Shown: piece after piece, positions 1 through 64,000 of the stretch
How the letters are laid out: the number at the start of each line of letters is the position of its first letter
How positions within the stretch are numbered: position 1 is the first letter of the stretch
Origin: Terriglobia bacterium
GTDB taxonomy: Bacteria; Acidobacteriota; Terriglobia; JAJPHL01; JAPKYU01
NCBI GenBank assembly: GCA_965223005.1
Contig: CBDCVK010000002.1
Span: 81,431-145,430 of the forward strand
Reading direction: 5' to 3'
Length of the DNA: 64,000 nucleotides
Translations under genes and position numbers: made by a program
Notes under the pieces: generated by a model
Told to the model about the DNA's origin: nothing
Seen by the model: the letters and a program-made list of their open reading frames with translations, nothing else
The model's database searches: none

Positions 1-2802
1 CTGGAACGAGTGGAAGGTTGAGTTTCCGATGCCGACCGCGTCAAAATTGTCCCCTCCGATATCCCCAACGGTCCCGACAATGGCGTACTGTGGGTAGGGC
101 CGCAAGGACTGGCCCAGGGTGCCCGTGAATCCTGCGTAGGGAGGCGAGAAGCCCTCCGCCGCCAGAAGAGCAGCGTCGTCTGTAAAGTTCCGGCCGAGCA
201 GGGGACCCAGCCCGAGGAAGCTCGGATTGAGCTGGTTTTGAGCAAACATCCCGCTGTTCAGCCGGGTTCCCTTGTTGGCCACATAGGCGAGGTCAATGAG
301 CCAGTTGCCGGGCAACTGATGCTGAATATTGAAGGTCCATTCCTGCCTGTAGGGCTTACGGTGGGTATCGTGGAACTCCCAGGCGCGGCTGCCATTGGCG
401 AAGGCCGGATCGATAAACGGAGGCCGAAAATAGGTTGGAAACCCCACCGCACCCCAATTGAAGGCCGCCGTGAGGCCGTTATCGGGCGATATGAGAGTGG
501 GCGAGGCCTCAAAGCCTAGCCCCGAGCGCCGCATGTTCCCAGCCTGGTCGATCAGAGTGCCAAAGTAGTTGAGCCCGTATCCGACACGCACTACCGTGTT
601 CGGCAAAACCCTCCAGGCGAGGCCGAGGCGCGGAGCAAAGTTGGTGTAAGACACCTGGTCCGCGCCGAGAATACGGCTCTTTCCAGTGCGGCCCGCGCCA
701 TCACCAGCAAAGATCAGCGCACCAGGCCGTCCGCCGGCGCCGGGATTGGGCAGGTTGAGATCCAGGATCGACCAGTTATCATTCCTCTCCGTCATCGGGA
801 AGAACGCATCCCATCTCACACCCAGGTTCATAGTGAGGGTGGGGGTGATCTTGATGTCATCCTGGAAAAACAGTCCGAGAATTGAACTCCGGGCTTGCGA
901 TAGGTCGTTGGTAAACGCCGGGTCAAGCAGCCCACCACGGTCCACGTCGCCTAACAGGTAGCTCCCGAAATCAAAGCCCGTTTGGCCCGGGAACGCAGGA
1001 TGCGAAGTCTCGGTCCGCGCGAACGCGAAGCGGCCGTTGGTGGGAGCCGAAAACTGATCCGTCTGGTTGTTGCGGTAGTCCATACCGATCTTCATGTTGT
1101 GCTTACCGCGAATCACAGTCAGGGTGTCGTTAAAAACGAACAGGTCCTGAAAGAACTTGGTCAGCGTATCGATCGAACCCCCCGAGCCGCTAATCTCAGC
1201 ATAGGAGCTGAATGTGATGTGGGGGAACGCGCCGTCATGAATGCCGGTGAAGGGCGCCTGGCCCTGTGGGCCCCGGGTCGGGAACCCCAGCCTGTCAGCC
1301 CACCCATCGCCATGGCCCAGGACCTGGAACGATTCAAACTGCCGATTGTAGCCGCCCGACAAACGATTGGTCACCGTCGGCGTGATCATGATGTCCCAGG
1401 CAGAGCGGAAGTGGCCCTCGTTGAGACCCCCCCGCGTCGACCTGCCGTGCGGGAAGGGGATGGCATGCAGGGATAACCTGGGGTTGGGATGGTAGTTGAT
1501 CATAATGTAGAAATTCTGCCGATCAGTAATCCGGAAATCTGCTCGCGTGGTCCATTTCAAGTTCTTAGCCTTCGGCGAGCTTGTAGACAGATAATTATTG
1601 AAGTCGCCTGGGCCTGTCGGAGCGGCCAGAAAAGCATTGATGTTCTTCGATACTTGACTGATCCGGTCCGATGGGATGATGTTTCCCGGGAACGGGTCGC
1701 GCGTGAACCCGCCTAGCCCGTCGTCGCGGGTGGTTGCCGGATCAAAGACCTGGTTCGCCCGGATGCCAGGCGCGACCTCAGCACCCAGCAGCGAAGAAAG
1801 ATCGCCGCTCTTGACGGCGGCAGTCGGCACCGAAAGAAAGTCGCTGCCTCCCTCATCACTGCGTCGGAACCAGTTGATATTGACAAAGCCGAAGAGCCGA
1901 TCCTTGATGACAGGGCCACCCGCACTCAGTCCAAACTCGTTCCAGCGCCGCTTCGGGGCCCTTGGTTGGGTGAAACCGCTCGCGTCGAGGTAGTCGTTGC
2001 GCCAGAAATAATACAGGTTGCCGTGAAGCTCATTGGTTCCGGACTTTGTGACGAATTTTGCCGTACCACCACCGGAGTTGGTCTCCGCCGAGGCGGTGCT
2101 GGACGAAAGCGAGGCTTCCTGAACTGCTTCCGGCGCCATGCTCAATTCATTGGTGCTTTGCATCGCACCCGGCCCCACATGCAACGTCAGGCCGTCCAGG
2201 TTCTGTTCCAGCGACCCAAACTGGCCACCATTGATTCTCTGGTAGAAGGTAGAGCCGGGATTGCTTCGGACATCACCCTCAGGTCTATACGCGCCGCCCG
2301 CAGAGGCGCCCGGCGCCAGGAAAATGAAACTTATCGGCCGCCGGCCGCTGCCCCCAACCTCAATCGGGAGATCGGTCAACACGACTTGAGGAAGGACGGT
2401 CCCGACCTCGGTGGTCTCGGTTCGCAGTTGTGGCGCCGCCGCCGTCACCTCCACGCTTTCGGCCACCGCGCCCAGTTCCAGCGTGAAGTCTAAGCCCACC
2501 ACAGCACCCACATTGACTTCGACACCGTCTGCCACTGCGCGCTTGAAGCCGGTCAGCTCCACCGACACGACGTAGGTCCCCGGCACGAGTTGCGCAACGT
2601 TGTAAAGGCCGGAGCCGCTCGTCGATGTAGCCGTATCGGCGCCTGTGCCCGTGTTGGTGACTGTGACTGTGGCTCCGGGGACTGCCGCTCCCGTGGGATC
2701 GAGCACCGTTCCCCGAATTATTCCGCGATCGCCCTGGGCCTGCAAGTTCAGCGCGAATGCCAGCACGAAAACCAAAACACTGATGGCGAGTTTCTTCGTC
2801 AT
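1..2802 (-). CDS. TonB-dependent outer-membrane receptor with N-terminal carboxypeptidase-regulatory-like domain. The C-terminal end runs off the window.
   Basis: Absent from the ORF track because there is no stop inside the window. Manual reverse-complement translation from ATG at 2802-2800 gives MTKKLAISVLVFVLAFALNLQAQGDRGIIRGTVLDPTGAAVPGATVTVTNTGTGADTATSTSGSGLYNVAQLVP..., i.e. a signal peptide plus a CarboxypepD_reg-like beta-sandwich. The same frame is still open at bases 120-1 (..TLGQSLRPYPQYAIVGTVGDIGGDNFDAVGIGNSTFHSFQ). Plus-strand ORFs here are short shadow ORFs. Confidence 0.75.
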   Translation of the reverse strand, partial: MTKKLAISVLVFVLAFALNLQAQGDRGIIRGTVLDPTGAAVPGATVTVTNTGTGADTATSTSGSGLYNVAQLVPGTYVVSVELTGFKRAVADGVEVNVGAVVGLDFTLELGAVAESVEVTAAAPQLRTETTEVGTVLPQVVLTDLPIEVGGSGRRPISFIFLAPGASAGGAYRPEGDVRSNPGSTFYQRINGGQFGSLEQNLDGLTLHVGPGAMQSTNELSMAPEAVQEASLSSSTASAETNSGGGTAKFVTKSGTNELHGNLYYFWRNDYLDASGFTQPRAPKRRWNEFGLSAGGPVIKDRLFGFVNINWFRRSDEGGSDFLSVPTAAVKSGDLSSLLGAEVAPGIRANQVFDPATTRDDGLGGFTRDPFPGNIIPSDRISQVSKNINAFLAAPTGPGDFNNYLSTSSPKAKNLKWTTRADFRITDRQNFYIMINYHPNPRLSLHAIPFPHGRSTRGGLNEGHFRSAWDIMITPTVTNRLSGGYNRQFESFQVLGHGDGWADRLGFPTRGPQGQAPFTGIHDGAFPHITFSSYAEISGSGGSIDTLTKFFQDLFVFNDTLTVIRGKHNMKIGMDYRNNQTDQFSAPTNGRFAFARTETSHPAFPGQTGFDFGSYLLGDVDRGGLLDPAFTNDLSQARSSILGLFFQDDIKITPTLTMNLGVRWDAFFPMTERNDNWSILDLNLPNPGAGGRPGALIFAGDGAGRTGKSRILGADQVSYTNFAPRLGLAWRVLPNTVVRVGYGLNYFGTLIDQAGNMRRSGLGFEASPTLISPDNGLTAAFNWGAVGFPTYFRPPFIDPAFANGSRAWEFHDTHRKPYRQEWTFNIQHQLPGNWLIDLAYVANKGTRLNSGMFAQNQLNPSFLGLGPLLGRNFTDDAALLAAEGFSPPYAGFTGTLGQSLRPYPQYAIVGTVGDIGGDNFDAVGIGNSTFHSFQ

Positions 2803-3030
2803 GACCTTCTTCTCATCCTCTTTTGGCGTTAAGTTCAAATATTGCTACACCACCTGACCGCGCGAGTATGGTAGGGGAGCCATGTTTTCACTGTCAAGTG
2901 TTTTTTCTTAAGTGTTCTGGAGCCTTCAGTACCACCATCTGGCAATGCCCCGGCGCTCTCACGCACACCGCTACCAAAGCATTTACTTTAAGTTGCTTAA
3001 GTCTACATCAAGACTACTCCTCAGGTCAGG

Positions 3031-4530
3031 CTATCGCCCCAGGACCTTTTCCCGGATCACGAGCGCGCGGTGGAACAGCGGCTCGGCGTCGCCATATTTA
3101 CCTTGCTTGCGGTAGATCTCGGCCAAGCCGTCAAGGCTGCTCGCCACGTCGGGATGCTCCGGCCCCAGAGCCTTCTCCCGGATCGCCAGCGCGCGCTTGA
3201 AGATTGGTTCGGCTGCCGCGTAGTTGCCTTGGATGTTATAAAGCTCCGCTAGGTTGTTGAGGCTCCGGGCCACGTCGGGATGCTCCGGTCCCAGAAGCTT
3301 CTCCTGGATCGCCAGCGAGCGTTTCAAGAGCGGTTCGGCTTCGGCGTAGTTACCCTGGACGCGGCAAAGCTTCGCCAGGTTGTTGAGGCTCGTGGCTACC
3401 TTGGGATGTTCCGGTCCCAGAACCTTCTCCTGGATCGCCAGCAAGCGTTTCAAGATTGGTTCGGCCGCGGCGTAGTTGCCCTGGGAGCGGTAAAACTCCT
3501 CCAGATTGTTGAGGCTCTGAGCTATGTCGGGATGCTCCGGCTCCAGAACCTTCTCCCGGATCACCAGCGCGCGCTTCAAGAGCGGTTCCGCTTCCGGGTG
3601 GTTGTCTTGGTTGCGGTAAAGCCGTGCCAGGCTGTTGAGGGTCTGGGCCACGTCGGGATGCTCCCGCCCCAGAGTCTTCTCCTGGATCGCCAGTAAGCGC
3701 TTGTAGAGCGGTTCGGCTGCCGCGTAGTTGCCTTGGCTGACGTGCAGCTCCGCCAAGTTGTTGAGGCTCGTGGCCACATCGGGATGCTCCGGCCCTAGAA
3801 CCCTTTCTCGGATCGCCAGCGAGCGCTTGTAGAGCGGTTCGCCAGCGGCGTGGTTGCCCTGGGCGCGGTATAGCTCCGCTAGGTTGTTGAGACTCCTGGC
3901 CACATCGGGATGTTCCGGCCCCAGAACCTTCTCTTGGATCGCCAGTGAACGCCTGAAGAGCGGTTCGGCTGCGACGTAGTTGGCCTGAGTGTTGTAAAGC
4001 GCCGCCAGGTTGTTGAGACTGGTGGCTACGTTGGGATGCTCCGGTCCCAGAACCTCCTTCTGGATCGCCAGCGAGCGTTCAAAGAGGGGTTCAGCTGCTG
4101 CGTAGTTGTCCTGGGTGTGGTAAAGCACCGCCAGGCTGCTAAGACTCGTGGCTACATCGGGATGCTCCGGCCCCAGAACCTTCTCCCGGATCGCCAGCGA
4201 GCGCTTGAACAGCGATTCGGCTGCGGCGTAGTTGCCCTGGAGGCGGTAAAACTCCGCCAGGTTGTTGAGACTCGTGGCTACGCTGGGATGCTGCGGCCCC
4301 AGAACCTTCTCCTGGATCGCCAGCGCGCGCTTCAACAGCGGTTCGGCTTCCCCGTACTTGCCCTGGGCATGAAACAGCCCCGCCAGGCTGCTAAGACTCC
4401 TGGCCACCTCAGGATGCTCCGGCCCCAGAACCTCCTCCCGCATCGCCAGCGAGCGCTTCAACAGCGGTTCGGCTTCCGCGTACTTGCCCTGGGCGTGATA
4501 CAGCCCCGCCAGGTTATTCAGGCTCGTGGC
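3031..4530 (-). repeat. 126-bp (42-codon) tandem coding repeat array (TPR units)
   Basis: DNA motif ..gggatgctccggccccagaaccttctcc(t/c)ggatcgccagcg.. recurs every 126 bp. Confidence 0.8.
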
Positions 4531-4770
4531 CATGCGCGGATCCTCTGGCCGGAAGTCTTCCGCTTCTTTCAGGGCAGCTTTGAGCTGCTTTTCAGCCTCG
4601 GCGTATCGACCTTCCCGATAGGCCTTGGTAGCCGCCTCCATGTAGGTCTCCCAGTCCGGCGCCTGCGCCAAGGCGAAGTCTCCCGCCAAGGCCCACGCGG
4701 CGAGCGACAGCAAACCCACCAGCAACCAACCATTGTCCTTGCCGGCCATTGCGATCACTCTTCTCGTCAT
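3031..4770 (-). CDS. Secreted tetratricopeptide-repeat protein (about 12 units of 42 aa, TPR_12/kinesin-light-chain type). It is a 3-prime-truncated paralog of 8272..10449.
   Basis: 579-aa ORF. N-terminal hydrophobic signal WLLVGLLSLAAWALAGDFALAQA. Repeated unit ..AEPLxKRSLAIxEKVLGPEHPDVAxSLNNLAxLYxxQGNYA.. The protein ends inside a unit (..REKVLGR*). Confidence 0.9.
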   Translation of the reverse strand: MTRRVIAMAGKDNGWLLVGLLSLAAWALAGDFALAQAPDWETYMEAATKAYREGRYAEAEKQLKAALKEAEDFRPEDPRMATSLNNLAGLYHAQGKYAEAEPLLKRSLAMREEVLGPEHPEVARSLSSLAGLFHAQGKYGEAEPLLKRALAIQEKVLGPQHPSVATSLNNLAEFYRLQGNYAAAESLFKRSLAIREKVLGPEHPDVATSLSSLAVLYHTQDNYAAAEPLFERSLAIQKEVLGPEHPNVATSLNNLAALYNTQANYVAAEPLFRRSLAIQEKVLGPEHPDVARSLNNLAELYRAQGNHAAGEPLYKRSLAIRERVLGPEHPDVATSLNNLAELHVSQGNYAAAEPLYKRLLAIQEKTLGREHPDVAQTLNSLARLYRNQDNHPEAEPLLKRALVIREKVLEPEHPDIAQSLNNLEEFYRSQGNYAAAEPILKRLLAIQEKVLGPEHPKVATSLNNLAKLCRVQGNYAEAEPLLKRSLAIQEKLLGPEHPDVARSLNNLAELYNIQGNYAAAEPIFKRALAIREKALGPEHPDVASSLDGLAEIYRKQGKYGDAEPLFHRALVIREKVLGR

Positions 4771-4823
4771 CGGGCCTTACCTTGGGGAGAAGCCACTTCC
4801 AATCTCAATTAAGGACATCCCAG

Positions 4824-7800
4824 TCAATTGGAAGCTGGCTGTGGAGGGGCAGATTCGGTGCGCTCCGGCTCGCGCACCGTCAGGATCTGGTTGGGCTGGA
4901 CTCCCTCCAGCCGCTGCACCACTCCGCTGGGCCAGCGGATCTCCAGCAGGCGAATGGTCCGCTCACTCCCCAGGCCGAAGTGGACGCGCTTGTCGTTGGA
5001 GGACATGTAGCTGCCTGCGGTGCTCACAAAGGCGCGCTGCTCGCGTCCGGAGCCCGACACCAGGCGCAGCGCAGCCCCGATACCCTCCCGGTTGCTGCGC
5101 GTGCCCACCGTGTTCACCAGCAGCCAGTGGTTCTCCGGCGGGCTGGCGTTGCGCAGCACCAGCGCCGGACCGTCCAGGACACTGACGACGATATCCGGCC
5201 GGCCATCGTTGTTCAGGTCGCCGAAAGCCGCGCCACGGGCGGCCACCGGAACCTGGAAGGCCGGGCCCGCCTGCTGGGATACATCCTCAAAGCGGCCGCC
5301 CAGGTTGCGCATCAGCAGCAGCGGCTCCAGGTAGCTCGCGAAGGGCTGCTGCAAGTGGATGTTGTCCATCACGTGGCCCTGGGCCACCATCAAGTCCTTC
5401 CGGCCGTCATTGTCGAAATCGACGAACTTGGTGCCCCAACCGGAGTGCAACAGCGTGATGCGGGCGACCTCGGTGGGCCCTGAGGTGTACTCAAACGAGT
5501 CGCCATCGTTGCGGAACAGCGCATAGCGCTGGGCAGCCAGAGCATTGACGAAGATGTCGGGCCAGCCGTCATTGTCGTAGTCGCCGAAGTCAGTCCCCAT
5601 CCCGGCAAACGTTTTCCCGTCGTCGTCGTAAGCGAGGCCCAGCGGCAGGGCGGTTTCGGTGAAGGTGCCGTCGCCGTTGTTGCGGAAAAGCTGCTGGGGG
5701 AACGAGTCGTTGGCCACGAAAATATCGGGCCAGCCGTCGCGGTTGAAATCGTGTACCGCCACGCCCAGCCCTTTTCCGGGCGAGGCTTCCACCCCGGATG
5801 GCCCAGACGCATCGGTGAAGGTGCCGTCGCCATTGTTGCGGTAGAGCAGGTGGGAAATGGGCTTGAAATGGCGGGGGTGACAGTACCCGCGGTAGCCAGG
5901 TCTGCGATCCCCGCAGAACGGACTCAACTGGAAGTCCCAGACCACGTAGCGCGTGACGAACAGGTCCAGGTGGCCATCCCGGTCATAATCAAGGAAGGCG
6001 GCGCTGGCCGACCAGCCCCCGCCCTCTACGCCCGCCTGCTTTGTCACGTCGCGAAAGGTGCCGTCGCCGTTGTTGTGGTACAGGATGTTGTTCCCGTAAT
6101 TGGTGACGTACAGGTCCGCATGCCCGTCGTTGTCATAGTCGCCCGCCACCGCCCCCATCCCGTAGGAATGCCCCGCCACGCCCGCTTCCTCCGTGACATC
6201 GGTGAAGGTTCCGTCTCCGTCGTTGCGGTACAGCCGGTTCCAATAGCGCGGCTCGGATTTGTCGGGCTGGCCGCCTTCCGGCATCGGGTCCGCCAGCGCC
6301 GCCCCGTTCACCAGGAACAGGTCCAGCAGCCCGTCGGCGTCGAAATCCAGCATCGCCACGCCGCCCACCATCGATTCCATCAGGTACTTCTCAGAGGTCT
6401 TGCTGTTCGCGGTCTTGAAGTTGACGCCCGAGCGGGCCGTGTCATCCACAAAGGCGATCAGGGGAGCCGTGGAGGCGGGCCTGGACTGCGGCCCGGCCCT
6501 CACCGCCTCCAGAACCTTCTCCCGAGTCGCTCGCAAGCGCTTGAAGAGCAGCTCGGCTGCCGCGTCGTTGCCTTGGGCACGGTAAAGCCGTGCCAGGCTG
6601 TTGAGGGTCTGGGCCGCATCGGGATGCTCCAGCCCCAGGGTTTTCTCCCGGATCGCCAGCAAACGCTTGTAGAGTGGTTCGGCTGCCGCGTAGTTGCCTT
6701 GGATGTGGTAAAGCTCCGCCAGGCTGTTAAGACTCGAGACCGCATCGGGATGCTCCGGCCCCAGGGTTTTCTCCCGGATCGCCAGCGCGCGCTTGTAGAG
6801 CGGTTCGGCTGCCGCGTAATTGCCCGGGCCGCGGTAAATCCCCGCCAGGTTGTTGAGGCTCATGGCCACGTCGGGATGCTCCGGCCCCAGAGCCTTTTCC
6901 TGGATCGCCAGCGCGCGCCTCAAAAAAGGTTCGGCTGCGATGTAGTTGGCCTGGGTGTTGTAAAGCCCCCCCAGGTTGCTAAGACTCGTGGCTACGCTGG
7001 GATGCTCCGGTCCCAGAACCTTCTCCTGGATCGCCAGCGCGCGCTTGTAGAGCGGTTCGGCCGTCGCGTAGTTGGCCTGGACGCGATAAACCTCCGCCAG
7101 GTTATTGAGGCTCGTGGCCACCGCCGGATGCACCGGCCCCAGAACCTTCTCCTGGATCGCCAGCGCGCGCTTGTAGAGCGGTTCGGCTGCCGCGTAGTTT
7201 TGCTGGGCGCGGTAAATCCCCGCCAGGTTGTTGAGGCTCCTTGCCACATCGGGATGCTGCGGCCCCAGAACCTCCTCCTGGATCGCCAGCGCGCGCTTGT
7301 AGAGCGGTTCGGCTGCGACGTAGTTGGCCTGGGCGTGGTAAAGCGCCGCCAGATTGTTAAGACTCGTGGCTACGCTGGGATGCTCCGGTCCCAGAACCTT
7401 CTCCTGGATCGTCAGCGCGCGCTTGAAGAGCGGTTCGGCTTCGGCGTAGTTGCCCTGGGCGTGGTAAAGCGCCGCCAGGCTGCTCAGACTCGTGGCCACA
7501 TTGGGATGCTCTGGTCCCAGAACCTTCTCCCGCATCGCCAGCGAACGCTTGAAGAGCGGTTCGGCTGCCGCGCGGTTGCCCTGGGCGCGGTAAAGCTCCG
7601 CCAGGTTGTTGAGACTGGTGGCTACGTTGGGATGCTCCGGCCCCAGAGCCTTCTCCTGGATCGCCAGCGCGCGCTTGTAGAGCGGTTCGGCTTCGATGTA
7701 GTTGCCCTGGGCGTGATACAGCCCCGCCAAGTTGTTCAGGCTCCTGGCCACCTCCGGATGCACTGGCCCCAGAATCTTCTCCCGCATCGCCAGCGAGCGC

Positions 7801-8114
7801 TTCAAGAGTGGTTCGGCTTCCGCGTACTTGCCCTGGGCATGATACAGCCCCCCTAGGTTGTTCAGGCTCGTGGCCACGCGCGGATCCTCTGGCCTAAAAT
7901 TTTCTGCTTCCTTGAGGGCAGCTTTGAGCTGCTTTTCGGCCTCGGCGTAACGACCTTCCCGATAGGCCTTAGTAGCTGCCTCCATGTAGGTCTCCCAGTC
8001 CGGCGCCTGCGCCGAGGCGAAGTCTCCCACGAGGGCCCACACGGCGAGCGACAGCAAACCCACTAGCAACCAAGCATTCTCCTTGCCGGCCATTGCGATC
8101 ACTCTTCTCGTCAT
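4824..8114 (-). CDS. Fusion protein: N-terminal TPR array plus C-terminal CRTAC1-family module (FG-GAP/VCBS repeats and an ASPIC/UnbV domain)
   Basis: 1096-aa ORF. Residues 1 to about 560 are 42-aa TPR units with the same leader as the other two TPR genes. The C-terminal half has repeated DxDxDGxxD FG-GAP-type calcium motifs (DFDADGLLDLFLVNG, DYDNDGHADLYVTNY, DYDRDGHLDLFVTRY, DFNRDGWPDIFVAND, DYDNDGWPDIFVN, DFDNDGRKDLMV, DLNNDGRPDIVV). Its tail is ASPIC/UnbV-like: NHWLLVNTVGTRSNREGIGAALRLVSG..REQRAFVSTAGSYMSSNDKRVHFGLG..IRLLEIRWPSGVVQ. Confidence 0.88.
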   Translation of the reverse strand: MTRRVIAMAGKENAWLLVGLLSLAVWALVGDFASAQAPDWETYMEAATKAYREGRYAEAEKQLKAALKEAENFRPEDPRVATSLNNLGGLYHAQGKYAEAEPLLKRSLAMREKILGPVHPEVARSLNNLAGLYHAQGNYIEAEPLYKRALAIQEKALGPEHPNVATSLNNLAELYRAQGNRAAAEPLFKRSLAMREKVLGPEHPNVATSLSSLAALYHAQGNYAEAEPLFKRALTIQEKVLGPEHPSVATSLNNLAALYHAQANYVAAEPLYKRALAIQEEVLGPQHPDVARSLNNLAGIYRAQQNYAAAEPLYKRALAIQEKVLGPVHPAVATSLNNLAEVYRVQANYATAEPLYKRALAIQEKVLGPEHPSVATSLSNLGGLYNTQANYIAAEPFLRRALAIQEKALGPEHPDVAMSLNNLAGIYRGPGNYAAAEPLYKRALAIREKTLGPEHPDAVSSLNSLAELYHIQGNYAAAEPLYKRLLAIREKTLGLEHPDAAQTLNSLARLYRAQGNDAAAELLFKRLRATREKVLEAVRAGPQSRPASTAPLIAFVDDTARSGVNFKTANSKTSEKYLMESMVGGVAMLDFDADGLLDLFLVNGAALADPMPEGGQPDKSEPRYWNRLYRNDGDGTFTDVTEEAGVAGHSYGMGAVAGDYDNDGHADLYVTNYGNNILYHNNGDGTFRDVTKQAGVEGGGWSASAAFLDYDRDGHLDLFVTRYVVWDFQLSPFCGDRRPGYRGYCHPRHFKPISHLLYRNNGDGTFTDASGPSGVEASPGKGLGVAVHDFNRDGWPDIFVANDSFPQQLFRNNGDGTFTETALPLGLAYDDDGKTFAGMGTDFGDYDNDGWPDIFVNALAAQRYALFRNDGDSFEYTSGPTEVARITLLHSGWGTKFVDFDNDGRKDLMVAQGHVMDNIHLQQPFASYLEPLLLMRNLGGRFEDVSQQAGPAFQVPVAARGAAFGDLNNDGRPDIVVSVLDGPALVLRNASPPENHWLLVNTVGTRSNREGIGAALRLVSGSGREQRAFVSTAGSYMSSNDKRVHFGLGSERTIRLLEIRWPSGVVQRLEGVQPNQILTVREPERTESAPPQPASN
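6511..7874 (-). repeat. 126-bp tandem coding repeat array (TPR units)
   Basis: Same 126-bp periodic motif as 3031-4530. Coordinates are approximate. Confidence 0.75.
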
Positions 8115-8271
8115 CGGGCCTTACCTTCGCGGACACACAGCGGACAAGCAAACGAGGACAGATCTCGGATCCCTGCGGCGAATCTGCTCCTCAACGCTAC
8201 TATGGATGAGCTTTTGGCAAAGGACAACAGGCTAGGAAATCATGGCCTCGGAGACCTGCTTTGCAGATAGC

Positions 8272-10449
8272 CTATTTCTGTTTCATTTCTCGGGGTTGTC
8301 TCTTCAGGTTCTCTTCGGCGTGCTTGGCCCGGATGGCCTGGGCGTGGGCCTCGGCCTTTTCTGCCTCGGCTCTGCGGTTCGTCTTTTCCAAGAGGACTGC
8401 GTAATTGTCCAGGATCGTGGCGACTTCTGGATGCGAGGTACCCACCGCCTTTTCGCAGACCGCGAGCGCGTGCTTGTAGAGTGGCTCCGCGTCCTCATAC
8501 TTGCCCTGCTCGCGGTAGAGAGTCGCCAAGTTCCTAAGGGTGATGGCGTTATCGGGGTGTTCCGGCCCCAGGACCTTTTCCCGGATCACGAGCGCGCGGT
8601 GGAACAGCGGCTCGGCGTCGCCATATTTACCTTGCTCGCGGTAGATCTCGGCCAAGCCGTCGAGGCTGCTCGCCACGTCGGGATGCTCCGGTCCCAGAAG
8701 CTTCTCCTGGATCGCCAGCGCGCGCTTCAAGAACGGTTCGGCTTCAGCGTAGTCACCCTGGACGCGGTAAAGCTTCGCCAGGTTGTTGAGGCTCGTGGCT
8801 ACCTTGGGATGTTCCGTTCCCAGAACCTTCTCCTGGATCGCCAGCAAGCGCTTGTAGAGTGGTTCGGCCGCGGCGTAGTTGGCCCGAATGTCGTAAAGCT
8901 CCGCCAGGTTGTTCAGGCTCGTGGCCACGTCGGGATGCTCGGGCTCCAGAGTCTTCTCCCGGATTGCCAGCAAGCGTTTGAAAAGCCGTTCGGCTTCCAC
9001 GTGGTTGTCTTGGCTGCGGTAAAGCCGTGCCAGGTTGTTGAGGGTCTGGGCCGCATCGGGATGCTCCGGCCCTAAAACCTTCTCCCGGATCGCCAGCAAG
9101 CGCTTGTGGAGCGGTTCGGCCGCCGCGTAGTTGCCCTGGCTGTCGTACAGCCCGGCCAAGTTATTGAGGCTCGTGGCCACCTCGGGATGCTCCGGCCCTA
9201 GAACCTTCTCCTGGATCGCCAGCGAGCGCTTGTAGAGCGGTTCGGCTGCGCCGTAGTTGCCCTGGGTGCGGTAAATCCCCGCCAGGTTGTTGAGGCTCCT
9301 GGCCACATCGGGATGCTCCGGCCCCAGAACCTTCTCCTGGATCGCCAGCGCGCGCTTGAAGAGCGATTCGGCTGCGAGATAGTTCGCCTGGGTGTCATAC
9401 AGCACCGCCAGGTTGTGAAGACTCGTGGCCACATCAGGATGCTCCGGCCCCAGAGCCTTCTCCTGGATCGCCAGCGCGCGCTTGAAGAGCGGTTCGGCTG
9501 CGGCGAACCTGAGCGGGAACTGATCCGGGTAGTTGCCCTGGAGACGGTAAAGCTCCGCCAGGTTATTGAGGCTCGTGGCCACATCGGGATGCTGCGGCCC
9601 CAGAACCTTCTCCCGGATCGCCAGCGAGCGCTTGAAGAGCGGTTCGGCTTCCGCGTAGTTCTCCAGGGTGTGATAAAGTCCCGCCAGGTTGTTCAGGCTC
9701 GTGGCCACATCGGGATGCTGAGGCCCTAAAACCTTCTCCCGGATCGCCAGCGAACGTTTCGAAAGCGGTTTGGCTTCGGTGTAGTTGCCCTGGGCGCGGT
9801 AAAGCTCCGCCAGGTTATTAAGGCTCATGGCCACATCGGGATGCTCCGGCCCCAGAACCTTCTCCCGCATCGCCAGCGAGCGCTTGTAGAGCGGTTCGGC
9901 TTCCGCGTAGTTGGCCTGGGTGTCGTAAAGCACCGCCAGGTTGTTCAGGCTTGCGGCTACGCTGGGATGCTGCGGCCCCAGAGCCTTCTCCTGGATCGTC
10001 AGCGCGCGCTTGTAGAGCGGTTCGGCTTCCGCGTACTTGCCCTGGGCGTGATGCAGCCCCGCCAGGTTGTTCAGGCTCCTGGCCACAACGGGATGTTCCG
10101 GCCCCAGAACCTTCTCCCGCATCGCCAGCGAGCGCTTCAACAGCGGTTCGGCTTCCGCGTACTTGCCCTGGGCATGATACAGCCCCGCCAGGTTGTTCAG
10201 GCTCGTGGCCAGGCGCGGATCCGCTGGCGTGAAGACTTCCGCTTCGTTCAGGGCAGCTTTGAGCTGCTTTTCGGCCTCGGCGTATCGGCCTTCCCGATAG
10301 GCCTTGGTTGCTGCCTCCATGTAGGTCTCCCAGTCCGACGCCTGCGCCGAGGCGAAGTCTCCTGCGAAGACCAACAAGACGAGCGACAGCAAACCCACCA
10401 GCAACCAAGCATTGTCCTTGCCGGCCATTGCGATCACTCTTCTCGTCAT
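8272..10449 (-). CDS. Secreted tetratricopeptide-repeat protein, full-length paralog with a lysine/glutamate-rich C-terminal tail
   Basis: 725-aa ORF with the same leader (MTRRVIAMAGKDNAWLLVGLLSL..) and about 15 42-aa TPR units. One unit carries an 8-aa insertion (LQGNYPDQFPLRFAAAEP). Confidence 0.9.
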   Translation of the reverse strand: MTRRVIAMAGKDNAWLLVGLLSLVLLVFAGDFASAQASDWETYMEAATKAYREGRYAEAEKQLKAALNEAEVFTPADPRLATSLNNLAGLYHAQGKYAEAEPLLKRSLAMREKVLGPEHPVVARSLNNLAGLHHAQGKYAEAEPLYKRALTIQEKALGPQHPSVAASLNNLAVLYDTQANYAEAEPLYKRSLAMREKVLGPEHPDVAMSLNNLAELYRAQGNYTEAKPLSKRSLAIREKVLGPQHPDVATSLNNLAGLYHTLENYAEAEPLFKRSLAIREKVLGPQHPDVATSLNNLAELYRLQGNYPDQFPLRFAAAEPLFKRALAIQEKALGPEHPDVATSLHNLAVLYDTQANYLAAESLFKRALAIQEKVLGPEHPDVARSLNNLAGIYRTQGNYGAAEPLYKRSLAIQEKVLGPEHPEVATSLNNLAGLYDSQGNYAAAEPLHKRLLAIREKVLGPEHPDAAQTLNNLARLYRSQDNHVEAERLFKRLLAIREKTLEPEHPDVATSLNNLAELYDIRANYAAAEPLYKRLLAIQEKVLGTEHPKVATSLNNLAKLYRVQGDYAEAEPFLKRALAIQEKLLGPEHPDVASSLDGLAEIYREQGKYGDAEPLFHRALVIREKVLGPEHPDNAITLRNLATLYREQGKYEDAEPLYKHALAVCEKAVGTSHPEVATILDNYAVLLEKTNRRAEAEKAEAHAQAIRAKHAEENLKRQPREMKQK
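8400..10209 (-). repeat. 126-bp tandem coding repeat array (TPR units)
   Basis: Same periodic motif. Coordinates are approximate. Confidence 0.75.
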
Positions 10450-10497
10450 CGGCCCTATCTTTAGAAGGACAAGGAAACGCGGAACGCGGAGGCTCTA

Positions 10498-12267
10498 TTA
10501 TTTGCCTTTTTTCCGAAGGGTCTTGATGGGTGTCATGCCCTGACCTTCAGTGACTTGCAGGAACTGATCACCCTGGATATCTCGGAAGTTTTCCACCACC
10601 CCACTCGGCCAACGTATTTCAAGACGCTTAACGTGGGTTTCCTGACCCAATCCGAAGTGAACACGCGAGTCGTTGTGGGAGAGATAACTCCCTCCAGATC
10701 GGACCTCGGTGGTTTGCGTCCGACCCCCGACTTCTGCTGTGATCCTCGCCCCGATCGCGTCTCGGTTGCTCTTCCTTCCCACCAGCCGGAGTGTGACCCA
10801 ATGATTTCTGTTTCCGCCCTCATTGCGCAGCAGGCTTGGACGGTCATCAAGGTTGGTGAGCAGGATATCCACATCTCCATCATTATCGTAGTCGCCAAAC
10901 GCAGCTCCCCGGCTTGACTTCCTTGTTAAAAGACCGCTCCCCAGCTCCTCAGTGAGCTCCAGGAAGCGTCCGTTTCCTTGATTTTGATAGAGCTGGTTAA
11001 GTTCCAGAAATGTCGAGCCAAACGCAAATTGATCAATTTTTGGGTAAATATGCCCGTTAGCGATGAAAATGTCGAGATAGCCGTCATTGTCAAGGTCCAC
11101 CAGGCCCGTTCCCCAGCCAAGGTACGGCAGGGAGGATCGCCCTAGACCGGCCGCGGAGGTCACGACGTTGAACGTTTCGTCCCCGTTATTCTGGTAAAGA
11201 GTGTTCGTATCTTCGGAAAAATTTGTAACAAAGATGTCAAAATAGCCGTCGTTGTTGTAATCGCCCACGTCGACGCCCATACCTGCCTGTGGCCGTCCTT
11301 CCTCGCTGAGAGCCACACCGGCTTCTAATCCCACTTCAGAGAAGGTCCCGTCCTTATTATTCTGAAAGAGAAAATTGGGTGTTGAATCATTGGCGACATA
11401 GATGTCGGGCCAGTCATCGTTGTTCAGATCGCTGAAAATAACCCCAAACCCATAGTATCCAGGATCGTCGATTTTGGCAGACTGCGTCACGTCCTTGAAC
11501 GTGCCATCGCCGTTGTTGCGATACAACACATCGGGCTCGCCGGGGAGGCCGCGCGGTCCGCAGAACACGTCCATCCCTCTGTACTGACAGAGTGAACTGG
11601 TACCGCGCCTAGGAGTTGTCTTCTCGTCGAACGCGACGTAATTTGCTACGTAAAGATCGACATATCCGTCGCGATTATAATCACCAAAAGCGCAAGTGGT
11701 GCTCCAGTGGGAATCGCCTGCGCTTGCTCGCTCCGTTACGTCGGCGAAGGTGCCGTCCCCCTTATTTCGAAATAATACGTTCGGGCCGTAGGCAGTAACG
11801 TAGACGTCCTGGAACCCGCTGTTGTCATAGTCGGCCACACAAACGCCCATGCCCCAGCCTTCTTTGGTCAGGCCACTTTGGCCAGTGACGTCCGAAAATG
11901 TTCCCTTCCCGTCATTGCTGTAGAGGGCCACCATCGGACCGCCGCCTTGCTTGAACTTTTCAAATGTGGAGCCGTTGACGAGCAGCAGGTCCATGTCCCC
12001 ATCGTCATCGTAGTCAAAGAATGCTGCTCCGTTGCCCGCCGCCTCCAGAATATACTCTTTCCTGGGTCCTCCCGAAACGTTCAGCAGGGTCACGCCTGCT
12101 TTTCCCGCCACGTCATTGAAACGTATTGGTAGGCGCGGCTGAGCAGAAGCGGTCTCCGACAGCCCCACAAGGGCGGCGAGAAAAGACAACAAGGCCAACG
12201 TCAAGCCGACCCCACGCTTTCGCCGGCTCAGCTTCTGTGCCACTCCTGTCCTGTTTCTCAGCAGCAT
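10498..12267 (-). CDS. CRTAC1-family protein (FG-GAP/VCBS repeats plus ASPIC/UnbV domain), secreted
   Basis: 589-aa ORF. Signal peptide LTLALLSFLAALVGLSETASA. Repeats DYDDDGDMDLLLVNG, DYDNSGFQDVYVT, DYNRDGYVDLYVANY, DLNNDDWPDIYVAND, DYNNDGYFDIFVTNF, DLDNDGYLDIFIANG, DYDNDGDVDILLTN. Tail NHWVTLRLVGRKSNRDAIGARI..GGSYLSHNDSRVHFGLG..LEIRWPSGV. Confidence 0.9.
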   Translation of the reverse strand: MLLRNRTGVAQKLSRRKRGVGLTLALLSFLAALVGLSETASAQPRLPIRFNDVAGKAGVTLLNVSGGPRKEYILEAAGNGAAFFDYDDDGDMDLLLVNGSTFEKFKQGGGPMVALYSNDGKGTFSDVTGQSGLTKEGWGMGVCVADYDNSGFQDVYVTAYGPNVLFRNKGDGTFADVTERASAGDSHWSTTCAFGDYNRDGYVDLYVANYVAFDEKTTPRRGTSSLCQYRGMDVFCGPRGLPGEPDVLYRNNGDGTFKDVTQSAKIDDPGYYGFGVIFSDLNNDDWPDIYVANDSTPNFLFQNNKDGTFSEVGLEAGVALSEEGRPQAGMGVDVGDYNNDGYFDIFVTNFSEDTNTLYQNNGDETFNVVTSAAGLGRSSLPYLGWGTGLVDLDNDGYLDIFIANGHIYPKIDQFAFGSTFLELNQLYQNQGNGRFLELTEELGSGLLTRKSSRGAAFGDYDNDGDVDILLTNLDDRPSLLRNEGGNRNHWVTLRLVGRKSNRDAIGARITAEVGGRTQTTEVRSGGSYLSHNDSRVHFGLGQETHVKRLEIRWPSGVVENFRDIQGDQFLQVTEGQGMTPIKTLRKKGK

Positions 12268-12289
12268 GTGGCTAAGTTGTCCTGACTGA

Positions 12290-12440
12290 CCTGAAAGGCT
12301 TGTTGCATAATTGTAAACTTAATTGTTGTTATCCTCAATGTAATTAAAAATAACTAGATTTCTACTGACTCGGGCCTGTCTAGCCTTCTTATCTACCCCA
12401 GCGCCGAACACTTGATCATTACTCTGGCCCGTTGATTCAT
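12290..12440 (-). promoter_or_regulatory. AT-rich island upstream of the CRTAC1/TPR gene string. Putative promoter region.
   Basis: Sharp local GC drop (..cataattgtaaacttaattgttgttatcctcaatgtaattaaaaataactagatttc..) starting about 20 bp upstream of the start codon at 12267. No specific -35/-10 assignment attempted. Confidence 0.3.
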
Positions 12441-12472
12441 CAAAACATTTTACTTAATCGAAATGTTCCTTT

Positions 12473-12528
12473 TGAGCTTCCTCCTTCTACCCAGAGCATA
12501 CGCTGGCTGCCCCGTTGGATCAAGCTCA
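12473..12528. repeat. Hairpin-forming element, copy 1 of a diverged direct repeat
   Basis: TGAGCTT (12473-12479) pairs with AAGCTCA (12522-12528), enclosing about 42 nt. It aligns by eye at roughly 70-75% with the copy at 12688-12741. Confidence 0.5.
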
Positions 12529-12687
12529 CCACGGCCCTTCTGGCCTTGCTCCAACTCGCCGCTTGCGAGAGAAGCCCTTGTACTCCACCGACGGATGCGC
12601 TTGAAAGACCACCGCTTTTCATTCGCCCCGGGTTCTAGTCAATCCACACAGGGTACGAACGAAAGTTTAGTCTGGAACTCTCGATTT

Positions 12688-12741
12688 GAGCTTCCAGCTT
12701 AGCCCAAAAGCACACGGTAGCTACCCAGTCGGCTCAAGCTC
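12688..12741. repeat. Hairpin-forming element, copy 2
   Basis: GAGCTT (12688-12693) pairs with AAGCTC (12736-12741). Shares TTTGAGCTTCC..GCT(G/A)CCC(C/A)GT(T/C)GG(A/C)TCAAGCTC with copy 1, 214 bp away. Confidence 0.5.
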
Positions 12742-12966
12742 TCATCGTCACTCTTCCGGGTTGCGCCGTGGCTCGCCCTTGGCCGTTCCGCTGACTTGCG
12801 GGGTCTGCTTCCTGCCTCCAACCTGCCTCGCGGGGGGATTCCTAACCCAAGATCATGCCTCGGGCCGGACCTTGGGTGTGCAGGCCGTTCGACAGGCACC
12901 CGCTACATTTCTCGCTACAGTAGGCGTACGGATTCAGCGCAAAAAGAGCGGAACTGTAAGAAAAAA

Positions 12967-13043
12967 TGGCGCGCCCGGAGAGACTCGAACTCCCGACCTA
13001 CTGGTTCGTAGCCAGTCGCTCTATCCAACTGAGCTACGGGCGC
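12967..13043 (-). tRNA. tRNA-Arg, anticodon ACG, with encoded CCA
   Basis: The reverse complement folds as a canonical 77-nt cloverleaf: GCGCCCG-TA-GCTC-AGTTGGATA-GAGC-G-ACTGG-CTACGAA-CCAGT-AGGTC-GGGAG-TTCGAGT-CTCTC-CGGGCGC-G-CCA. Confidence 0.93.
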
Positions 13044-13158
13044 GCGCCAACCAGTCTACCGATGTGCCGACCATCAAGTCAATCTTGGCGGGCCTGCGGG
13101 GATTCGGACGTAGAAATCCAAGACCAGTATCCGTCGCGGAATGTGCAGCTTCCGATAG

Positions 13159-14659
13159 CTAGCAGCCCGTGTCTAAACCGGCCTTTGGGCCGGCCTCTTT
13201 TTCAGGCGGGGCAAGTGAAGAGCAAAGCCGTGAATTTGACCGTTGCACCAGGATAGGGGCGTGGGGGATTCGGGGTGGGCCATTCTTGTGGCAGTGATCC
13301 AGAAAACGAGCAAAAACAGCTCGGTGATGCGGTCTTGCAGGCCTCGCGGGGTTCCCGCCCCCAGCAGCTGGCGCAAAACTAGCGCCAGGTTGCAGGCTGC
13401 TGCCTGCAGCAACAGTTTCTTTTGCACGTTTATCTTCCCACGGACATACAAGCGTCTCATCCTGCCCGTCTCATACATGTGCGCAAACGGACGCTCCAGC
13501 ATCTCCCCACGTTTCCGCAGCAGCGCCTTCCCTCGCTGCCCCGTCACCCGCCGCCGATTGCGGTAGACCGCCGCCTTCTGCTCTTCCTTGCCCGTCCATT
13601 GCCGCCGTCCCCGCTCCGGCTCCGCAATGTAGGTCCGCACCTCCATCGCCTGCATCTCTGCCAGCACTTCCCCACTGTGATACCCCTTGTCGGCCACCAC
13701 CTCTTCCACCCCGTCTGCGTTCACCACAAACTCCCCTTCGGCCGTGGGTGTCGCGATCTGCTCGCCCACCGCCGCGCCGGCCGCCGGCAGGGTCTGCTGA
13801 ACCGATTCCGTGTCGCCGGTCGCTCCCCCGTGCGCCGTCAGCGCCACAATCGCCCCAGTCTCCATGTCCACCGCATGCTCGGCCTTGTAAGCCAGTGCCG
13901 TGCGCCCGTCCTTCATCCGGGTGATCTCCGCTTCCCGATCATGTGGGTTCACCCACTTCGCATTGGACATCTTCTTCGGTCGGCAGCGGTCCATCCTCCG
14001 CAGCGCCGCTGCATCCTGGGCTTCGATCCCTTCGGCCTCCGCCAACCGCTTCAGGTACTCCGTATAGCTTTCCCCGCTGTCCCGCCGCATGATCGACCTC
14101 ATGGCCGCGTTGGCTTCCAGCGTGGTGGCGTCAATGCCGATCGTCTTGCCCTTCAGCAGGCCCCGTTCGGCCACCAGCCGCAGCACCCATCCAAACACTT
14201 CCTGGTGCGTCGGCTCGTCCATCAGCCGCCGCGTGCGCGAGATCGTCACATGATCCGGCGTCTGTTCATCCAGCCCAATCTGCAAAAACTGCCGCAAACT
14301 CAAGGAATCGGCCACCCGCCAGGCGATGCCTCGCTCGCTGTCGATCCCCTCGAAGAAGCCGATCAGCATCAACCGGAAGTACATCCCCGGCGGCAACGAC
14401 GGTCGGCCCAGCCGCTCGTGGTAGAACTGCCGGCACCGACTCTCGCAGAATCGATCAAAATCGGCTTCCTCCAACAGTTGGTGCAGCCGCCGGTAGAACG
14501 GGTGTCCGGGCGCCTCGGCCAACTCTGCCCGATACCACAGCGGCTCTTGTCGCTGACGATGCTTGCGCGTTCCCATGGCCATGGCCCGATTGTAAGTAAG
14601 AACATTTCCGAAGTAACATGTTTCTTCCCCATCTGGCGATTTTAGACACGGGCTGCTAG
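13159..14659 (-). mobile_element. Complete insertion sequence, IS5/IS1182-like, about 1.5 kb
   Basis: Perfect 19-bp terminal inverted repeats: CTAGCAGCCCGTGTCTAAA at 13159-13177 and its reverse complement at 14641-14659. They enclose one transposase ORF. The outermost CTAG on each side could instead be a 4-bp target duplication. Confidence 0.85.
13173..14582 (-). CDS. DDE transposase, IS5/IS1182 family (InsH-type N-terminal domain plus DDE domain)
   Basis: 469-aa ORF. N-terminus ..LWYRAELAEAPGHPFYRRLHQLLEEADFDRFCE..YHERLGRPSLPPGMYFRLMLIGFFEGIDSERGIAWRVADSLSLRQFL. Also ..GIDATTLEANAA.. and the tail RRLYVRGKINVQKKLLLQAAACNLALVLRQL, typical of this family. Confidence 0.85.
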   Translation of the reverse strand: MAMGTRKHRQRQEPLWYRAELAEAPGHPFYRRLHQLLEEADFDRFCESRCRQFYHERLGRPSLPPGMYFRLMLIGFFEGIDSERGIAWRVADSLSLRQFLQIGLDEQTPDHVTISRTRRLMDEPTHQEVFGWVLRLVAERGLLKGKTIGIDATTLEANAAMRSIMRRDSGESYTEYLKRLAEAEGIEAQDAAALRRMDRCRPKKMSNAKWVNPHDREAEITRMKDGRTALAYKAEHAVDMETGAIVALTAHGGATGDTESVQQTLPAAGAAVGEQIATPTAEGEFVVNADGVEEVVADKGYHSGEVLAEMQAMEVRTYIAEPERGRRQWTGKEEQKAAVYRNRRRVTGQRGKALLRKRGEMLERPFAHMYETGRMRRLYVRGKINVQKKLLLQAAACNLALVLRQLLGAGTPRGLQDRITELFLLVFWITATRMAHPESPTPLSWCNGQIHGFALHLPRLKKRPAQRPV

Positions 14660-14766
14660 GCTAATGAAGGGTGTGGCGATCTGAACTTGACCCAATAGGA
14701 CACCTGGATGTACACTTGCGAGTAAGGGGAGGAGTTCAAATCGAAGTTTCAGCCGGAGCTGAGGAG

Positions 14767-17343
14767 ATGTTGGTGAACACAATGTTGGGCGGACAGAAAA
14801 GACGATGGGCGGTCCTGTTGGTTGGGGCCGTTCTGGGCCTGTCGAGCGCTTCCCAGGCCGGGCCTGCCCCTCCCAAACTGCGGTCCTTGCGATTGATACC
14901 GCAGGATCGAACACTGTGGGGAGCGAAGGCATCCCAGCATTTCCTGGTCATTGGGAAATACAGCGATGGTCTGGAGCGAGACGTTACCGCCGAGAGCCGG
15001 TTCTCGATTTCTGATTCCAAGGTGGCGAAGGTGGATGCCGAGGGGCGAGTGGTGGCGCTGGCCGACGGAGCGGCGGTCTTGACGGCGTCGTTGGAAGGCC
15101 GGTCGGTCAAGACCGACGTTCGGGTAGCGGGCTCGCAGGAGATCCGCCCGTTCAGCTTCGCCCGTGATATTGGCGGAATCCTTACCAAGCGCGGCTGCAA
15201 CGACAGCTCCTGCCACGGGGGTGTGAAGGGAAAGGGCGGATTCAAACTGTCTCTGAACGCGCTCTACGCGCGCGATGACTACCAGTGGATTGTGGAAGGG
15301 GGGACGTTCCAGGTCCTGACCACGGAGGCGGGTGAAAAAGTCCCGCGGGTCAACCTGAAGGAGCCTGAGAAGAGCCTGCTGTTGATGAAAGCGACGATGG
15401 GTGTTTCGCACGGAGGCGGGCAGCCATTGCGTCCGAACTCGGCTGATTATGAAACGATCCTGAACTGGGTGCGGAACGGTGCGCCGTTCGGTGAGGAAGG
15501 CGACAAGGAGGGCGTGCGGGTGGTACGGGTCGGGCTAGAGCCGCTTGAATTAGTGCTGGCTCCGGAGGGCAAGCACCGGCTGCTGGTGACCGCTCACCTC
15601 TCGAATGGCCAACAAGAGGACATCAGCGACCAGGTTCTGTACGCCTCGAACAACTCCGAGGTGGTGAAGGTGGATCAGCAAGGCCAGGTGGCTGCGGTGC
15701 GGACGGGGGAAACTTCCGTGATGGTTCGAGCGGCAGGGTTTGCGACGAGCACCAGCGTCGGCGTGATTGGCAAACCGATCGCGCGGTATCCGAAAGTGCC
15801 GCACAACAACTTCATCGACGACTACGTATTCGCCAAGCTGAAGAAGTTCAACATTATCCCTTCCAAGCTTTCCAGTGATACGGAGTTCCTGCGTCGCGTC
15901 TGCCTGGACCTGACCGGGGTCTTGCCGCCGCCGGAGCGTGTGCGCGAGTTTGCGGCCAGCAGAGATCGGCGAAAACGGCAGAAGGTAGTGGAAGTTCTGC
16001 TGAACACGCCGGAATTCGTGGACTTCTGGACCTACCGCTTTGCCGACGTGTTCCGCGTGGCCCGATACGCGAACCAGATTAACCCGCGATCGGCACAGGC
16101 GTATTTTGAATGGATTCGCGAGAGCATCGCCGCGAACAAACCCTATGACCAGATCGCCCGCGAGCGAATTGCCGCGCAAGGTGCTGGCGCTGCCGCCGCC
16201 CATTACTTTCCTGCGGGAGAAGAGCGGAACCCAGAGCAGAAGATGGGCGAGCAGGTGCGCGTCTTCCTGGGCCGGAGATTCGATTGCGCGCAGTGCCACA
16301 ATCACCCCTTCGAGACCTGGAGCCAGGACCAGTTTTGGGGCCTGACTGCGTTCTTCGGCCGGATGAGTGGGGTAAAGTTTGGTCCACAGGATAGCAATCT
16401 GCACGGTTCGGTGCTCTTCGACGATCCGGCCGGCCAGGAAGTCGACTATGGCCAGACGGGAAGGAACAGGTTTGTGACGCATCCGCGGACCAAGGCGGTG
16501 GTTCAGCCGACTTTCCTCGACGGCCAACAGCTGCCGGAGTCAGAGCGGGCGGACCTGCGCTGGAAACTGGCCGAGTGGATGACCTCGCATCCTTACTTTG
16601 CCGAAGCCTCCGTCAACCGCGTGTGGGGATATTTCTTCGGGAGGGGGATCGTCGATGCGGTGGATGATTTTCGGTCCACGAATCCGCCAACCCACCCGGA
16701 TCTTCTGGAAGCGCTCGCCAAGGACTTCCGAGAGGGCGGTCACGATCTCAAGCGTCTGATGCGAACCATCGTCAACTCCCGGACCTATCAGCTCTCCAGG
16801 CTGCCGAACGAGACGAACGCTGATGACCGCATCAACTACTCACGCTTCATCCCCAGGCAGCTTGACGCCGAAGTGTTGCTCGATGCCATCTCCTCGGCCA
16901 CCGGGGTTCTCGAGCCGTTGCGTCACGGCTCGAAGCAGCATCTGCCGGGCACCCTGCCTCCAGGGTCTCGTCCGATCCATATGGTTGAGCCTGATGTTTA
17001 TCCCATACGGTTCCTCGAAGTGTATGGGCTCCCGAGCCGGATGGCAGTTCCGGAACGGAAAAACAAAAGCAACCTGCAGCAAGCCCTGCATATGCTGGCC
17101 GGAAACACCTACACCGAGAAGCTTGCGAAAGAGGGCGGGCGCATGGACCGCCTGTTGAAGAGTGGATCCTCCGACGCGAAGATCATCGAGGAGCTTTACC
17201 TTGCTGCCTTGTCGCGCTTTCCTTCGGATGCCGAACAGAAGGATGTGCAGCAGTGGATCAGCACCAGAGCTTCGCGGCCGGAGGCCATCCGAAACATCGT
17301 CTGGGCCGTGATCAGCTCCAGGGAGTTTGTCACCAACCACTGA
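14767..17343 (+). CDS. DUF1549 (PSCyt2) / DUF1553 (PSD1) protein with N-terminal Big_2-like Ig domains
   Basis: The track ORF starts at 14671, only 12 bp after the IS end. ATG at 14767 (preceded by GGAG..GAGGAG) gives the signal peptide MLVNTMLGGQKRRWAVLLVGAVLGLSSASQA. Motifs: CNDSSCHGG, FLRRVCLDLTGVLPPPERVREF, CAQCHNHPFETWSQDQFW, NRVWGYFFGRGIVDAVDDF. Confidence 0.85.
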   Translation: MLVNTMLGGQKRRWAVLLVGAVLGLSSASQAGPAPPKLRSLRLIPQDRTLWGAKASQHFLVIGKYSDGLERDVTAESRFSISDSKVAKVDAEGRVVALADGAAVLTASLEGRSVKTDVRVAGSQEIRPFSFARDIGGILTKRGCNDSSCHGGVKGKGGFKLSLNALYARDDYQWIVEGGTFQVLTTEAGEKVPRVNLKEPEKSLLLMKATMGVSHGGGQPLRPNSADYETILNWVRNGAPFGEEGDKEGVRVVRVGLEPLELVLAPEGKHRLLVTAHLSNGQQEDISDQVLYASNNSEVVKVDQQGQVAAVRTGETSVMVRAAGFATSTSVGVIGKPIARYPKVPHNNFIDDYVFAKLKKFNIIPSKLSSDTEFLRRVCLDLTGVLPPPERVREFAASRDRRKRQKVVEVLLNTPEFVDFWTYRFADVFRVARYANQINPRSAQAYFEWIRESIAANKPYDQIARERIAAQGAGAAAAHYFPAGEERNPEQKMGEQVRVFLGRRFDCAQCHNHPFETWSQDQFWGLTAFFGRMSGVKFGPQDSNLHGSVLFDDPAGQEVDYGQTGRNRFVTHPRTKAVVQPTFLDGQQLPESERADLRWKLAEWMTSHPYFAEASVNRVWGYFFGRGIVDAVDDFRSTNPPTHPDLLEALAKDFREGGHDLKRLMRTIVNSRTYQLSRLPNETNADDRINYSRFIPRQLDAEVLLDAISSATGVLEPLRHGSKQHLPGTLPPGSRPIHMVEPDVYPIRFLEVYGLPSRMAVPERKNKSNLQQALHMLAGNTYTEKLAKEGGRMDRLLKSGSSDAKIIEELYLAALSRFPSDAEQKDVQQWISTRASRPEAIRNIVWAVISSREFVTNH

Positions 17344-17362
17344 GTAGATTCAGGAGAACGCC

Positions 17363-18673
17363 ATGAGCAATACAGACTGGATGGGACATGCGAAACCGGG
17401 CATCGGACGCCGGGATTTTCTGCGCGTCGGCTCGCTGAGCTTTCTGGGGATCAGTCTGCGCAACTACCTGATGGCCGCGGAAAACCTGGCGCCCAACGGT
17501 AAGGCCCAGGCCTGTATCCTGCTGTGGTTGGAGGGTGGTCCCAGCCAGGTCGACACCTGGGATCCCAAGCCGAACAGCTCGTTCAAGCCGATCTCCACCA
17601 ATGTGCCGGGCATCCAGATTTCGGAGTTGTTGCCGAAAGTTTCGCGTCACATGGATAAGCTGGCGATTGTTCGCTCGCTGCATACGGAGGAGAACAATCA
17701 TCCCCAGGCGACCCACTACGTGATCACCGGGCACCGACCCATCCCCGCCTTGCAGTTCCCCTCGGTGGGCTCGATCATTGCCCGGGAAATGGCCAAACGT
17801 AATCAGATCCCTCCCTACGTGATTACTGACCGCTTAGAGCAGGAATGGTTCTTCAAGGCCTTCTATCTCGGTGCGGAGTACGAACCGATGGTGGTTCCCA
17901 ATCCGAGCCGTCCCGATTTCGCGGTGCCCGATCTGAGCCTGCCCAAATCGGTTTCGGAGAAGGTGATTGAGGACCGGCTTTCGACTCTCAAGGTCGTGGA
18001 CCGGCTGTATCGCGAGAAGGTCCAGCAAGCGGAGTTCGCCAAGATGGACCGCTTCACCGAGGCGGCCTGGAAGATGATCCTTTCTCCCAAGGTGAAAGAC
18101 GCCTTTGACATGTCCAAAGAGCCGGAGAAGCTCAAGGACGCCTACGGCCGCAATGGGTTCGGACAGGGCGCGCTGTTGGCGCGACGGCTGGTCGAGGCCG
18201 GCGCCCGTTTCGTGACTGCGGCCGGGTACAAGAACAATCAGTGGGACACGCACGGCGACAACGACAAACGCCACCGCGACACCCTCACGCCCCCCTTGGA
18301 TCAGGCCCTTTCGGCTCTGCTGGAAGACCTCGATCAGCGCGGCTTGCTGGAATCGACCGTCGTCATTGCGATGGGCGAATTTGGCCGCACGCCCCACATC
18401 AACCCCGAGCACGGCCGGGACCATTGGCCGGAATGCTGGTCTGTGGTGCTGGGAGGTGGCGGAATTCGGGGTGGGCAGATCATCGGAGCCAGCGACGAAC
18501 GAGGCGCGTACGTGGCCGATCGCATGGTCACCATGGGCGACATTTACGCGACGATCTACAAGGCCTTCGGAATTGACTGGGAGAAAACCTACATGACGCC
18601 CATTGGGCGTCCGGTCAAGATCGCCAACTCCATTGATGACAAGACCGGCGTGCCGATCAAGGAACTGGTCTGA
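17363..18673 (+). CDS. DUF1501 protein (sulfatase/alkaline-phosphatase-like fold, Tat signal)
   Basis: 436-aa ORF 20 bp after the preceding gene. Twin-arginine GIGRRDFLRVGSLSFLG. Conserved NQWDTHGDN and GEFGRTPHINPEHGRDHW. Confidence 0.88.
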   Translation: MSNTDWMGHAKPGIGRRDFLRVGSLSFLGISLRNYLMAAENLAPNGKAQACILLWLEGGPSQVDTWDPKPNSSFKPISTNVPGIQISELLPKVSRHMDKLAIVRSLHTEENNHPQATHYVITGHRPIPALQFPSVGSIIAREMAKRNQIPPYVITDRLEQEWFFKAFYLGAEYEPMVVPNPSRPDFAVPDLSLPKSVSEKVIEDRLSTLKVVDRLYREKVQQAEFAKMDRFTEAAWKMILSPKVKDAFDMSKEPEKLKDAYGRNGFGQGALLARRLVEAGARFVTAAGYKNNQWDTHGDNDKRHRDTLTPPLDQALSALLEDLDQRGLLESTVVIAMGEFGRTPHINPEHGRDHWPECWSVVLGGGGIRGGQIIGASDERGAYVADRMVTMGDIYATIYKAFGIDWEKTYMTPIGRPVKIANSIDDKTGVPIKELV

Positions 18674-18999
18674 GGCCAATGTCTGGCTGGTAGTTAGACA
18701 CAGGGACCTGCCACGACGAGTCTGAGTCTGCCAGAGGGCCAAACTCACCCGGATCATTGAGACGCAAATTCTCCGGACAGAGAAGTGTGTGTCTCACGGC
18801 CAACCTGAGGGAGAGTGTCGTGTGACGGCTTGTGAGTTGGCTCCCCAGTTCCCCAATCGGGAACTGGCCATAGCCAGACAGCATTGCGTAGCCCACGGTG
18901 GCCGAGTTTTTGGAACTGAAAGAACGAAATCCGCGTCTGAATAGAGTGGAAACTACTAAATTATTCTTCCCATTACGGGAAACCCGGCGAGCGACGGCA

Positions 19000-19278
19000 A
19001 TGAACCTAGATACTGCTGGCGAATTCAGGTCGGCATTGGCTAGACTGAAAGTTCAAGTGAGCCGACCGGCACTGCGCCGGAGCAGAACGCCGAAGCGCTC
19101 GGTGCTGTTACAACAAATCGAAGGTGCCCTGGAGCGGATCAACCAGGGTACGTATGGTATCTGCCACGGCTGCTTTCTGGTGATTCCCAGGAGCGAGCTA
19201 TTGAAGCGTCCTTACGCAGATTACTGTGCCCGCTGCCAGTCCCGGCGGGTGCAGTCTGTGCCGCGCGGTCGCCGATAG
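19000..19278 (+). CDS. TraR/DksA-family C4 zinc-finger protein
   Basis: C-terminal YGICHGCFLVIPRSELLKRPYADYCARCQ is a CxxC...CxxC pattern. The track ORF starts at GTG 18898, but ATG at 19000 (MNLDTAGEF..) is the more plausible start. Confidence 0.6.
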   Translation: MNLDTAGEFRSALARLKVQVSRPALRRSRTPKRSVLLQQIEGALERINQGTYGICHGCFLVIPRSELLKRPYADYCARCQSRRVQSVPRGRR

Positions 19279-19280
19279 TC

Positions 19281-19511
19281 ATGAACTGGGCTCCCGTACG
19301 CATAGTGGCTGGACTGGTTCTGGTTGCCCTGGGACTGGTGGGTGCGTTACTGCCAGTCGTGCAGGGTTGGGTGTTCCTGGTCCCTGGCCTGGCTCTGCTG
19401 AGCCGGCATTTCCGTTGGGCGCGCCGGCTGCGCGCGGCGGCGCGAAATGCCCGCGCCGGATGGAGACGGCGCAAGCTTCGCCGTCGACTGCCCGCTAACC
19501 CTTCTCCTTGA
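19281..19511 (+). CDS. Small two-helix membrane protein, PGPGW-like
   Basis: 76 aa, starting 3 bp after the previous stop. Hydrophobic [35 protein letters not shown] followed by an arginine-rich tail. The family assignment is a recollection, not a search. Confidence 0.4.
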
Positions 19512-19621
19512 AACCCCCACTCTGCCCCCCTTTACTTTGTCTTGGCATACTGGGCCCGCAGCTCGATGCCGAAACGAACACTGTAGCTGTCCAAGAGTCC
19601 GCATGGGGTATAATTGCCGTG

Positions 19622-19996
19622 ATGAACACTGGCATCGTGCCCGAGCACAGGCTATTCGCCCCCCATTCGGGTCTGAGCAAGAAGATTAACCACAGCATCA
19701 TCCAGTCGGAAATTGAGGGCGGTGTCTACTTGAACGCTGTACCAGAAGGAGCAACTCTGGAATTGCAGACTCAGAATCGCCGGTACCGCATCTTGAATCA
19801 GGGGCAAGGCCAGGTGCTGATCTCCGGCCATCCCGAGTTTTGCCCCTCCCCACGTCCGGCCTCCATCCACGGTTCCACCTGGGGGGGCTCCATGATCAAG
19901 CTGGGCTTCATCGGCCGGGGGATGCATCTGGAGTTTGCGCCGGCGGACGGCGAATTGGTCACCACCTCCCGCATCGTAGACCTCTGGGAAGTCTAA
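19622..19996 (+). CDS. Hypothetical protein
   Basis: Codon usage looks coding from [12 protein letters not shown].. onward. No motif recognised. The start is uncertain (track ORF begins at 19508). Confidence 0.4.
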
Positions 19997-20134
19997 TAGT
20001 CTCGTTCAATAAACGCCCGGTCCCGCTTCGCGAGTCCCTGGACTGTTGCACCAGCTGATCGGTCAAGATAAAGCCAGGGTGCTCCGATCTCGTGCGCCGG
20101 TCTGTGGGAGCCGACCAGAGATGGAGATGCTAGA

Positions 20135-20392
20135 ATGGATGGAATGACCCCTGACCATCTAAGCTTGGGGGCACGACGAAGTACCCGCGTTCCCATGCGT
20201 GTTCCGGTACGACTGGGAATCAAGGAGGAGAAGGGAACGTTTCGGACGCTTGTTGCCTGGACGCTCGTGCTGAGTAAGCACGGTGCCAGAATCGAGAGCA
20301 AGCAGGCCTTGAATGTGAATCAGGAAGTCATCGTCACCGTGCTGCTCGGCGCAGCTACCTTTCGAGCGGCACCCTGGCACGAAAAACGTTGA
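20135..20392 (+). CDS. PilZ-like protein, C-terminally truncated paralog of 54374..54745
   Basis: RRSTRVPMRVPVRLGIKEEKGTFRTLVAWTLVLSKHGARIESKQALNVNQEVIVTVL aligns with RESGRVPLRLAVQLRIKDEKGTFRGLAAHTVVVGKYGAKIECKRPLDVNQEVTVTVL. Similarity stops after GTCACCGTGCT and the second half of the domain is missing. Confidence 0.55.
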   Translation: MDGMTPDHLSLGARRSTRVPMRVPVRLGIKEEKGTFRTLVAWTLVLSKHGARIESKQALNVNQEVIVTVLLGAATFRAAPWHEKR

Positions 20393-20504
20393 CCGCAGCT
20401 TGGCTTCCGGTTTAGGGTAGGGTGGCTTTTTTAGGCCGCTTTTAGGTCAAAAGCGCCTTACTGCGCGTGGTTTGGCCGAAAGAACGCAAAGGAGAGGATT
20501 GCAA

Positions 20505-21764
20505 ATGCCGGGACCTGGAATGGAGTTCATCGGGGAAGAGGAAGTCCAGGAAGTGTTGGAGGTGATGAGAGGAGGGTACCTCTTTCGGTATGGGATCTCA
20601 TTGGGCGCGCAAGTGGACCCCAGATTTCAGGGGAAGGTTTATCAATGCGAGCAGGAGATAGCGAAATACTCCAAGGTTCGCTATGCGGTAGCGGTCAATT
20701 CCGGAACGTCAGCTCTGCTGACGGCCCTGTGTGGGTTGGGGATTGGCCCGGGAGACGAAGTCATTGTGCCGGGGTTCACGTTCATAGCCAGTATTTCGTC
20801 AATCGTCTATGCAGGAGCCATCCCGGTACTGGCTGAAATTGATCGGACCTTCAATCTTGATCCCGGAGACGTCAGAGCGAAAATTTCTCCACACACAAAA
20901 GCCATTATGGCCGTACATATGATGGGGAACCCGGCACGGCTGGACGAACTCAAGGCGATTGCGGACGAGCACGGCCTGGTTCTGATTGAGGACTGCGCCC
21001 AGGCCTTTGGCGCTTCCTCGAAGGGCCGCCCTGTCGGGTCCATCGGCAAGGTGGGAACCTGCAGTTTCAATGTTTACAAGACCATCACCTCCGGTGAAGG
21101 GGGTATGGTCATCACCGATGATGAGGAGCTTTACAAACGATGCTTCGCCTTCCACGATCAGGGCCATTCGCCCCTGCGCACGGGCGTCGAAATCGGGAAG
21201 CGCCCTTTTTTCGGTCTCGATTTTCGCTTCACTGAGCTGCAGGCAGCAGTCCTCTTGGCCCAACTCCGAAAACTCCCTCATATGGTGAGCCGTTTGCAGG
21301 CTAACAAGACGCGATATAAGGAACTGATCAGTGACCTACCTGGCCTCGAGTTCCGGGAGGTTCTCGATCCAAAAGGCGATTTGGCAACCATGCTGACGGT
21401 TATCCTCCCTACGGCGGAAGTCGCCGAGAAAATAGCCAAGGAGCTAAAAACCAAAGTAGCCGCTGAGGCGGGCTGGCATGTCTATAATAATATGGAGCAA
21501 CTCATGGAGCTGCGGACGGCTAATGCCGTTCAATATCCGTTCACTTGTTTCCAGTATTACGCTAAAAATGGAAAGGAAATTCGCTACTGGAAGGGGATGC
21601 TGCCGCAAACGGACGCTCTGTTAGCACGGTCGTTGAACATTAGTATTGGCGTGCGCGACCCAGGTCTAAGTTCCGGGTTTGGTTTGACCGTCACCGATGA
21701 CTTAGAGACGGTGGAAAAACATGCTTCCACGTTTCGTCGTACCGCAGAAAAGTATTTGAAATAA
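20505..21764 (+). CDS. DegT/DnrJ/EryC1/StrS-family PLP-dependent aminotransferase (long form)
   Basis: ATG at 20505 is preceded by GGAGAGGA. Sequence features: GEEEVQEVLEVMRGGYLFRYG, AVNSGTSALLTAL, VPGFTFIAS, SFNVYKTITSGEGG. Confidence 0.85.
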   Translation: MPGPGMEFIGEEEVQEVLEVMRGGYLFRYGISLGAQVDPRFQGKVYQCEQEIAKYSKVRYAVAVNSGTSALLTALCGLGIGPGDEVIVPGFTFIASISSIVYAGAIPVLAEIDRTFNLDPGDVRAKISPHTKAIMAVHMMGNPARLDELKAIADEHGLVLIEDCAQAFGASSKGRPVGSIGKVGTCSFNVYKTITSGEGGMVITDDEELYKRCFAFHDQGHSPLRTGVEIGKRPFFGLDFRFTELQAAVLLAQLRKLPHMVSRLQANKTRYKELISDLPGLEFREVLDPKGDLATMLTVILPTAEVAEKIAKELKTKVAAEAGWHVYNNMEQLMELRTANAVQYPFTCFQYYAKNGKEIRYWKGMLPQTDALLARSLNISIGVRDPGLSSGFGLTVTDDLETVEKHASTFRRTAEKYLK

Positions 21765-21926
21765 GACATCGGCTGGAAATCTCCACATGCAAGACGACAT
21801 TTCCCTGACGGGAAGTTTTGTGCGACACGCGTGTTTATGCTGCCGCATCGGCGGGGCGTGGTTTTACCAGCGGACCGATCCGGCTTGGCAATGGCTGGGC
21901 ACTGGATTTCGCCAGTAGGAAGAAAA

Positions 21927-23102
21927 ATGGAAGGAAATTCTGTGATTCGCAAGCTTGGTCGGCGCCTGCGCCTAGGCGTGGTGGGCGGTGGCCCCGGCTC
22001 TTTCATCGGTGAGATCCATCGAGTTGCCTCACGGCTCGACAACCGTTACGAGATTGTCGCCTCCGTGCTGTCGTCGAATCCAGAACGCTCGCGAGCCGCC
22101 GGAAGGGACATCGGGTTGCCCGAAGATCGCGCCTACAGCCGCTTTGAGGAAATGATGGACAGCGAGGCCGGACGGAAGGACGGTATCGAAGTCCTGGCTA
22201 TTATGACGCCGAACGGGAGTCACTACGCACAATGTAGAGCCGCAATAGACCGCACCGTCGACATTATCTGCGACAAGCCACTAACCACCAAGGTACAGGA
22301 CGCAGTTGACCTGGTCCGCCGGGTACACAACAGTGGGCTCGTTTGCTGTGTGACCTACAACTACAGCGCTTATCCGATGGTGCGGCAGGCGAAAGCCATG
22401 GTTCAGGCCGGCGCGCTGGGAGAGATCCGCATCGTGCAAACCGAATACGTCCAGGGACATCTCATAAGATGGGTGGAGGACTTGTGGCGCGGTTCATGGC
22501 GGATGGACCCCGATGCGATCGGCGCTCCTTATGTAGTAGGCGACATCGCGACTCATGCCCACCACCTGGCCGAGTTCGTAACAGGGCTGAAGCTGAGCCG
22601 GTTGTGCGCCGATCTCGACGCTACCGTGCCGGGACGCAAGTTTTGCGACTATTCTGCTTTCTTGTTGCGCTACGACAACGGAGCCCACGGCATGATGTGG
22701 GCTACTCAGGCGGCCGCCGGTGCTTGCCATGGTCTCATGATCCGCGTTCACGGTGAAAAAGGCGGGCTGGAATGGTATCAGGAGCACCCCAACCATTTGC
22801 GCTTCGCTCCCGTGGGACAACCTGTTCAGGTGCTGGAACGAGACGGCCCCGGTTTGCTGCCGGCAAGTCAAAGGGTGACGCGGGCCGGATTCGGCCACCC
22901 GGAAGGCTATCATGAAACTTTCGCGACCCTTTACACCGATGCCGCCGAAGCGATCGCCGCTCGGCGAACGGGAACCGAAGCCGATCCGGAGCTCGACTTC
23001 CCGACCGTGGAAGACGGCGCAAGAGGTGTGAGGTTTATGGAGGCAGCCCTGCAATCGAGCCAAGCCGGCGGCACTTGGGTCGACTGTACCCTAAGGCTCT
23101 AA
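21927..23102 (+). CDS. Gfo/Idh/MocA-family NAD(P)-dependent oxidoreductase
   Basis: ATG at 21927 follows AGGAAG. Rossmann start LRLGVVGGGPGSFIGEIHRVA. Typical EKP-like CDKPLT motif. Confidence 0.85.
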   Translation: MEGNSVIRKLGRRLRLGVVGGGPGSFIGEIHRVASRLDNRYEIVASVLSSNPERSRAAGRDIGLPEDRAYSRFEEMMDSEAGRKDGIEVLAIMTPNGSHYAQCRAAIDRTVDIICDKPLTTKVQDAVDLVRRVHNSGLVCCVTYNYSAYPMVRQAKAMVQAGALGEIRIVQTEYVQGHLIRWVEDLWRGSWRMDPDAIGAPYVVGDIATHAHHLAEFVTGLKLSRLCADLDATVPGRKFCDYSAFLLRYDNGAHGMMWATQAAAGACHGLMIRVHGEKGGLEWYQEHPNHLRFAPVGQPVQVLERDGPGLLPASQRVTRAGFGHPEGYHETFATLYTDAAEAIAARRTGTEADPELDFPTVEDGARGVRFMEAALQSSQAGGTWVDCTLRL

Positions 23103-23139
23103 GGCCTAGAATTATCCCAGCAATCTCGAGGACACGCCG

Positions 23140-23715
23140 ATGAGCCCCGCGACCCATTTCCTTGTGGGATGGATGGTTGCCAACACTGGCGGTTTGAACC
23201 GCCGTGAACGCACGGCGGTAAGCGTCGCCGGCGTGATTCCCGACATCGATGGTTTAGGCGCCATCCCTGAAGTCCTCACGCAGAATAGCTCGCATCCTCT
23301 TAATTGGTTCTCCGACTATCACCATACATTTCACAACTTGACTTTTGCTGTCGTGGTGGCGTCGATCAGCTTCGCCCTGGCCACGCGTCGGTGGAAAATT
23401 GCGGCGCTGGCCTTTTTGAGTTTCCACCTGCACCTGCTGGGTGATCTCCTCGGTGCCCGCGGCCCAGACGGTTACCAGTGGCCGATTCCTTACCTTTTGC
23501 CTTTCTCGCGCGCTTGGGAATGGACCTGGGAAGGCCAATGGGCGCTGAATGCCTGGCCGAATTTTCTTATTACCTTCGTGCTGCTTTTGGCGACGTTCTA
23601 CTTAGCTTGGCAGCAAGGCTTTTCGCCCCTCGAAATGCTTTCTTCCTCGGCCGATAACGCTTTTGTGAGAACCCTTCGCGCTCGCTTTGCACACCGCGCG
23701 ACGGATCAGCAATAA
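23140..23715 (+). CDS. Membrane-bound metal-dependent hydrolase, YdjM/DUF457 family
   Basis: MSPATHFLVGWMVA..GVIPDIDGLG..HHTFHN..LHLLGDLL matches the histidine/aspartate pattern of this family. Confidence 0.7.
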   Translation: MSPATHFLVGWMVANTGGLNRRERTAVSVAGVIPDIDGLGAIPEVLTQNSSHPLNWFSDYHHTFHNLTFAVVVASISFALATRRWKIAALAFLSFHLHLLGDLLGARGPDGYQWPIPYLLPFSRAWEWTWEGQWALNAWPNFLITFVLLLATFYLAWQQGFSPLEMLSSSADNAFVRTLRARFAHRATDQQ

Positions 23716-23792
23716 ATACTGCAATAGCCTGTTCCAGAATCGGTTTGGTTATAGTTCGTGCCAGCAAGGGGGTGGCTGGCGTAGAATATTGA

Positions 23793-25886
23793 GTGGAGCA
23801 AAAGTTGAAATCAAAACTTTCTATTGGAACATTCTTAGCGGTTTTCTCACTCCTCTGGGGCATTCGAGGCCTGCCATTATCGGCTGAGGAGGGGATGTAT
23901 CTGCCGGGCGGGCTCCCACTCGAGGCCCTGCAAACTCGCTACGGCTTTTCGCCCACTCCTGAATGGCTCAAGCTCCTCCAGCACGCCTCGGTACGCTTCC
24001 CCAACGGCTCAGGCTCCTTTGTATCCTCTCAAGGATTGGTGTTTACCAATCATCACATTGCTCTCGATTGCGTCGAGAAGCTGAGCAGTGAGGAAGACAA
24101 TCTGGTAAAAAACGGCTTTGTCGCCACCACTCAGGCCAAGGAAAAAAAGTGCCCTGACATGGAGCTAAATGTTTTACAAACCATTCGCAACGTCACCCAG
24201 AAGGTTGAGTCTTCCGTGGAGCTCGAGATGGCCCCCTCCGAGGCCAGCCGTGCTCGCCGCGCCTTGATGAACACGCTTGAAAGTGCGGAATCCGAAAACA
24301 CCGGTCTTGAATGCCAGGTCGTCACCCTCTGGCACGGTGCCCGCTATCACCTTTACTGCTACAAGCGATACACCGACGTGCGGCTCGTTTTTGTTCCCGA
24401 GCTGGATGCGGCCCGCTTCGGCGGCGACCCGGACAACTTCGAGTTTCCCCGCTTCACTCTGGATGCTGCACTCTTCCGTGCCTACGACCAGGGAAAGCCG
24501 GTCACTCCGGAGGCTCACTTTGCCTGGCGCACGGAACCTCTTCAGGATGGAGAACTCGTCTTCGTGACGGGGCACCCAGGGCGAACCGAGCGGCAGGACA
24601 CGGTTGCCACCATCAAGTTCCTGCGCGATACCTCCTATCCGAACCTGTTGAACCTCCTGCGCAGGTTTGAGATTGCCTTACAGCAGTTTAGCTTTGAAGG
24701 TCCCGAACAGGCCCGCATCGCCGACAAGCGGCTTTTCAGTGTTCAGAACGCCCGAAAGGCCTACACGGGTTTCCTCCAAAAACTCCAAGACCCGGTCTTT
24801 ATGCGCGTCAAAGAACAGTCCGAAGCTGCGCTGCGGGCCCGTCTCCAGGAGAACTCCGAACTCCACTCCCGTTACGGAAGCGGCTGGGACGAGATCACAC
24901 AGGCCGAAGCGGATCGTGCCCGCATCAATCAGAAATGGCTAATGCTCGAGCGTGGCTACGGTTTCTACTCGCGGCTCTTCCGCGTTGCGCGAACCCTGGT
25001 GCGCCTGACGGCAGAGCGCGAAAAACCCAACGCCGAGCGACTCCGGGAGTACAGCGACGCCAACATCCCTTCGCTTGAGCAGGTCCTTTTCTCCCCTGCG
25101 CCCATCTACGAAAACCTGGAAGTAGCCACGCTCAGCGACTCCCTGGCTCTACTTGTCGAGAAACTCGGTGCTGGGAACGATCTGGTGAAAAAGGTGCTCG
25201 CGGGAAAAAGTCCCAGGGAGCGAGCCTATGAGCTGGTCGATGGAACAAAAGTGAAAGACGTTGCCTTTCGCCGCCAGCTTGCTGAGGGAGGCCTCGAAGC
25301 TGTCAAAGCGTCGGAGGATCCAATGATCGGATTGGCGCTGGCTGTTGATCCTGCCGCGCGCCGGCTGAGGAAGATTGCCGAGGAAAGTAACGAACGCAAA
25401 CGTCAAGCTTATGCCAAACTTTTCCAGGCGATTCGCGCCCTGGAAGGCACCGCCGGCTACCCTGACGCCACGTTCACCCTCCGTGTGAGCTTTGGCAGCG
25501 TGAAGGGTTACCAGGAAAGCGGCCAGGAGGTTTCCTACGCGAGTACCTTCAGAGGTCTTTTCCAGCGCGCCGCCGAACATGAAAACCTCCGGCCATGGGA
25601 GTTGCCTCCGCGCTGGCTGGCTCGAAAGCAAAAACTGGACCTTGCCCTTCCCCTCAACTTTGTCAGCACCCACGACATCACCGGCGGCAACTCGGGCAGT
25701 CCCGTCATTGACGGCAACGGCGAAGTCGTCGGCATCATTTTCGACTCAAATATCCAAGGCCTGGGAAACGAGTTTGCGTATTCCGACACCCAGGCCCGAG
25801 CCGTTTCCGTTAGCGCCCAGGCTGTCCTCGAGGCCCTCCGCAAAATCTACGACGCTCCAACCCTCGCCGACGAACTGACCAGATGA
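23793..25886 (+). CDS. Peptidase S46 family (dipeptidyl-peptidase 7/11-like serine protease), secreted
   Basis: 697 aa. Features: GMYLPGG, GSGSFVSSQGLVFTNHHIA (catalytic His region), and GGNSGSPVIDGNGEVVGIIFDSN (catalytic Ser). Confidence 0.85.
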   Translation: MEQKLKSKLSIGTFLAVFSLLWGIRGLPLSAEEGMYLPGGLPLEALQTRYGFSPTPEWLKLLQHASVRFPNGSGSFVSSQGLVFTNHHIALDCVEKLSSEEDNLVKNGFVATTQAKEKKCPDMELNVLQTIRNVTQKVESSVELEMAPSEASRARRALMNTLESAESENTGLECQVVTLWHGARYHLYCYKRYTDVRLVFVPELDAARFGGDPDNFEFPRFTLDAALFRAYDQGKPVTPEAHFAWRTEPLQDGELVFVTGHPGRTERQDTVATIKFLRDTSYPNLLNLLRRFEIALQQFSFEGPEQARIADKRLFSVQNARKAYTGFLQKLQDPVFMRVKEQSEAALRARLQENSELHSRYGSGWDEITQAEADRARINQKWLMLERGYGFYSRLFRVARTLVRLTAEREKPNAERLREYSDANIPSLEQVLFSPAPIYENLEVATLSDSLALLVEKLGAGNDLVKKVLAGKSPRERAYELVDGTKVKDVAFRRQLAEGGLEAVKASEDPMIGLALAVDPAARRLRKIAEESNERKRQAYAKLFQAIRALEGTAGYPDATFTLRVSFGSVKGYQESGQEVSYASTFRGLFQRAAEHENLRPWELPPRWLARKQKLDLALPLNFVSTHDITGGNSGSPVIDGNGEVVGIIFDSNIQGLGNEFAYSDTQARAVSVSAQAVLEALRKIYDAPTLADELTR

Positions 25887-26138
25887 TTCCGTTTTGCTAG
25901 TCTGCGAAACAGCTGCACGGGTCGAACGGTGGGCAAGGCACGGAGATTTTCTCAGATGTGAGAAATTCAATATACACAGCTCGCCCAGCGTGCCTCCCGA
26001 AGGTGTCCGATATGGGTGCGATCCTGTAGATGACAGAGGCCATGGCAATCTGCGCTTGAGTCAGCAGTGCGGCTGGCGTATGCTTGGGGGCGGAAAAAAG
26101 CTCGGATCGGAGATTCTCGTTACAGGGAGAGCATCAAG

Positions 26139-28734
26139 ATGAAGAAGTCACGTCTGATCTTATTTGTTGGACTCATCCTTAGCTTTTGGCAGTGGTGCCT
26201 CGGCGACAACGCTGACCTTCGATGAGCTGCCCCGGCAGTCGGTGGATGGCCTGAGTTTCATGGGGGTCACTCTTGGTTTCACCTCGAGCGATGCCCGTTA
26301 CAACGCCGGCGGTCCGGTGGACGTCACCTTTGTTCAGGATCCATCTTTAGAGGGAGATGCAAGCGGTATCCTGACGCTGGATTTCGACGTACCCACACCG
26401 ACGCTTCAGTTTGGCGTGGCGCGAAGTACAGGCAGTGCCTTAACGCCCGGATTCACGGTAGAACTTTTTGATTCATCATTGGTGTCTCTGGGCGTTACCC
26501 CAGTGAACACAACCCCCTTGATTTCCTTCTCTGAGGCGCAGTTCAGCCATTCCGGCACGTCTGTCAAACGGGCCATCATTACCTTTCCCAACCCAGAGCT
26601 AGCCACTCGCTTTGCCTTCGACAACCTCACCTTCGAGGGAGGAGGTCCTGCACCTGTTCCGGACCCTCCGGGTCTTTCTCCCGAAACCATTAGCCTGACC
26701 ACGGGACCCACGGAGATGCCGGGCTTCAGCTTCGAAGTCCAGGCCCCGGGTACTCCGGCCCTGCAAGGTTCCAGTAGCAAGGGGTTACCCACCTTCGAGA
26801 TCGTAAGCGTCAGCAACGTGGTGAACTGGACCGCAAGCGTGAAGTTACTGAGTGTGCCGGGGGCCAACTGGCTCACCATCAGTCCCACGTCGGGTAGCGC
26901 CACCCCGGAGCAGCCGTCGCGCGTGACAGGCCAGGTGGATGCCACCAAGCTGCCGGGCCCAGGCACCTATCAGGCCGAGATTGCGGTCACCAGCAACCCG
27001 ACGGTGATCCTTCCAGTGACGGTGGTCGTCCGGCCGGCTGGCGCCAGGTTATCGGTGAGCCAGACCTCAATCCTGTTTCAAAGCGTGAGCAGCGGACCCC
27101 TTACGCCATCGCAAACGCTGACCATTTCCAATGAAGGAGACGGAACGCTGAACTGGTCGCTTTCCGGGCTGCCTCCCTGGCTGACAGCTTCCGCCCAGTC
27201 TGGAACCGCTACCGCTGGAGCCCCGGGCGCTGCCGTCGAACTGACGGCCGATCCCTCGAGCTTCGGTTCCGGCGTCAACAGCGCGCTGCTGACGGTATCG
27301 GCCTCGGGGGCCAGTAACAACCCACAGGTGGTGACGGTCGTGCTTTTGACAGTGCCGGGCGCTACCCCGGCAACGGCCGAGATCAGCCCGACCGCGCTGG
27401 TGTTTGTGGCTGAACAGGGCCAGCCGGCTCCCTCAGCTCAAACCGTTGCGGTCAGCAACGTCGGCGGCGGGACGCTTTCCTATACCTTCACAGCTTCGAC
27501 TACTACCGGCGGCAATTGGCTGACCCTAACAGGGCAGGCCGGTTCCGCTCCAGGGGAGGTCACGGTCTTAGCGAATCCTTCAGGGCTGCCCCTCGGCCTG
27601 TATAGTGGGACGCTGAGCACCGTCGGGGTGGAGCTAAAGGTGGAAGTGTTGTTGCTTGTGGTGGAGCAGGGGAGTGCGCTGCGGGCGCAGGCGCTGGGTC
27701 TGCCCGGCGCGGCCCAGTGCGATCCGATGGGGCTTGAGCTGCTGGCTACCACCATCGGCACCGGGCTGAGCTTGCCAGTTTCCTTTCCCCGGGTGTTGAC
27801 CGCGTTGGTGGTGGACGACTGCGGTACCGCGGTGAACAATGCCACGTTGGTGGCAGCCGTCGAAGGCTTAAACATCCCACTGCGTACGCTGGGCACCGGT
27901 TTTTACAGCGGCACGTGGACGCCGGTGAGCGCGGCGGACGAGGTTCTGGTCACCTTTGCGGCGCTGCATCCCACCCTGACCAAGGCGCAGCGCTCTTTTA
28001 CGGTGGAGACGGCAGCTGCGCCGGGGGGCGCCACTTTGCCGTTGTTGTTTGCCGACGGGGTGGTGGAAGGGGCCGGTTTCACGAAGCGGCGGCCGCTGTC
28101 TGGCGGCGGCATCATCTCCCTGTTCGGTGCGAGCTTTGCCACCGAGAACAACTTCGCCGGCTTCCCGCTCCCGCGGGAGCTGGCCGGGGTTAGCGTGCGG
28201 GTAGGAAACGAGGACGCGCCGCTGTTTTTCGTGGGCCCGGGGCAGATTAACGCGCAGCTGCCGTTTGAGGTGAGCACGGGCGACAGCGTTCCAGTCGCCA
28301 TCACCGTGGACGGCTTGCTGACCGCGCCGCAGAACTACCTGATTGCTGCTGGGCAGCCAGGCATCTTCATTTCCGGCGAGAACGCCGCCATCCTGGACGC
28401 CTCGTTCCAGCTGGTGACAGCCCAGAACCCGGCGCGGGCCGGCGACACGATACAGATCTTCTGCACCGGCTTGGGGGCGGTGGATGTGGCAGTGGAGACG
28501 GGAGCCCCGGGTCCCTCGTTCAGCACCGTCGAGGTGCCGGTAAAGGTGACGATCGGAGGGATTGACGCTGCGGTAGCCTTCCAGGGTCTGGCGCCGGGCT
28601 TTGTGGGGCTCTACCAGGTGAACGTGGTGGTGCCCGCCGGCGTTACGCCGGGCGGCGCGGTCCCGCTGGTCCTGACCCAGGACGGGATTGTCGCCAACCC
28701 GGATCCGCCTGTGACCATCCCTGTGGTGCCCTGA
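26139..28734 (+). CDS. Large secreted protein with Ig/BACON-like repeats and a C-terminal Soli_cterm-type domain. The signal peptide lies in a different frame (apparent +1 frameshift).
   Basis: The track ORF is 26164-28734. Repeats NWLTISPTSGSATPE.., PWLTASAQSGTATAG.., NWLTLTGQAGSAPGE... C-terminus ..GQINAQLPFEV..IFCTGLG..FQGLAPGFVGLYQVNVVVPAGVTPG. ATG at 26139 (after AGGGAGAG) encodes MKKSRLILFVGLILSF in another frame, which stops at 26223. Confidence 0.75.
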
Positions 28735-28796
28735 GCCGGTGGCGGTCGAGACGCTTGGCTTTGGTCCTGGCCGCACTCCAGCTTAGGTTGCTAGAC

Positions 28797-28845
28797 GCGT
28801 CCCTTTCAGGGCGGAAACGCGGGTCGAATCCCGCAGGGGACGCCC
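28797..28845 (+). pseudogene. tRNA-Glu(UUC)-derived 3-prime-half fragment (att-like relic)
   Basis: GCGTCCCTTTCAGGGCGGAAACGCGGGTCGAATCCCGCAGGGGACGCCC closely matches, as I remember it, the E. coli tRNA-Glu 3-prime half CCGCCCTTTCACGGCGGTAACAGGGGTTCGAATCCCCTAGGGGACGCCA. The T loop is one nt short, the anticodon stem is mispaired, and no convincing 5-prime half lies upstream. Confidence 0.55.
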
Positions 28846-29871
28846 CTACCGCTTGACGTATTTCCTCAACATCCGCGGGCCAACCTCTGCCCCGTACAAG
28901 TTACCCATCGCATCGGCCGCAACGCCTTCCGCCCCGCTCGTACTGGAGTTGTCCGGATCCGGTTCAGGGTCTGGAATGAAGGCCGCGACCCGGCCGTCTT
29001 TGGCGCTCCCGATTCGGATACCTCTCTTCCAGCCCGGGTTCCGGCGCGCGTTCGACTCCGAGTCGGCCACATAAATGGTGTCGTCTTCAGCAATGAACAG
29101 CCCGCTCGGCCGACCGAATTGTGTCCAGTGCGCGACGTAGTTTCCCTCCTGGTCGAAGATCTGGATCCGATTGTTGCCCCGGTCGCCGACGAACAGCCGT
29201 CCTTGGGAATCCATGGCGAGGGCGTGGGGATCTTGGAACTCACCGGGTTCTGTTCCTGTTTTCCCCCAGGCCTTGATGAATTTCCCATCGCTGGAAAACT
29301 TGACCACGCGGTTATTACCATCCTCACCATGGCCATCCACGACAATATGACCATCCACGACAAAAACGTTGCCATTGGGAGCAACCAGCACATCAGACGG
29401 CCCATTGAAGATGTCCGGACCCTTCCCGGCGACCCCCGCGGTGCCCAGAGTCATCAACACCTTTCCGTCCGGATTGAACTGGAAGACTTGATGGCCCTTT
29501 CCGGTTGCTCCCTGTGCGTCGGTCACCCACACGTTTCCGTCCTGGTCCACATCGATACCGTGGGGCCACACAAACATCCCCTGGCCAAAACTCCTCACCA
29601 GCTTGCCTGACGAATCAAACAAGAGGATCGGCGGGACATCATCTCGACCGACGCAGCTGTTTTGGCCACATCTCTCCGCTACCCATATGCCGCCGTCCTG
29701 AGCCGGATGCACCGCGCTCGTCGATCCCCACTTCCTTCCCTCGGGGAGCTGCGCCCAACCCTCGACACTGCGATACGGATTATCTTGGGCGCGTGCCGCC
29801 ATTCCAAACACCGCGACCATCGCGACGATGCCTACCCCAAGCGTGAATCCCATCCGACCTGAATGTGACAC
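28846..29871 (-). CDS. NHL-repeat six-bladed beta-propeller protein (peptidyl-alpha-hydroxyglycine lyase-like), secreted
   Basis: 341 aa with a signal peptide. Repeated ..PHGIDVDQDGNVWVTD.., ..PSDVLVAPNGNVFVVD.., ..NNRVVKFSSDGKF.., ..PHALAMDSQGRLFVGDRGNNRIQIFD.., ..PSGLFIAEDDTIYVADS... The stop codon abuts the tRNA-like fragment. Confidence 0.8.
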   Translation of the reverse strand: MSHSGRMGFTLGVGIVAMVAVFGMAARAQDNPYRSVEGWAQLPEGRKWGSTSAVHPAQDGGIWVAERCGQNSCVGRDDVPPILLFDSSGKLVRSFGQGMFVWPHGIDVDQDGNVWVTDAQGATGKGHQVFQFNPDGKVLMTLGTAGVAGKGPDIFNGPSDVLVAPNGNVFVVDGHIVVDGHGEDGNNRVVKFSSDGKFIKAWGKTGTEPGEFQDPHALAMDSQGRLFVGDRGNNRIQIFDQEGNYVAHWTQFGRPSGLFIAEDDTIYVADSESNARRNPGWKRGIRIGSAKDGRVAAFIPDPEPDPDNSSTSGAEGVAADAMGNLYGAEVGPRMLRKYVKR

Positions 29872-30110
29872 CGCAGCTCTCCTTTAGAAGAATTCGCGTT
29901 GCAAGTATAACCTGAGTGCATAAGTTACTCTTTGAACTGAATCGAGTAAAGATCAGCGTCCCTCCGCATCTGCATACGCATTCGGCCACTGGGCCGCCGC
30001 CCCCGCAGGCGCACTCCATCTAAGACAGGTGCACCCACTGGTCCCGCAGCGGCGCCGGCGACCTGTATCTCTCCTTGTCGCCCGCTATCGTTACCAACTA
30101 CAATTCTGAC

Positions 30111-30162
30111 TTCTGAGGCTGGCTTGCCCTTTCAAGGCGGGAACGTGGGTTCTGGGCGACGC
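30111..30162 (+). pseudogene. tRNA-Glu(UUC)-derived pseudogene with an internal T-arm deletion
   Basis: TTCTGAGGCTGGCTTGCCCTTTCAAGGCGGGAACGTGGGTTC..TGGGCGACGC. It has an intact-looking anticodon arm TTGCC-CTTTCAA-GGCGG (anticodon TTC) and a D-loop-like TCTGAGGC, but about 10 nt of the T loop/stem are missing. Confidence 0.5.
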
Positions 30163-30208
30163 AATGCCTGTTGCTGAGTTGCACTTCACTGGAAGAGAGG
30201 AGCTCACT

Positions 30209-30400
30209 ATGAACACTGAAATTCTGGCCGCTGCCGTTCTGGCTGCTGGCTTTGTCGGCGCTGGGCGCCTGTTGCTGCACTCCGGGCGCCTGGACGACAC
30301 TCTGCGCGAAAAGTTCGTGGAGTACTATGTGTTCGTAAGCGAAGTCGCGCGCGTCAAGAGCGAGAAGAAAAGTAGGAAGAAGAAACGCGGGGCCCGATAG
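30209..30400 (+). CDS. Small hypothetical protein with one hydrophobic helix and a lysine-rich tail
   Basis: ATG at 30209 follows GAGAGGAG. Sequence: MNTEILAAAVLAAGFVGAGRLLL...KKSRKKKRGAR. Confidence 0.3.
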   Translation: MNTEILAAAVLAAGFVGAGRLLLHSGRLDDTLREKFVEYYVFVSEVARVKSEKKSRKKKRGAR

Positions 30401-30449
30401 GCCGCGCGGTGGCAGCGCCGGACAATGCGCGTAATGGGCCGTCCTGTTT

Positions 30450-30755
30450 TCACCGGGCAGCTTCAGCGAAAGCCGCGTGGCGCATAGGATCTGCCAGTCT
30501 GGATGGTTCAATCGGTTCCTCCCAGGCAAGACGCATTTTCAGGGGTGCGTATCTTTGCGGTTGTTCCTCTGTATCGATAGGGTTGACGCCGGGCCGCTTG
30601 AGCGCGGACAGATAAACCAGCAACCACGTTCGCGGGCCACCGATCTGGGCAAACGGGATCTTGCGGCGCTCGGCCCACCAGCGGATGGTGCGGGCTGGGA
30701 TGCCGGTGGCGCGTGCCGCATCGGCGATACGAACCCAATCGTGTGATCTGGACAT
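30450..30755 (-). CDS. Helix-turn-helix DNA-binding protein, excisionase/MerR-like (HTH_17-type)
   Basis: N-terminus DWVRIADAARATGIPARTIRWWAERRKIPFAQIGGPRTW resembles phage/ICE excisionase-type HTH domains. Confidence 0.55.
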   Translation of the reverse strand: MSRSHDWVRIADAARATGIPARTIRWWAERRKIPFAQIGGPRTWLLVYLSALKRPGVNPIDTEEQPQRYAPLKMRLAWEEPIEPSRLADPMRHAAFAEAAR

Positions 30756-30880
30756 GCTGCTGTTTCGCCCCGTTTCTCAGAGAGTACGCGGGATCTGCCG
30801 CGTGCTGCTGCTGACTGCTGCCGATGAAACAGTCGGACCTGAAACCAGACGTCGCGTTTCTGCGATCCCGAAGATCTTTG

Positions 30881-31489
30881 CTACATCCGCAGGCCACTCC
30901 GGGCAGCCACGTACTGCTCGAACGAGAGCCACGTCGCGGCGCCGCGACGTGCTCGCCGCACATTGAACGCGCGCATGCGGTCGCCACACCGCTTGCAAAG
31001 TCCGCTGCGATTATTCGCCCCGAGGTGAGTTCCGCAGCTCTGGTTTCGGCAGTGCCGGACCGTCCCACTGTTCTGGAGTCGCCCCACGGTCGGCGGGGCA
31101 GTGCTTTCAGCGAATTGCGGGGCGCGAAGCGCTGCGGAGATGACTGCCGAGATGGTCAGCTGCTGCGCTTCTTTCTCCGGCCCTTTGACGGACCCGAGCA
31201 TGGTGCCCAAGACAGCTTCAGGCTCGCGGAACATACGGTAATGGTGGACGCACACGCCTTCGGCCGCCACGGGCCACACACAGGCCGGGTCAGCTGAACA
31301 GTGTGAAGCGCGAGGTGGGGTTTGCCGGATGGACGGCGAAGATTGTCGGTTCGTAGCCATGCTTTCTGCTCCTGTCGGCAGCCTTGTGGCGGTTGCCTGA
31401 GTTGCCCACTCACACCACATCTTGGGCGCGAACGATTCCATGTCCGCCAGTGGGTGGGCCGGGCCTCGGGAATTTGTTGCTTTTGCCAT
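30881..31489 (-). CDS. Cysteine-rich hypothetical protein with a zinc-ribbon-like C-terminus
   Basis: Contains CSADPACVWPVAAEGVCVHHY and CRNQSCGTHLGANNRSGLCKRCGDR. The start is uncertain. Confidence 0.4.
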   Translation of the reverse strand: MAKATNSRGPAHPLADMESFAPKMWCEWATQATATRLPTGAESMATNRQSSPSIRQTPPRASHCSADPACVWPVAAEGVCVHHYRMFREPEAVLGTMLGSVKGPEKEAQQLTISAVISAALRAPQFAESTAPPTVGRLQNSGTVRHCRNQSCGTHLGANNRSGLCKRCGDRMRAFNVRRARRGAATWLSFEQYVAARSGLRM

Positions 31490-31620
31490 TGCTTCTTGTT
31501 GCCAAGCGCGCTACATAAGAGTCTGGAACCGCTTTTCAGGCGAACGCGGTCCCAGCGGGGAGCGTCCTCCTGAGTTACACATGTATAACACTTGAGTTAC
31601 TCAAGTGTCAATAGTTTTTC

Positions 31621-32085
31621 ATGAACATCGGCAGGAAAATCAAGGCTGTTCGCAAGCGACTGAAACTAAGCCGTTCAGATCTTGCACGTCTGACTGACCT
31701 GGCCTACTCGACCATCAGTTCCTACGAGCAGGGAACTCGAAAACCACCCCGGCAGTTCCTCCAGATGCTGGAGGAACTCGAACGGGCAGCCGGCAGTCCT
31801 GCCGGGATCGCCTCTGCTAGCGAACGCACGGACCTTCCGAGCTTGAGGAGCCGCTTATTGGCGCTGGAAGCCAGGGTGGGTGCTTTCGAGAACCGGTTTG
31901 CTGCGTTGGAGGCGCGCTCAGCGCAGCTGGAGGCGCGCGCCGAGTCCGCCTCGACGCCTTCTGCCGACGCGCCAGGTGTCGCGGTCCGGGGGCCGATCCA
32001 GGTTGGCGGTCAGGATCAGTCCGCGCCGGAGAAGCAGCTCGATGAGAAAACGACTGAGAAAAAGGCCCGCCAGCAGGAGCACTGA
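31621..32085 (+). CDS. XRE-family HTH transcriptional regulator with a coiled-coil C-terminal half
   Basis: MNIGRKIKAVRKRLKLSRSDLARLTDLAYSTISSYEQGTRKP is a classic Cro/C1 HTH. It is followed by LLALEARVGAFENRFAALEARSAQLEARAE. Confidence 0.8.
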   Translation: MNIGRKIKAVRKRLKLSRSDLARLTDLAYSTISSYEQGTRKPPRQFLQMLEELERAAGSPAGIASASERTDLPSLRSRLLALEARVGAFENRFAALEARSAQLEARAESASTPSADAPGVAVRGPIQVGGQDQSAPEKQLDEKTTEKKARQQEH

Positions 32086-32196
32086 GGGCGCCGAGAAGAC
32101 CGACGTCCAGCTTCTCGAAATCCTTCGCCACCTGCCTGTCGCTCGCCGGCGCGGCTACTTCCAGGAGATTCTGAGCGAGGTGGGGCCGGCGACCGA

Positions 32197-32646
32197 GTGA
32201 TCCCCGTCGAAAAAATCCTGCGCGACCCCACTGTGTTGGAGGAAGCCGAGCGGCTGGCACAAGGCGCCGGCCTCGACGTGCGCGACCTGGCCCAGGTGGT
32301 CAACCCCTTCCAGGACGGCTCGCACTTCGCGCGCTCCAGGCGCTGCACCATGGTGCGCTTGCTCGGCGGCCAGGTCGGCGAAAACTCCGGCGTAGATGTC
32401 TACATCAAGGTGCACAGGGAGATTGAGTTCCGGCACAGGATCGTTCCCGCTGGCTTCGATCTGCATGTGCTGGCCGGTGCGCTGGAGATCATCCGCCAGG
32501 AGACGATCACGCCACTGGAGCGCGGCTGTGTGGCTGCGGTAGCAGCCGGTGGAGAAACCCTGCTGCGAGCCGGCCCCGGAACCCGCTTCGTCTACGTGAA
32601 CCACCCGCTCCCCGCTTGGATCCGGCAGCGTACGCGGCAGCGCTAG
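32197..32646 (+). CDS. Hypothetical protein, possibly a cupin-like beta-barrel
   Basis: Third-position GC strongly favours this frame over the overlapping minus-strand ORF. The pattern ..VYIKVHREIEFRHRIVPAGFDLHVLAGALEI..GETLLRAGPGTRFVYVNH is only weakly cupin-like. Confidence 0.4.
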   Translation: MIPVEKILRDPTVLEEAERLAQGAGLDVRDLAQVVNPFQDGSHFARSRRCTMVRLLGGQVGENSGVDVYIKVHREIEFRHRIVPAGFDLHVLAGALEIIRQETITPLERGCVAAVAAGGETLLRAGPGTRFVYVNHPLPAWIRQRTRQR

Positions 32647-32664
32647 GAGGAAAGTTGGAGGGGC

Positions 32665-33552
32665 CTATTTGCCGAGCAGGTCGCCGTAAATTTCAGGCTT
32701 GCGGTCGCGCACGGCGCCGGAGCCGACGCGCTCGTCGAGGACGACCTCGGCGGTGACGACCTGGTCGTGTTCGCCGTCGTCGGCAGCAACGACGTTGCCT
32801 CTTGGATCGACGATCAGCGCGCGCTTGGGGTGTACGAAGGCCAGCCACACGCTGTTCTCGTGAGCGCGCGTGCGCATCATGGCGTCGTTCAGATCGTTGT
32901 AGTTCCCCCAGGCGGGCACCAGAATGAGTTGTGCTCCCTTGATTGCGAGAATGCGCGAGGTCTCTGGCAACTGTCGGTCGTAGCAGACGAGCGAGCCGAT
33001 GCGGGCCAGCGAGGTGTCGGCGACGGGGAACAGGACACCCTTGGTATTGAAAGGCTCGTCATGCGCGGTGTGGCTTTTTGAATAGAGTAATGCGGTCTCG
33101 CCCGAAGGGTTGATGAGCGCCGTCGAGTTATACATCCTCTCGCCGCGCCGCTCGGCGAAACCAAGGGAAAGATAGACGCCCAACTCACGGGCGAGCGCGC
33201 GGACGCGCGCTAGGATCGGCCCGTCGATCGGCTCGCCGATGGCGAAGTAGCGCTCGCGGGTCGCCTCGGGATTCTTCCTCTCGTTGCCGACGTAGCCCTC
33301 GAGAAAACCCTCGGGCGTGACGATCAGCTTCGCGCCGCGGGAGGCGGCTTCGCGAGCCCAGCGGTCGAGCTTAGCGAGGTTGGCCTCCTTGTCCCACACC
33401 TTGGGCGTCACACTGATCGCCCCGAGGACAAAGCGCTTGGGCAGTGTGGGCTTCTCCTCCGCGGGGAGGGACACGGGGGCGGGGAGGGACACGGGCAGGA
33501 GCGCAGCCGAGGTGATCACCCAGAGTAGGAACGCAGCACGCATCAAGATCAT
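32665..33552 (-). CDS. Carbon-nitrogen hydrolase (nitrilase-superfamily) protein with signal peptide
   Basis: 295 aa. Features: LIVTPEGFLEGY (Glu), SKSH (Lys region), GSLVCYDRQLPE (catalytic Cys). The N-terminus carries the duplication PVSLPAPVSLPA. Confidence 0.8.
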   Translation of the reverse strand: MILMRAAFLLWVITSAALLPVSLPAPVSLPAEEKPTLPKRFVLGAISVTPKVWDKEANLAKLDRWAREAASRGAKLIVTPEGFLEGYVGNERKNPEATRERYFAIGEPIDGPILARVRALARELGVYLSLGFAERRGERMYNSTALINPSGETALLYSKSHTAHDEPFNTKGVLFPVADTSLARIGSLVCYDRQLPETSRILAIKGAQLILVPAWGNYNDLNDAMMRTRAHENSVWLAFVHPKRALIVDPRGNVVAADDGEHDQVVTAEVVLDERVGSGAVRDRKPEIYGDLLGK

Positions 33553-33684
33553 CTTACATCAACCAGAATTTCCAATTTAAGGTAACAATTCCGACCGAAG
33601 TTGTTCTAATAAAGGTTCACAGCCCTTGAGTAGCCTTTAACTAGCCAACCTCCATCCTTGGCGGATAGAACATGGCATCTGATC

Positions 33685-34337
33685 TCAGGCCGGCAGGCCC
33701 AGGTCGTCGGCCAGGCGGCGGCGCTGCTGGTGGATATTCCACCAGAGGTCACGCGTCGCCTGCTGCATCTGGTCCACTTTCTTGCGGCAAGTGGCCAGCA
33801 CCTCGGCGTACTGGGGCGAGCCGGCTACGTTCCGCACCTCTTCCGGGTCCTTCTCCAGGTCGTAAAGCTCCTCGGCCGGGCGCCTCAGGAATGTCTCCAC
33901 CGGGCGCCGGCCCATCATCGTGTGCTTGCGCTTCAGGCTTCCCTGCCAGGTCCGGGACGCGAACAGATCGCTGGGGAAGGGGTAGAGCAATTCCGGGAAC
34001 AGGTTGCGGATGTACTTGTGGCGGCGCGTGCGAATGCCGCGACCTGGGTAATAGTTGATGACCTCGTGGAAAGTGTGCGACAGAAACACCTCATCCCAGC
34101 CTACGGGATTCTCCTGGTTCAGGATGGGCAGCAGCGAGCGACCGTGCACGGGGCCGTACAGAGGCCCGTACAGAGGATAGTCGGGCGGAGGTGCACCGGC
34201 CCAATCCAGACAGGTCGGCAACAGGTCCACAAAGTGGGCCAGGGCCGCATTAACCAGCCCGCGTCGCTTCAGCCGGTGACGGCAGCCAGCGTGGTCCCCC
34301 CGAGACTGTCGAGAAATTCACGACGATTGGTCTGCAT
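33685..34337 (-). pseudogene. Sulfatase pseudogene: Tat signal plus C-terminal third, with an internal deletion and frameshift
   Basis: ATG at 34337 gives MQTNRREFLDSLGGTTLAAVTG* (Tat leader, then a stop). A different frame continues GDHAGCRHRLKRRGLVNAALAHFVDLLPTCLDWAG..GRSLLP..HTFHEV..ELYDLEKDPEEVRNVA, which is the C-terminal sulfatase signature. The total is about 650 bp, whereas a typical sulfatase gene is more than twice that length (my recollection). Confidence 0.65.
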
Positions 34338-34381
34338 AGCAGAATCTCCGCAGGTGTTCGGTTGTGCCTCTCTTCTATTTA

Positions 34382-35641
34382 TTAATGCACGGTCTTACCG
34401 GACTTATCCCAGGGCCTCCATCGCATGGCCTGTAGCGTGTAGCCTCTTCCGGTGGGTCGACCGTCACGTCCAATTTGGCCGTCGCCAGCCACGGTAATGA
34501 TGGCTCCATCCTTGGCCGCTATGGAGCCTGCGTAGCCATGGCCCTTCATAAGGATGTAGAGCTCTGCTTCCCAACTCCGGCCTCCGTCCCGGCTGATGCG
34601 GGCACGCACGTCGCCGCCCTCCGCGTAAGGGTAACGGTTTTCATAAACGGCCACCACCCCTCCTCCTGGAAGTAGTGCCAGGTCGCAGTGAGCTTGACCG
34701 AACACCCGGTTCAGGGTTCGAAAGTTTTTCCACGTTCGTCCGCCGTCGTCTGAATCCGCTAATTGCACAGTCTTTCCCCCTAACCTCGAATTGGGGATTC
34801 CCCGAATTGCGGCCAGCACCCGAAGTCCCCCCAAGGACAACAGTCCCGTTTCCGCAGCCCTATCCGGAATTATGGTGGGATTTCCCCAGGTTTTTCCCTG
34901 GTCGGTACTGCGGAAGAATATCTGAGCGGATCGCCCTGCCTGATCGGCTGGAAAATCGGGGTTATACGCATCAATCGCCGCCAGAAGAGTGCCATCTCCC
35001 AGGGCGATGATGGAATTGCCATCTCCTGCTAAAGCTGCATAGGAAGAAGGAGGAGCTAAGGGCTCGCTGCTCTCCCAAGTTTTGCCTCCATCCCTGGAAC
35101 GAGAAATCACCAGTGGATAGAGTTTGTGTTTTCCAGGTGCTACGGCTGGGTTCTCCACATCCTCGGAGGTCAGGGGCGGCAGTCCACTCGCTCGATGGGC
35201 CACGTAAATATATTGACCGACGACGCCAAAGGCTTGGGCCGAAACGGGCTCCTTTTGTGTGTTCGGCAAGCCCTGGAGTCTCTTGCCAGTCCAGGTTTTC
35301 CCCTCATCTCTTGACCAGTAGAGATAGGTCCCGAACCCGGCGTAGATGGTGCCATCCTTGGTCCGGCCGACCCTGCCATCCAGGCGCCAACTAGATCCGG
35401 GAACGGGCAGTCGCATCCGTTCTGCCGGCAGGATACCGAGGTTTCTGTAGACAGCCTTGAAGTCTCCCTCCTGTTTCATGTTGGTACCCGGCCTCAAGTA
35501 AGGCTCAGCTTCAACCACACGAATCGGATAGTCCAGCAACGGATGGGGATGACTGCTGAGCGAGACGTTCTGTGCCATCAGGCCGCTTGACAAAACAAGC
35601 AGGAGCCCAAGATTGCATATTGACTCTTTTTTAGAATGCAT
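34382..35641 (-). CDS. BNR/Asp-box repeat protein, sialidase-like beta-propeller, secreted
   Basis: Five SxDxGxTW Asp boxes: SRDEGKTWTG, SRDGGKTWES, STDQGKTWGN, SDDGGRTWKN, SRDGGRSWEA. Signal peptide present. No F/YRIP motif seen. Confidence 0.8.
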   Translation of the reverse strand: MHSKKESICNLGLLLVLSSGLMAQNVSLSSHPHPLLDYPIRVVEAEPYLRPGTNMKQEGDFKAVYRNLGILPAERMRLPVPGSSWRLDGRVGRTKDGTIYAGFGTYLYWSRDEGKTWTGKRLQGLPNTQKEPVSAQAFGVVGQYIYVAHRASGLPPLTSEDVENPAVAPGKHKLYPLVISRSRDGGKTWESSEPLAPPSSYAALAGDGNSIIALGDGTLLAAIDAYNPDFPADQAGRSAQIFFRSTDQGKTWGNPTIIPDRAAETGLLSLGGLRVLAAIRGIPNSRLGGKTVQLADSDDGGRTWKNFRTLNRVFGQAHCDLALLPGGGVVAVYENRYPYAEGGDVRARISRDGGRSWEAELYILMKGHGYAGSIAAKDGAIITVAGDGQIGRDGRPTGRGYTLQAMRWRPWDKSGKTVH

Positions 35642-35986
35642 GACTTTGATCCCCTTCTCTCACCCGGATTAGGTTTAGCCGGAATTCCCGATTTAAGCTT
35701 CTCCTGCGCGGGAAAGCGTACGCCACGCGGCCCTGTTGACTCAAGCTCAGATCATCGCTTCCCTCGTGCTACTGCTGCCACTTTCCTCTGGTTGGAACCC
35801 TATCGGGTGGCCGCCCCGATGTTTTGGGTGACCTCTGACTCCTCGAATGATTGGAAGCGGACCTCGTCAAGAGTGATATCCTCAACCGTTCCCTTTTCGC
35901 TCTTCTCTTGACGAGCCAGGTTGTGGTTCGGTACAAGCGTCGGTCCCTATAGAATTATAAGGACCGTATGGAACTTTCAGGACCCT

Positions 35987-37510
35987 ATGGAACTTTCAGG
36001 AATTGATACCTTCACTTTTGTCGCCTTCCTCTGCGCCGTCGTTTCAATCTCCTTGTACGCTTCCCGAAAGGAAGACTCCGCGGAAGACTACTTCCTCGCG
36101 GGAAGAGGCCTCAGCTGGTGGCTCATCGGTTTCTCGCTCATCGCGTCGAACATCTCCACAGAACACTTCATAGGGATGGCGGGGAAAGGGTATGGCTTGG
36201 GCTTGGCCATTGCCAGCTTCGAGTGGCTCTCCGCCCCGGTCCTCGTTTTTATTGCTCTCGTATTGTTGCCGAAGTTCCTGCGCGCCGGGATTTACACGAT
36301 GCCCGAATATCTGGAATACCGCTTCGGGCCAACCGCGCGCTCGATTATGGCCGGTTACTTCATGGTGATGTATGTCGTGGCAGCCATGGCGGGCGTCCTC
36401 TACTCGGGTGGGCTCGCCCTGCAAAGCATTTTTGGCGTCGACCTCTACTTGGGCGTCTGGATGATTGGAATCCTGGCGGGTGCCTATACGGTCTATGGAG
36501 GGCTGAAGGCCGTCGTTTGGTCGGACCTTATTCAGGGAATCACCCTTCTCTTCGGCGGTGCCATTGTCATGGTCATCGGGCTTTCCAAGGTCGGAGGCCT
36601 CGGATCATTTCTCGCAGTGAATGAAGACAAACTTCACCTCGCGCTCCCCCACGACCACCCCGAGTATCCTTGGACCATCCTTCTTCTGGGAATGTGGATA
36701 CCGCAGCTGGGATACTGGGGATTCAACCAGTTCATCACGCAGCGAACCCTTGCCGCTAAGAGTCTTTTACAGGGACAGAAAGGCGCGCTTTTCGCCGCAT
36801 TTCTGAAACTCTTAATTCCCTTGTTTGTCGTCTTTCCTGGAATCATGGCCGCTCAACTCTACGGCGCAGAAATCCAACAAGGTGATCTGGCGTTTCCTTT
36901 TCTCATCAAGAAGCTGCTGCCCGTCGGGTTGAGAGGGATTATTTTTGCGGCGCTTCTGGGGGCAGTGATGAGTTCTCTGGATTCCATGCTCAACTCGGCT
37001 TCCACAATCTTCACCATCGACATCTACAATCGCCACTTTGTGAAAGGCCACGTTGGGGGCCGTCAGTTGATCACGGTCGGTCGCATTGCAACCGCCGTCT
37101 TTGTCATTTTCGCGTGCATTCTTGCTCCGGAATTGCGCCACTCCAAGTCTATCTACGATTACATGCAGCAGGTCTGGAATTTTGTCTGGCCGGGAACTGT
37201 CGCAGTGTTCTTTCTGGGGATTTTCTACCAGCGGGTACCGCAGGGTGCGGCGGTGCTGGGAATGTTGTTTTCCCCTCTCGCATACGCCGTCAGCTTCCTG
37301 GTATTCGATGTGGTTTTCCTCAACGCTTCAGCTATCGCGCTTATCCTCACGTGCTTGGTGATGCTCGCCTACACCTGGTGGAGACCTCTCACCGAAGTCA
37401 AGAAGCTCCCTGTCCGCGCAGATATTGATCTAAGGACAACCCCGCAAATCAAGGTCGTCGGCGGGATACTCGTCCTGGTGACCGTCGCGATCTACATCTA
37501 CTTCTGGTGA
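35987..37510 (+). CDS. Sodium:solute symporter (SSS/SLC5 family)
   Basis: MELSGIDTFTFVAF..EDYFLAGRGLSWWLIGFSLIASNISTEHFIGMAGKGY and about 13 hydrophobic segments. The track ORF begins at TTG 35921, but ATG at 35987 is preferred. Confidence 0.85.
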   Translation: MELSGIDTFTFVAFLCAVVSISLYASRKEDSAEDYFLAGRGLSWWLIGFSLIASNISTEHFIGMAGKGYGLGLAIASFEWLSAPVLVFIALVLLPKFLRAGIYTMPEYLEYRFGPTARSIMAGYFMVMYVVAAMAGVLYSGGLALQSIFGVDLYLGVWMIGILAGAYTVYGGLKAVVWSDLIQGITLLFGGAIVMVIGLSKVGGLGSFLAVNEDKLHLALPHDHPEYPWTILLLGMWIPQLGYWGFNQFITQRTLAAKSLLQGQKGALFAAFLKLLIPLFVVFPGIMAAQLYGAEIQQGDLAFPFLIKKLLPVGLRGIIFAALLGAVMSSLDSMLNSASTIFTIDIYNRHFVKGHVGGRQLITVGRIATAVFVIFACILAPELRHSKSIYDYMQQVWNFVWPGTVAVFFLGIFYQRVPQGAAVLGMLFSPLAYAVSFLVFDVVFLNASAIALILTCLVMLAYTWWRPLTEVKKLPVRADIDLRTTPQIKVVGGILVLVTVAIYIYFW

Positions 37511-37782
37511 GTTGGGGGCATGTGTGGACCTGCGTTTGCCATTGGGAGCGTTGAGGCAAGTGGCAGGAATCATGCCGATTCCCATGCAGCCGCAGACTGT
37601 TAGCCAACTAGGCTTGACAAGACTTTGCCGGGGCGTTGCCAACTTTAAGCTCCGCCTTGTCCCCTCTATTGATTGTCGATAGAATGCCCCTGCGATGGCA
37701 GGCTTTACTGCCCAACTGTCGCCCTTGCCCTCGGTCCCCGGCGTGTGACGGCGGCAAATCATTGGTGCTAGGAAGAATTCTT

Positions 37783-38763
37783 ATGGATCGAGAGAAAGCC
37801 CGAAATCGCCTTTCCGGGTGCTACGTGACGGTTCCAACCATGTTCCGCGACGAAGATCTGGCAGTAGACCTGGAGGCCACCCGGCAGCATGTCCGGTTTC
37901 TGATTGATGGAGGCATCAATGAAAGCACCGGCGTCATACTCGCCGTCGGGGCGGCGGGCGATTTTCCCGTGATGAGTTTCGATGAGCGCTTGCGAGTGGC
38001 CGAAGCGATTATCGAGGAAGCGGACGGCAGGATTGCCGTTGTGATGGGTGCGCAGACAACAAATACTCGGGAGCTAGTTGAACTGGTCCGCGCTGCCGAG
38101 CGGCTCGGTGCCGAGTATGTGCAGGTTTCGCCGCCCTACTACCACATGCACACGGAGGAAGATTTTTACGAATACGCAGTGGCGGCAGCAGAAGCCGCAG
38201 ACATAGGAATCGTGGTCTACAACACCTTCTGGACGAGCCAGAACGTCTCGCTGAAGATGATTGAACGGCTTTGCGAGCTGCCCAACCTGGTCGGCCTCAA
38301 ATGGGCCGTGCCCACCGCGAACTTCATGGAATCAGAACAGGTTATTTCTCGTTTCGCGGATCGGCTCTGTATCATCGACAACCAGCTTCGGTTCGTGACC
38401 AGCCACATCCTCGGCGCTCGGGGCATCGAGGTTCACATCTGCAACTACTGGCCTCAGTGGGGGGTGCGGCTCTGGAATCTTCTGGAGAACCAGGAGTACG
38501 TCGACGTGCAGAAGGAACTCGTCAGTGTCGCCATGCCCTTCTACACTCTTTGGAAGGAGATGATGGACTACACCGGTGGCGACGGCTATCTGGACAAGTT
38601 GTGCATGGAACTAGTTGGCCTGCCCTCCAGCCGCTGTCGTCCACCGACGCGCGACGTTCGCGAAAAGTTTCGGGAGCGAGCCCGTCAGATGCTGATCGAG
38701 TGTGGCGTTCCGGGCATCGTTGATGCCCCTGCTCGGGAGGAAAGCGCGCGCCGAGCTTCATGA
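37783..38763 (+). CDS. Dihydrodipicolinate synthase / N-acetylneuraminate lyase family class I aldolase
   Basis: ATG at 37783 follows AGGAAG. Features: ..TVPTMFRDEDLAVDLEATRQHVRFLIDGGI..GVILAVGAAGDF..FDERLRV..VSPPYYH..LVGLKWA (Schiff-base Lys region). Confidence 0.75.
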   Translation: MDREKARNRLSGCYVTVPTMFRDEDLAVDLEATRQHVRFLIDGGINESTGVILAVGAAGDFPVMSFDERLRVAEAIIEEADGRIAVVMGAQTTNTRELVELVRAAERLGAEYVQVSPPYYHMHTEEDFYEYAVAAAEAADIGIVVYNTFWTSQNVSLKMIERLCELPNLVGLKWAVPTANFMESEQVISRFADRLCIIDNQLRFVTSHILGARGIEVHICNYWPQWGVRLWNLLENQEYVDVQKELVSVAMPFYTLWKEMMDYTGGDGYLDKLCMELVGLPSSRCRPPTRDVREKFRERARQMLIECGVPGIVDAPAREESARRAS

Positions 38764-39953
38764 ATGTGCACACCATGCCGCTTTTCTGGACGCCGCTCTT
38801 TAAAATAAGTTTTCTAGCCTCTACGCTGTTGCTGCTGGGCCTCCTGGGGAGCTGCCGCCAATTGGATAACGAAGGTAAGGAAATCGAAGGCAAGAACCCT
38901 CCCGTTTTTGAGCAGGTGACGGTGTTTTCTGCCGGGGAGGCCGGCTATCGCTGTTTTCGAATACCGGCTCTAGTCGTTACAGCAGAGGGAACAATTCTGG
39001 CCTTCGCGGAAGCTAGGAAAGCAATTTGCAGCGATGACGCGGAGATCGACCTCGTGCTCAAACGAAGTTTCGATGGGGGAAAGACGTGGCAGGACCTGAG
39101 GGTGCTGTTTGACTATGGTTCGGAGGCGGTCAATCAGCCAGCGCCAGTGCTGGACCGACATACTGGCGAGGTCGTGCTGGTATTCTGTAGGAATAACCAG
39201 CGTGTCTTTGTCACGAAAACCGGGAACGACGGGGTCACCTGGTCCGAGCCAGTGGAGATCACCGAGGATGTCGCCGACCCCGAATGGAGCTATTTCGGGA
39301 GTGGTCCGGGTCATGGCATCCAACTGAGCAGCGGGAGACTTCTGGTTCCGAGCTGGGGAGATACGAGCCCGGGCCCGGCACCCTGGCCCAAACCGAACTG
39401 GGGCGCAAAGCAGTTTTCTTACGCGATGTATAGCGACGACCACGGGGTCACTTGGAAGCGTGGCGGCTCCTTAGATATGGACCTGTCGGATGAGGCCATG
39501 GCCGTCGAAACCGCAGACGGTTCCGTTTATATGAACATGCGCAGCCGCCAGGAAAAGAAGATGCGGGCCTTCGCCTGGAGTAAGGACGGTGGCGTCACCT
39601 GGTCGAAGGTGCAATTTGATCAAAGCCTGCCTGAGCCGTCTTGTCAGGGGAGTTTGATTCGCTTCACCGACCAAGAGCGGTTCTCGAAGAATCGTGTGCT
39701 GCTTGCTCATCCCTCCAGCCAAACTGAGAGAAAACAGCTCACCGTGCGGATGAGCCTCGACGAATGCAGGACGTGGCCTGTCTCGAAAGTCCTTTACGAG
39801 GGTTCGGCGGCGTACTCTGATCTGGCGATCGCTAATGATAGGACCATCCTTTGCTTGTACGAAGCCGACCAATACTCCAAGATGGTGCTGGCCCGCTTCA
39901 ATTTGGAATGGCTGACCGACGGAGCCGATTCGTTGCAACCCACAGTTCAATAA
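38760..39953 (+). CDS. Exo-alpha-sialidase (GH33-type) with lipoprotein-like signal
   Basis: The start overlaps the upstream stop (ATGA). FRIPALVVTAEGTILAFAEAR is the F/YRIP motif. Asp boxes: SFDGGKTWQD, TGNDGVTWSE, SDDHGVTWKR, SKDGGVTWSK, SLDECRTWPV. Leader ..LLLLGLLGSC. Confidence 0.85.
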   Translation: MNVHTMPLFWTPLFKISFLASTLLLLGLLGSCRQLDNEGKEIEGKNPPVFEQVTVFSAGEAGYRCFRIPALVVTAEGTILAFAEARKAICSDDAEIDLVLKRSFDGGKTWQDLRVLFDYGSEAVNQPAPVLDRHTGEVVLVFCRNNQRVFVTKTGNDGVTWSEPVEITEDVADPEWSYFGSGPGHGIQLSSGRLLVPSWGDTSPGPAPWPKPNWGAKQFSYAMYSDDHGVTWKRGGSLDMDLSDEAMAVETADGSVYMNMRSRQEKKMRAFAWSKDGGVTWSKVQFDQSLPEPSCQGSLIRFTDQERFSKNRVLLAHPSSQTERKQLTVRMSLDECRTWPVSKVLYEGSAAYSDLAIANDRTILCLYEADQYSKMVLARFNLEWLTDGADSLQPTVQ

Positions 39954-40033
39954 TCGAAACCAACTCGGACCTCGTTCCACTACGGCCGGGAGCGCCTACG
40001 AAGAGGCGTCTAACTTTCGAGTATCCTTGATTT

Positions 40034-41389
40034 ATGCCGATCCGAGTCAGTAGCTTGACGCCGGTTCCAACAGAGCCGGTCGAGACCAGATACCGCCGAA
40101 TTCGTACACCGATCCCCGTCCCAGAATCGATTGAGTTGATTGAGCGTCTGCGAAAGGTAGAAGCTCGGTCGATTCACGGTATGCCCCCGGTCGTTTGGCA
40201 CCAAGCCGAGGGCTTTCTCATCCGGGACCCTTACGGTAACCAGTGGATCGACCTGACGAGTGGCACCGTGATGGCCAACTCGGGCCACTGTCATCCGCGG
40301 GTGGTGCAGGCGATTCGGGATCAGCTCGACTCCGGGCTCATTTTCACTTATGCATTTCCTGCGGAGGTCCGCGAACGCGCACTCCAGCGCATCGCGTCAA
40401 TTGCACCGCCCGGACTGGACAAAGCCATCCTGTTTTCCTCGGGGACCGAGGCGACCGAATGTTGCATGAGCCTGATGAGGAAACATGGCTTGGCAATATC
40501 GCCGAACAAGGTTGGCATCCTTTCCATTGAAAGCTCTTACCATGGCCGAACGCTCTCTGCAAAATTCGCAGGCGGTTCGCCGGGACGCGCAGACGGCCTG
40601 GATCGCGCGTCCGTTGATCAGACACAACTCCCCATTCCGGGAGGTGCGGAATCCCAAGGCTTCGAAGCTGACTTGGAGCAGAGCGGGGTCCACCCGGAAA
40701 CCATAGCGGGCATTATTTTGGAATCCATTCCTGGCTACTCAACGACTCCGTATCCTCAGGGATACATGGATGAGTTGATGCGCTGGGCGCAAAAACAAGG
40801 GGCGCTCGTCGCGGTGGACGAAGTGCAGGCTGGCATCGGTCGTACAGGCCACTGGTTTGCTTTTGAGCACTACGGCATTACGCCGGATCTAATCGCCTGC
40901 GGCAAAGGTTTGAGCTCTACCCTTCCGGCTTCGGCGGTTATTGGACGAAAAGAGGTCATGGATCTGGCGGAGCCAGGTGAAATGTCAAGCACGTTCGGGG
41001 GAAATCCTGTGAGTGCCGCGGCTGTGCTGGCAAATCTCGACGTCATGCAGGATGAGAAGCTCGTGGAACAATCGGCTGCGTTGGGGCAACAACTGGGTGA
41101 CATTCTTCGGAAGAAGACGGAGAAATACGGCCACTACGTGAGTAGGCCGGAGGGGCGTGGACTGTTTTACTCCCTTCATCTGAAGGATCCTGAGACAGCG
41201 GAACCCTTAGCCGAACTTTGCGATGAGATGGCATTGGAGTGTGTGCGAAGGGGAGTCATGTTATTCGTTACCGGCAGAGGGTTCCTCAAGTTCACGCCGC
41301 CTCTGAGCATCGAGCAGGACGCTCTGGTAGAAGCGGTGGATGTGGTGGGCAGTGTCATCGACGAGATGCTGCCGCAAGCCCCCACCTAG
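40034..41389 (+). CDS. Class III (acetylornithine/GABA-type) PLP aminotransferase
   Basis: 451 aa. Features: ANSGHCHPRVVQAI, SGTEATECCM, VDEVQAGIGRTGHWFAFEHYGITPDLIACGKGLSS. Confidence 0.85.
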   Translation: MPIRVSSLTPVPTEPVETRYRRIRTPIPVPESIELIERLRKVEARSIHGMPPVVWHQAEGFLIRDPYGNQWIDLTSGTVMANSGHCHPRVVQAIRDQLDSGLIFTYAFPAEVRERALQRIASIAPPGLDKAILFSSGTEATECCMSLMRKHGLAISPNKVGILSIESSYHGRTLSAKFAGGSPGRADGLDRASVDQTQLPIPGGAESQGFEADLEQSGVHPETIAGIILESIPGYSTTPYPQGYMDELMRWAQKQGALVAVDEVQAGIGRTGHWFAFEHYGITPDLIACGKGLSSTLPASAVIGRKEVMDLAEPGEMSSTFGGNPVSAAAVLANLDVMQDEKLVEQSAALGQQLGDILRKKTEKYGHYVSRPEGRGLFYSLHLKDPETAEPLAELCDEMALECVRRGVMLFVTGRGFLKFTPPLSIEQDALVEAVDVVGSVIDEMLPQAPT

Positions 41390-41403
41390 CAGAGGAAGTA
41401 ACG

Positions 41404-42162
41404 ATGAATACAAATCTTTTTTCCGTCAAAGACAAGGTCGTCATTGTCACAGGTGCCAGCCGTGGCATCGGCCGCGTCGTTGCCGAAGCGTTTCTGGATT
41501 ACGGATCGCGTGTCGTCTTTGTCGCGCGATCGGCCGATATGGTCGAGCGCGTGCGTCAGCAGCCCGCAGAACGGGCACTCGCTATCCAATGCGATGTTGC
41601 AGGACCGGGTGCGGCTGAGCGAATCCGAGACGCTACGGTGAGCAAATTCGGCCGAATCGACGTCCTCATAAATAACGCGGCAATCGCTTTGGGCGGAGAA
41701 GATCCCTACGCTGAAGAAACTTGGGACCGAACACTCAACGTGAATCTTCGCTCAGTCTTCTTGTTGAGCCGCGACGTCATCGCCGTGATGAAACAACAGG
41801 GCAGCGGTTCAATCATCAATTTCTGCAGTGTGGCAGCCCTGCTCGGATTTCCCGATAATCCGTCTTACCAGGCCGCCAAGGGAGGGCTTCGTCAGCTCAC
41901 CAAGGCAATGGCCCGGGATTATGCGCAGCACAACATCCGCATCAACAACATCTTCCCGGGCTACTACCTGACCGCCATGACGGCCGCGAGCTGGGCCGAT
42001 CCAGTGAAACGGGCCGCGCGTTCGAGCCGATCAATGATGGAGCGTTGGGGTAAACCTGAGGAGTTGGTCGGCCCCTGCATCTTTTTCGCCTCGGAGGCGT
42101 CGGCATATATTACCGGCTGTGACTTGCCCGTCGACGGCGGTTGGACCGCGAAGGGAATCTAG
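41404..42162 (+). CDS. Short-chain dehydrogenase/reductase (SDR)
   Basis: ATG at 41404 follows GAGGAAG. Features: VIVTGASRGIGR, NNAA, YQAAKGG (YxxxK). Confidence 0.88.
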   Translation: MNTNLFSVKDKVVIVTGASRGIGRVVAEAFLDYGSRVVFVARSADMVERVRQQPAERALAIQCDVAGPGAAERIRDATVSKFGRIDVLINNAAIALGGEDPYAEETWDRTLNVNLRSVFLLSRDVIAVMKQQGSGSIINFCSVAALLGFPDNPSYQAAKGGLRQLTKAMARDYAQHNIRINNIFPGYYLTAMTAASWADPVKRAARSSRSMMERWGKPEELVGPCIFFASEASAYITGCDLPVDGGWTAKGI

Positions 42163-42283
42163 GGCGAACGTCAAGCTGGACCCCGCCGCTTGGGTCAAGC
42201 AGAAACCTACAGACGCTTCAACTTGCGAAGGGTTTCGTCACGATTTGTTATAACGGCAGAGCATCAGCGAAAGGCTGATAACT

Positions 42284-43792
42284 GTGGATTCTCCAACTGG
42301 GTTCGGCACTTTGAATTACGTGGTCCTGTTTACCTATCTGGCCATGATGGTCAGCGTCGGAGCCCTGTTCGCCAGGAAACAGAAGACGAGCGAAGATTAC
42401 TTCCTGGCAGGCCGCAGGATGCCATGGCTGGTGGTAGGCATGAGCATGTTTGCCTCCATCACGAGTGCCATTTCCTACATGGGAATTCCAGGGACGGCGT
42501 ACAGAGAGAATATCGCGCTCCTCATGGTAGCGTTTCTCGCCCCGATTGTCGCTCCGATTCTGATCTTCGTCTTCTATCCCTTCTATCGTCTCTTGAACGT
42601 GACGACCTCATACGAGTATGTGCTGCAGCGCTATGGGCAACCGGCCCGGCTGACGGTCTCTGGCCTTTTCGTACTGGCCCGGGTAGGGTGGCTTGGCGCA
42701 GTTATCTATGCGCCGGCTCTGGCGCTTTCCACCGTCACCGCGATTCCGCTTTGGTTGGCGATTTTCCTGATGGGAATTCTTGCCACCGCTTACACTGCAT
42801 TGGGCGGCCTTTCCGCTGTGTTATGGACGGATCTCGTGCAGTTTCTGGTCCTGGTTGGGGGAGCCTTGTGGGTGGCCCTCACCCTGACGGCTTCGGTCCC
42901 TGGTGGCCTGGCTTCCATATGGGAGATCGCTCGGACGACAGATCACGTGCGCGTCATCGACTGGAGGTTCAGCCTCACGGAAATGACAGGAATCGCCGTG
43001 CTCGTTTCCTATTTCTTCCAACTCATGCACGATTACGGCGCCGACCAAGTCACCGTGCAACGACTCCTGGCGGTGAAGACGTTTCGCGGCATGGCCAAGG
43101 CCACCATTTTCTTTGCTGTGGCCGAACTGTTCATGGTGAGCTTGCTGCTCTACGTGGGCCTTGGGCTGTTCGCCTACTTCCAAACGTTTCCTTCTGAACT
43201 GGCGGCAGGAATCACCGGCGACCGGGTGCTCCCTTACTACATCATACACGCGCTTCCGCAGGGCGTTTCCGGTCTGTTGATCACTGCAATCTTTGCGGCC
43301 GCGATGTCCAGCGTGGATTCGGGGATCAATTCCGTGGCGACCGTTCTCATCAACGACTTCGTTCGCCCGCTACGCACCAGGGCGCGTAGCGAGCAGCATG
43401 ATGTAAAACTCGCTCGGCTTCTGACCCTGCTCCTCGGAAGCTTTGCGACCGTCGTTGCATTCTATGTCACAGGCGTAGGTCAGATTCTCAAGGCTTCGTC
43501 TGCGTTTCTGGGTTTGTTTGGCGGGCCGATCCTGGCCTTGTTTCTATTGGGAATGCTCACCAAACGAGTCAACTTTCGTGGTTGGCTCATCGGCCTGGGG
43601 GTCGCCGTCCCCACGACGTTTTGGCTTCAACAAGGGACCGACCTGCATTTCATCTACTACTTCCCAGTCTGTTTTGGTGGCTGCGCTGGGGTCGGCTACG
43701 TCGCCAGTCTGCTCCTCGGCACTACGCACGGCGGACCCCTCGGACGAGCTGAACTCACGCTTTGGGGCCGGCCTCGACTGTCTGAGACATAG
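42284..43792 (+). CDS. Sodium:solute symporter (SSS family), second copy in the locus
   Basis: 502 aa. Features: ..SEDYFLAGRRMPWLVVGMSMFASITSAISYMGIPGTAY.. with multiple TM segments. Only distantly related to 35987..37510. Confidence 0.85.
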   Translation: MDSPTGFGTLNYVVLFTYLAMMVSVGALFARKQKTSEDYFLAGRRMPWLVVGMSMFASITSAISYMGIPGTAYRENIALLMVAFLAPIVAPILIFVFYPFYRLLNVTTSYEYVLQRYGQPARLTVSGLFVLARVGWLGAVIYAPALALSTVTAIPLWLAIFLMGILATAYTALGGLSAVLWTDLVQFLVLVGGALWVALTLTASVPGGLASIWEIARTTDHVRVIDWRFSLTEMTGIAVLVSYFFQLMHDYGADQVTVQRLLAVKTFRGMAKATIFFAVAELFMVSLLLYVGLGLFAYFQTFPSELAAGITGDRVLPYYIIHALPQGVSGLLITAIFAAAMSSVDSGINSVATVLINDFVRPLRTRARSEQHDVKLARLLTLLLGSFATVVAFYVTGVGQILKASSAFLGLFGGPILALFLLGMLTKRVNFRGWLIGLGVAVPTTFWLQQGTDLHFIYYFPVCFGGCAGVGYVASLLLGTTHGGPLGRAELTLWGRPRLSET

Positions 43793-44002
43793 GCCCAGGC
43801 GTCCTTGCTTGGTTTGCTTTGAGCCGGTTGCTTTGAACTGATTGCATTGAGTTGGCTGCTTTGATTTCGCTAAGCTTCCGGAGATAAGATCTACAGGTCG
43901 GCCCGCAGAAACGCAATTTGCAGGGCTGGGGTCGGAGCAACAGAGAACCTTAAGATCGGTTACCGAGGTTTGCAAGCATATCGACTGCACAGAGGTGCCT
44001 CC

Positions 44003-45175
44003 ATGCCAGGAACAATGAGTCGGCGCCAGGTATTGGGCGCGGGTATTGCAGCGGGGCTGGTGTTGGGGCTAAAGCGGCACGGTGTTGCGGTGCCGCGAGT
44101 CCAGGTCGATCCCAATAGCGTCATCAGCCTGCAGCCGGACCTGTACCACGGTTGGCCTACGATAACTCGTCGCCGCAACGGCGAGCTGCTGCTGGTCTAT
44201 TCCGGGGGGCGCGAGGCACACGTGTGTCCGTTCGGGCGGGTGGAGTTAATGCGGTCCAAGGACGAGGGGCATACCTGGAGTTGGCCATGCGTGCTGTGGG
44301 ACAGCGCCATCGACGATCGCGATGCAGGAGTACTGGAAACCGCCAAGGGCACGATCCTAGTGACGACTTTCACCTTCCTGGGGTATGAATCGATCTTGAG
44401 ACAAGCGGAGAAGATGGAACCCTCTCAGAAGGGTGCGTGGTCCAGAGAAAAACTCCGACGCTGGCGGGCAGCACTACGGCGCCTGGACGCGGCACAGCGC
44501 GAAGCCCTATTGGGTGGTTGGATGATCCGTTCAGTTGACGGCGGCGGCAGCTGGTCGGCGCCATATCGCTGCCCAGTCAACAGTCCTCACGGACCCATTC
44601 AGCTTTCCGACGGCCGCCAACTTTATGCCGGCAAGCAGATGGGCTACGGCACGGGGCGGATCGGCGTATGCGAGTCCACCAACGACGGGCAAACCTGGCG
44701 TTGGCTGGCAGAAATCCCTACCCGAGCCGGAGATAGCCGCAAGCACTATCACGAACTGCACGCTGTTGAAGCGGCCGAAGGTCGGCTGATCCTCCACATC
44801 CGCAACCAAAACCAAGCCAACGACAGGGAAACACTTCAAAGCGAATCGTCTGACGGAGGCAAGACCTGGTCAGTCCCACACCCCATCGGCGTATGGGGGC
44901 TGCCATCTCACTTGCTGCGGCTGAAGGATGGGCGGCTGCTGATGAGCTATGGCCACCGCCGCCCACCACTGGGCAATCAGACTCGTCTGAGCGAAGACCA
45001 TGGTCGCACCTGGTCGGAGCCAATGATCATTTCCGACGACGGCACGTCCACCGACCTGGGTTATCCATCTACCGTGCAGCTTGACGATGGCTCGTTACTC
45101 ACCGTGTGGTACGAGCTGATGGAAGGGTCGCCAAAAGCGCTGCTCCGGCAGGCACGATGGCGAATAGCAGGCTGA
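44003..45175 (+). CDS. BNR/Asp-box repeat protein, sialidase-like, Tat signal
   Basis: MPGTMSRRQVLGAGIAAGLVLG. Asp boxes: SKDEGHTWSW, SVDGGGSWSA, STNDGQTWRW, SSDGGKTWSV, SEDHGRTWSE. The track ORF starts at 43970. Confidence 0.8.
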   Translation: MPGTMSRRQVLGAGIAAGLVLGLKRHGVAVPRVQVDPNSVISLQPDLYHGWPTITRRRNGELLLVYSGGREAHVCPFGRVELMRSKDEGHTWSWPCVLWDSAIDDRDAGVLETAKGTILVTTFTFLGYESILRQAEKMEPSQKGAWSREKLRRWRAALRRLDAAQREALLGGWMIRSVDGGGSWSAPYRCPVNSPHGPIQLSDGRQLYAGKQMGYGTGRIGVCESTNDGQTWRWLAEIPTRAGDSRKHYHELHAVEAAEGRLILHIRNQNQANDRETLQSESSDGGKTWSVPHPIGVWGLPSHLLRLKDGRLLMSYGHRRPPLGNQTRLSEDHGRTWSEPMIISDDGTSTDLGYPSTVQLDDGSLLTVWYELMEGSPKALLRQARWRIAG

Positions 45176-45216
45176 CCCGCCAACTTTCCGTCTCAGCATG
45201 TATTCGTGAGCCTGAT

Positions 45217-45823
45217 TTATTTGAGCCGATCGGATCCATCGGTCAGCCACGCCAAGTTGAACCGGGCGAACGTTATCTTCCCGTAAGGGTGTTCCCGGCC
45301 ACGCTCGTACAAGCATCCGATGGTATTGTCGGGAAGCACGGTCAATCCCGAGTAAGCGGACTGCACTTCGTTGAGCAACTTGCCCACTGGCCAGGTCTTG
45401 CCTTCGTCGTAGCTCATGCGCACCGTCATTTTGACCCGGTCGTCCTTGCTGGCGGGATCGGAGAACAGCAAGCGGTCTTTGTCGTGCGTCTTTGCGTGAG
45501 TGTAGCGGGCGTGAGTGTAGCGAAGGAAGCTGGCCTGGCAGGTCGGCTCAATCAGCGTCTCATCGAACTGGAGGTCGGTCCATGTCTGGCCGCCGTCCCG
45601 GCTCCGGGCGGTGGCGCGCTTGCCTCCTTTTTCGGGCTGATTTCCATCGTGCTCCCAGTAGTTGCGCATGTTCACGAGCAGCGATCCGTCGGCTGCTCCA
45701 GGAGCGGCCCCTCGGCCAGAAGCGGCCTCTCGGGAGGTAGGGCCCCGGCTGCTAGCAAAACTACCGCTGCCAAGACGATGCACCAACGAATCGCTTTTCT
45801 CATCCTGCTCATGAGCTCACCTT
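45217..45823 (-). pseudogene. Sialidase pseudogene: signal peptide plus C-terminal about 150 aa, with an internal deletion and frameshift
   Basis: ATG at 45823 gives MSRMRKAIRWCIVLAAVVLLAAGALPPERPLLAEGPLLEQPTDRCS*. Another frame continues ADGSLLVNMRNYW..SRDGGQTWTDLQFDETLIEPTCQASFLRY..KMTVRMSYDEGKTWPV..YSGLTVLPDNTIGCLYE..ARFNLAWLTDG. That stretch aligns with residues from about 245 to the end of the sialidase at 38760..39953. Confidence 0.7.
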
Positions 45824-45940
45824 TCCGGTGCGCATACTTGATCAATTGAGAAACGGAGGTCTAGCGGTGGGCTTGTCTAGGGACCATGAAATCCAGAAAG
45901 GGCCTGACCCCAAGCGTCCGAGGTCTTGTGAAGCTGGCTT

Positions 45941-47407
45941 TTACGCCAGAACCGGTTTCACCACTTTGGCAGGCTCGACGCCGGTCAGCTTCGCCTCCAG
46001 CCCCTGGTGCCTGTAGGTGAACCGTTCGTGGTCAATGCCGAACAGGTGCAGGAGCGTCGCCTGGAAGTCGCGAACGTGGACGGGGTCCCTGACGATGTTG
46101 TAGGAGAAATCGTCCGTTTCGCCGTAGACGACTCCGCCCCTGATGCCGGCGCCTGCCATCCAGATGCTGAAGCAGCGCGGATGATGGTCGCGGCCGTAGT
46201 CGGTGAGCGTGAGCTTACCTTGGGAGTAGACCGTACGGCCGAACTCGCCGCCCCACACCACCAGCGTGTCGTCAAACAGGCCGCGCTCCTTCAGGTCCTG
46301 CACCAGCGCCCAGCAGGGCTGATCGACAGCCCTGCACTGGCCCGGCAGCACTTCAGGCACATTCCTGTGCACGTCCCAACCGCGATGGTAGATCTGCACG
46401 AAACGCACGCCGCGTTCAATCAGCCGCCGCGCCATCAGTAAGCTATAGGCGACCGTACCCGCCTCCCGCGCATCTTCTCCATAGCGCTTGTAGGTGCTCT
46501 CCGGCTCGCTGGCAAGGTCACTCATCTCCGGCACCGACGCTTGCATCCGGAAGGCCATCTCGAACTGCTCGATCCGCGCCAGCGTCTCCGGATCACCGAT
46601 CTTCTGGTGCTGGATTTGATTCAGCGCACTCAGACCATCCAGCATACGCCGCCGGATCTGCTGGGGAACTCCTTCGGGGTTCTTGACGTAGAGGACCGGG
46701 TCGGCGCCCGCGCGCAGAGCTACGCCCGCGTGCTCGGCCGAGAGGAAACCTGCGCTCCAAAGACGCGTCGAAATCGCCTGCACGGCCGCCTTGCGGTGGC
46801 CACGCTTCGCGTTCATCACCACGAACGTGGGCAAATCTCGGTTCATGCTGCCCAGACCGTAGGCGAGCCAGGAGCCGATGCAGGGAAGACCTGCGATCAT
46901 CCGGCCGGTTTGGATAAACGTGATGGCCGGCTCGTGGTTGATCGCCTCGGTATGCATGGAACGAACGATCGCCATGTCATCGGCCATCTTAGCGATGTTC
47001 GGAAGAAGGTCCGAGATCCATGCACCGCTCTGGCCGTGCTGGTGAAATTCCCAGACCGGAGGGGCAATCGGGAAGCGTACTTGGCCGGAGGTCATGGTCG
47101 TCAGGCGCTGCCCCTTTCGAATCGAATCGGGCAGTTCCTTGCCGTACAAGTTCTTCAGGTTGGGCTTGTAGTCGAACAGGTCCATCTGCGGCGGCGCGCC
47201 CATGGTATGGAGATAGATCACCCGCTTGGCTTTGGGCGCGAAATGCGGCAAGTGAGGCAGTCCTCCGTAGGCCTCCGCCCCTTTCGAATCGCCTTTCGCC
47301 TCCTCGGCAACGAGGCTGGCCAACGCGAGCGCACCAAGCCACTGGCCGCCACGAGCGAAGAACTGCCGCCGGGTTTCGGTCAGAATGGCTTCTTTTGATG
47401 GATGCAT
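45941..47407 (-). CDS. DUF1501 protein (Tat signal), distal copy of the tandem pair
   Basis: 488 aa. Features: TRRQFFARGGQWLGALALASL, HRGWDVH, GGEFGRTVYSQG..GRDHHPRCFS. Confidence 0.9.
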   Translation of the reverse strand: MHPSKEAILTETRRQFFARGGQWLGALALASLVAEEAKGDSKGAEAYGGLPHLPHFAPKAKRVIYLHTMGAPPQMDLFDYKPNLKNLYGKELPDSIRKGQRLTTMTSGQVRFPIAPPVWEFHQHGQSGAWISDLLPNIAKMADDMAIVRSMHTEAINHEPAITFIQTGRMIAGLPCIGSWLAYGLGSMNRDLPTFVVMNAKRGHRKAAVQAISTRLWSAGFLSAEHAGVALRAGADPVLYVKNPEGVPQQIRRRMLDGLSALNQIQHQKIGDPETLARIEQFEMAFRMQASVPEMSDLASEPESTYKRYGEDAREAGTVAYSLLMARRLIERGVRFVQIYHRGWDVHRNVPEVLPGQCRAVDQPCWALVQDLKERGLFDDTLVVWGGEFGRTVYSQGKLTLTDYGRDHHPRCFSIWMAGAGIRGGVVYGETDDFSYNIVRDPVHVRDFQATLLHLFGIDHERFTYRHQGLEAKLTGVEPAKVVKPVLA

Positions 47408-47518
47408 CTTGGATGCTCCCCTCCGCCTGCAACGCTACTTGTTCAAAACCCCGTCCACGGACCACGAAATCCGGAAAGGATCTGACCCTAAGCGTCCGAG
47501 CAAATGTGAAGATGGTTC

Positions 47519-48985
47519 CTACGCCAGAATCGGTTTCACGACTTTGGCGGGCTCGACGCCGGTTAGCTTCGCCTCCAGCCCCTGGTGCCTGTAGGTGAAC
47601 CGTTCGTGGTCAATGCCGAACAGGTGCAGGAGCGTCGCCTGAAAGTCGCGAACGTGGACCGGGTCCCTAACGACGTTATAGGAGAAATCGTCCGTTTCGC
47701 CGTAGACGACTCCACCCTTGATACCGGCGCCAGCCATCCAGATGCTGAAGCAGCGCGGATGATGGTCGCGGCCGTAGTCGGTGGGCGTGAGCTTACCCTG
47801 GGAGTAGACCGTACGGCCGAACTCGCCGCCCCACACCACCAGCGTGTCGTCAAACAGGCCGCGTTCCTTCAGGTCCTGCACCAGCGCCCAGCAGGCCTGG
47901 TCCACATCCTGGCACTGGCGCGGCAGCACCTGGGGCGCAAGCTTGTGCACGTCCCAACCGCGATGGTAGATCTGCACGAAACGCACGCCGCGTTCAATCA
48001 GCCGCCGCGCCATCAGTAAGCTATAGGCGACCGTACCCGCCTCCCGCGCGTCTTCTCCATAGCGCTTGTAGGTACTCTCCGGCTCGCTGGCGAGATCACT
48101 CATCTCCGGCACCGACGCTTGCATCCGGAAGGCCATCTCGAATTGCTCGATCCGCGCCAGCGTCTCCGGATCACCGATCTTCTGGTGCTGGATTTGATTC
48201 AGCGCACTCAGACCATCCAGCATACGCCGCCGGATCTGCTGGGGAACTCCATCGGGATTCTTGACGTAGAGGACCGGGTCGGCGCCCGCGCGCAGAGCTA
48301 CGCCTGCGTGCTCGGCCGAGAGGAAACCTGCGCTCCAAAGACGCGTCGAGATCGCCTGCACGTTCGCCCTCGGGTGACTATGTTTCGCGTTCATTACCAC
48401 GAACGTGGGCAAATCCCGGTTCATGCTGCCCAGACCGTAGGCGAGCCAGGAGCCGATGCAGGGAAGACCCGCGATCATCCGGCCGGTTTGGATAAACGTG
48501 ATGGCCGGCTCGTGGTTGATCGCCTCGGTGTGCATGGAACGAACGATCGCCATGTCATCGGCCATCTTTCCGATGTTCGGCAGAAGGTCGGAGATCCATG
48601 CGCCGCTCTGGCCGTGCTGGTGAAATTCCCAGACCGGAGGGGCAATCGGGAAGCGCGCCTGGCCGGCGGTCATGGTTGTCAGGCGCTGGCCCTGCCGAAT
48701 CGAATCGGGCAGCTCCTTGCCGTACAAGCCCTTCAGCTTGGGCTTGTAGTCGAACAGGTCCATCTGCGGCGGCGCACCCATGGTATGGAGATAGATCACC
48801 CGCTTGGCTTTGGGCGCGAAATGCGGCAAGTGGGGCAATCCTCCGTAGGCCTCCGCCCCTTTCGGACTGCCTTTCGCCTCCTCGGCAACGAGGCTGGCCA
48901 GCGCGAGCGCACCAAGCCACTGGCCGCCGCGAGCGAAGAACTGCCGCCGGGTTTCGGTCAGAATGGCTTCTTTCGATGGATGCAT
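47519..48985 (-). CDS. DUF1501 protein (Tat signal), proximal copy of the tandem pair
   Basis: 488 aa, with about 25 substitutions relative to 45941..47407 by eye. Confidence 0.9.
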   Translation of the reverse strand: MHPSKEAILTETRRQFFARGGQWLGALALASLVAEEAKGSPKGAEAYGGLPHLPHFAPKAKRVIYLHTMGAPPQMDLFDYKPKLKGLYGKELPDSIRQGQRLTTMTAGQARFPIAPPVWEFHQHGQSGAWISDLLPNIGKMADDMAIVRSMHTEAINHEPAITFIQTGRMIAGLPCIGSWLAYGLGSMNRDLPTFVVMNAKHSHPRANVQAISTRLWSAGFLSAEHAGVALRAGADPVLYVKNPDGVPQQIRRRMLDGLSALNQIQHQKIGDPETLARIEQFEMAFRMQASVPEMSDLASEPESTYKRYGEDAREAGTVAYSLLMARRLIERGVRFVQIYHRGWDVHKLAPQVLPRQCQDVDQACWALVQDLKERGLFDDTLVVWGGEFGRTVYSQGKLTPTDYGRDHHPRCFSIWMAGAGIKGGVVYGETDDFSYNVVRDPVHVRDFQATLLHLFGIDHERFTYRHQGLEAKLTGVEPAKVVKPILA

Positions 48986-49012
48986 CTTGGATGTTCCCCT
49001 CCGCCTGCCGCC

Positions 49013-52000
49013 TTACTTGTTCAAAACCTCGTCCAGATTCATGATCTGGTTGGCCAGCATGGTCAAAGCCGCAGACTCCACCTGGGGCAGTGCCTGGTCC
49101 GGCTCGGATTCCCCGGTGGCCAGCAGCTTCCCAGCGTCCCCGCGATTCTCTCGGTAGTAGCCCAGGAAATCCTCATACGCACGCCGCGCCACCACCCGCT
49201 CATCTTCTTCGAGCCTGCGGGCCAGCAGGCGCAGCGTCATATAGTCGAGCTGGCTGTCAAAGTCGTCGCCAGCCTCCTCGAGCGTCTTCTGGGCCAGATA
49301 GCGTGAAGCCTCGACAAACTGCGTATCGTTCATCGTCAAAAGCGCCTGTAGAGGCGTGTTCGTTCGCTCCCGCCGCACCGTGCAGTTCTCCCGTGTGGGA
49401 GCGTTAAAAGTCACCATAGATGCCGGTGGAGCGGACCTTTTCCAGAAGGTATAGAGGCTGCGGCGGTAGAGCTTGTCGCCATGATCCTGCTTGTAATTGT
49501 ACGTGTTGCTCTGCGGCATCGCCACCGTTTCCCAAACACCCTCAGGCTGATAAGGTTTCACACTCGGCCCACCGATCGCAGGGACCAGCAGACCGCTGGC
49601 CGCCAGCGCATAATCGCGCACTATCTCGGCGTCCATGCGGAACCGTGGCCCTCGGGAGAGAAGCCGGTTCTCTAGGTCTTTTGCCAGCTTCCCTTCAGTG
49701 GTGGCCGCCGACTGTCGGTAGGTGGCCGAAGTCACGATCAAGCGGAAGAAGTCCTTGACGTTCCAGCCCGAGTCTCGGAACTCGGTCGCCAGCCAGTCGA
49801 GCAACTCGGGATGAGACGGCCGCTCACCTTGAGAGCCGAAATCGTCAGAGGTTTTCACGATGCCCGTACCGAAGACCTCCTGCCAGAAGCGATTGACGAC
49901 AACGCGCGGGGTCAACGGATTCGAGTCGTCCACAAGCCACTTCGCCAGGCCAAGCCGATTGCGGGGCAGGGAAGCCGGCATCGGCGGCAAAGCCGCTGGG
50001 GTGGTCGGCTCGACGCGGTCCTGAGGCCGGTCGTACATGCCGCGATAGAGGACGTGGGCAAACGGCGCGGCGTCGCTGCGCTCATGCATCACGTGCGTGA
50101 TGCCGCCGCGGCGCCGCACTTCCCGCTGCTCGAGCTTGAGTTCGTTCAACCGTGCCGCAAGCTGGTGGGAATCCTCATCTTTACGCCTGAGGTTAAGATG
50201 ATAGAGACGCAGGGCCGCCCGCTCGTCTTGAGTCAGCTCGCTGACTTTCTTCTTCCTCGCCCGTTGCAATGCAGGCCAAAGCGAGACCAGCCGGGCTTGC
50301 TCGACTGTGATCGCGCGGTTGAAGATCCGAAAGTCCGAAAGGGCCCCGTCGTCGAAATACCAGGTGTCCGCGTCATTCTCCTGGCTGACGTGCTTCCCCA
50401 ACAGGATCGGCTGGCTGGTGCGGATGTTGCCCTTGAGCTTCCCAAAGTACTCGCTACCCCGCGTGAGGATGCGCCTCCCATTCAGGTAGTAGTTCAGCCC
50501 GGCGGTCTCCCCACTGCCGTCATAGCTCACCGCCACGTGGTTCCAGGTCCCGCCCTTCATCTGCTGTAAATGGTCCGGTCCGAGCCTGATGGACTCGCCG
50601 TCATCGCTCACCATCTTGAACACAGCTATGTGTCTACTGATGTTGAGGGACCAACCACGCCACTTATCCTCGGGGTCCGCTTGGCTGGCTACATTGAATC
50701 CCCCGTCTTCTTTGGGGTGATAGACCCAGACAGTGAGAGAGAAGGGCCGGTCCGAGTCGAGGTGTTCGATGTTGGGCAACTCACTCCAGGTCTCCCCGGC
50801 GAATCGCAGCGCTCTGAGGTCTTCGTCCGGCCCAGCGCCCACGCTGATGCCTTCCGGCAGGTCGATCTCGACCTTGCGGTCTGGTAAGTTCACGGCGACG
50901 CCGTCGCCGAGCGAAAGTGTCAAGACCTCGGAGGACTTCTCCAGAGGCGCCTCTATAGAGCGATACTCCCCGCTCGCGAGCCACGCTTCGAACTTGTCGT
51001 CCGCCGAGGAGTCCAACGCTTGCATGCGGCTCGCGACTTGCGCCACTTCGCGCTTTAGCTCCTCCCAACGGCGCGTCTCTTCCGGGCGCGGAACCACGAC
51101 GATCGGCGGCGGGTGGGAGACGTTGCCATCCAATGCGTACTGTGTGGTGTTCCGGAAGAAGGCCGTCATCGAATAGAAGTCCTTCGTGGAGATCGGATCA
51201 AACTTGTGGTCGTGGCAGGTGGCGCAGGCGACGGTCAAACCCAGCCACACGGTGCCGGTCGTATCCGCGCGATCTTTGGCATAAATGGCTTCCACTTCCT
51301 TGAGGATCACCCCCCCTTCGTCGGTGGTGACATTGCAGCGATGGAAGCCGGTGGCGACGCGCTGTTCCAGCGTGGGATTCTGCAGAAGATCCCCCGCGAG
51401 CTGCTCGATCGTGAAGCGGTCGAACGGCAAGTTCCGGTTGAAGGCGTTGATCACCCAATCGCGGTAGGGCCACATTTCACGGTAGTTGTCGATGTGCAGC
51501 CCGTGAGTATCGGCGTAGCGGGCCGCTTCGAGCCAGTAGCGCCCACGGTGCTCCCCCCAATGGGAGGAATCGAGCAGTTCCTGGACCAGCCTCTCGTACG
51601 CGTCCTCGGCGCTATCATTCACAAAGGCTTCGATTTGTTCTGGGCTCGGGGGAAGACCCGTGAGGTCGAGTGAGAGGCGGCGAATCAACGTGCGGCGGTC
51701 TGCCTCGGGAGCCGGCTCAAGGCCCTCAGCCTCCAGCCGGGCCAGGATGAGCCGGTCAATCCCGTTGCGGACCCACGGCTCGTTCTTGACAACCGCTGGG
51801 TCAGGCCGCTTTAGCGTCCGAAACGACCAGTGCTGATCCCAAGAAGCGCCCTGTTCAATCCAGCGCTTCAGGATATCGATCTGCTCGGCGGTCAGCTCCT
51901 TTTTTGAGAAGACCGGAGGCATGCGCTTGGCGGGGTCCTTGGCCGTAATGCGCTGGTAGAGGAGACTCGCCTGCAGGTCTCCGGCAACCACCGGCGCGCT

Positions 52001-52231
52001 GTCATCGTGTGGGGCAAAAGCACCCTCCCGGGTGTCTAGCCGCACGTCCGCCATACGCGTCTTGCTGTCCGGGCCATGGCACTGAAAGCAGTTGTCTGAG
52101 AGAATCGGACGCACGTCTCGCTGGAAGTCGACCGATTCCGCAGACTTTGGCGTGGCCGGCGAGGCCGCAAAAAGGGTCGACAGCAGCAGCGAAGCGACCA
52201 AAGCGTAACTCGTCACTCGAAACCAACGCAT
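49013..52231 (-). CDS. PSCyt1 (CxxCH) / DUF1549 / LamG-like insert / DUF1553 protein
   Basis: 1072 aa with a signal peptide. Features: FQRDVRPILSDNCFQCHGPD, RRLSLDLTGLPPSPEQIEAF, CATCHDHKFDPISTKDFY. The central region (GTWNHVAVSYDG..LNYYLNGRRI..DDGALSDFRIFNRA) is LamG/concanavalin-like. Also NRFWQEVFGTGIVKTSDDFG. Confidence 0.88.
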   Translation of the reverse strand: MRWFRVTSYALVASLLLSTLFAASPATPKSAESVDFQRDVRPILSDNCFQCHGPDSKTRMADVRLDTREGAFAPHDDSAPVVAGDLQASLLYQRITAKDPAKRMPPVFSKKELTAEQIDILKRWIEQGASWDQHWSFRTLKRPDPAVVKNEPWVRNGIDRLILARLEAEGLEPAPEADRRTLIRRLSLDLTGLPPSPEQIEAFVNDSAEDAYERLVQELLDSSHWGEHRGRYWLEAARYADTHGLHIDNYREMWPYRDWVINAFNRNLPFDRFTIEQLAGDLLQNPTLEQRVATGFHRCNVTTDEGGVILKEVEAIYAKDRADTTGTVWLGLTVACATCHDHKFDPISTKDFYSMTAFFRNTTQYALDGNVSHPPPIVVVPRPEETRRWEELKREVAQVASRMQALDSSADDKFEAWLASGEYRSIEAPLEKSSEVLTLSLGDGVAVNLPDRKVEIDLPEGISVGAGPDEDLRALRFAGETWSELPNIEHLDSDRPFSLTVWVYHPKEDGGFNVASQADPEDKWRGWSLNISRHIAVFKMVSDDGESIRLGPDHLQQMKGGTWNHVAVSYDGSGETAGLNYYLNGRRILTRGSEYFGKLKGNIRTSQPILLGKHVSQENDADTWYFDDGALSDFRIFNRAITVEQARLVSLWPALQRARKKKVSELTQDERAALRLYHLNLRRKDEDSHQLAARLNELKLEQREVRRRGGITHVMHERSDAAPFAHVLYRGMYDRPQDRVEPTTPAALPPMPASLPRNRLGLAKWLVDDSNPLTPRVVVNRFWQEVFGTGIVKTSDDFGSQGERPSHPELLDWLATEFRDSGWNVKDFFRLIVTSATYRQSAATTEGKLAKDLENRLLSRGPRFRMDAEIVRDYALAASGLLVPAIGGPSVKPYQPEGVWETVAMPQSNTYNYKQDHGDKLYRRSLYTFWKRSAPPASMVTFNAPTRENCTVRRERTNTPLQALLTMNDTQFVEASRYLAQKTLEEAGDDFDSQLDYMTLRLLARRLEEDERVVARRAYEDFLGYYRENRGDAGKLLATGESEPDQALPQVESAALTMLANQIMNLDEVLNK

Positions 52232-52339
52232 CAGCTTGTCCTCAGTAGACTAATTGTGGGGAAGAAGGTCTTCACAAACACCGGTTGGGCTGATGTATCC
52301 ACTCCAGCCTCCACGCCACAGTCTAGATGTGCCCCTAAG

Positions 52340-52425
52340 TACTGTCAAGCGCTCCGGGAGCCTGGTAGTGGGTCAGTTGCCGAGCAGGGCGTTTATACAG
52401 ACAAGTGGACTAGTTCCGAGTGGGC
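52340..52425 (+). repeat. Mosaic intergenic repeat, copy A (right-arm motif plus GCGTTTATAC box)
   Basis: GGTAGTGGGTCAGTTGCCGAGCAGGGCGTTTATACAGACAAGTGGACTAG aligns with copies C and D. Confidence 0.6.
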
Positions 52426-52755
52426 CGTCAACCATCGAAACTGGCGATGCGGCCGGTATGGCCTTCGAGACATGGCGGGACTGATTCTCCAAACCGGAGG
52501 CTAATCCTGCAAGTCTTAGCAACTCAACTTCGGCGGTGATCCTCCAGGAGGCTAACGGCGCAAATCAGCCGCCGCCGAGCGAGCTGTGGCGAGCGAGGTA
52601 CCAAACCGCGGCGCGGTTTGGCGGTCGGAGTGCATTTGCTTGTTAGGCACGCCATATTGGGCGTCGCAATTGTGTGTGCGTTCCGGCATTGGCGGGTACT
52701 GACATATTCAAGAGAACATGATCTTCAGCTCAGGTTCACCCTTTGGCTCTCCCTA

Positions 52756-53709
52756 TCATGACGCCCTGAGCAAGTAGCATACAGAACAGGGATAGACTTC
52801 CCCGGGAGCTGTAGCTTCCGCAAGAACTTCATACCGGCTTCTACCCAACCAACCATCGAATGTCGACTTTCGAACAAGAGAAATGTGGCTATCCCAATCG
52901 TCAGATCCAAAAGGATAGACAATCGCAACAAGACCACCGGGACGCACTACACGGGCCATCTCCAGTAGGGCGAGTCTAGGTTCCAAAATATGTTCCAGGA
53001 CGTCGAAACTTAGAATAATATCGAACCAGTTCTCGGGAAAGTCCAGGCTCCTGGAATCCATAATCGCATATCTTTCGCCTTCCTTACTCGTTTCATTGCA
53101 CCAATGCACCATTGGTTCGGAGATGTCTATTCCGATTCGCTCTTGAGCGTCGGTAAATAGACGCAGAGTACCTCCCATGCCGCTGCCTACATCTAGTATT
53201 CGAGACTTTGAAAGCCCGAGCCCCATAGAGTTCGCAAGAGCTTGGATCTGGCGGACAAAGAAGATACGTCTTGCCGCTACGTTCTCGACCCACAGGTGCG
53301 ACAGGTAGATTGAACTCGAGTAGTACTGTTCCGACCCAAGTTGCTCCAGGAGAATCTCCTTCTTGGACATGCACAGCCAATCATTAAGAAATACGTCTGC
53401 AGGCTGATAATGCAACTGTGTGCATAGTCGCGCCAACTGAAATCCGGCCATAGAAACATAGGAGTCTAGATACTCCGAATATAAGAAAAGATTCGTAAGA
53501 AACCATTCAAAGGATCTTGTCGCTGAGCGGAGTGCCGCAACATCTACGGTCAAGTTATGTCGGACCAATTCCTTCTCGAAACGACCGGTCATGAGAAATA
53601 TCAGCCTCCCATTGCGTTCCTCCCCAGATATGAAGGATTTCGCCAAATCAGAGGCGTCTAAGGCCCTCAATACGGAAAACGTCTTCCAGTAGTCCGCCCG
53701 TATCCCCAT
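52756..53709 (-). CDS. Class I SAM-dependent methyltransferase with an uncharacterised N-terminal about 150 aa. Visibly lower GC than its surroundings.
   Basis: 317 aa. Motif I RILDVGSGMGGTL. Also FDIILSFDVLEHI and LEMARVVRPGGLVAI. Confidence 0.8.
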   Translation of the reverse strand: MGIRADYWKTFSVLRALDASDLAKSFISGEERNGRLIFLMTGRFEKELVRHNLTVDVAALRSATRSFEWFLTNLFLYSEYLDSYVSMAGFQLARLCTQLHYQPADVFLNDWLCMSKKEILLEQLGSEQYYSSSIYLSHLWVENVAARRIFFVRQIQALANSMGLGLSKSRILDVGSGMGGTLRLFTDAQERIGIDISEPMVHWCNETSKEGERYAIMDSRSLDFPENWFDIILSFDVLEHILEPRLALLEMARVVRPGGLVAIVYPFGSDDWDSHISLVRKSTFDGWLGRSRYEVLAEATAPGEVYPCSVCYLLRAS

Positions 53710-54028
53710 CGGCGTGTGTAATTTTAGCTCATATTCAGCTCATATGGTGAACCGCTATTTTTCCTGCATGACAGATGTATATCCGACTTCTCTATTCGCC
53801 GACAGAAGACAGGCAAAGGGGTAGCCCACGCTCATGCTTCCCTGCCCAGCTTCTCCAGGATGCGGTAGTGCCCGAGCGGCCGGTCGACCATGGGCAAGAA
53901 GCCTCCCTCTTGGGGGCCATGCTGCGCCGCGCCCTCAGCTAAGTCAACGCGGCGACCGGGCCAATCGCCCCGGTGGTCTTCCGCTGCTGTACTGGTGGAG
54001 TCCAAGCGGCACGAGATACACCGCCCTG

Positions 54029-54256
54029 TCACCAACAATGCCGGATAGATTGCCCCTCGCCGGTGCGGGGATTGCGGCCGATGCCTGTTTTGCACGGCTT
54101 CACGTTGAAGACACCAAAGCCACGTAACTCGATCCGATTGCCACGCCCCAGGGCCTTTTTCGTGCTTTCAAACACGGTTTCGACGGCCTGCTCCGCCCTG
54201 GTCTTGGCGATGCCGGTGCGGTTTACCACCTCGTTCACGATGTCGAGCTTGATCAA
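54029..54256 (-). CDS. HU/IHF-family DNA-binding protein, C-terminally truncated (possible pseudogene)
   Basis: MIKLDIVNEVVNRTGIAKTRAEQAVETVFESTKKALGRGNRIELRGFGVFNVKPCKTGIGRNPRTGE, then GQSIRHCW*. The expected ..IPA..V..FKP.K.L.. tail is absent. A shifted frame gives only weak similarity (AIYPALLVTGR). Confidence 0.55.
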   Translation of the reverse strand: MIKLDIVNEVVNRTGIAKTRAEQAVETVFESTKKALGRGNRIELRGFGVFNVKPCKTGIGRNPRTGEGQSIRHCW

Positions 54257-54373
54257 GCGCGTTCCTCCGCTCGCGGTCTTTCAGTATCAGGAGCGGTTCC
54301 AGGCTTGTCAACGGCGGCAGCGCAATCCAGCCATGTCAGTGGGCGTGACGGGAGGCGAGGGAGCTAGGAGGAG

Positions 54374-54745
54374 TCAATAGCTCACCTCACTCGAATCGGC
54401 CGTACATTCCGGCGGAAACGTAACTCCCCACAGATCTTTCACCTCGCGCAGTTCCACGCCGAGTTCAAAATTACCGCTGTCGCTCCGATTACTGTTGCAC
54501 CAAACCACTCTGCCTGTCCCGCTTTGCTTCTCCGAGGGGAGCACGGTGACCGTAACTTCCTGATTCACATCCAAGGGCCGCTTGCACTCGATTTTGGCGC
54601 CGTACTTACCCACCACAACCGTATGCGCAGCTAGGCCCCGAAAAGTGCCTTTCTCATCCTTGATTCGCAGTTGTACCGCAAGACGCAGGGGAACGCGGCC
54701 ACTCTCTCGTGCTCCCAAGAAGTTGTCTGGGGCCATATCGGCCAT
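54374..54745 (-). CDS. PilZ-domain protein
   Basis: ATG at 54745 (MADMAPDN..). Features: RESGRVPLRLAVQLRI..GKYGAKIEC..VTVTVLPSEKQSGTGRVVWCN..GNFELGVELRE. The track ORF extends to 54820. Confidence 0.7.
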   Translation of the reverse strand: MADMAPDNFLGARESGRVPLRLAVQLRIKDEKGTFRGLAAHTVVVGKYGAKIECKRPLDVNQEVTVTVLPSEKQSGTGRVVWCNSNRSDSGNFELGVELREVKDLWGVTFPPECTADSSEVSY

Positions 54746-55007
54746 TTGAGCATGAATCCTTTTGCTCTGTCGGTAAGAAGTGGCGGGGAGAATCAATCTA
54801 GGAACGCCCGGAAGTCGCACAGCGTCGCCCGCTGACGCTCAAGGAGTCTAACGCAAACCTGCCTGCGCCGCAAAGTCCAAACGCAGGTATAAGTTGCGGG
54901 GCGCCGCAATGAAATAACCAGCAGCCTTGCGGGATCATGGGTAAACGCTAGCCCGTTTGTGGGACTATACGCCTTGGGCGCGAGGCCCACTTCCCCGAAG
55001 GGAATCC

Positions 55008-55115
55008 AGGCACTTGTCCGGTTAGCGCGTTATACGGCCAAGTGGGCTGCGTGGCGGCATAGGTAAACGCCTACCGACTAGTGGAGACCTACTGGCCAAG
55101 TCTGACCCGCTCTCG
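55008..55115 (+). repeat. Mosaic intergenic repeat, copy B
   Basis: GGCACTTGTCCGG-TTAGC-GCGTTATAC..GGCTGCGTGGCGGCATAGGTAAA..GGCCAAGTCTGACCC. A further degenerate unit lies at about 54930-55000. Confidence 0.6.
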
Positions 55116-55148
55116 CTTCCCACGGCCGATCTCGAAGGTGTTCGGGTT

Positions 55149-56378
55149 TTGATCGTGGATGACCATGAGGTCAACCGGCGCGTATTGCGGGAACAGCTTG
55201 ACAGTTGGAACCTGCGCAACCAGGGCTTTGCGTCAGGTCAGGAGGCGCTGACTGCAATGCGCCAAGAGCACGGCGCGGGCGAGCCCTATCATATCGTGCT
55301 CCTCGACTACCAGATGCCCGGCATGGACGGCGAAACCCTTGCCAGGGTCATCAAAGCCGATCCCGTGTTGCGGGAGACAGTGTTGGTATTGCTCACCTCA
55401 TTTGGGCAGCGGGGTGACGCTGAACGGTTCCTGGAAGCTGGCTTTGCGGGCTATCTGGTCAAGCCCGTGCGGCAGTCCCAACTCCTGGACGCACTGGCCA
55501 GCGTTTGGGGAGCTCGGACACAGGAGGGGCCAACTGTATTGGTTACCCGTCACACCGTGGCCGAGGCCAAGTCGCGCGGCGCAAAACCTGCCGCACCCGC
55601 CACGAAGGCCGAACTCTTCCGCACCCGGGTGCTGGTGGTGGAGGACAACGCGGTGAACCAGAGGGTGGCGGTGCGGATGTTGGAGAAGCAAGGTTGCCGG
55701 GTGGACGTGGCCGCCAATGGCGTGGAAGCGTTGGAGATGCTGAAGGCGCTCCCCTACGACCTGATTCTCATGGACTGTCAGATGCCCGAGATGGATGGCT
55801 TTGAGGCTACAGCTGAGATTCGACGTCGGGAGAAGCTCTCTGGGCATCACGTTCCCATCATTGCGATCACGGCCAACGCCATGCAGGGCGATCGGGAACG
55901 CTGCCTGGAGGCGGGCATGGACAGCTACATCGCCAAACCGATCCAGCTGGAGGAACTCCGCAAGGCATTGAAACTTCACCGGGCTGACCCACCGGCAGTT
56001 GGCGAGGACACGGGCGGGAAAGAACCAGCCAGCGAAGTCATAGACCGGGCCGCTCTCTTGGCGAGTGTAGGTGGCGATATGGAACCTCTCGCAGAGCTCG
56101 TCAGACTGTTCCTGGATACTTATCCCAGAACATTGTCCGAGGTGCGGGAGGCCGTGGCCCGGGCTGACCCCGAGGCCGTTGAAAGAGCCGCGCACAACCT
56201 TAAGGGGTCAGTAAGTTACTTTGCGGCGAAGGGCGCTTTCGAGGCGGCTCTGAGCCTAGAAAAGATGGGCCGAGAGAATAACCTGAGAGATGCGCAAGCA
56301 GCTTGCGCCGCACTGGAAAATGAAATGAGACGTCTCCACCAGGAGCTCATTGCATTTGCGAAGTCGGAATCAAGATGA
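55149..56378 (+). CDS. REC-REC-HPt protein. Looks like the C-terminal remnant of a hybrid histidine kinase, 5-prime truncated.
   Basis: There are two receiver domains (..VLIVDDHEVNRRVL..LLDYQMPGMDG.. and RVLVVEDNAVNQRV..LMDCQMPEMDG..) plus an HPt domain (AAHNLKGSVSYF). The frame is open back to 55026 (..LPTADLEGVRVLIVDD), but the open frame has no ATG/GTG/TTG start upstream of the TTG at 55149. Confidence 0.75.
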   Translation: MIVDDHEVNRRVLREQLDSWNLRNQGFASGQEALTAMRQEHGAGEPYHIVLLDYQMPGMDGETLARVIKADPVLRETVLVLLTSFGQRGDAERFLEAGFAGYLVKPVRQSQLLDALASVWGARTQEGPTVLVTRHTVAEAKSRGAKPAAPATKAELFRTRVLVVEDNAVNQRVAVRMLEKQGCRVDVAANGVEALEMLKALPYDLILMDCQMPEMDGFEATAEIRRREKLSGHHVPIIAITANAMQGDRERCLEAGMDSYIAKPIQLEELRKALKLHRADPPAVGEDTGGKEPASEVIDRAALLASVGGDMEPLAELVRLFLDTYPRTLSEVREAVARADPEAVERAAHNLKGSVSYFAAKGAFEAALSLEKMGRENNLRDAQAACAALENEMRRLHQELIAFAKSESR

Positions 56379-56406
56379 AAAAAGCCCGGACTCTTCGACT
56401 TCCGGG
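56378..56406 (-). terminator. Rho-independent terminator for minus-strand transcription
   Basis: On the minus strand, CCCGGA-(10 nt)-TCCGGG is followed by TTTTTT. It lies downstream of the Soli_cterm gene fragment. Confidence 0.45.
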
Positions 56407-56559
56407 TGCGCAAACCAGGCAGTAATAGCTCATAGAAGTCGGGCCCCAAGTTCCCCCGTTTATTCATACCGATTGATTTAGGTTCAGAAGGGGAGCCTCG
56501 GGTGCAGGTGTCTGCCAAAAAGGATTGGGCAAGTCTCTTTAACGGCGATAGTGACCGTG

Positions 56560-56720
56560 TTACTCGGCACGCCGTTTGATGATGAATTCTACGGATAACG
56601 TACCCGACGGGACACTCGCTGGCACCTGCACATTCACCTGGTAGAGCCTAACAAGTCCCGGGTCCAGTCCCGAAGAGGTCAGAGAGAGACAACTGGGTGC
56701 CACTCGAATGCTGAGTGAAG
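56560..56720 (-). pseudogene. Fragment of a Soli_cterm-type C-terminal domain gene
   Basis: ..SIRVAPSCLSLTSSGLDPGLVRLYQVNVQVPASVPSGTLSV.. matches the signature end of 26164..28734 (GLAPGFVGLYQVNVVVPAGVTPG). No upstream body exists; the RR-PP2C gene occupies that space. Confidence 0.55.
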
Positions 56721-56731
56721 GCGAGAAAGGA

Positions 56732-57865
56732 TTACCGGACGCGGGCAACCAACAACGTCCGGTCATCCCGCTGCTCAGATCCGCCAAACTCCCGGACAGT
56801 TGTCGAGATGGCAGTGAGCAATGAGGACACGGGTAGGAGGCGGTTGGCCTTCAGGGTTTCCAGTAGGCGCTCTTCACCAAACTCCAATCCCTCGCTGTTC
56901 ACGGCCTCGGTCACCCCATCACTGAAAATCACCAACGTGTCGCCGGGAGCGAGCGCAACCTCCCGGATTGAGCCTCTCCATTCTTCAAACATTCCCAGTG
57001 GCACGGTTGTCGCCGGCGGCCGTTCCACGGCTCCGCCGGCACGCAACAGCAGAGGCGCATTGTGCCCGCAATTGGCATAGCGAATCCGGCCCGGCGCTTC
57101 CTCGTAATACCCAAAGAAGAAGGTGGCGAAGTGGCGCGGATCGCTGGACTCGTAGAACAACTGGTTGACTAATTGGAGCAACTGCGCCAAATCCTCCTGT
57201 GCCAGCCGATATTGGCTGCGTACATTCGCCTGCAGGTTGGCCATCAGCAGTGCTGCAGACATCCCTTTCCCTGTGACGTCGGCCAGCACCAGCCCGAGCC
57301 GACCCGGGCCCATGTCGAGCAAGTCGTAGTAGTCACCCCCGACCGAGTTGGCCTGGATGCAGTCGCCGGCGTACTCTAGTGTTTTCAGAGAGGGTGTCTT
57401 CTGGGGGAAGAGCTTGCTCTGAACCTGCTTGGCATTCTCCAGCTCGCGTGCGCGGAGGTAGTCGCGCTCTCGCTCGAGTTCGATGATCTGGTCCATCGCC
57501 CGTTTCAAGGATAAATGGGTCTCCACCCGAGCCGCCACGACGGGAAAGTCGAAAGGTTTGGTCACGTAGTCATTCGCACCCAGCTGTAAAGCTTTCACGA
57601 TGTCCTCTGTCTCGCTTTGGGCCGTCGCCATAATGACCGGCAGCCTTGTGGCAGGATGGGTCTGGCGGATGACACTCAACACTTCCAGACCGCTCATCCC
57701 TGGCATCAGGACATCGAGAAGAATCGGATCGAAACTGTTCTTTTCAATCTGTTCAAGTGCTTGGGTCCCATCTTCGGTAACAGCCACGCTATAGCCCCTC
57801 CGCTGGAGACGACGTCTCAATATCTCCCGGTTCATTTCGTTGTCATCTACGACCAGGAGCTGCAC
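56732..57865 (-). CDS. Response regulator with PP2C/SpoIIE (RsbU-like) phosphatase output domain
   Basis: 377 aa. Features: LLVVDDNEMNREIL..LLDVLMPGMSG..DYVTKPF, then ..VGGDYYDLL..VLADVTGKGMSAAL..GHNAPLL..SDGVTEA..DDRTLLV. Confidence 0.88.
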   Translation of the reverse strand: MQLLVVDDNEMNREILRRRLQRRGYSVAVTEDGTQALEQIEKNSFDPILLDVLMPGMSGLEVLSVIRQTHPATRLPVIMATAQSETEDIVKALQLGANDYVTKPFDFPVVAARVETHLSLKRAMDQIIELERERDYLRARELENAKQVQSKLFPQKTPSLKTLEYAGDCIQANSVGGDYYDLLDMGPGRLGLVLADVTGKGMSAALLMANLQANVRSQYRLAQEDLAQLLQLVNQLFYESSDPRHFATFFFGYYEEAPGRIRYANCGHNAPLLLRAGGAVERPPATTVPLGMFEEWRGSIREVALAPGDTLVIFSDGVTEAVNSEGLEFGEERLLETLKANRLLPVSSLLTAISTTVREFGGSEQRDDRTLLVARVR

Positions 57866-58204
57866 CCCTCGCCGAACCTTGGGCAGTGGTCATGATGTCG
57901 CCTGCTACATTAAGAAGTTACTCCTGGGCTGGCTCGGATGCAAGGTGCCGTCTAACAGCCGCGTTCAGATCGCGCCATTCCCTTTAGGACTCATCCTTTC
58001 AGTCGAAACCAGAAGTCGGTTGCTGCAACGGCTCCCAGAACCAGTGTCGCTAAGAAGAGTGCCCACGTCGCCCACTTGAGACTTCTGGTATGAAGCTCTG
58101 CTGCCCACGCAGAACGAACCAAGGCATCCGCGTGCTCGCGAATGGCGCTAGTCAACGAGGCCAACTCAGAAACTATCGCAGCGTTTTACCGCTCTTCGTC
58201 TGAC

Positions 58205-58350
58205 GTCGGCGGTCACTTGGCCGTATAGTCGACTTACCGGACAAGTGACCCTCTACGCCCGCCCGGGTAGTGGGTCAGTTTCCGACAAGCGCGTTATACA
58301 TCCACTAGGCTGCGTGGCAGCATAGGTAAATTACTAGACAAGTCCCGAGG
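58205..58350 (+). repeat. Mosaic intergenic repeat, copy C (full palindrome plus box plus extension)
   Basis: CCGGACAAGTGACCCTCTACGCCC (58237-58260) faces GGGTAGTGGGTCAGTTTCCG (58265-58284). These are followed by ACAAGC, GCGTTATAC (58291-58299), and GGCTGCGTGGCAGCATAGGTAAA (58308-58330). Confidence 0.65.
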
Positions 58351-58525
58351 AACTAACGCCGTTCCTACGAGTCTTATGGAGCGGTCTGGCCTGTGTCAGT
58401 CGGAAGCTAGGCGGGGCCAATCTACTCTCAGTGAAAGTGCTGCCTGTTACGATTCGTCACGATTTGCTTGCGCCGCAAAGTCAGGCGCATTAGAATTGTG
58501 ATCATGCACTGTATACCTTGGTGCA

Positions 58526-59989
58526 GTGCCTAGGTTCCGCGAGGCGTGCGCAATGTTTTGGGACGATCTTCCGGAATACATCTCCCGCCGCAAACTGTTG
58601 GAAATGTCCGGCCTCGGCCTGGGTACTGTCGCCCTTGCCAGCTTGTTGAGAGCCGATGAGGAACGCCGCCTCCACAACGACCTGAAGCCGCGGAAGGGCC
58701 ACTTCCCGGGCACGGCGAAGGCTGTGATCCAATTCGTGCAGAATGGCGGCCCCAGCCAGATGGACCTGTTCGATCCCAAGCCCGAGCTGACGAAATGGTC
58801 TGGCAAGCCGCACCCCGACGGGGTCGAAATCCATCAGCCCAACAATGCCAACGTGCTGCTGGCCAGCCCGTTCCAGTTCCGCAGGCACGGACAGAGCGGC
58901 ATTGAGCTGGGCGAGACACTTCCACACTTGGCTACAGTCGTCGACGACATCTGCCTGATTCGCTCGATGCACACCGAGCACAACAACCATGCCGAAGGGC
59001 TGAACATGCTGCTGACCTGCCGCATCTTCGCTGGCCGTCCGGTGCTGGGGGCGTGGGTGTCGTACGCGCTCGGCACGGACAATCAGAATCTCCCCGCGTT
59101 TGTGGCGTTGCGCGACCCGGAGGGGTACTCGACGCTGGGCAAGCAGCTTTGGAACAGCGGCTTCCTACCGGCGCTCTACCAGGGAGTGGAGTTCAGTTCC
59201 ACCGGAACGCCGGTCCGCCACCTGCAGCCCCGGGTGCCGCCGCCGCCCGGGGCGCAGCGGGAGCAGTTGGACACGCTGGCTAAGCTGAACAAGATGCACC
59301 TCGGCCGCCACACGGGAGACTCCGAGCTGGAGGCACAAATCAAGAACTACGAGCTGGCAGCGCGCATGCAACTGGCCGCGATGGATGTCCTGGACATCTC
59401 CAAGGAGTCGGAAGCTACGAAGAAGCTCTACGGGCTGGACAACCCTGTGACCGCCGGTTATGGCCTGCGCTGCCTCATGGCTCGCCGTCTGATCGAGGCC
59501 GGCGTTCGCTTTGTGCAGATCTTTCCGGGGAAAGGCGGGCCTTGGGACCATCACTTCAATATCAAGAAGAACATGCCGGAGATATGTGCCACCACCGACC
59601 AGCCCATTGCCGGCTTGCTGAAAGACCTGAAGAGCCACGGCCTGCTGGAGAGCACGATTCTGCTGTGGGCGGGCGAGTTCGGGCGCCTTCCGACCACTCA
59701 AAACTCCGACGGTCGAGACCACAACCGCAACGCGTTCAGCCTCTGGCTGGCAGGCGGCGGTTTCAAGGAGGGCCTGGCCTACGGGGAGACCGACGAGTTT
59801 GGCTACAAGTCCACAGTGAATCGTGTGGGGGTCGCCGATTTGCACGCCACTGTGATGCATCAGCTCGGACTCGATCATAAGCGGCTTACCTTCCCCCACG
59901 AGGGACGGGAAGAAACCCCCACCAATGCCAGCATCACAGGCGCGCGCATTGTCGCCGGCATCCTCAAGAACCCGCCGAAGGAGACCTGA
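58526..59989 (+). CDS. DUF1501 protein (Tat signal)
   Basis: 487 aa. Features: ISRRKLLEMSGLGLGTVALASLL, GPWDHH, AGEFGRLPTTQNSDGRDHNRNAFS. ATG at 58553 is an alternative start. Confidence 0.88.
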   Translation: MPRFREACAMFWDDLPEYISRRKLLEMSGLGLGTVALASLLRADEERRLHNDLKPRKGHFPGTAKAVIQFVQNGGPSQMDLFDPKPELTKWSGKPHPDGVEIHQPNNANVLLASPFQFRRHGQSGIELGETLPHLATVVDDICLIRSMHTEHNNHAEGLNMLLTCRIFAGRPVLGAWVSYALGTDNQNLPAFVALRDPEGYSTLGKQLWNSGFLPALYQGVEFSSTGTPVRHLQPRVPPPPGAQREQLDTLAKLNKMHLGRHTGDSELEAQIKNYELAARMQLAAMDVLDISKESEATKKLYGLDNPVTAGYGLRCLMARRLIEAGVRFVQIFPGKGGPWDHHFNIKKNMPEICATTDQPIAGLLKDLKSHGLLESTILLWAGEFGRLPTTQNSDGRDHNRNAFSLWLAGGGFKEGLAYGETDEFGYKSTVNRVGVADLHATVMHQLGLDHKRLTFPHEGREETPTNASITGARIVAGILKNPPKET

Positions 59990-59993
59990 GACC

Positions 59994-62948
59994 ATGCGGT
60001 TTGCTCGTCTGCTGAGTCAGGTTGCAGCGTTGGGCGCGCTGTCGGCAATGACCGTCTTCGCACAGGCCAGCTTTGAACGGGACGTCAAGCCGATCTTTAA
60101 GACCAATTGCTTCAGTTGCCATGGCGGCACCGCGATGGTCGGGCTGGATTTGCGCACGGCCACCTCCATCCTGCGCGGCAGTCATGAGGGTCGGGTGGTG
60201 GTCAAAGGATCACCCGAAAAAAGCCTGCTGTACGAAAAGGTCTCCAAGCGAATGATGCCGCCGCCCGCGTTCAACTTGAAGCTGACCGATTCGGAGATCG
60301 AGACCATCCGGCGTTGGATTGAGGCGGGAATGCCTTCGGAGGAAGAGGCCACTATCGCCGCTAAAACGAAAGAGGAGACGGCGCGGTTCGAGAAACTGGC
60401 GTTGCCCATCTTCAAGAGCCGCTGCTTCACTTGCCATGGCACGGATAACCCCATGGGTGGCCTGGATCTGCGCATGCTTGAATCGGTGCTAAAGGGAAGC
60501 GCAAACGGGCCCGTGCTCTCCGATCTCGGTTCGACCAAAAGCATCCTGATCCGTAAGGTGACCGCTCGCGAAATGCCGCCGCCGGGCATGGGTAAACCTC
60601 TGCGCGACGCCGAAATCCGCACCCTGGCCCGCTGGATTGATACCTCCGATTTGCGCCTCCTGCGGCCGCATGTGGCGCGCACCACTTTCAATCAGGCCGA
60701 AGCGCCGCCGGTCACAGAGAAAGACCGCCAGTTCTGGGCGTTCCAGAAGCCGGTCGCCGTACCCGTCCCGTATGTGAAAAATCGGCAGCGCGTGCGCACG
60801 CCGATTGACGCCTTCCTGCTGGCGCAGCTTGAAGCCAAGGGACTCAGCTTCTCGCCCGATGCCTCCAAGGTCACTTTGATGCGCCGCGCCTGGCTGGACC
60901 TGATCGGGGTGCCGCCGTCCCCAGAAGACATCCGGGCGTACCTGGCGGACAACAAGCCGGACGCGTACGAGCGGTTGCTCGACAAGCTCCTCGCCTCACC
61001 GCACTACGGCGAGCGGTGGGGCCGCCACTGGCTGGATGCGGCTGGCTACACCGATGTGACCGGGTTTGATGGCAGCGTTGAGGGCGCTATTGTCGTAGAC
61101 GGCATGTGGCGCTACCGGGATTGGGTGATCCGCGCGTTCAACCAAGACATGCCCTACAACCAGTTCCTGGTGGAGCAATTGGCCGGCGATGAGCTGGTGG
61201 ACTGGCGCTCGGCTGAGAAGTACACGCCGGAGATCGTGGACAAGCTGATCGCCACCGGCTATCTGCGCTCCGTCTATGACCGCACCGATCAGGACGTCGT
61301 GAATCTGCCGGGAGAGCGGTATGACGTGCTCTTCGACTTGATGGAGAAGGTCTCCACCGGCCTGATGGGGTTGACGGTTGGCTGCGGTCGCTGCCACAGC
61401 CACAAGTACGACCCCATTCCGCAGAAGGACTACTATCGCATGCTGGCGGTCTTTGCCACCGGCCATAACCCGGTCCACTGGCTGCAGCCCAAGAACCATT
61501 TCCTGCCGAGCGTCTCCAAAGTGGAGCAAGAGGAAATCGAACGCCACAACGCGGAGATTGACAAGCCGGTGGCCAAACTCAAGGAGCGGCTGGAAGCGAT
61601 TTACGGCCCCTACCGCGAGAATCTGCTGGAAGGCAGGCTCAAGGAGCTCCCGGAAGTTATTCGCGAAGAGACGAAACAGGCTCTGGCCACGCCGAAAGAC
61701 GAGCGGGACACGGTGCAGAAGTTCCTGGCCGCTAAATTTGAGAAACAGCTCACCGTGACCGCGGAGGAAGTCGTCAAGGCGCTAAGCGAGGATCACCGCG
61801 CCACTCACGAGAAGCTGAGCGAACAGATCAAGATCCTGAACGGCTATCGCCGCTCGTGGGACAAGATCCAGGCGTTGTGGGAAGTGGCGCCGCCGCCCAA
61901 GATCCGCCTGCTGCAGCGGGGCGAGGTGGAGCGTCCTGGGCCGCCGGTCCAGCCCGGCTTCCTGGAGGTCCTCAGTCGGGCCGGAGAGACCGATGCAGTC
62001 CGGCCGCCGGAGACGAAGGGCAAAACCAGTGGTTACCGGCTGGCGTTTGCGCGCTGGCTGACCAGCCCGGACCATCCGCTGACCGCACGCGTGATGGTTA
62101 ACCGCGTCTGGCAGCAGCACTTTGGGCGCGGCATCGTGGAAACTCAGGACAACTTCGGCAAGCAAGGCAAGCCGCCGACGCATCCCAAGCTGCTGGACTG
62201 GCTGGCGGTGGAGTTCATGCGTCAGGGTTGGAGCATCAAAAAGCTCCATAAGCTCATCATGACTTCCACAGCCTACCGCCAATCATCGGAGCGGCCTTCG
62301 GGCGGCTCGCTGGCGCTCAAAGTGGACCCGGAAAATCGGCATTTGTGGCGCATGAACCTGCGCCGGCTGGAAGCAGAAACCTTGCGCGACGCCATCATGG
62401 CCGCCAGCGGCAAGCTGGACTGGACGATGGGCGGGCCTGCGGTCGAGGGCCCGTTGATGGCCGACGGCCTGAAGAAGCTGAACCCTCACGACGACGGGGA
62501 AGGTGAGCCGGTTGACGCCGAGCCCATGGGAATCCGGCGGCGCAGCGTGTACGTGCTGGCGCGGCGCTACTTCCCGCTGGGGTTCCTGGAGACCTTCGAC
62601 GCCCCCATCATGCAGACCAATTGCAACCGGCGCATGAACTCGGTGTCGCCCCTGCAATCGCTCACACTGATGAACGATGATTTCGTCGTCGAGAACGCCA
62701 CCGCCTTTGCCGAGCGGGTCGCCAGCATGTCCAATGGCAATCTGGAAGAGAAAATTGAAAAAGGGTACCTGCTGGCTCTCTCCCGCAAGCCCTCCCGCGA
62801 GGAAGTACAAATCGCGCGGGCGCATCTGGCGCGCGAGGAAGATCTGTATCTGAAGGCCAACGCCGCGCCGGAACAGGCTCGCAAAGAAGCGCTCGAAAGC
62901 TTCTGCCACCTGCTGTTCCTCACCAACGAGTTCCTCTATATCGAGTGA
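59994..62948 (+). CDS. PSCyt1 x2 (two CxxCH) / DUF1549 / DUF1553 protein
   Basis: ATG at 59994 follows AAGGAG. Signal peptide [25 protein letters not shown]. Features: [11 protein letters not shown] and [69 protein letters not shown]. Confidence 0.88.
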
Positions 62949-63019
62949 CAGCGGCCCCCCAAACCCGCCTCGGCTCATGACGCTTCCGCCCATGCCCAGC
63001 CTCCTGCCGTTTGGTGTGC

Positions 63020-63260
63020 GGAAGGGCTATAGTCACTGTTATGGTGGACATCCACTTCCGTAGAAAGTAGCGACTCCGGTTTTCCCAGATCAGCTATGCA
63101 CAAAGCCGATAGTCCCCACAGACGGGCTAGTGTTTATCAATCCCGGTTTCAGTTGGGCGAATAGTTCGCTTTCCGGAAACTGACCCTCTACGCCCGCTAG
63201 GCGTAGTAGGTCAGTTTCCGATAAAGGCGTTATACATCCGGGTGGCGACAGGGATGACTA
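63020..63260 (+). repeat. Mosaic intergenic repeat, copy D (best palindrome) with extra degenerate modules upstream
   Basis: The 21-nt arms at 63174-63194 and 63200-63220 (CGGAAACTGACCCTCTACGCC / GGCGTAGTAGGTCAGTTTCCG) pair at 19 of 21 positions around a 5-nt loop. These are followed by ATAAAG and GCGTTATAC (63227-63235). Partial module copies sit at 63036-63060 and 63129-63165. Confidence 0.65.
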
Positions 63261-63353
63261 GATCGCGCATTGTGGTTGATCCACGCCTGCCCAGCAATTA
63301 ACCTCCGCCGGGGTGGACGAGACAACTCAGAGGGGAATCTCTCTTTACTGAAA

Positions 63354-63617
63354 GTGTCTTACCTTTCGCTAGCTATTGCACCTCTTGTGAGTAGACTGTC
63401 AGCTTATTTTCACGCAGGAGGGTATAAGTTCATTGCGGCTCTATACTTTGGTAGTCTAAGTGTTGCTCTTGGCAATCTCGTGTATGATGTTTTCTGTCCG
63501 CACATTGTAAAGCGATTTGCAAGTCCGAACGATCTATACATTCAGTGCAAATTGCCATTTATCAGCTTCTTTCTATACCTCAGTGCCTTTTCGTGGCCTG
63601 CTGCCCTGGTGTGCTGA
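63354..63617 (+). CDS. Hypothetical small membrane protein in a low-GC tract. Start and integrity are uncertain.
   Basis: The track ORF is 63270-63617. GC drops at about 63340. Hydrophobic segments LSLAIAPLV, FIAALYFGSLSVALGNLVY, FISFFLYLSAFSWPAALV. No family recognised. Confidence 0.25.
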   Translation: MSYLSLAIAPLVSRLSAYFHAGGYKFIAALYFGSLSVALGNLVYDVFCPHIVKRFASPNDLYIQCKLPFISFFLYLSAFSWPAALVC

Positions 63618-63692
63618 AATTCCATTGCTGACGAACGATGTCTTGATCGCCAACGCGCTACAGCGAAGGAAACAGGGAGCTGCCAGTCGCTG

Positions 63693-64000
63693 CTACTCCA
63701 GCGGTTCCAGTCCGACATAAGCAAGTGCCACTGACAAAAGGCGGTTATCGCTACCAAGCTTTACTGCTTTTCCCATAGCAAATTCGATAGCATTGACCTT
63801 TCTGCGGGGCAGGTCGTGCGGTAGGGGAGTGACGTGCCTTTTGCTTCCAGCCAAATCTTGCTCGTCCAATTTGGCGACGATCAGGTTATTGACGGAAACT
63901 TCGATTGATTGTCCAGTGATCGACGTGGGTAAGTAGGTGTCGAACACAAGTTGAGCCCCGCCTTCGGTCGGGAAAGAAAGATAGGCACGGGCTAGCGCGC
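63693..64000 (-). CDS. Hypothetical protein, C-terminal part only. The ORF continues beyond the window end.
   Basis: The frame is open from base 64000 (..ARAYLSFPTEGGAQLVFDTYLPTSITGQSIEVSVNNLIVAKL..DNRLLSVALAYVGLEPLE*). Low GC. No family assigned. Confidence 0.4.
   Translation of the reverse strand, partial: ALARAYLSFPTEGGAQLVFDTYLPTSITGQSIEVSVNNLIVAKLDEQDLAGSKRHVTPLPHDLPRRKVNAIEFAMGKAVKLGSDNRLLSVALAYVGLEPLE

Follow-up and report, generated by a model that had tools for sequence, protein, structure and literature searches.

The described systems closest to the present locus are the nan clusters (nanATEK-yhcH of E. coli and the SiaT clusters of Proteus and Staphylococcus). They have in common with it the logic of release by a GH33 sialidase, import by an SSS transporter of the SiaT family, and a Schiff-base enzyme of the DHDPS/NAL superfamily. 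However, the locus has no linked NanK, NanE, AGE epimerase or NagA/NagB, and carries a class III PLP enzyme and an SDR together with a lyase that is not NanA.

The window, i.e., the whole stretch of DNA analysed, is 64,000 nt long and comes from the genome of an uncultured member of the Acidobacteriota. An earlier note had listed a sialidase-centred set of genes between positions 33685 and 45823, and every listed gene was found in the Pfam and NCBIfam scans (Table 1). The interval held for the gene content, but both of its ends were gene relics. On the left, the ORF at 33685-34230 (minus strand) matched just the C-terminal ~40 residues of SGSH_C/Sulfatase_C, and the relic follows BNR1 directly on its downstream side, with no space left for a sulfatase catalytic domain. 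On the right, an ORF of only 189 aa gave a C-terminal BNR_2 match of 31.7 bits (G000:C2:126755-127123, minus strand; window 45325-45693).

Table 1. Features of the locus (window positions)
Feature	Position	Strand	Basis or remark
Sulfatase relic, left edge	33685..34337	-	non-working part
BNR1, BNR_2 propeller	34382..35641	-	Pfam BNR_2; divergent to main gene row
SSS1, SSF transporter	35987..37510 (alternative start 35921)	+	Pfam/NCBIfam scans
Five-gene transferable block (lyase-sialidase-AT-SDR-SSS2)	37655..43792	+	blastn match to G190
Lyase, DHDPS-family	37783..38763	+	true start is Met50 of ORF from 37636
GH33 sialidase, BNR_2/BNR_3	38760..39953	+	Pfam, 1eur alignment
Class III aminotransferase (AT)	40034..41389	+	Pfam Aminotran_3
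SDR	41404..42162	+	true start is Met56 of ORF from 41239
SSS2, SSF transporter	42284..43792	+	SiaT-like by structure match
BNR3, BNR_2 propeller	44003..45175 (alternative start 43970)	+	Pfam BNR_2
BNR propeller relic (fourth), right edge	45217..45786	-	C-terminal BNR_2 match

All eight genes had intact frames and conserved catalytic residues. The position of AT and SDR between the sialidase and the second transporter, on the same strand, was as previously noted. The description of the row as tightly packed was right for two junctions, namely the ATGA shared by the lyase stop and the sialidase start (4-nt overlap at 38760-38763, also as noted before) and the 14-nt gap between AT and SDR; elsewhere the gaps measured 80 to 272 nt. 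From the ATGA overlap, translation of the sialidase is predicted to be coupled to that of the lyase. A terminator-like hairpin (43795-43812) was present between SSS2 and BNR3.

The sialidase, its companion propellers and the transporters

The sialidase translation contained a lipobox (LLGSC), the FRIP motif (CFRIPAL) and five Asp boxes, and scored 109.8 bits with BNR_2 and 76.2 bits with BNR_3. The best sequence match was the GH33 sialidase of Micromonospora viridifaciens (PDB 1eur/1eus; 1eur, E 2e-42), with which the Asp boxes and six catalytic residues aligned: the FRIP Arg, the nearby Asp, the Glu, two further Arg and the nucleophile Tyr. The cassette protein differs from it in being a single-domain lipoprotein without lectin or Ig modules. 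With its catalytic set complete, it is a predicted exported GH33 exo-sialidase, and the earlier claim of one bona fide GH33-type sialidase among the three propellers stood. The claim that the other two lack FRIP also stood. In BNR1, which has an N-terminal signal-like segment, the BNR_2 match was confined to the C-terminal half, and hhalign against the GH33 profile gave 97% probability across the last blades. Two C-terminal Arg and the Tyr were retained, the Glu was out of register, and FRIP was absent. BNR1 is thus a predicted exported propeller of the sialidase fold whose active site is degenerate. BNR3 carries a twin-arginine N-terminus (RRQVLG) and scored 84.7 bits with BNR_2 and 99.7% with the GH33 profile. 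It keeps the Glu, two Arg and the Tyr (E251, R267, R319 and Y354 were invariant in the A2 alignment), whereas the profile alignment puts Trp at the position of the FRIP Arg. BNR3 is a predicted Tat-exported sialidase-fold propeller without the first triad Arg. Its nearest structure was Dfer_1899 of Dyadobacter fermentans (PDB 5hx0; sequence 6e-28, fold TM 0.72-0.77), a structural-genomics entry with no known function that lends no annotation. In contrast to the predicted Tat export of BNR3, most relatives beside the lyase clade in Chloroflexota and Actinomycetota had no signal peptide.

The two SSS transporters, which had been called unrelated, fell into separate subfamilies. SSS1 exceeded the NCBIfam cut-off for PRK10484 (410.7 against 401 bits), with Vibrio vSGLT (2xq2, E 1e-101) as best structure, and is probably a vSGLT/YidK-type sodium:solute symporter for neutral-sugar import. 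The best structure for SSS2 was SiaT of Proteus mirabilis (5nv9, E 1e-79). Compared with SiaT, S60 was kept and T63 was Ser, whereas T58 was Ile, Q82 was Ala and Phe78 was also changed; R135 aligned with Trp, and a conserved Arg was displaced to three positions earlier. Gln82 is reported to be needed for Neu5Ac transport by SiaT (residue roles from PMC5931594). The same binding-site signature (Ser, Ser, Arg133, Trp136) was found in every SSS gene adjoining the lyase clade, and SSS2 orthologs of 70-91% identity flanked that clade in L001, L002 and L007. SSS2 is by family a SiaT-type sodium symporter, with altered Neu5Ac contacts, and we propose that it imports the released acidic sugar.

The lyase, the aminotransferase and the SDR

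The lyase matched Pfam DHDPS at 115 bits, but was far under all NCBIfam equivalog cut-offs: KdgD (96.6 against 374), NanA (TIGR00683/NF003164; 78.7 against 281 and 65.6 against 382) and DapA (76 against 206). In the maximum-likelihood tree, it belonged to a separate clade (support 100/98), distinct from DapA, NanA, YagE/YjhH and KdgD, and outside a NanA group that takes in Acidobacteriota NanA-like proteins. The identification as DapA was rejected on the clade and the score, and a separate true DapA is encoded elsewhere in the host genome. As in NanA of E. coli, the lyase has the TIM-barrel fold (model pLDDT 87.5), the Schiff-base Lys and the Tyr/Tyr relay (equivalent to K165, Y137 and Y110). 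Nevertheless, it is only ~20-25% identical to NanA, has N/Q/H for D191/E192/S208, and reads GAAGD, after a 4-residue insertion, where NanA has GSTGE and the family G(S/T)TGE. The proton-relay Thr was replaced by Ala across the whole clade, and this loss could mean an altered chemistry. Internal divergence of the clade is very slow, with homologues 60-78% identical over seven phyla. By score, tree and substrate-binding residues, the lyase is not a NanA, and it is placed in a highly conserved DHDPS/NAL-superfamily clade without prior characterisation. We propose that it is a Schiff-base enzyme acting on the sugar acid freed by the sialidase.

The surroundings of this clade were compared among loci of at least 15 kb (n=54), and a sialidase-fold propeller lay within 10 kb of the clade member in 29 of them. 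Linkage was found in 9/11 Acidobacteriota, 10/11 Actinomycetota and 3/4 Pseudomonadota loci, and in just 4 of the 22 long Chloroflexota loci, where the neighbours were PhyH dioxygenases, P450, acyl-CoA dehydrogenase and GDSL hydrolase. PhyH-family dioxygenases were seen in the loci of Dehalococcoidia and Acidimicrobiales. The sialidase (64-71% identical) adjoined the lyase in Bryobacterales and other Acidobacteriota (L004-L006, L009, L011 and L014), and in Planctomycetota (L010 and L013) the two genes were divergent. In Actinomycetota, the clade was surrounded by a GntR/FCD regulator and a family-5 SBP ABC importer, which we take to resemble actinobacterial nan clusters.

The genome has four class III genes. 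Among them, AT matched Aminotran_3 at 273.9 bits, and its nearest structures were GABA transaminases (E 2.5e-54). It is ~29% identical to E. coli GabT and keeps GabT K268, D239, Q242 and R141. In every AT ortholog, R398 was replaced by Lys (LKFTPPL) and the EPVQGEGG motif had a 4-residue deletion. AT is a class III PLP enzyme, aminotransferase-like, of a divergent ortholog group, and we propose that it takes an amino group off the sugar acid or off the product of its cleavage. The SDR (adh_short_C2, 194 bits) has the TGASRGIG and YQAAK motifs, and its nearest structures were HpsO (8wwf), BacC, gluconate 5-dehydrogenase and KduD. It is proposed to be a classical oxidoreductase paired with AT, working as a keto-reductase or dehydrogenase. 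An SDR adjoined the AT ortholog in 20 of 56 metagenome loci, with relatives of the cassette SDR there at 44-49% identity. AT orthologs (at least 52% identity) adjoined the lyase clade in L001, L021, L060, L145, L152 and L180, and GH33 sialidases in G250, G385, L132, L135, L138 and L167. IS21-type elements also adjoined the AT orthologs in G250 and G385, and a NanM-like Kelch mutarotase adjoined the sialidase ortholog in G250. Many AT-ortholog loci had neither sialidase nor lyase, but instead GFO/IDH/MocA, DAO, AKR and xylose-isomerase-like genes; AT may thus serve a broader amino-sugar class. In others, a class II pyruvate aldolase (HpcH/HpaI) stood in for the DHDPS-like gene, which fits a pathway ending in cleavage of a 2-keto-3-deoxy acid.

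It could be argued that the lyase works not as an aldolase but as a dehydratase or deaminase, like KdgD, L-KDA dehydratase or pyrroline-4-hydroxy-2-carboxylate deaminase. A 2-keto-3-deoxy or cyclic imino acid would then yield a semialdehyde, to be transaminated by AT, reduced by the SDR or oxidised by an aldehyde dehydrogenase. The substrate could still be derived by the sialidase, e.g., de-N-acetylated neuraminic acid, which cyclises to a hydroxypyrroline carboxylate. KdgD was indeed the best, sub-threshold NCBIfam match, and the proton-relay Thr is lost clade-wide. Moreover, the gene directly downstream of the clade member encodes an aldehyde dehydrogenase in L003, L026 and L067 and Ldh_2 in L027 and L079, and the nearest relatives of AT (GabT, ArgD and OAT) act on semialdehydes. 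However, the tree sets the clade well apart from bona fide KdgD. YagE, a true aldolase, also lacks the Thr (GSGGE), so that its loss is compatible with aldol cleavage, and the substitution by a class II pyruvate aldolase favours aldol cleavage as the shared last step. We consider the dehydratase or deaminase reading unlikely, although it deserves to be kept in mind.

Search for nan partners and transfer of the block

In agreement with the earlier note, no ManNAc kinase, epimerase or GlcNAc-6-P deacetylase-like ORF was found within the locus, which also held no NanR-type regulator. A tblastn search of 80 related loci of seven phyla, with flanks of up to 10 kb on each side, gave zero matches to NanK and NanE of E. 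coli and to the NagA and ROK kinase of the host genome. Neither NanE nor an AGE-type epimerase was found in the genome, which is 96% complete; its sole NagA and a weak ROK match were on other contigs. Since neither linked nan genes nor clustering of the lyase with DapA was observed, the suggestion of an unusual pathway gained support.

The locus might nonetheless serve ordinary Neu5Ac use, with a divergent NanA, ManNAc handled by unlinked or unrecognised enzymes, and AT and SDR as unrelated passengers. The canonical sialidase, the two carboxylate-binding Ser/Thr positions and nearby Arg kept in SSS2, the unlinked NagA and the mutarotase in G250 are in line with this. Nevertheless, the low NanA scores, the lost sugar-binding residues, the place of the clade outside the NanA group, the lack of an epimerase in the genome, the weakness of the ROK match and the Ala at the Gln82 position all argue against it. 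Furthermore, AT and SDR are carried in the transferred block, and in other lineages they are again found beside these genes. We judge it improbable that the locus is an ordinary Neu5Ac locus.

In blastn, the block matched G190:C1 (L107 6920-13043), from a distant Acidobacteriota genome, as one collinear stretch of 6151 nt with 88.9% identity. The match stopped exactly at the SSS2 stop and left SSS1 outside. The housekeeping DapA proteins of the host and G190 are only 47% identical, and the GC content of the locus is 56.8% against 61.6% for the genome (1st percentile of 10-kb windows). Such identity with a distant genome, together with the low GC, points to a recently transferred, horizontally acquired cassette. 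A second AT-SDR pair is present in G190. The shared block and the recurrent linkage in independent lineages positively support AT and SDR as parts of the cassette system. That these genes were merely thrown together, with no common function, in a decaying island between two relics is highly improbable: the edge relics, the atypical GC, the IS21-type elements and the wider gaps might suggest it, but eight intact frames with conserved catalytic residues, a five-gene order kept in a distant genome and pairwise linkages recurring across phyla speak against it.

The proposed route

The reading that we prefer, and to which we give an even chance, is a self-contained mobile cassette for harvest and breakdown of a sialic-acid-like 2-keto-3-deoxy (ulosonic) sugar acid, wired unlike nan. 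All of its steps are inferred; the analysis itself shows the families, the complete catalytic set of the sialidase, the separate place of the lyase in the tree and its changed motifs, the lack of canonical partners, the repeated linkage of the genes and the transfer of the block. The exported lipoprotein sialidase would free the acid from extracellular glycans, perhaps assisted by the two flanking degenerate propellers, and SSS2 would import it; SSS1 would probably import neutral sugars that this attack exposes. In the cytoplasm, the lyase would bind the acid as a C2 Schiff base through the conserved Lys and most likely cleave it into pyruvate and an aldose. The class III PLP enzyme and the SDR would replace the ManNAc kinase, epimerase and deacetylase branch by converting an amino group to a keto and then a hydroxyl group, either before the sugar acid is cleaved or afterwards, on the amino-aldose. 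Such a two-step logic is found for aminoglycosides, where KanJ/KanK-type or aminotransferase/reductase pairs turn the amine of a sugar into a ketone, which then becomes a hydroxyl. This is an analogy only, since KanJ has no homology to AT and KanJ/KanK are biosynthetic whereas the context of the cassette is catabolic.

Several observations count against the mobile cassette as proposed: an N-acetylated substrate would need an N-deacetylase, and none is present in the cassette; the best sub-cut-off match of the lyase is a dehydratase, not an aldolase; the lyase has lost the proton-relay Thr; the lyase clade is not always propeller-linked; and many AT-ortholog loci have neither sialidase nor lyase. 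Our best guess for the substrate is an ulosonic acid that carries an amino substituent or differs from Neu5Ac in some other way. Since the lyase belongs to a clade without prior characterisation, and the textbook downstream enzymes are replaced by an aminotransferase and a reductase, the substrate and the route of the cassette are probably different from those known.

Gene row and sialidase-fold proteins

The gene row was assembled from an ORF listing together with Pfam and NCBIfam scans, and its features are listed below. The stop codon of the lyase and the start codon of the sialidase overlap in the ATGA at 38760-38763, 14 nt separate the AT stop from the SDR start, and the remaining gaps in the row are 80, 121, 210, and 272 nt. 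The earlier note had described this row and its overlap, one genuine GH33 sialidase with FRIP and five Asp boxes, two further BNR propellers without FRIP, and two unlike SSS transporters; all four descriptions were borne out.

Features of the sialidase locus (window coordinates)
Feature	Position	Strand	Basis or remark
Sulfatase C-terminal relic	33685-34230	-	ORF + Pfam/NCBIfam
BNR1 propeller	34382-35641	-	ORF + Pfam/NCBIfam
Sodium symporter SSS1	35987-37510	+	ORF + Pfam/NCBIfam
DHDPS-family protein (lyase)	37783-38763	+	ORF + Pfam/NCBIfam
Sialidase	38760-39953	+	ORF + Pfam/NCBIfam
Class III aminotransferase (AT)	40034-41389	+	ORF + Pfam/NCBIfam
Reductase (SDR)	41404-42162	+	ORF + Pfam/NCBIfam
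Sodium symporter SSS2	42284-43792	+	ORF + Pfam/NCBIfam
BNR3 propeller	44003-45175	+	ORF + Pfam/NCBIfam
BNR relic	45217-45786	-	Profile match
DUF1501 genes, tandem, 488 aa each, equal length	45941-47407 and 47519-48985	-	Head-to-tail duplication
PSCyt1/PSCyt2/PSD1 gene	49013-52231		Two DUF1501 genes downstream

We interpret the lyase, sialidase, AT, SDR, and SSS2 as a system by which a sialic-acid-like ulosonic acid may be cut off, imported, and split, with non-canonical chemistry after import, and we give this reading an even chance.

The sialidase translation carries a lipoprotein signal and five Asp boxes, and Pfam BNR_2 and BNR_3 cover its full length; the propeller class is defined by six blades with Asp boxes (SxDxGxTW). 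Its nearest solved structure was the Micromonospora viridifaciens sialidase 1eur (E 2e-42), whose YRIPAL corresponds to CFRIPAL, the motif that carries the leading Arg of the arginine triad. In the HMMER alignment, VETADG...NMRSR, TVRMS, and AAYSDL stood against VELSDG...NSRDS, TIRMS, and MSYSTL of 1eur, respectively, so that the FRIP Arg, the Glu, two further Arg, and the nucleophile Tyr were matched, and Asp residues lay in the loop after FRIP. Among 10 orthologs, R67, D92, E250, R261, and Y352 were invariant and R330 was nearly so. Judged from these residues, the protein is a genuine member of GH33.

BNR3 begins with a twin-arginine signal, and 5hx0, a protein without assigned function, was closest to it in both sequence and predicted fold. 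The profile-profile comparison of BNR3 with the GH33 group (99.7% probability) kept the Glu, two Arg, and the Tyr; however, Trp occupied the FRIP Arg position and the acid/base loop had no conserved Asp. For BNR1, only the C-terminal blades aligned with the GH33 profile, and FRIP was absent. By these alignments, both proteins adopt the sialidase fold and lack part of the catalytic set, and they were therefore not classed as GH33 sialidases. An NHL-repeat propeller gene also lies upstream of the sialidase locus (28846-29871, minus strand).

A consensus promoter scan of the locus performed no better than chance. Two metatranscriptome runs contained low-depth contigs that match parts of all genes in the row at 90-98% identity, which we did not accept as proof of transcription, since they come from a relative and DNA carry-over is possible. 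Short in-frame tandem duplications at 33461 and 45497 are polymorphic in the population, because matching contigs of public runs lack 18 nt and 15 nt there, respectively.

The lyase, the transporters, and the canonical genes

The lyase scored far under all curated NCBIfam cut-offs compared, with 96.6 bits against KdgD TIGR03249 (cut-off 373.95), 78.7 and 65.6 bits against NanA NF003164 (281) and TIGR00683 (382), and 76 bits against DapA TIGR00674 (206). A maximum-likelihood tree was built from 34 sequences, comprising 17 members of the lyase clade, E. coli NanA, DapA, YagE, and YjhH, both paralogues from the source genome and three from related loci, along with six Acidobacteriota NanA-like proteins and two KdgD proteins that passed the cut-off (435-444 bits). 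In this tree, whose backbone was unresolved, the lyase fell into its own clade (support 100/98), which was joined by one Gemmataceae paralogue only and stood apart from the NanA, DapA, YagE/YjhH, and KdgD clades. E. coli NanA and the six NanA-like proteins formed one clade (100/99), and the bona fide KdgD of two Acidobacteriota formed a distant one. The source genome has three DHDPS-family genes: the lyase; a copy on contig C10, which made up the DapA clade together with E. coli DapA; and a DapA-like gene (171.8 bits vs the cut-off of 206). A second NHL-repeat propeller gene was seen directly beside this third gene (source-genome contig C2, site G000:C2:385565-386530; L086 7566-8531). Internal branches of the lyase clade were short, 0.06-0.34 changes per site, compared to about 1 or more elsewhere in the tree. 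Of the label "DHDPS/NanA-family aldolase" in the earlier note, the DHDPS family stands by Pfam, but NanA falls with the scores and the separate clade; clustering with DapA, which by the note would have spoken against its unusual-pathway idea, was not seen either.

The Schiff-base Lys165 and Tyr137 of NanA are kept in the lyase and are invariant across the clade (K173 and Y120 in A1 numbering), and both Tyr of the NanA-type relay were conserved in the alignment. In contrast, the carboxylate-binding motif GSTGE of NanA is replaced by GAAGD, with a four-residue insertion just before it, and the sugar-binding Asp191/Glu192/Ser208 by Asn/Gln/His. The structure model was a confident TIM barrel, and a fold search with it did not tell DapA, NAL, MosA, YagE, and KdgD apart (20-27% identity to each); a search for a solved structure of any clade member returned none. 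In the main alternative, the lyase would instead act as a dehydratase or deaminase and yield a semialdehyde for AT, SDR, or an aldehyde dehydrogenase; we consider that alternative unlikely.

Relatives of the lyase were found by database search in the hundreds, 66-78% identical outside its own lineage, in Chloroflexota, Acidimicrobiales, Gaiellaceae, Latescibacteria, and others; their sole annotation was "dihydrodipicolinate synthase family protein". A scan with one genome per species gave 428 lyase-clade loci, and the best 80 of the 428, all from metagenome-assembled genomes and covering seven phyla, were examined with up to 10 kb of flank per side. When E. coli NanK and NanE and the NagA and ROK kinase of the source genome were used as tblastn queries, zero matches were obtained in all 80 loci. 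The earlier note had seen no linked ManNAc kinase, epimerase, or deacetylase and had stated that nanK, nanE, and nagA just outside a conserved version of the locus would speak against its unusual-pathway idea; its observation extends to these 80 loci. Furthermore, NanE and an AGE-type epimerase were absent from the source genome (96% complete), its sole NagA lies on another contig (C8), and no protein in 201 Acidobacteriota genomes reached the NanA equivalog cut-off. The tallies over Acidobacteriota genomes (201 for NanA, 400 for AT) include the unpublished G049 and G024, and no specific claim depends on either.

SSS1 had the Vibrio sugar symporter vSGLT as its nearest match (1e-101) and exceeded the PRK10484 cut-off; for SSS2, the nearest match was SiaT, the sialic-acid symporter of Proteus mirabilis (1e-79). 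SiaT holds Neu5Ac by Thr58, Ser60, Thr63, and Gln82 and by a salt bridge from Arg135, and its Gln82 and Arg135 mutants show no transport (PMC5931594). Of these residues, SSS2 keeps Ser60 and has Ser for Thr63, Ile for Thr58, and Ala for Gln82; Arg135 aligns with Trp, and an invariant Arg stands three residues before it. This Ser/Ser/Arg/Trp signature was common to every SSS gene adjoining the lyase clade. Based on these sites, the substrate of SSS2 is plausibly an acidic sugar and probably not Neu5Ac in the SiaT binding mode. An ordinary Neu5Ac locus, with which the GH33 enzyme and the SiaT-related carrier would agree, is improbable beside these substitutions and the tblastn result, and less likely than a semialdehyde-forming enzyme.

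Neighborhoods, block transfer, and the AT-SDR pair

ORFs of the related loci were called by our own heuristic and clustered, and representatives were annotated. The locus of a close relative, L001 from the Acidobacteriota genome G190, has lyase, sialidase, AT, SDR, and SSS2 in the same order, with proteins 84-94% identical. In Bryobacterales and other Acidobacteriota, a sialidase (64-71% identical) lies directly 5' of the lyase; in two Planctomycetota loci, the two genes are adjacent but divergent. Other loci had the orders AT(63%)-SSS-lyase (L021), SDR-SSS2(72%)-lyase (L007), and paralogue-SDR-AT(52%)-lyase (L060, Gemmataceae). The Actinomycetota row consists of a GntR/FCD regulator, an ABC importer with a family-5 SBP, a BNR3-like propeller, and the lyase, and an aldehyde dehydrogenase is frequently present as well. 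In Chloroflexota and Dongiaceae, the lyase is followed by an ABC importer of the sugar type and a pair of cytoplasmic BNR3-like propellers, and sometimes an Ldh_2 gene is present. Dehalococcoidia lyases have PhyH dioxygenases, acyl-CoA dehydrogenase, and GDSL hydrolase as neighbors.

Among loci of at least 15 kb, a sialidase-fold gene lay within 10 kb of the lyase in 29 of 54, a count from tblastn panels that miss distant propellers. By phylum, this held for 9/11 loci in Acidobacteriota, 10/11 in Actinomycetota, 3/4 in Pseudomonadota, 3/5 in Planctomycetota, and 4/22 in Chloroflexota. The lyase-propeller linkage is strong in four phyla but not universal. Signal peptides are lacking in the BNR3-like propellers beside the lyase in Chloroflexota, Actinomycetota, and Dongiaceae (L003, L012, L016, L024, L026, L044, L056, L063, L067, L070, and L077); these propellers would act intracellularly on the imported compound, unlike the Tat-exported BNR3 of the window. 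A soluble family of about 550 aa, fam42, without Pfam or PDB sequence match, turns up repeatedly next to the lyase clade and the SDR-AT pair, with as many as five copies in tandem (L017, L020, L042, L045, L060, L145, L152, and L180). Its nearest neighbors in a language-model (Atlas) search were BNR_2 clusters (score 0.92), and it may be a very divergent propeller.

The window and G190 shared a single collinear match of 6151 nt at 88.9% identity (37655-43792), which begins 128 nt 5' of the lyase gene and stops exactly at the SSS2 stop, with SSS1, BNR1, and BNR3 outside. G190 belongs to the same phylum but a different family, and its housekeeping DapA is just 47% identical to that of the source genome. 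At 56.8%, the GC content of the locus was below the genome value of 61.6% and fell in the 1st percentile among 10-kb windows, and gene relics flank the locus. Because of the block match, the divergent DapA, the low GC, and the flanking relics, we regard the five genes as a recently transferred unit, and their joint transfer is the strongest argument for a joint function. Chance juxtaposition of the genes is very improbable beside such a block and less likely than the semialdehyde alternative.

The source genome has four class III genes, AT among them. The structures nearest to AT were GABA transaminases, and it was below the cut-off of all NCBIfam equivalogs. Compared with E. coli GabT (29% identity), the equivalents of the PLP Lys (K268), Asp239, Gln242, and Arg141 are kept; Arg398, which in GabT binds the alpha-carboxylate of 2-oxoglutarate, is Lys in all AT orthologs, and the loop with Glu211 is four residues shorter. 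The SDR alignment showed VTGASRGIG (TGxxxGxG) and SYQAAK (YxxxK), with 181 bits for adh_short and 194 bits for adh_short_C2, and the protein is a classical SDR.

Among 400 Acidobacteriota genomes, AT orthologs of at least 53% identity were present in G190, G385, and G250 only; a plasmid collection gave relatives below 35% identity only. G190 has two AT-SDR pairs about 26 kb apart in opposite orientation, one within the cassette and the other alone (L106 8587-10755; L107 9289-11414). G250 has a sialidase (56%), a NanM-like Kelch protein, and a BNR_2 gene directly 5' of AT, and G385 has an SDR and, 7 kb off, a GH33 sialidase with insertion sequences between. IS21-type elements (Mu-transposase C-terminal/rve plus IstB) abut the AT orthologs of G250 and G385 (L109 11591-14076, L108 11391-15876) and break up apparent sialidase-AT clusters.

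In 56 metagenome loci with AT orthologs of at least 48% identity, an SDR adjoined AT in 20, the SDR-AT pair was followed by the lyase clade in L145, L152, and L180, and GH33 genes were present in L132, L135, L138, and L167. Recurrent neighbors were a glyoxalase-fold protein, DAO flavoproteins, GFO/IDH/MocA, aldo-keto reductase, a xylose-isomerase-like barrel, alpha/beta hydrolase, P450, and HpcH/HpaI class II pyruvate aldolase. We read AT-SDR as a conserved two-enzyme unit of carbohydrate-type catabolic clusters, often but not always with sialidases and a pyruvate aldolase of either class.

The source genome has a second sialidase with a BNR_assoc_N domain on contig C5 (G000:C5:240672-244201; L090 8673-12202). 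Directly behind it come a class IV aminotransferase, which scored under the IlvE cut-offs, and an SDR sharing 38% identity with that of the window. We rejected this locus as a parallel module and do not use it as support, since class IV relatives (about 50%) in eight other Acidobacteriota are not beside sialidases or SDRs.

Proposed route for amino-substituted ulosonic acids

In the cut-off, import, and split system that we favor, the sialidase would cut off the ulosonic acid, which would be imported and then split by the lyase. We infer that the PLP enzyme AT and the SDR would convert an amine to a hydroxyl by transamination and then keto-reduction, and that the lyase would then yield pyruvate and a plain aldose. 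This proposal fits the missing kinase, epimerase, and deacetylase, and it also fits the substitutes for AT and SDR at other loci, namely PhyH dioxygenases, DAO, Ldh_2, aldehyde dehydrogenase, and AKR.

Taken to its full extent, it would be an undescribed route in which a phylum-spanning new class I aldolase clade splits the Kdn/Kdo-like product, the ManNAc kinase/epimerase/deacetylase branch is bypassed, and the degenerate propellers are glycosidases for acids other than Neu5Ac. Candidate substrates are de-N-acetylated neuraminic acid, legionaminic- and pseudaminic-type nonulosonic acids, and Kdo8N-like sugars. We consider this full scheme unlikely.

A literature search on this gene combination, on sialidases in Acidobacteria or SAR202, and on alternative sialic-acid pathways found nothing relevant. 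To our knowledge, sialic-acid catabolism has been worked out nearly all in host-associated bacteria and for Neu5Ac, and the environmental consumption of Kdn, Kdo, and many bacterial nonulosonic acids is largely without assigned genes. The locus gives several leads: the lyase clade, which spans seven phyla and at least 428 species-level genomes at 60-78% identity and is not known to have a characterized or solved member; the matching SiaT-related carrier subgroup; the AT-SDR pair; and the sialidase-fold propellers with incomplete active sites. Moreover, two distantly related Acidobacteriota share the five-gene block in near-identical form, which shows that the trait moves as a unit.

Follow-up and report, generated by a model that had tools for sequence, protein, structure and literature searches.

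Four intergenic sites in the genome of a Terriglobia bacterium share short sequence modules in the same order, which raises the question of what kind of element they are and how they came to separate several blocks of genes. We analyzed a window of 64,000 nt (GCA_965223005.1 CBDCVK010000002.1:81431-145430), in which the sites, A to D, lie within 52,340-63,260. An earlier note on this DNA had read them as a mosaic repeat family and compared them to REP/BIME elements or recombination sites. Our analysis indicates that the four repeats are very probably the terminal inverted repeats (TIRs) of a large family of transposase-less, gene-carrying elements of Acidobacteriota, a family that has apparently not been described so far.

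A shared 45-nt end at sites A to D

The motifs that the earlier note had placed at sites A-D were all found there and are far commoner than in shuffled sequence. Allowing up to two mismatches, GGGTCAGTTTCCG matches the window seven times against 1.97 expected, a count reached in 0/100 shuffles, and its four best matches lie at 52370, 58272, 63174 (minus strand) and 63208. Exact copies of the GCGTTATAC box occur in the window at 55027, 58291 and 63227 only, with GCGTTTATAC as the site A version at 52389, and the 23-nt module 3 is present at 55045 and 58308, where none is expected. An alignment of sites C (58213-58303) and D (63149-63239) spans 92 nt at 82.6% identity, and a stretch of C recurs, inverted, in site B.

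The shared unit is ~45 nt long and reads GGTAGTG-GGTCAGTTTCCG-N6-GCGTTATAC-N2-CCAAGTGG. As element ends, these units are inverted, start with GGTAGTGGGTCAGTTTCCG and fall into two main types by their inner box, GCGTTATAC (type I) or CGACTATAC (type II). Behind each end lies a subterminal sequence of 60-120 nt with a variable hairpin, a GTAAACnCTAgCCGAC box and GGGGACCTATC. The coordinates of all features are collected in Table 1; L numbers denote related loci. The single orientation first ascribed to the repeats holds for the GCGTTATAC-type end only, whereas C and D each contain an inverted partner of the second type (CGACTATAC). The family also reaches beyond the sites originally listed and includes positions 53826-54057, 58163-58212 and 63101-63148 of the window. 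The end at site A is slightly decayed, with GTTGCCG and a 1-nt insertion in GCGTTTATAC, and its subterminal region and the conserved tail that follows type I ends at other loci are related. After the end at site B come the subterminal hairpin (module 3), a GTAAAC...CCGAC box and GGAGACCTA...CCAAGTCTGA.

Table 1. Element ends, subterminal sequences and genes between sites A and D (window coordinates)
Feature	Position	Strand	Basis or remark
Site A, type I end	52364..52408	+	GG terminus at 52364; nhmmer E = 6e-9
Subterminal region of end A, ends in GGACTGATTCTCCAAACCGGAGGCTAATCCTGCAAG	52409..52520	+	Alignment with L109, L145, L015, L019
Class I methyltransferase, putative passenger of the A element	52756..53709	-	Pfam
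Multi-copy X module, subterminal leader of a type II end	53826..54057	-	Copies adjoin ends in L010, L013, L020-L023
4.1-kb block that would interrupt the A element: truncated HU/IHF, PilZ, site B, REC-REC-Hpt, REC-SpoIIE	54058..58162	.	Synteny, junctions, Pfam
Additional subterminal box GGTAAACGCTAGCCCGTTTGTGGGACTATA, one of the "stacked degenerate" modules of the earlier note	54940..54969	+	Matches D 63098-63141 inverted
Site B, type I end, terminal ~12 nt replaced (GGCACTTGTCCG variant)	55009..55105	+	Variant also in L002, 86% identity
Subterminal flank of C type II end, continues X module	58163..58212	-	Contiguous with X in L013, L020, L023
Site C left arm, type II end (...CGACTATAC...), terminus 58257	58213..58257	-	Comparison of end types
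8-nt spacer CCCGCCCG at C	58258..58265	.	Between type II terminus 58257 and GGTAGTG at 58266
Site C right arm: type I end (58266-58309), module 3 and GTAAAT...box	58266..58345	+	Sequence
DUF1501 and PSCyt1/PSCyt2/PSD1 genes	58526..62948	+	Pfam; lie between facing ends C-right and D-left
Site D left arm: subterminal box TAGTCCCCACAGACGGGCTAGTGTTTA (63110-63136) and type II end (63149-63192)	63110..63192	-	
Spacer CCCGCTAG at D; 9 nt if extra base 63201/63202 is counted	63193..63200	.	
Site D right arm, type I end; element runs beyond the window	63201..63245	+	86% identical in L150

The palindromes do not form a module of their own. The arms at D (63174-63194 and 63200-63220) pair at 19 of 21 positions, and folding gave z = -5.6 for the D region and z = -2.0 for C, with no significant structure at A and B. 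A single unit forms no hairpin (mean z +0.77 versus shuffles, 63 distinct units), and the long palindromes at C and D are two opposed transposon ends placed back to back, 8-9 nt apart. Among 12 distinct pairs of abutted ends, eight have a spacer of 8 nt and the others one of 7 or 9 nt; junction C is not among these 12, and its spacer was read directly from the sequence. At L004 and L211, the spacer is the neighboring element's duplication. In the subfamily of the window, abutted ends at several loci carry a near-identical spacer, CCCGCCnG. Independent insertions beside an end do not explain this, which calls for the extra assumption that junctions were copied along with composite elements.

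Facing ends, flanking duplications and cargo

We found 239 ends in 171 related loci, nearly all of them in Acidobacteriota, and the units of the window share 82-93% identity with ends at other loci. The commonest form of the unit is the solo half-site. The existence of other copies, in 24 + 45 + 117 loci elsewhere, upholds the idea of a dispersed mosaic family derived from mobile elements. In 55 instances, two ends face each other with their GG termini outward, 0.24-4.8 kb apart. In the 8-mers directly flanking these pairs (n = 54), 18 cases match exactly, 12 have one mismatch and 10 have two; shifted controls gave 0/216 identical. Identical flanking 8-mers, for example GAAAATCC, GAAGAAGA, CGTAAGCG and CAGTCCTC, are in all likelihood 8-bp target-site duplications. 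The same element was also found in different genomes and surroundings, with homology stopping exactly at the termini. L198 5205-6114 and L211 5817-6730 are 86% identical and have unrelated flanks; the 242-bp copies in L193 and L249 are 98% identical and their duplications differ; and window positions 52367-54057 recur in L151 in an unrelated context.

The interiors of the elements are mutually unrelated and have no recurrent ORF; some are empty (242-bp MITE forms), and the longest reach 4.8 kb. Cargo genes encode a restriction-modification methylase with a LexA-like protein, a beta-lactamase fold, S9 and M13 peptidases, a kinase, a nitrilase, MFS with ArsB and an ECF sigma factor. Interior GC was below that of the flanks, by 0.02-0.13, in the 15 elements measured, one tie excepted. 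In the window, the end at 58266 (+) faces the one at 63192 (-), with flanking 8-mers CCCGCCCG and CCCGCTAG that agree at 6/8 positions, and the DUF1501 and PSCyt genes are presumed to be the cargo of this 4.9-kb element. No perfect duplication was found within the window, and the left flank of A, GGGAGCCT, differs from the C spacer. No empty-site allele was recovered. Pfam/NCBIfam detected no transposase inside the 55 bounded elements except an inserted IS30-like element in L154, and no transposase bearing the unit ends was found in the ~1.9 Mb of collected loci or in PLSDB plasmids. We therefore infer the enzyme and its chemistry from footprints alone.

Alternative readings and nearest known systems

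The repeats share some features with the REP/BIME elements noted earlier. Moved by a REP-associated tyrosine transposase (RAYT), each unit would be a REP headed by a 5' GTAG, and C and D would be inverted doublets of the REPIN or BIME-like kind. The repeats are indeed short and extragenic, they occur singly or as inverted doublets, joined tail to tail, that fold into long hairpins, and GTAG lies one base from the unit edge (G-GTAG-TG at the terminus). RAYT-like and "class 3" Y1 genes with associated repeats have been reported in Acidobacteria (PMC3733652, PMC6006769). However, the unit itself is not a palindrome and has no stem-loop, the units bound gene-sized cargo segments of 0.24-4.8 kb, and tblastn with RAYT and IS200 proteins as queries gave no Y1/RAYT match in the collected loci. 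Moreover, 8-bp duplications flank the insertions, and Y1/HUH transposition (IS200/IS605) makes no target duplications. We judge the terminal GTAG coincidental as to REP and regard this origin as scarcely credible. The same grade applies to integron-like or other site-specific recombination sites, in which attC-like imperfect palindromes would separate cassettes in one orientation. Like attC arrays, C and D are ~90-nt imperfect palindromes that end near a GTT-containing box (GCGTTATAC), separate consecutive gene blocks and keep a consistent polarity, the GCGTTATAC side always pointing in the same direction. Integrons rely on an integrase with an attI platform, and their cassette boundaries fall in the GTTRRRY core with no duplication. 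Here, in contrast, boundaries lie at GG termini, single elements are found at numerous unrelated sites and their 8-bp duplications differ, solo half-sites predominate, the blocks hold several genes on both strands, and no integrase was found nearby (in the window and neighboring loci). Such diverse and duplicated insertion sites argue against the recombination-site interpretation.

A cis-regulatory leader or structured RNA, for instance upstream of Ser/Thr kinase genes and spread by gene-family duplication, would account for the order of unit, conserved tail of ~200-300 nt and kinase start in L134, L021 and L023, and for the variable-sequence hairpin between conserved boxes; in L119, a kinase also follows the unit, with no such tail. 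Yet a kinase is present in only 4 of the ~65 distinct unit contexts examined, the orientation relative to neighboring genes is inconsistent, and Rfam returned only a tRNA at the gathering threshold and nothing at E ≤ 5 in 52-64 kb. The leader model, which also leaves the duplications and facing pairs unexplained, is highly improbable. It is very unlikely, too, that the ends belong to, or are moved by, the IS30-like element often located inside them. In L154, L184, L192, L236, L253 and L258, an IS with an HTH_38 and rve transposase sits at the same point of the unit, near nt 27, and IS30-family enzymes target inverted repeats and form abutted-end junctions, a behavior that fits. But this element has its own inverted repeats (TGCCAGCTCAACCGGTCGAYGCAACAC) on either side of its gene, unlike the GGTAGTGGGTCAG ends, IS30-family duplications are 2-3 bp as against 8 here, and most elements of the family are without it.

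For TIRs of transposase-less elements, the reading that we favor, the nearest known systems are MITEs and mobile insertion cassettes (MIC231 of Bacillus cereus; Tn3-like cassettes of Xanthomonas, PMC4337579), where TIRs likewise surround passenger genes or nothing, with no transposase inside, a target duplication and presumed mobilization in trans. The family differs from them in its unrelated end sequence, its 8-bp duplication and its Acidobacteriota host. Tn3-derived cassettes make 5-bp duplications, and known insertion cassettes are rare derivatives of an abundant IS, whereas no parental IS was found for this family, nearly every cargo is unique, and elements stack with a shared duplication. 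GGnnnTG termini with an 8-(9-)bp duplication are the signature reported for IS6/IS26 and are common to IS1 (PMC6807381). As the termini of the family (GGTAGTG or GGTGGTG) and its duplications match this signature, they would fit enzymes of the IS6/IS26 or IS1 type; tblastn with IS26 and IS1 proteins as queries gave no matches in the ~1.9 Mb of collected loci. IS26, too, tends to insert beside an existing copy; its end is 14 nt, as opposed to an end of ~45 nt with subterminal boxes in the family, where no IS copies lie between cargo segments.

Proposed mechanism and history of the locus

We propose that the repeats bound non-autonomous DNA transposons of a cut-or-copy type, much like MITEs and mobile insertion cassettes. 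A transposase acting in trans would bind the ends and cut the target with an 8-bp stagger, resulting in the 8-bp duplication seen. New copies would often land on the 8 bp directly beside a resident end, such that stacked neighbors would share one copy of the duplication and opposed ends would make up a long, imperfect palindrome around a loop of 8 nt. As a more speculative extension, which we hold to be doubtful, Acidobacteriota might carry a transposase-driven analogue of the integron: a trans-acting DDE transposase, perhaps single-copy or domesticated, would move hundreds of different gene cassettes with the same ~45-bp ends, preferring the 8 bp beside a resident end and building head-to-tail arrays such as A-C-D.

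The gene content of the three blocks is as first reported, with a methyltransferase, PilZ, REC-REC-Hpt, REC-SpoIIE/PP2C, DUF1501 and PSCyt/PSD genes in Pfam searches and a kinase stub and truncated HU/IHF gene in the translations. Under the proposed mechanism, A would be a solo type I end that opens the methyltransferase-bearing element, and the homology of the window with L151 and L011 begins exactly at the site A end. Segment 52364-54057 has 53% GC versus 59.5% in the window. The X module carries a 20-codon Ser/Thr-kinase stub (MVDRPLGHYRILEKLGREA*), which recurs, and stops at 54057, the start of the truncated HU/IHF gene. The A element would later have been broken by a 4.1-kb insertion or rearrangement containing B, and C and D would be junctions of consecutive elements, with 58266-63192 (DUF1501 and PSCyt) between facing ends.

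The repeats coincide with differences in gene content. A near relative, L150 (92-96% identical), keeps sites A and D at the same positions and is without window positions 54053-58307, 4.25 kb that include B and C, cover the 4.1-kb block and run through palindrome C; L151 has 52367-54057 only. The endpoints of the indel between the window and L150 are not at unit termini. L150 also has an IS1380-like IS inserted in the A subterminal region. Since A and D are conserved at syntenic positions in L150, these two copies are old, and the copies in the window are probably both old and immobile.

At site B, a hybrid kinase was thought to have been cut exactly at the repeat. From 55026 on, the REC-REC-Hpt frame indeed stays open through copy B; neither ATG nor GTG occurs ahead of the TTG at 55149, and the frame is most closely related to the C-terminal portions of hybrid kinases that are 853-1339 aa long. 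Because of this open frame and these relatives, a truncated kinase adjoining the repeat is plausible, and B would be a decayed end joined to the remnant of a hybrid-kinase gene that lost its 5' part.

Anatomy and distribution of the repeat

Reading the sequence directly, we found all the motifs reported for A, B, C and D, the four intergenic repeats of the earlier note, at the positions given for them, and the genes of the blocks that they separate matched their description. The 13-mer of module 1 (at most two mismatches) occurs seven times in the window against 1.97 expected, a number reached in none of 100 shuffles. The GCGTTATAC box of module 2 is exact at B, C and D only, and the 23-nt module 3 has two copies against zero expected. 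The sites had been thought to lie all in one orientation; they are not uniformly oriented, because C and D each hold an inverted partner. In a BLAST of the window against itself, C and D were each self-complementary and matched each other with 82.6% identity over 92 nt, and stretches of 39-66 nt were common to A, B and C. The family also extends past these intervals (see table). Compared with shuffles, folding is strong for D (z = -5.6) and moderate for C (z = -2.0), while A and B fold no better than shuffles.

Coordinates of features in the window and in related loci (L-numbers; rc, reverse complement)
Feature	Position	Remark
126-nt tandem repeat arrays	2965-10450	~80% identity
ORFs with 126-nt repeats	3031-4770(-), 4824-8114(-), 8272-10449(-)
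tRNA-Arg	12967-13043
1.5-kb IS	13159-14659	perfect 19-bp inverted repeats CTAGCAGCCCGTGTCTAAA
DUF772/DDE_Tnp_1 transposase of this IS	13173-14582(-)
DUF1501 + PSCyt/PSD pairs	14671-18673, 49013-52231
Tandem DUF1501 genes	45941-47407, 47519-48985
Sites A; B; C; D	~52340-52425; ~55008-55115; ~58205-58350; ~63020-63260
Further family repeats	53826-54057 (X module), 58163-58212, 63101-63148
C-D alignment	58213-58303, 63149-63239
Stretch in common with L151	52367-54057
Segment in tail behind A	52534-52584	51 nt
Extra sequence	52585-52718	134 nt, absent from L151
Ser/Thr kinase stub	53832-53890(-)	20 codons
HU/IHF-family gene	54029-54256(-)	no C-terminus
Stretch absent from L150	54053-58307
DUF1501 + PSCyt	58526-62948	between ends 58266(+) and 63192(-)
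IS1380-like IS	L150rc 8090-9752	window ~52512
IS30-like IS	L154 3355-4950; L184 ~1882; L192 ~5043; L236 ~73; L253 ~3511; L258 ~1802; L156; L166; L234
8-bp duplications	L131; L015; L147; L004	GAAAATCC; GAAGAAGA; CGTAAGCG; CAGTCCTC

Outside the window, an exact-pattern scan with one genome per species returned 24 loci, all in Acidobacteriota, with copies dispersed within genomes (nine on three contigs of CBDBKE01, five in CBDCKA01). A metagenome scan gave 45 more loci, and a scan with the first 19 nt alone at least 117, nearly all from Acidobacteriota. The aligned unit of ~45 nt, GGTAGTG-GGTCAGTTTCCG-N6-GCGTTATAC-N2-CCAAGTGG, is found singly or as an inverted doublet. It has a sharp 5' border, with upstream sequence that is unrelated among copies, and its downstream conservation splits into subfamilies. 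With profile and fuzzy searches we collected 239 such ends in 171 loci. Opposite ends of one element mostly differ in type (I or II), told apart by an inner box that is GCGTTATAC or CGACTATAC; the first ~24 nt are common to many further end variants. Module 3 corresponds to a subterminal hairpin and GTAAAC box behind the type I end. In a few cases (L154, L162, L167, L176, L193, L212) the bin that holds an exact end match is labelled Acidimicrobiaceae, Binatia, Solirubrobacteraceae, Opitutaceae, delta proteobacterium or Aliarcobacter, which may reflect binning errors or transfer beyond Acidobacteriota.

Footprints of transposition

Fifty-five nearest pairs of ends are in facing orientation, 0.24-4.8 kb from one another, and have their GG termini outward. 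The 8-mers just outside match fully in 18 of 54 pairs, with one mismatch in a further 12 and two mismatches in 10, evidence that comes from related loci, the window's own copies being decayed; when the right 8-mer was shifted by 10-40 nt, 0 of 216 comparisons were identical. Element interiors have a GC content below that of their flanks in most cases and, on cargo clustering, are mutually unrelated between elements. The cargo includes enzymes (a type IIG-like methylase with a LexA-like protein, beta-lactamase-fold and metallo-beta-lactamase-fold proteins, S9 and M13 peptidases, a nitrilase), a DnaJ-domain protein, a Ser/Thr kinase, a PAS histidine kinase, MFS and ArsB transporters, an ECF sigma factor and many proteins without a family. 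Two cargo-less 242-bp forms (L193 and L249) are 98% identical with different duplications, and one 0.9-kb element is present in both L198 and L211, its homology stopping exactly at the termini between unrelated flanks. Such a set of features is the classical trace of non-autonomous elements moved by DDE-type transposition; no empty site (an allele without the insertion) was found among the collected loci. A-D are transposon ends, or end-to-end junctions, of a large cargo-carrying family that is apparently undescribed.

The palindromes of C and D are two ends abutted tail to tail, a type II end as left arm and a type I end as right arm. Junction C reads ...CTACG / CCCGCCCG / GGTAG... and junction D ...CTACG / CCCGCTAG / G(C)GTAG..., and such doublets are palindromic solely because two units are inverted. 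Of 12 distinct tail-to-tail junctions, 8 have a spacer of 8 nt and the others one of 7 or 9 nt; at L004 and L211 this spacer is the duplication of the adjoining bounded element. Elements are therefore often placed on the 8 bp right beside a resident end, with one duplication copy common to both neighbours. At several junctions of the window's subfamily the spacer is near-identical (CCCGCCnG), which implies that junctions spread jointly with the elements beside them, composite transposition being one possible route, a step that we infer.

End B is a type I end minus its terminal ~12 nt. The REC-REC-Hpt frame stays open across B, where neither an ATG nor a GTG offers a start, and most closely related to it are the C-termini of 853-1339-aa hybrid kinases, supporting the proposal that a kinase was cut at the repeat. 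Orthologue retrieval with this protein, used for the truncation argument alone, gave distant hybrid kinases only, and no contig encoding any of three window proteins was on record. The earlier interpretation stands for mobile, block-delimiting repeats and the truncated kinase, and falls for the assignment to REP/BIME elements or recombination sites.

Rival readings and the mobilising enzyme

By definition REPs are short palindromes headed by GTAG, and Y1 transposases go with them (PMC3733652, PMC6006769); GTAG is present in our unit. We rejected a REP/RAYT origin, as folding of 63 distinct units was no stronger than that of their shuffles (mean z +0.77); tblastn with E. coli RAYT and IS200 proteins gave no hit in the sequence searched. 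The GTT box and ~90-nt palindromes suggested integron attC sites, a reading dropped in view of solo units and duplications. A TA-flanked MITE of ~215 nt with outer repeats AGGTCCCCAC...GTGGGGACCT was rejected, since conservation runs past those points; the two boxes are subterminal repeats of two abutted ends. The unit as a kinase leader was discarded (kinase at 4 loci only), as was a 275-aa ORF (L010:6161-6985) as element protein, which on translation is a Pro/Arg-rich nonsense frame.

For the transposon ends, we found no associated transposase in bounded interiors (cargo clustering; Pfam and NCBIfam on 40 cargo ORFs), up to 3.5 kb inside 127 solo ends, or in the window, the L150 flank or plasmids; viral contigs gave one match and no autonomous copy. 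The IS at 13159-14659 was rejected as autonomous copy, having different repeats. The family has termini of the form GGnnnTG and an 8-bp duplication, a combination noted for IS6/IS26 and also in IS1 (PMC6807381); tblastn with IS1 and IS26 proteins was negative on about 1.9 Mb, and we treat kinship with either as a lead, not as membership. Searching full-text literature for the end sequence gave irrelevant primer matches only.

Other ISs lie in or behind some of these ends. An IS30-like IS (386-aa HTH_38 + rve transposase, own inverted repeats TGCCAGCTCAACCGGTCGAYGCAACAC) lies at one fixed position, after ...CCGATTACGCG at ~nt 27 of the end; six or more loci of different genomes have it there, so it appears to target these ends specifically. 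In L150 an IS1380-like IS (DDE_Tnp_1_4; ends CCGGAATTTCC, duplication about TAAG) sits in the tail of end A, and at L002 4677 CCGGAATTTCC directly follows GCGTTATAC; end regions thus seem to attract other ISs. At L130 ~2353(-), the sequence past a solo end resembles the 3' part of a tRNA (GGGGTTCGAGTCCCTCCCCGGGCACAA), which may point to insertion in or next to a tRNA gene.

Little is known of how genes are gained and reshuffled in Acidobacteriota, a group that ranks with the most abundant bacteria of soil. The family reveals a simple and widespread route: two short ends enclose ordinary genes (kinases, peptidases, methylases, transporters, sigma factors), which move as units without a transposase of their own and accumulate side by side. 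For annotation, the 19-nt terminus GGTRGTGGGTCAGTTTCCG accompanied by an 8-bp duplication is a flag for cargo that moves horizontally and for junctions prone to rearrangement. If the missing transposase is a single host-resident gene, this would be a new case of transposase domestication, or of a 'public-good' transposase, and a cassette-accumulating mechanism of an origin independent from integrons.

History of the window

L150 (CBDBKE01) is 92-96% identical to the window over 44.8-64 kb and retains A and D at equivalent positions; the block from the X module into C is missing, and the X module is joined directly to ...GTGGGCTGCGTGGCAGC. L151 (CBDCKA01) has in common with the window only the stretch from the A terminus through the low-GC methyltransferase and kinase stub to the X module end, in an unrelated context. 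The X module, a multi-copy subterminal leader, elsewhere continues into a flank like 58163-58212 and then a type II end, which makes a three-step history the most economical. A ~1.85-kb element, reaching from A as far as the left arm of C, would have carried the methyltransferase as cargo; a 4.1-kb block (truncated HU/IHF gene, PilZ, end B, REC-REC-Hpt, REC-SpoIIE) would then have split it; and the junction would have been deleted independently in L150. The facing ends around the DUF1501 and PSCyt genes have outer 8-mers that match at 6 of 8 positions.

The kinase stub recurs in L011, L021 and L023, with one cut point common to L021 and L023 (...EKLGGGRGVAG*) and another to the window and L011 (...EKLGREA*); the stub thus belongs to the repeated DNA. 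The HU/IHF-family gene is broken exactly at the X module edge, 54057. The 51-nt segment in the tail behind A is 98% identical, inverted, to L151rc 9910-9960.

Elsewhere in the window, the complete IS adjoining tRNA-Arg is unrelated to the repeat family. The long 126-nt arrays lie inside large minus-strand ORFs, the third of which, the sole one scanned, encodes a TPR_12/TPR_10 repeat protein. Of the tandem DUF1501 genes only one is present in L150; a tandem duplication of 1.58 kb took place recently in the lineage of the window.
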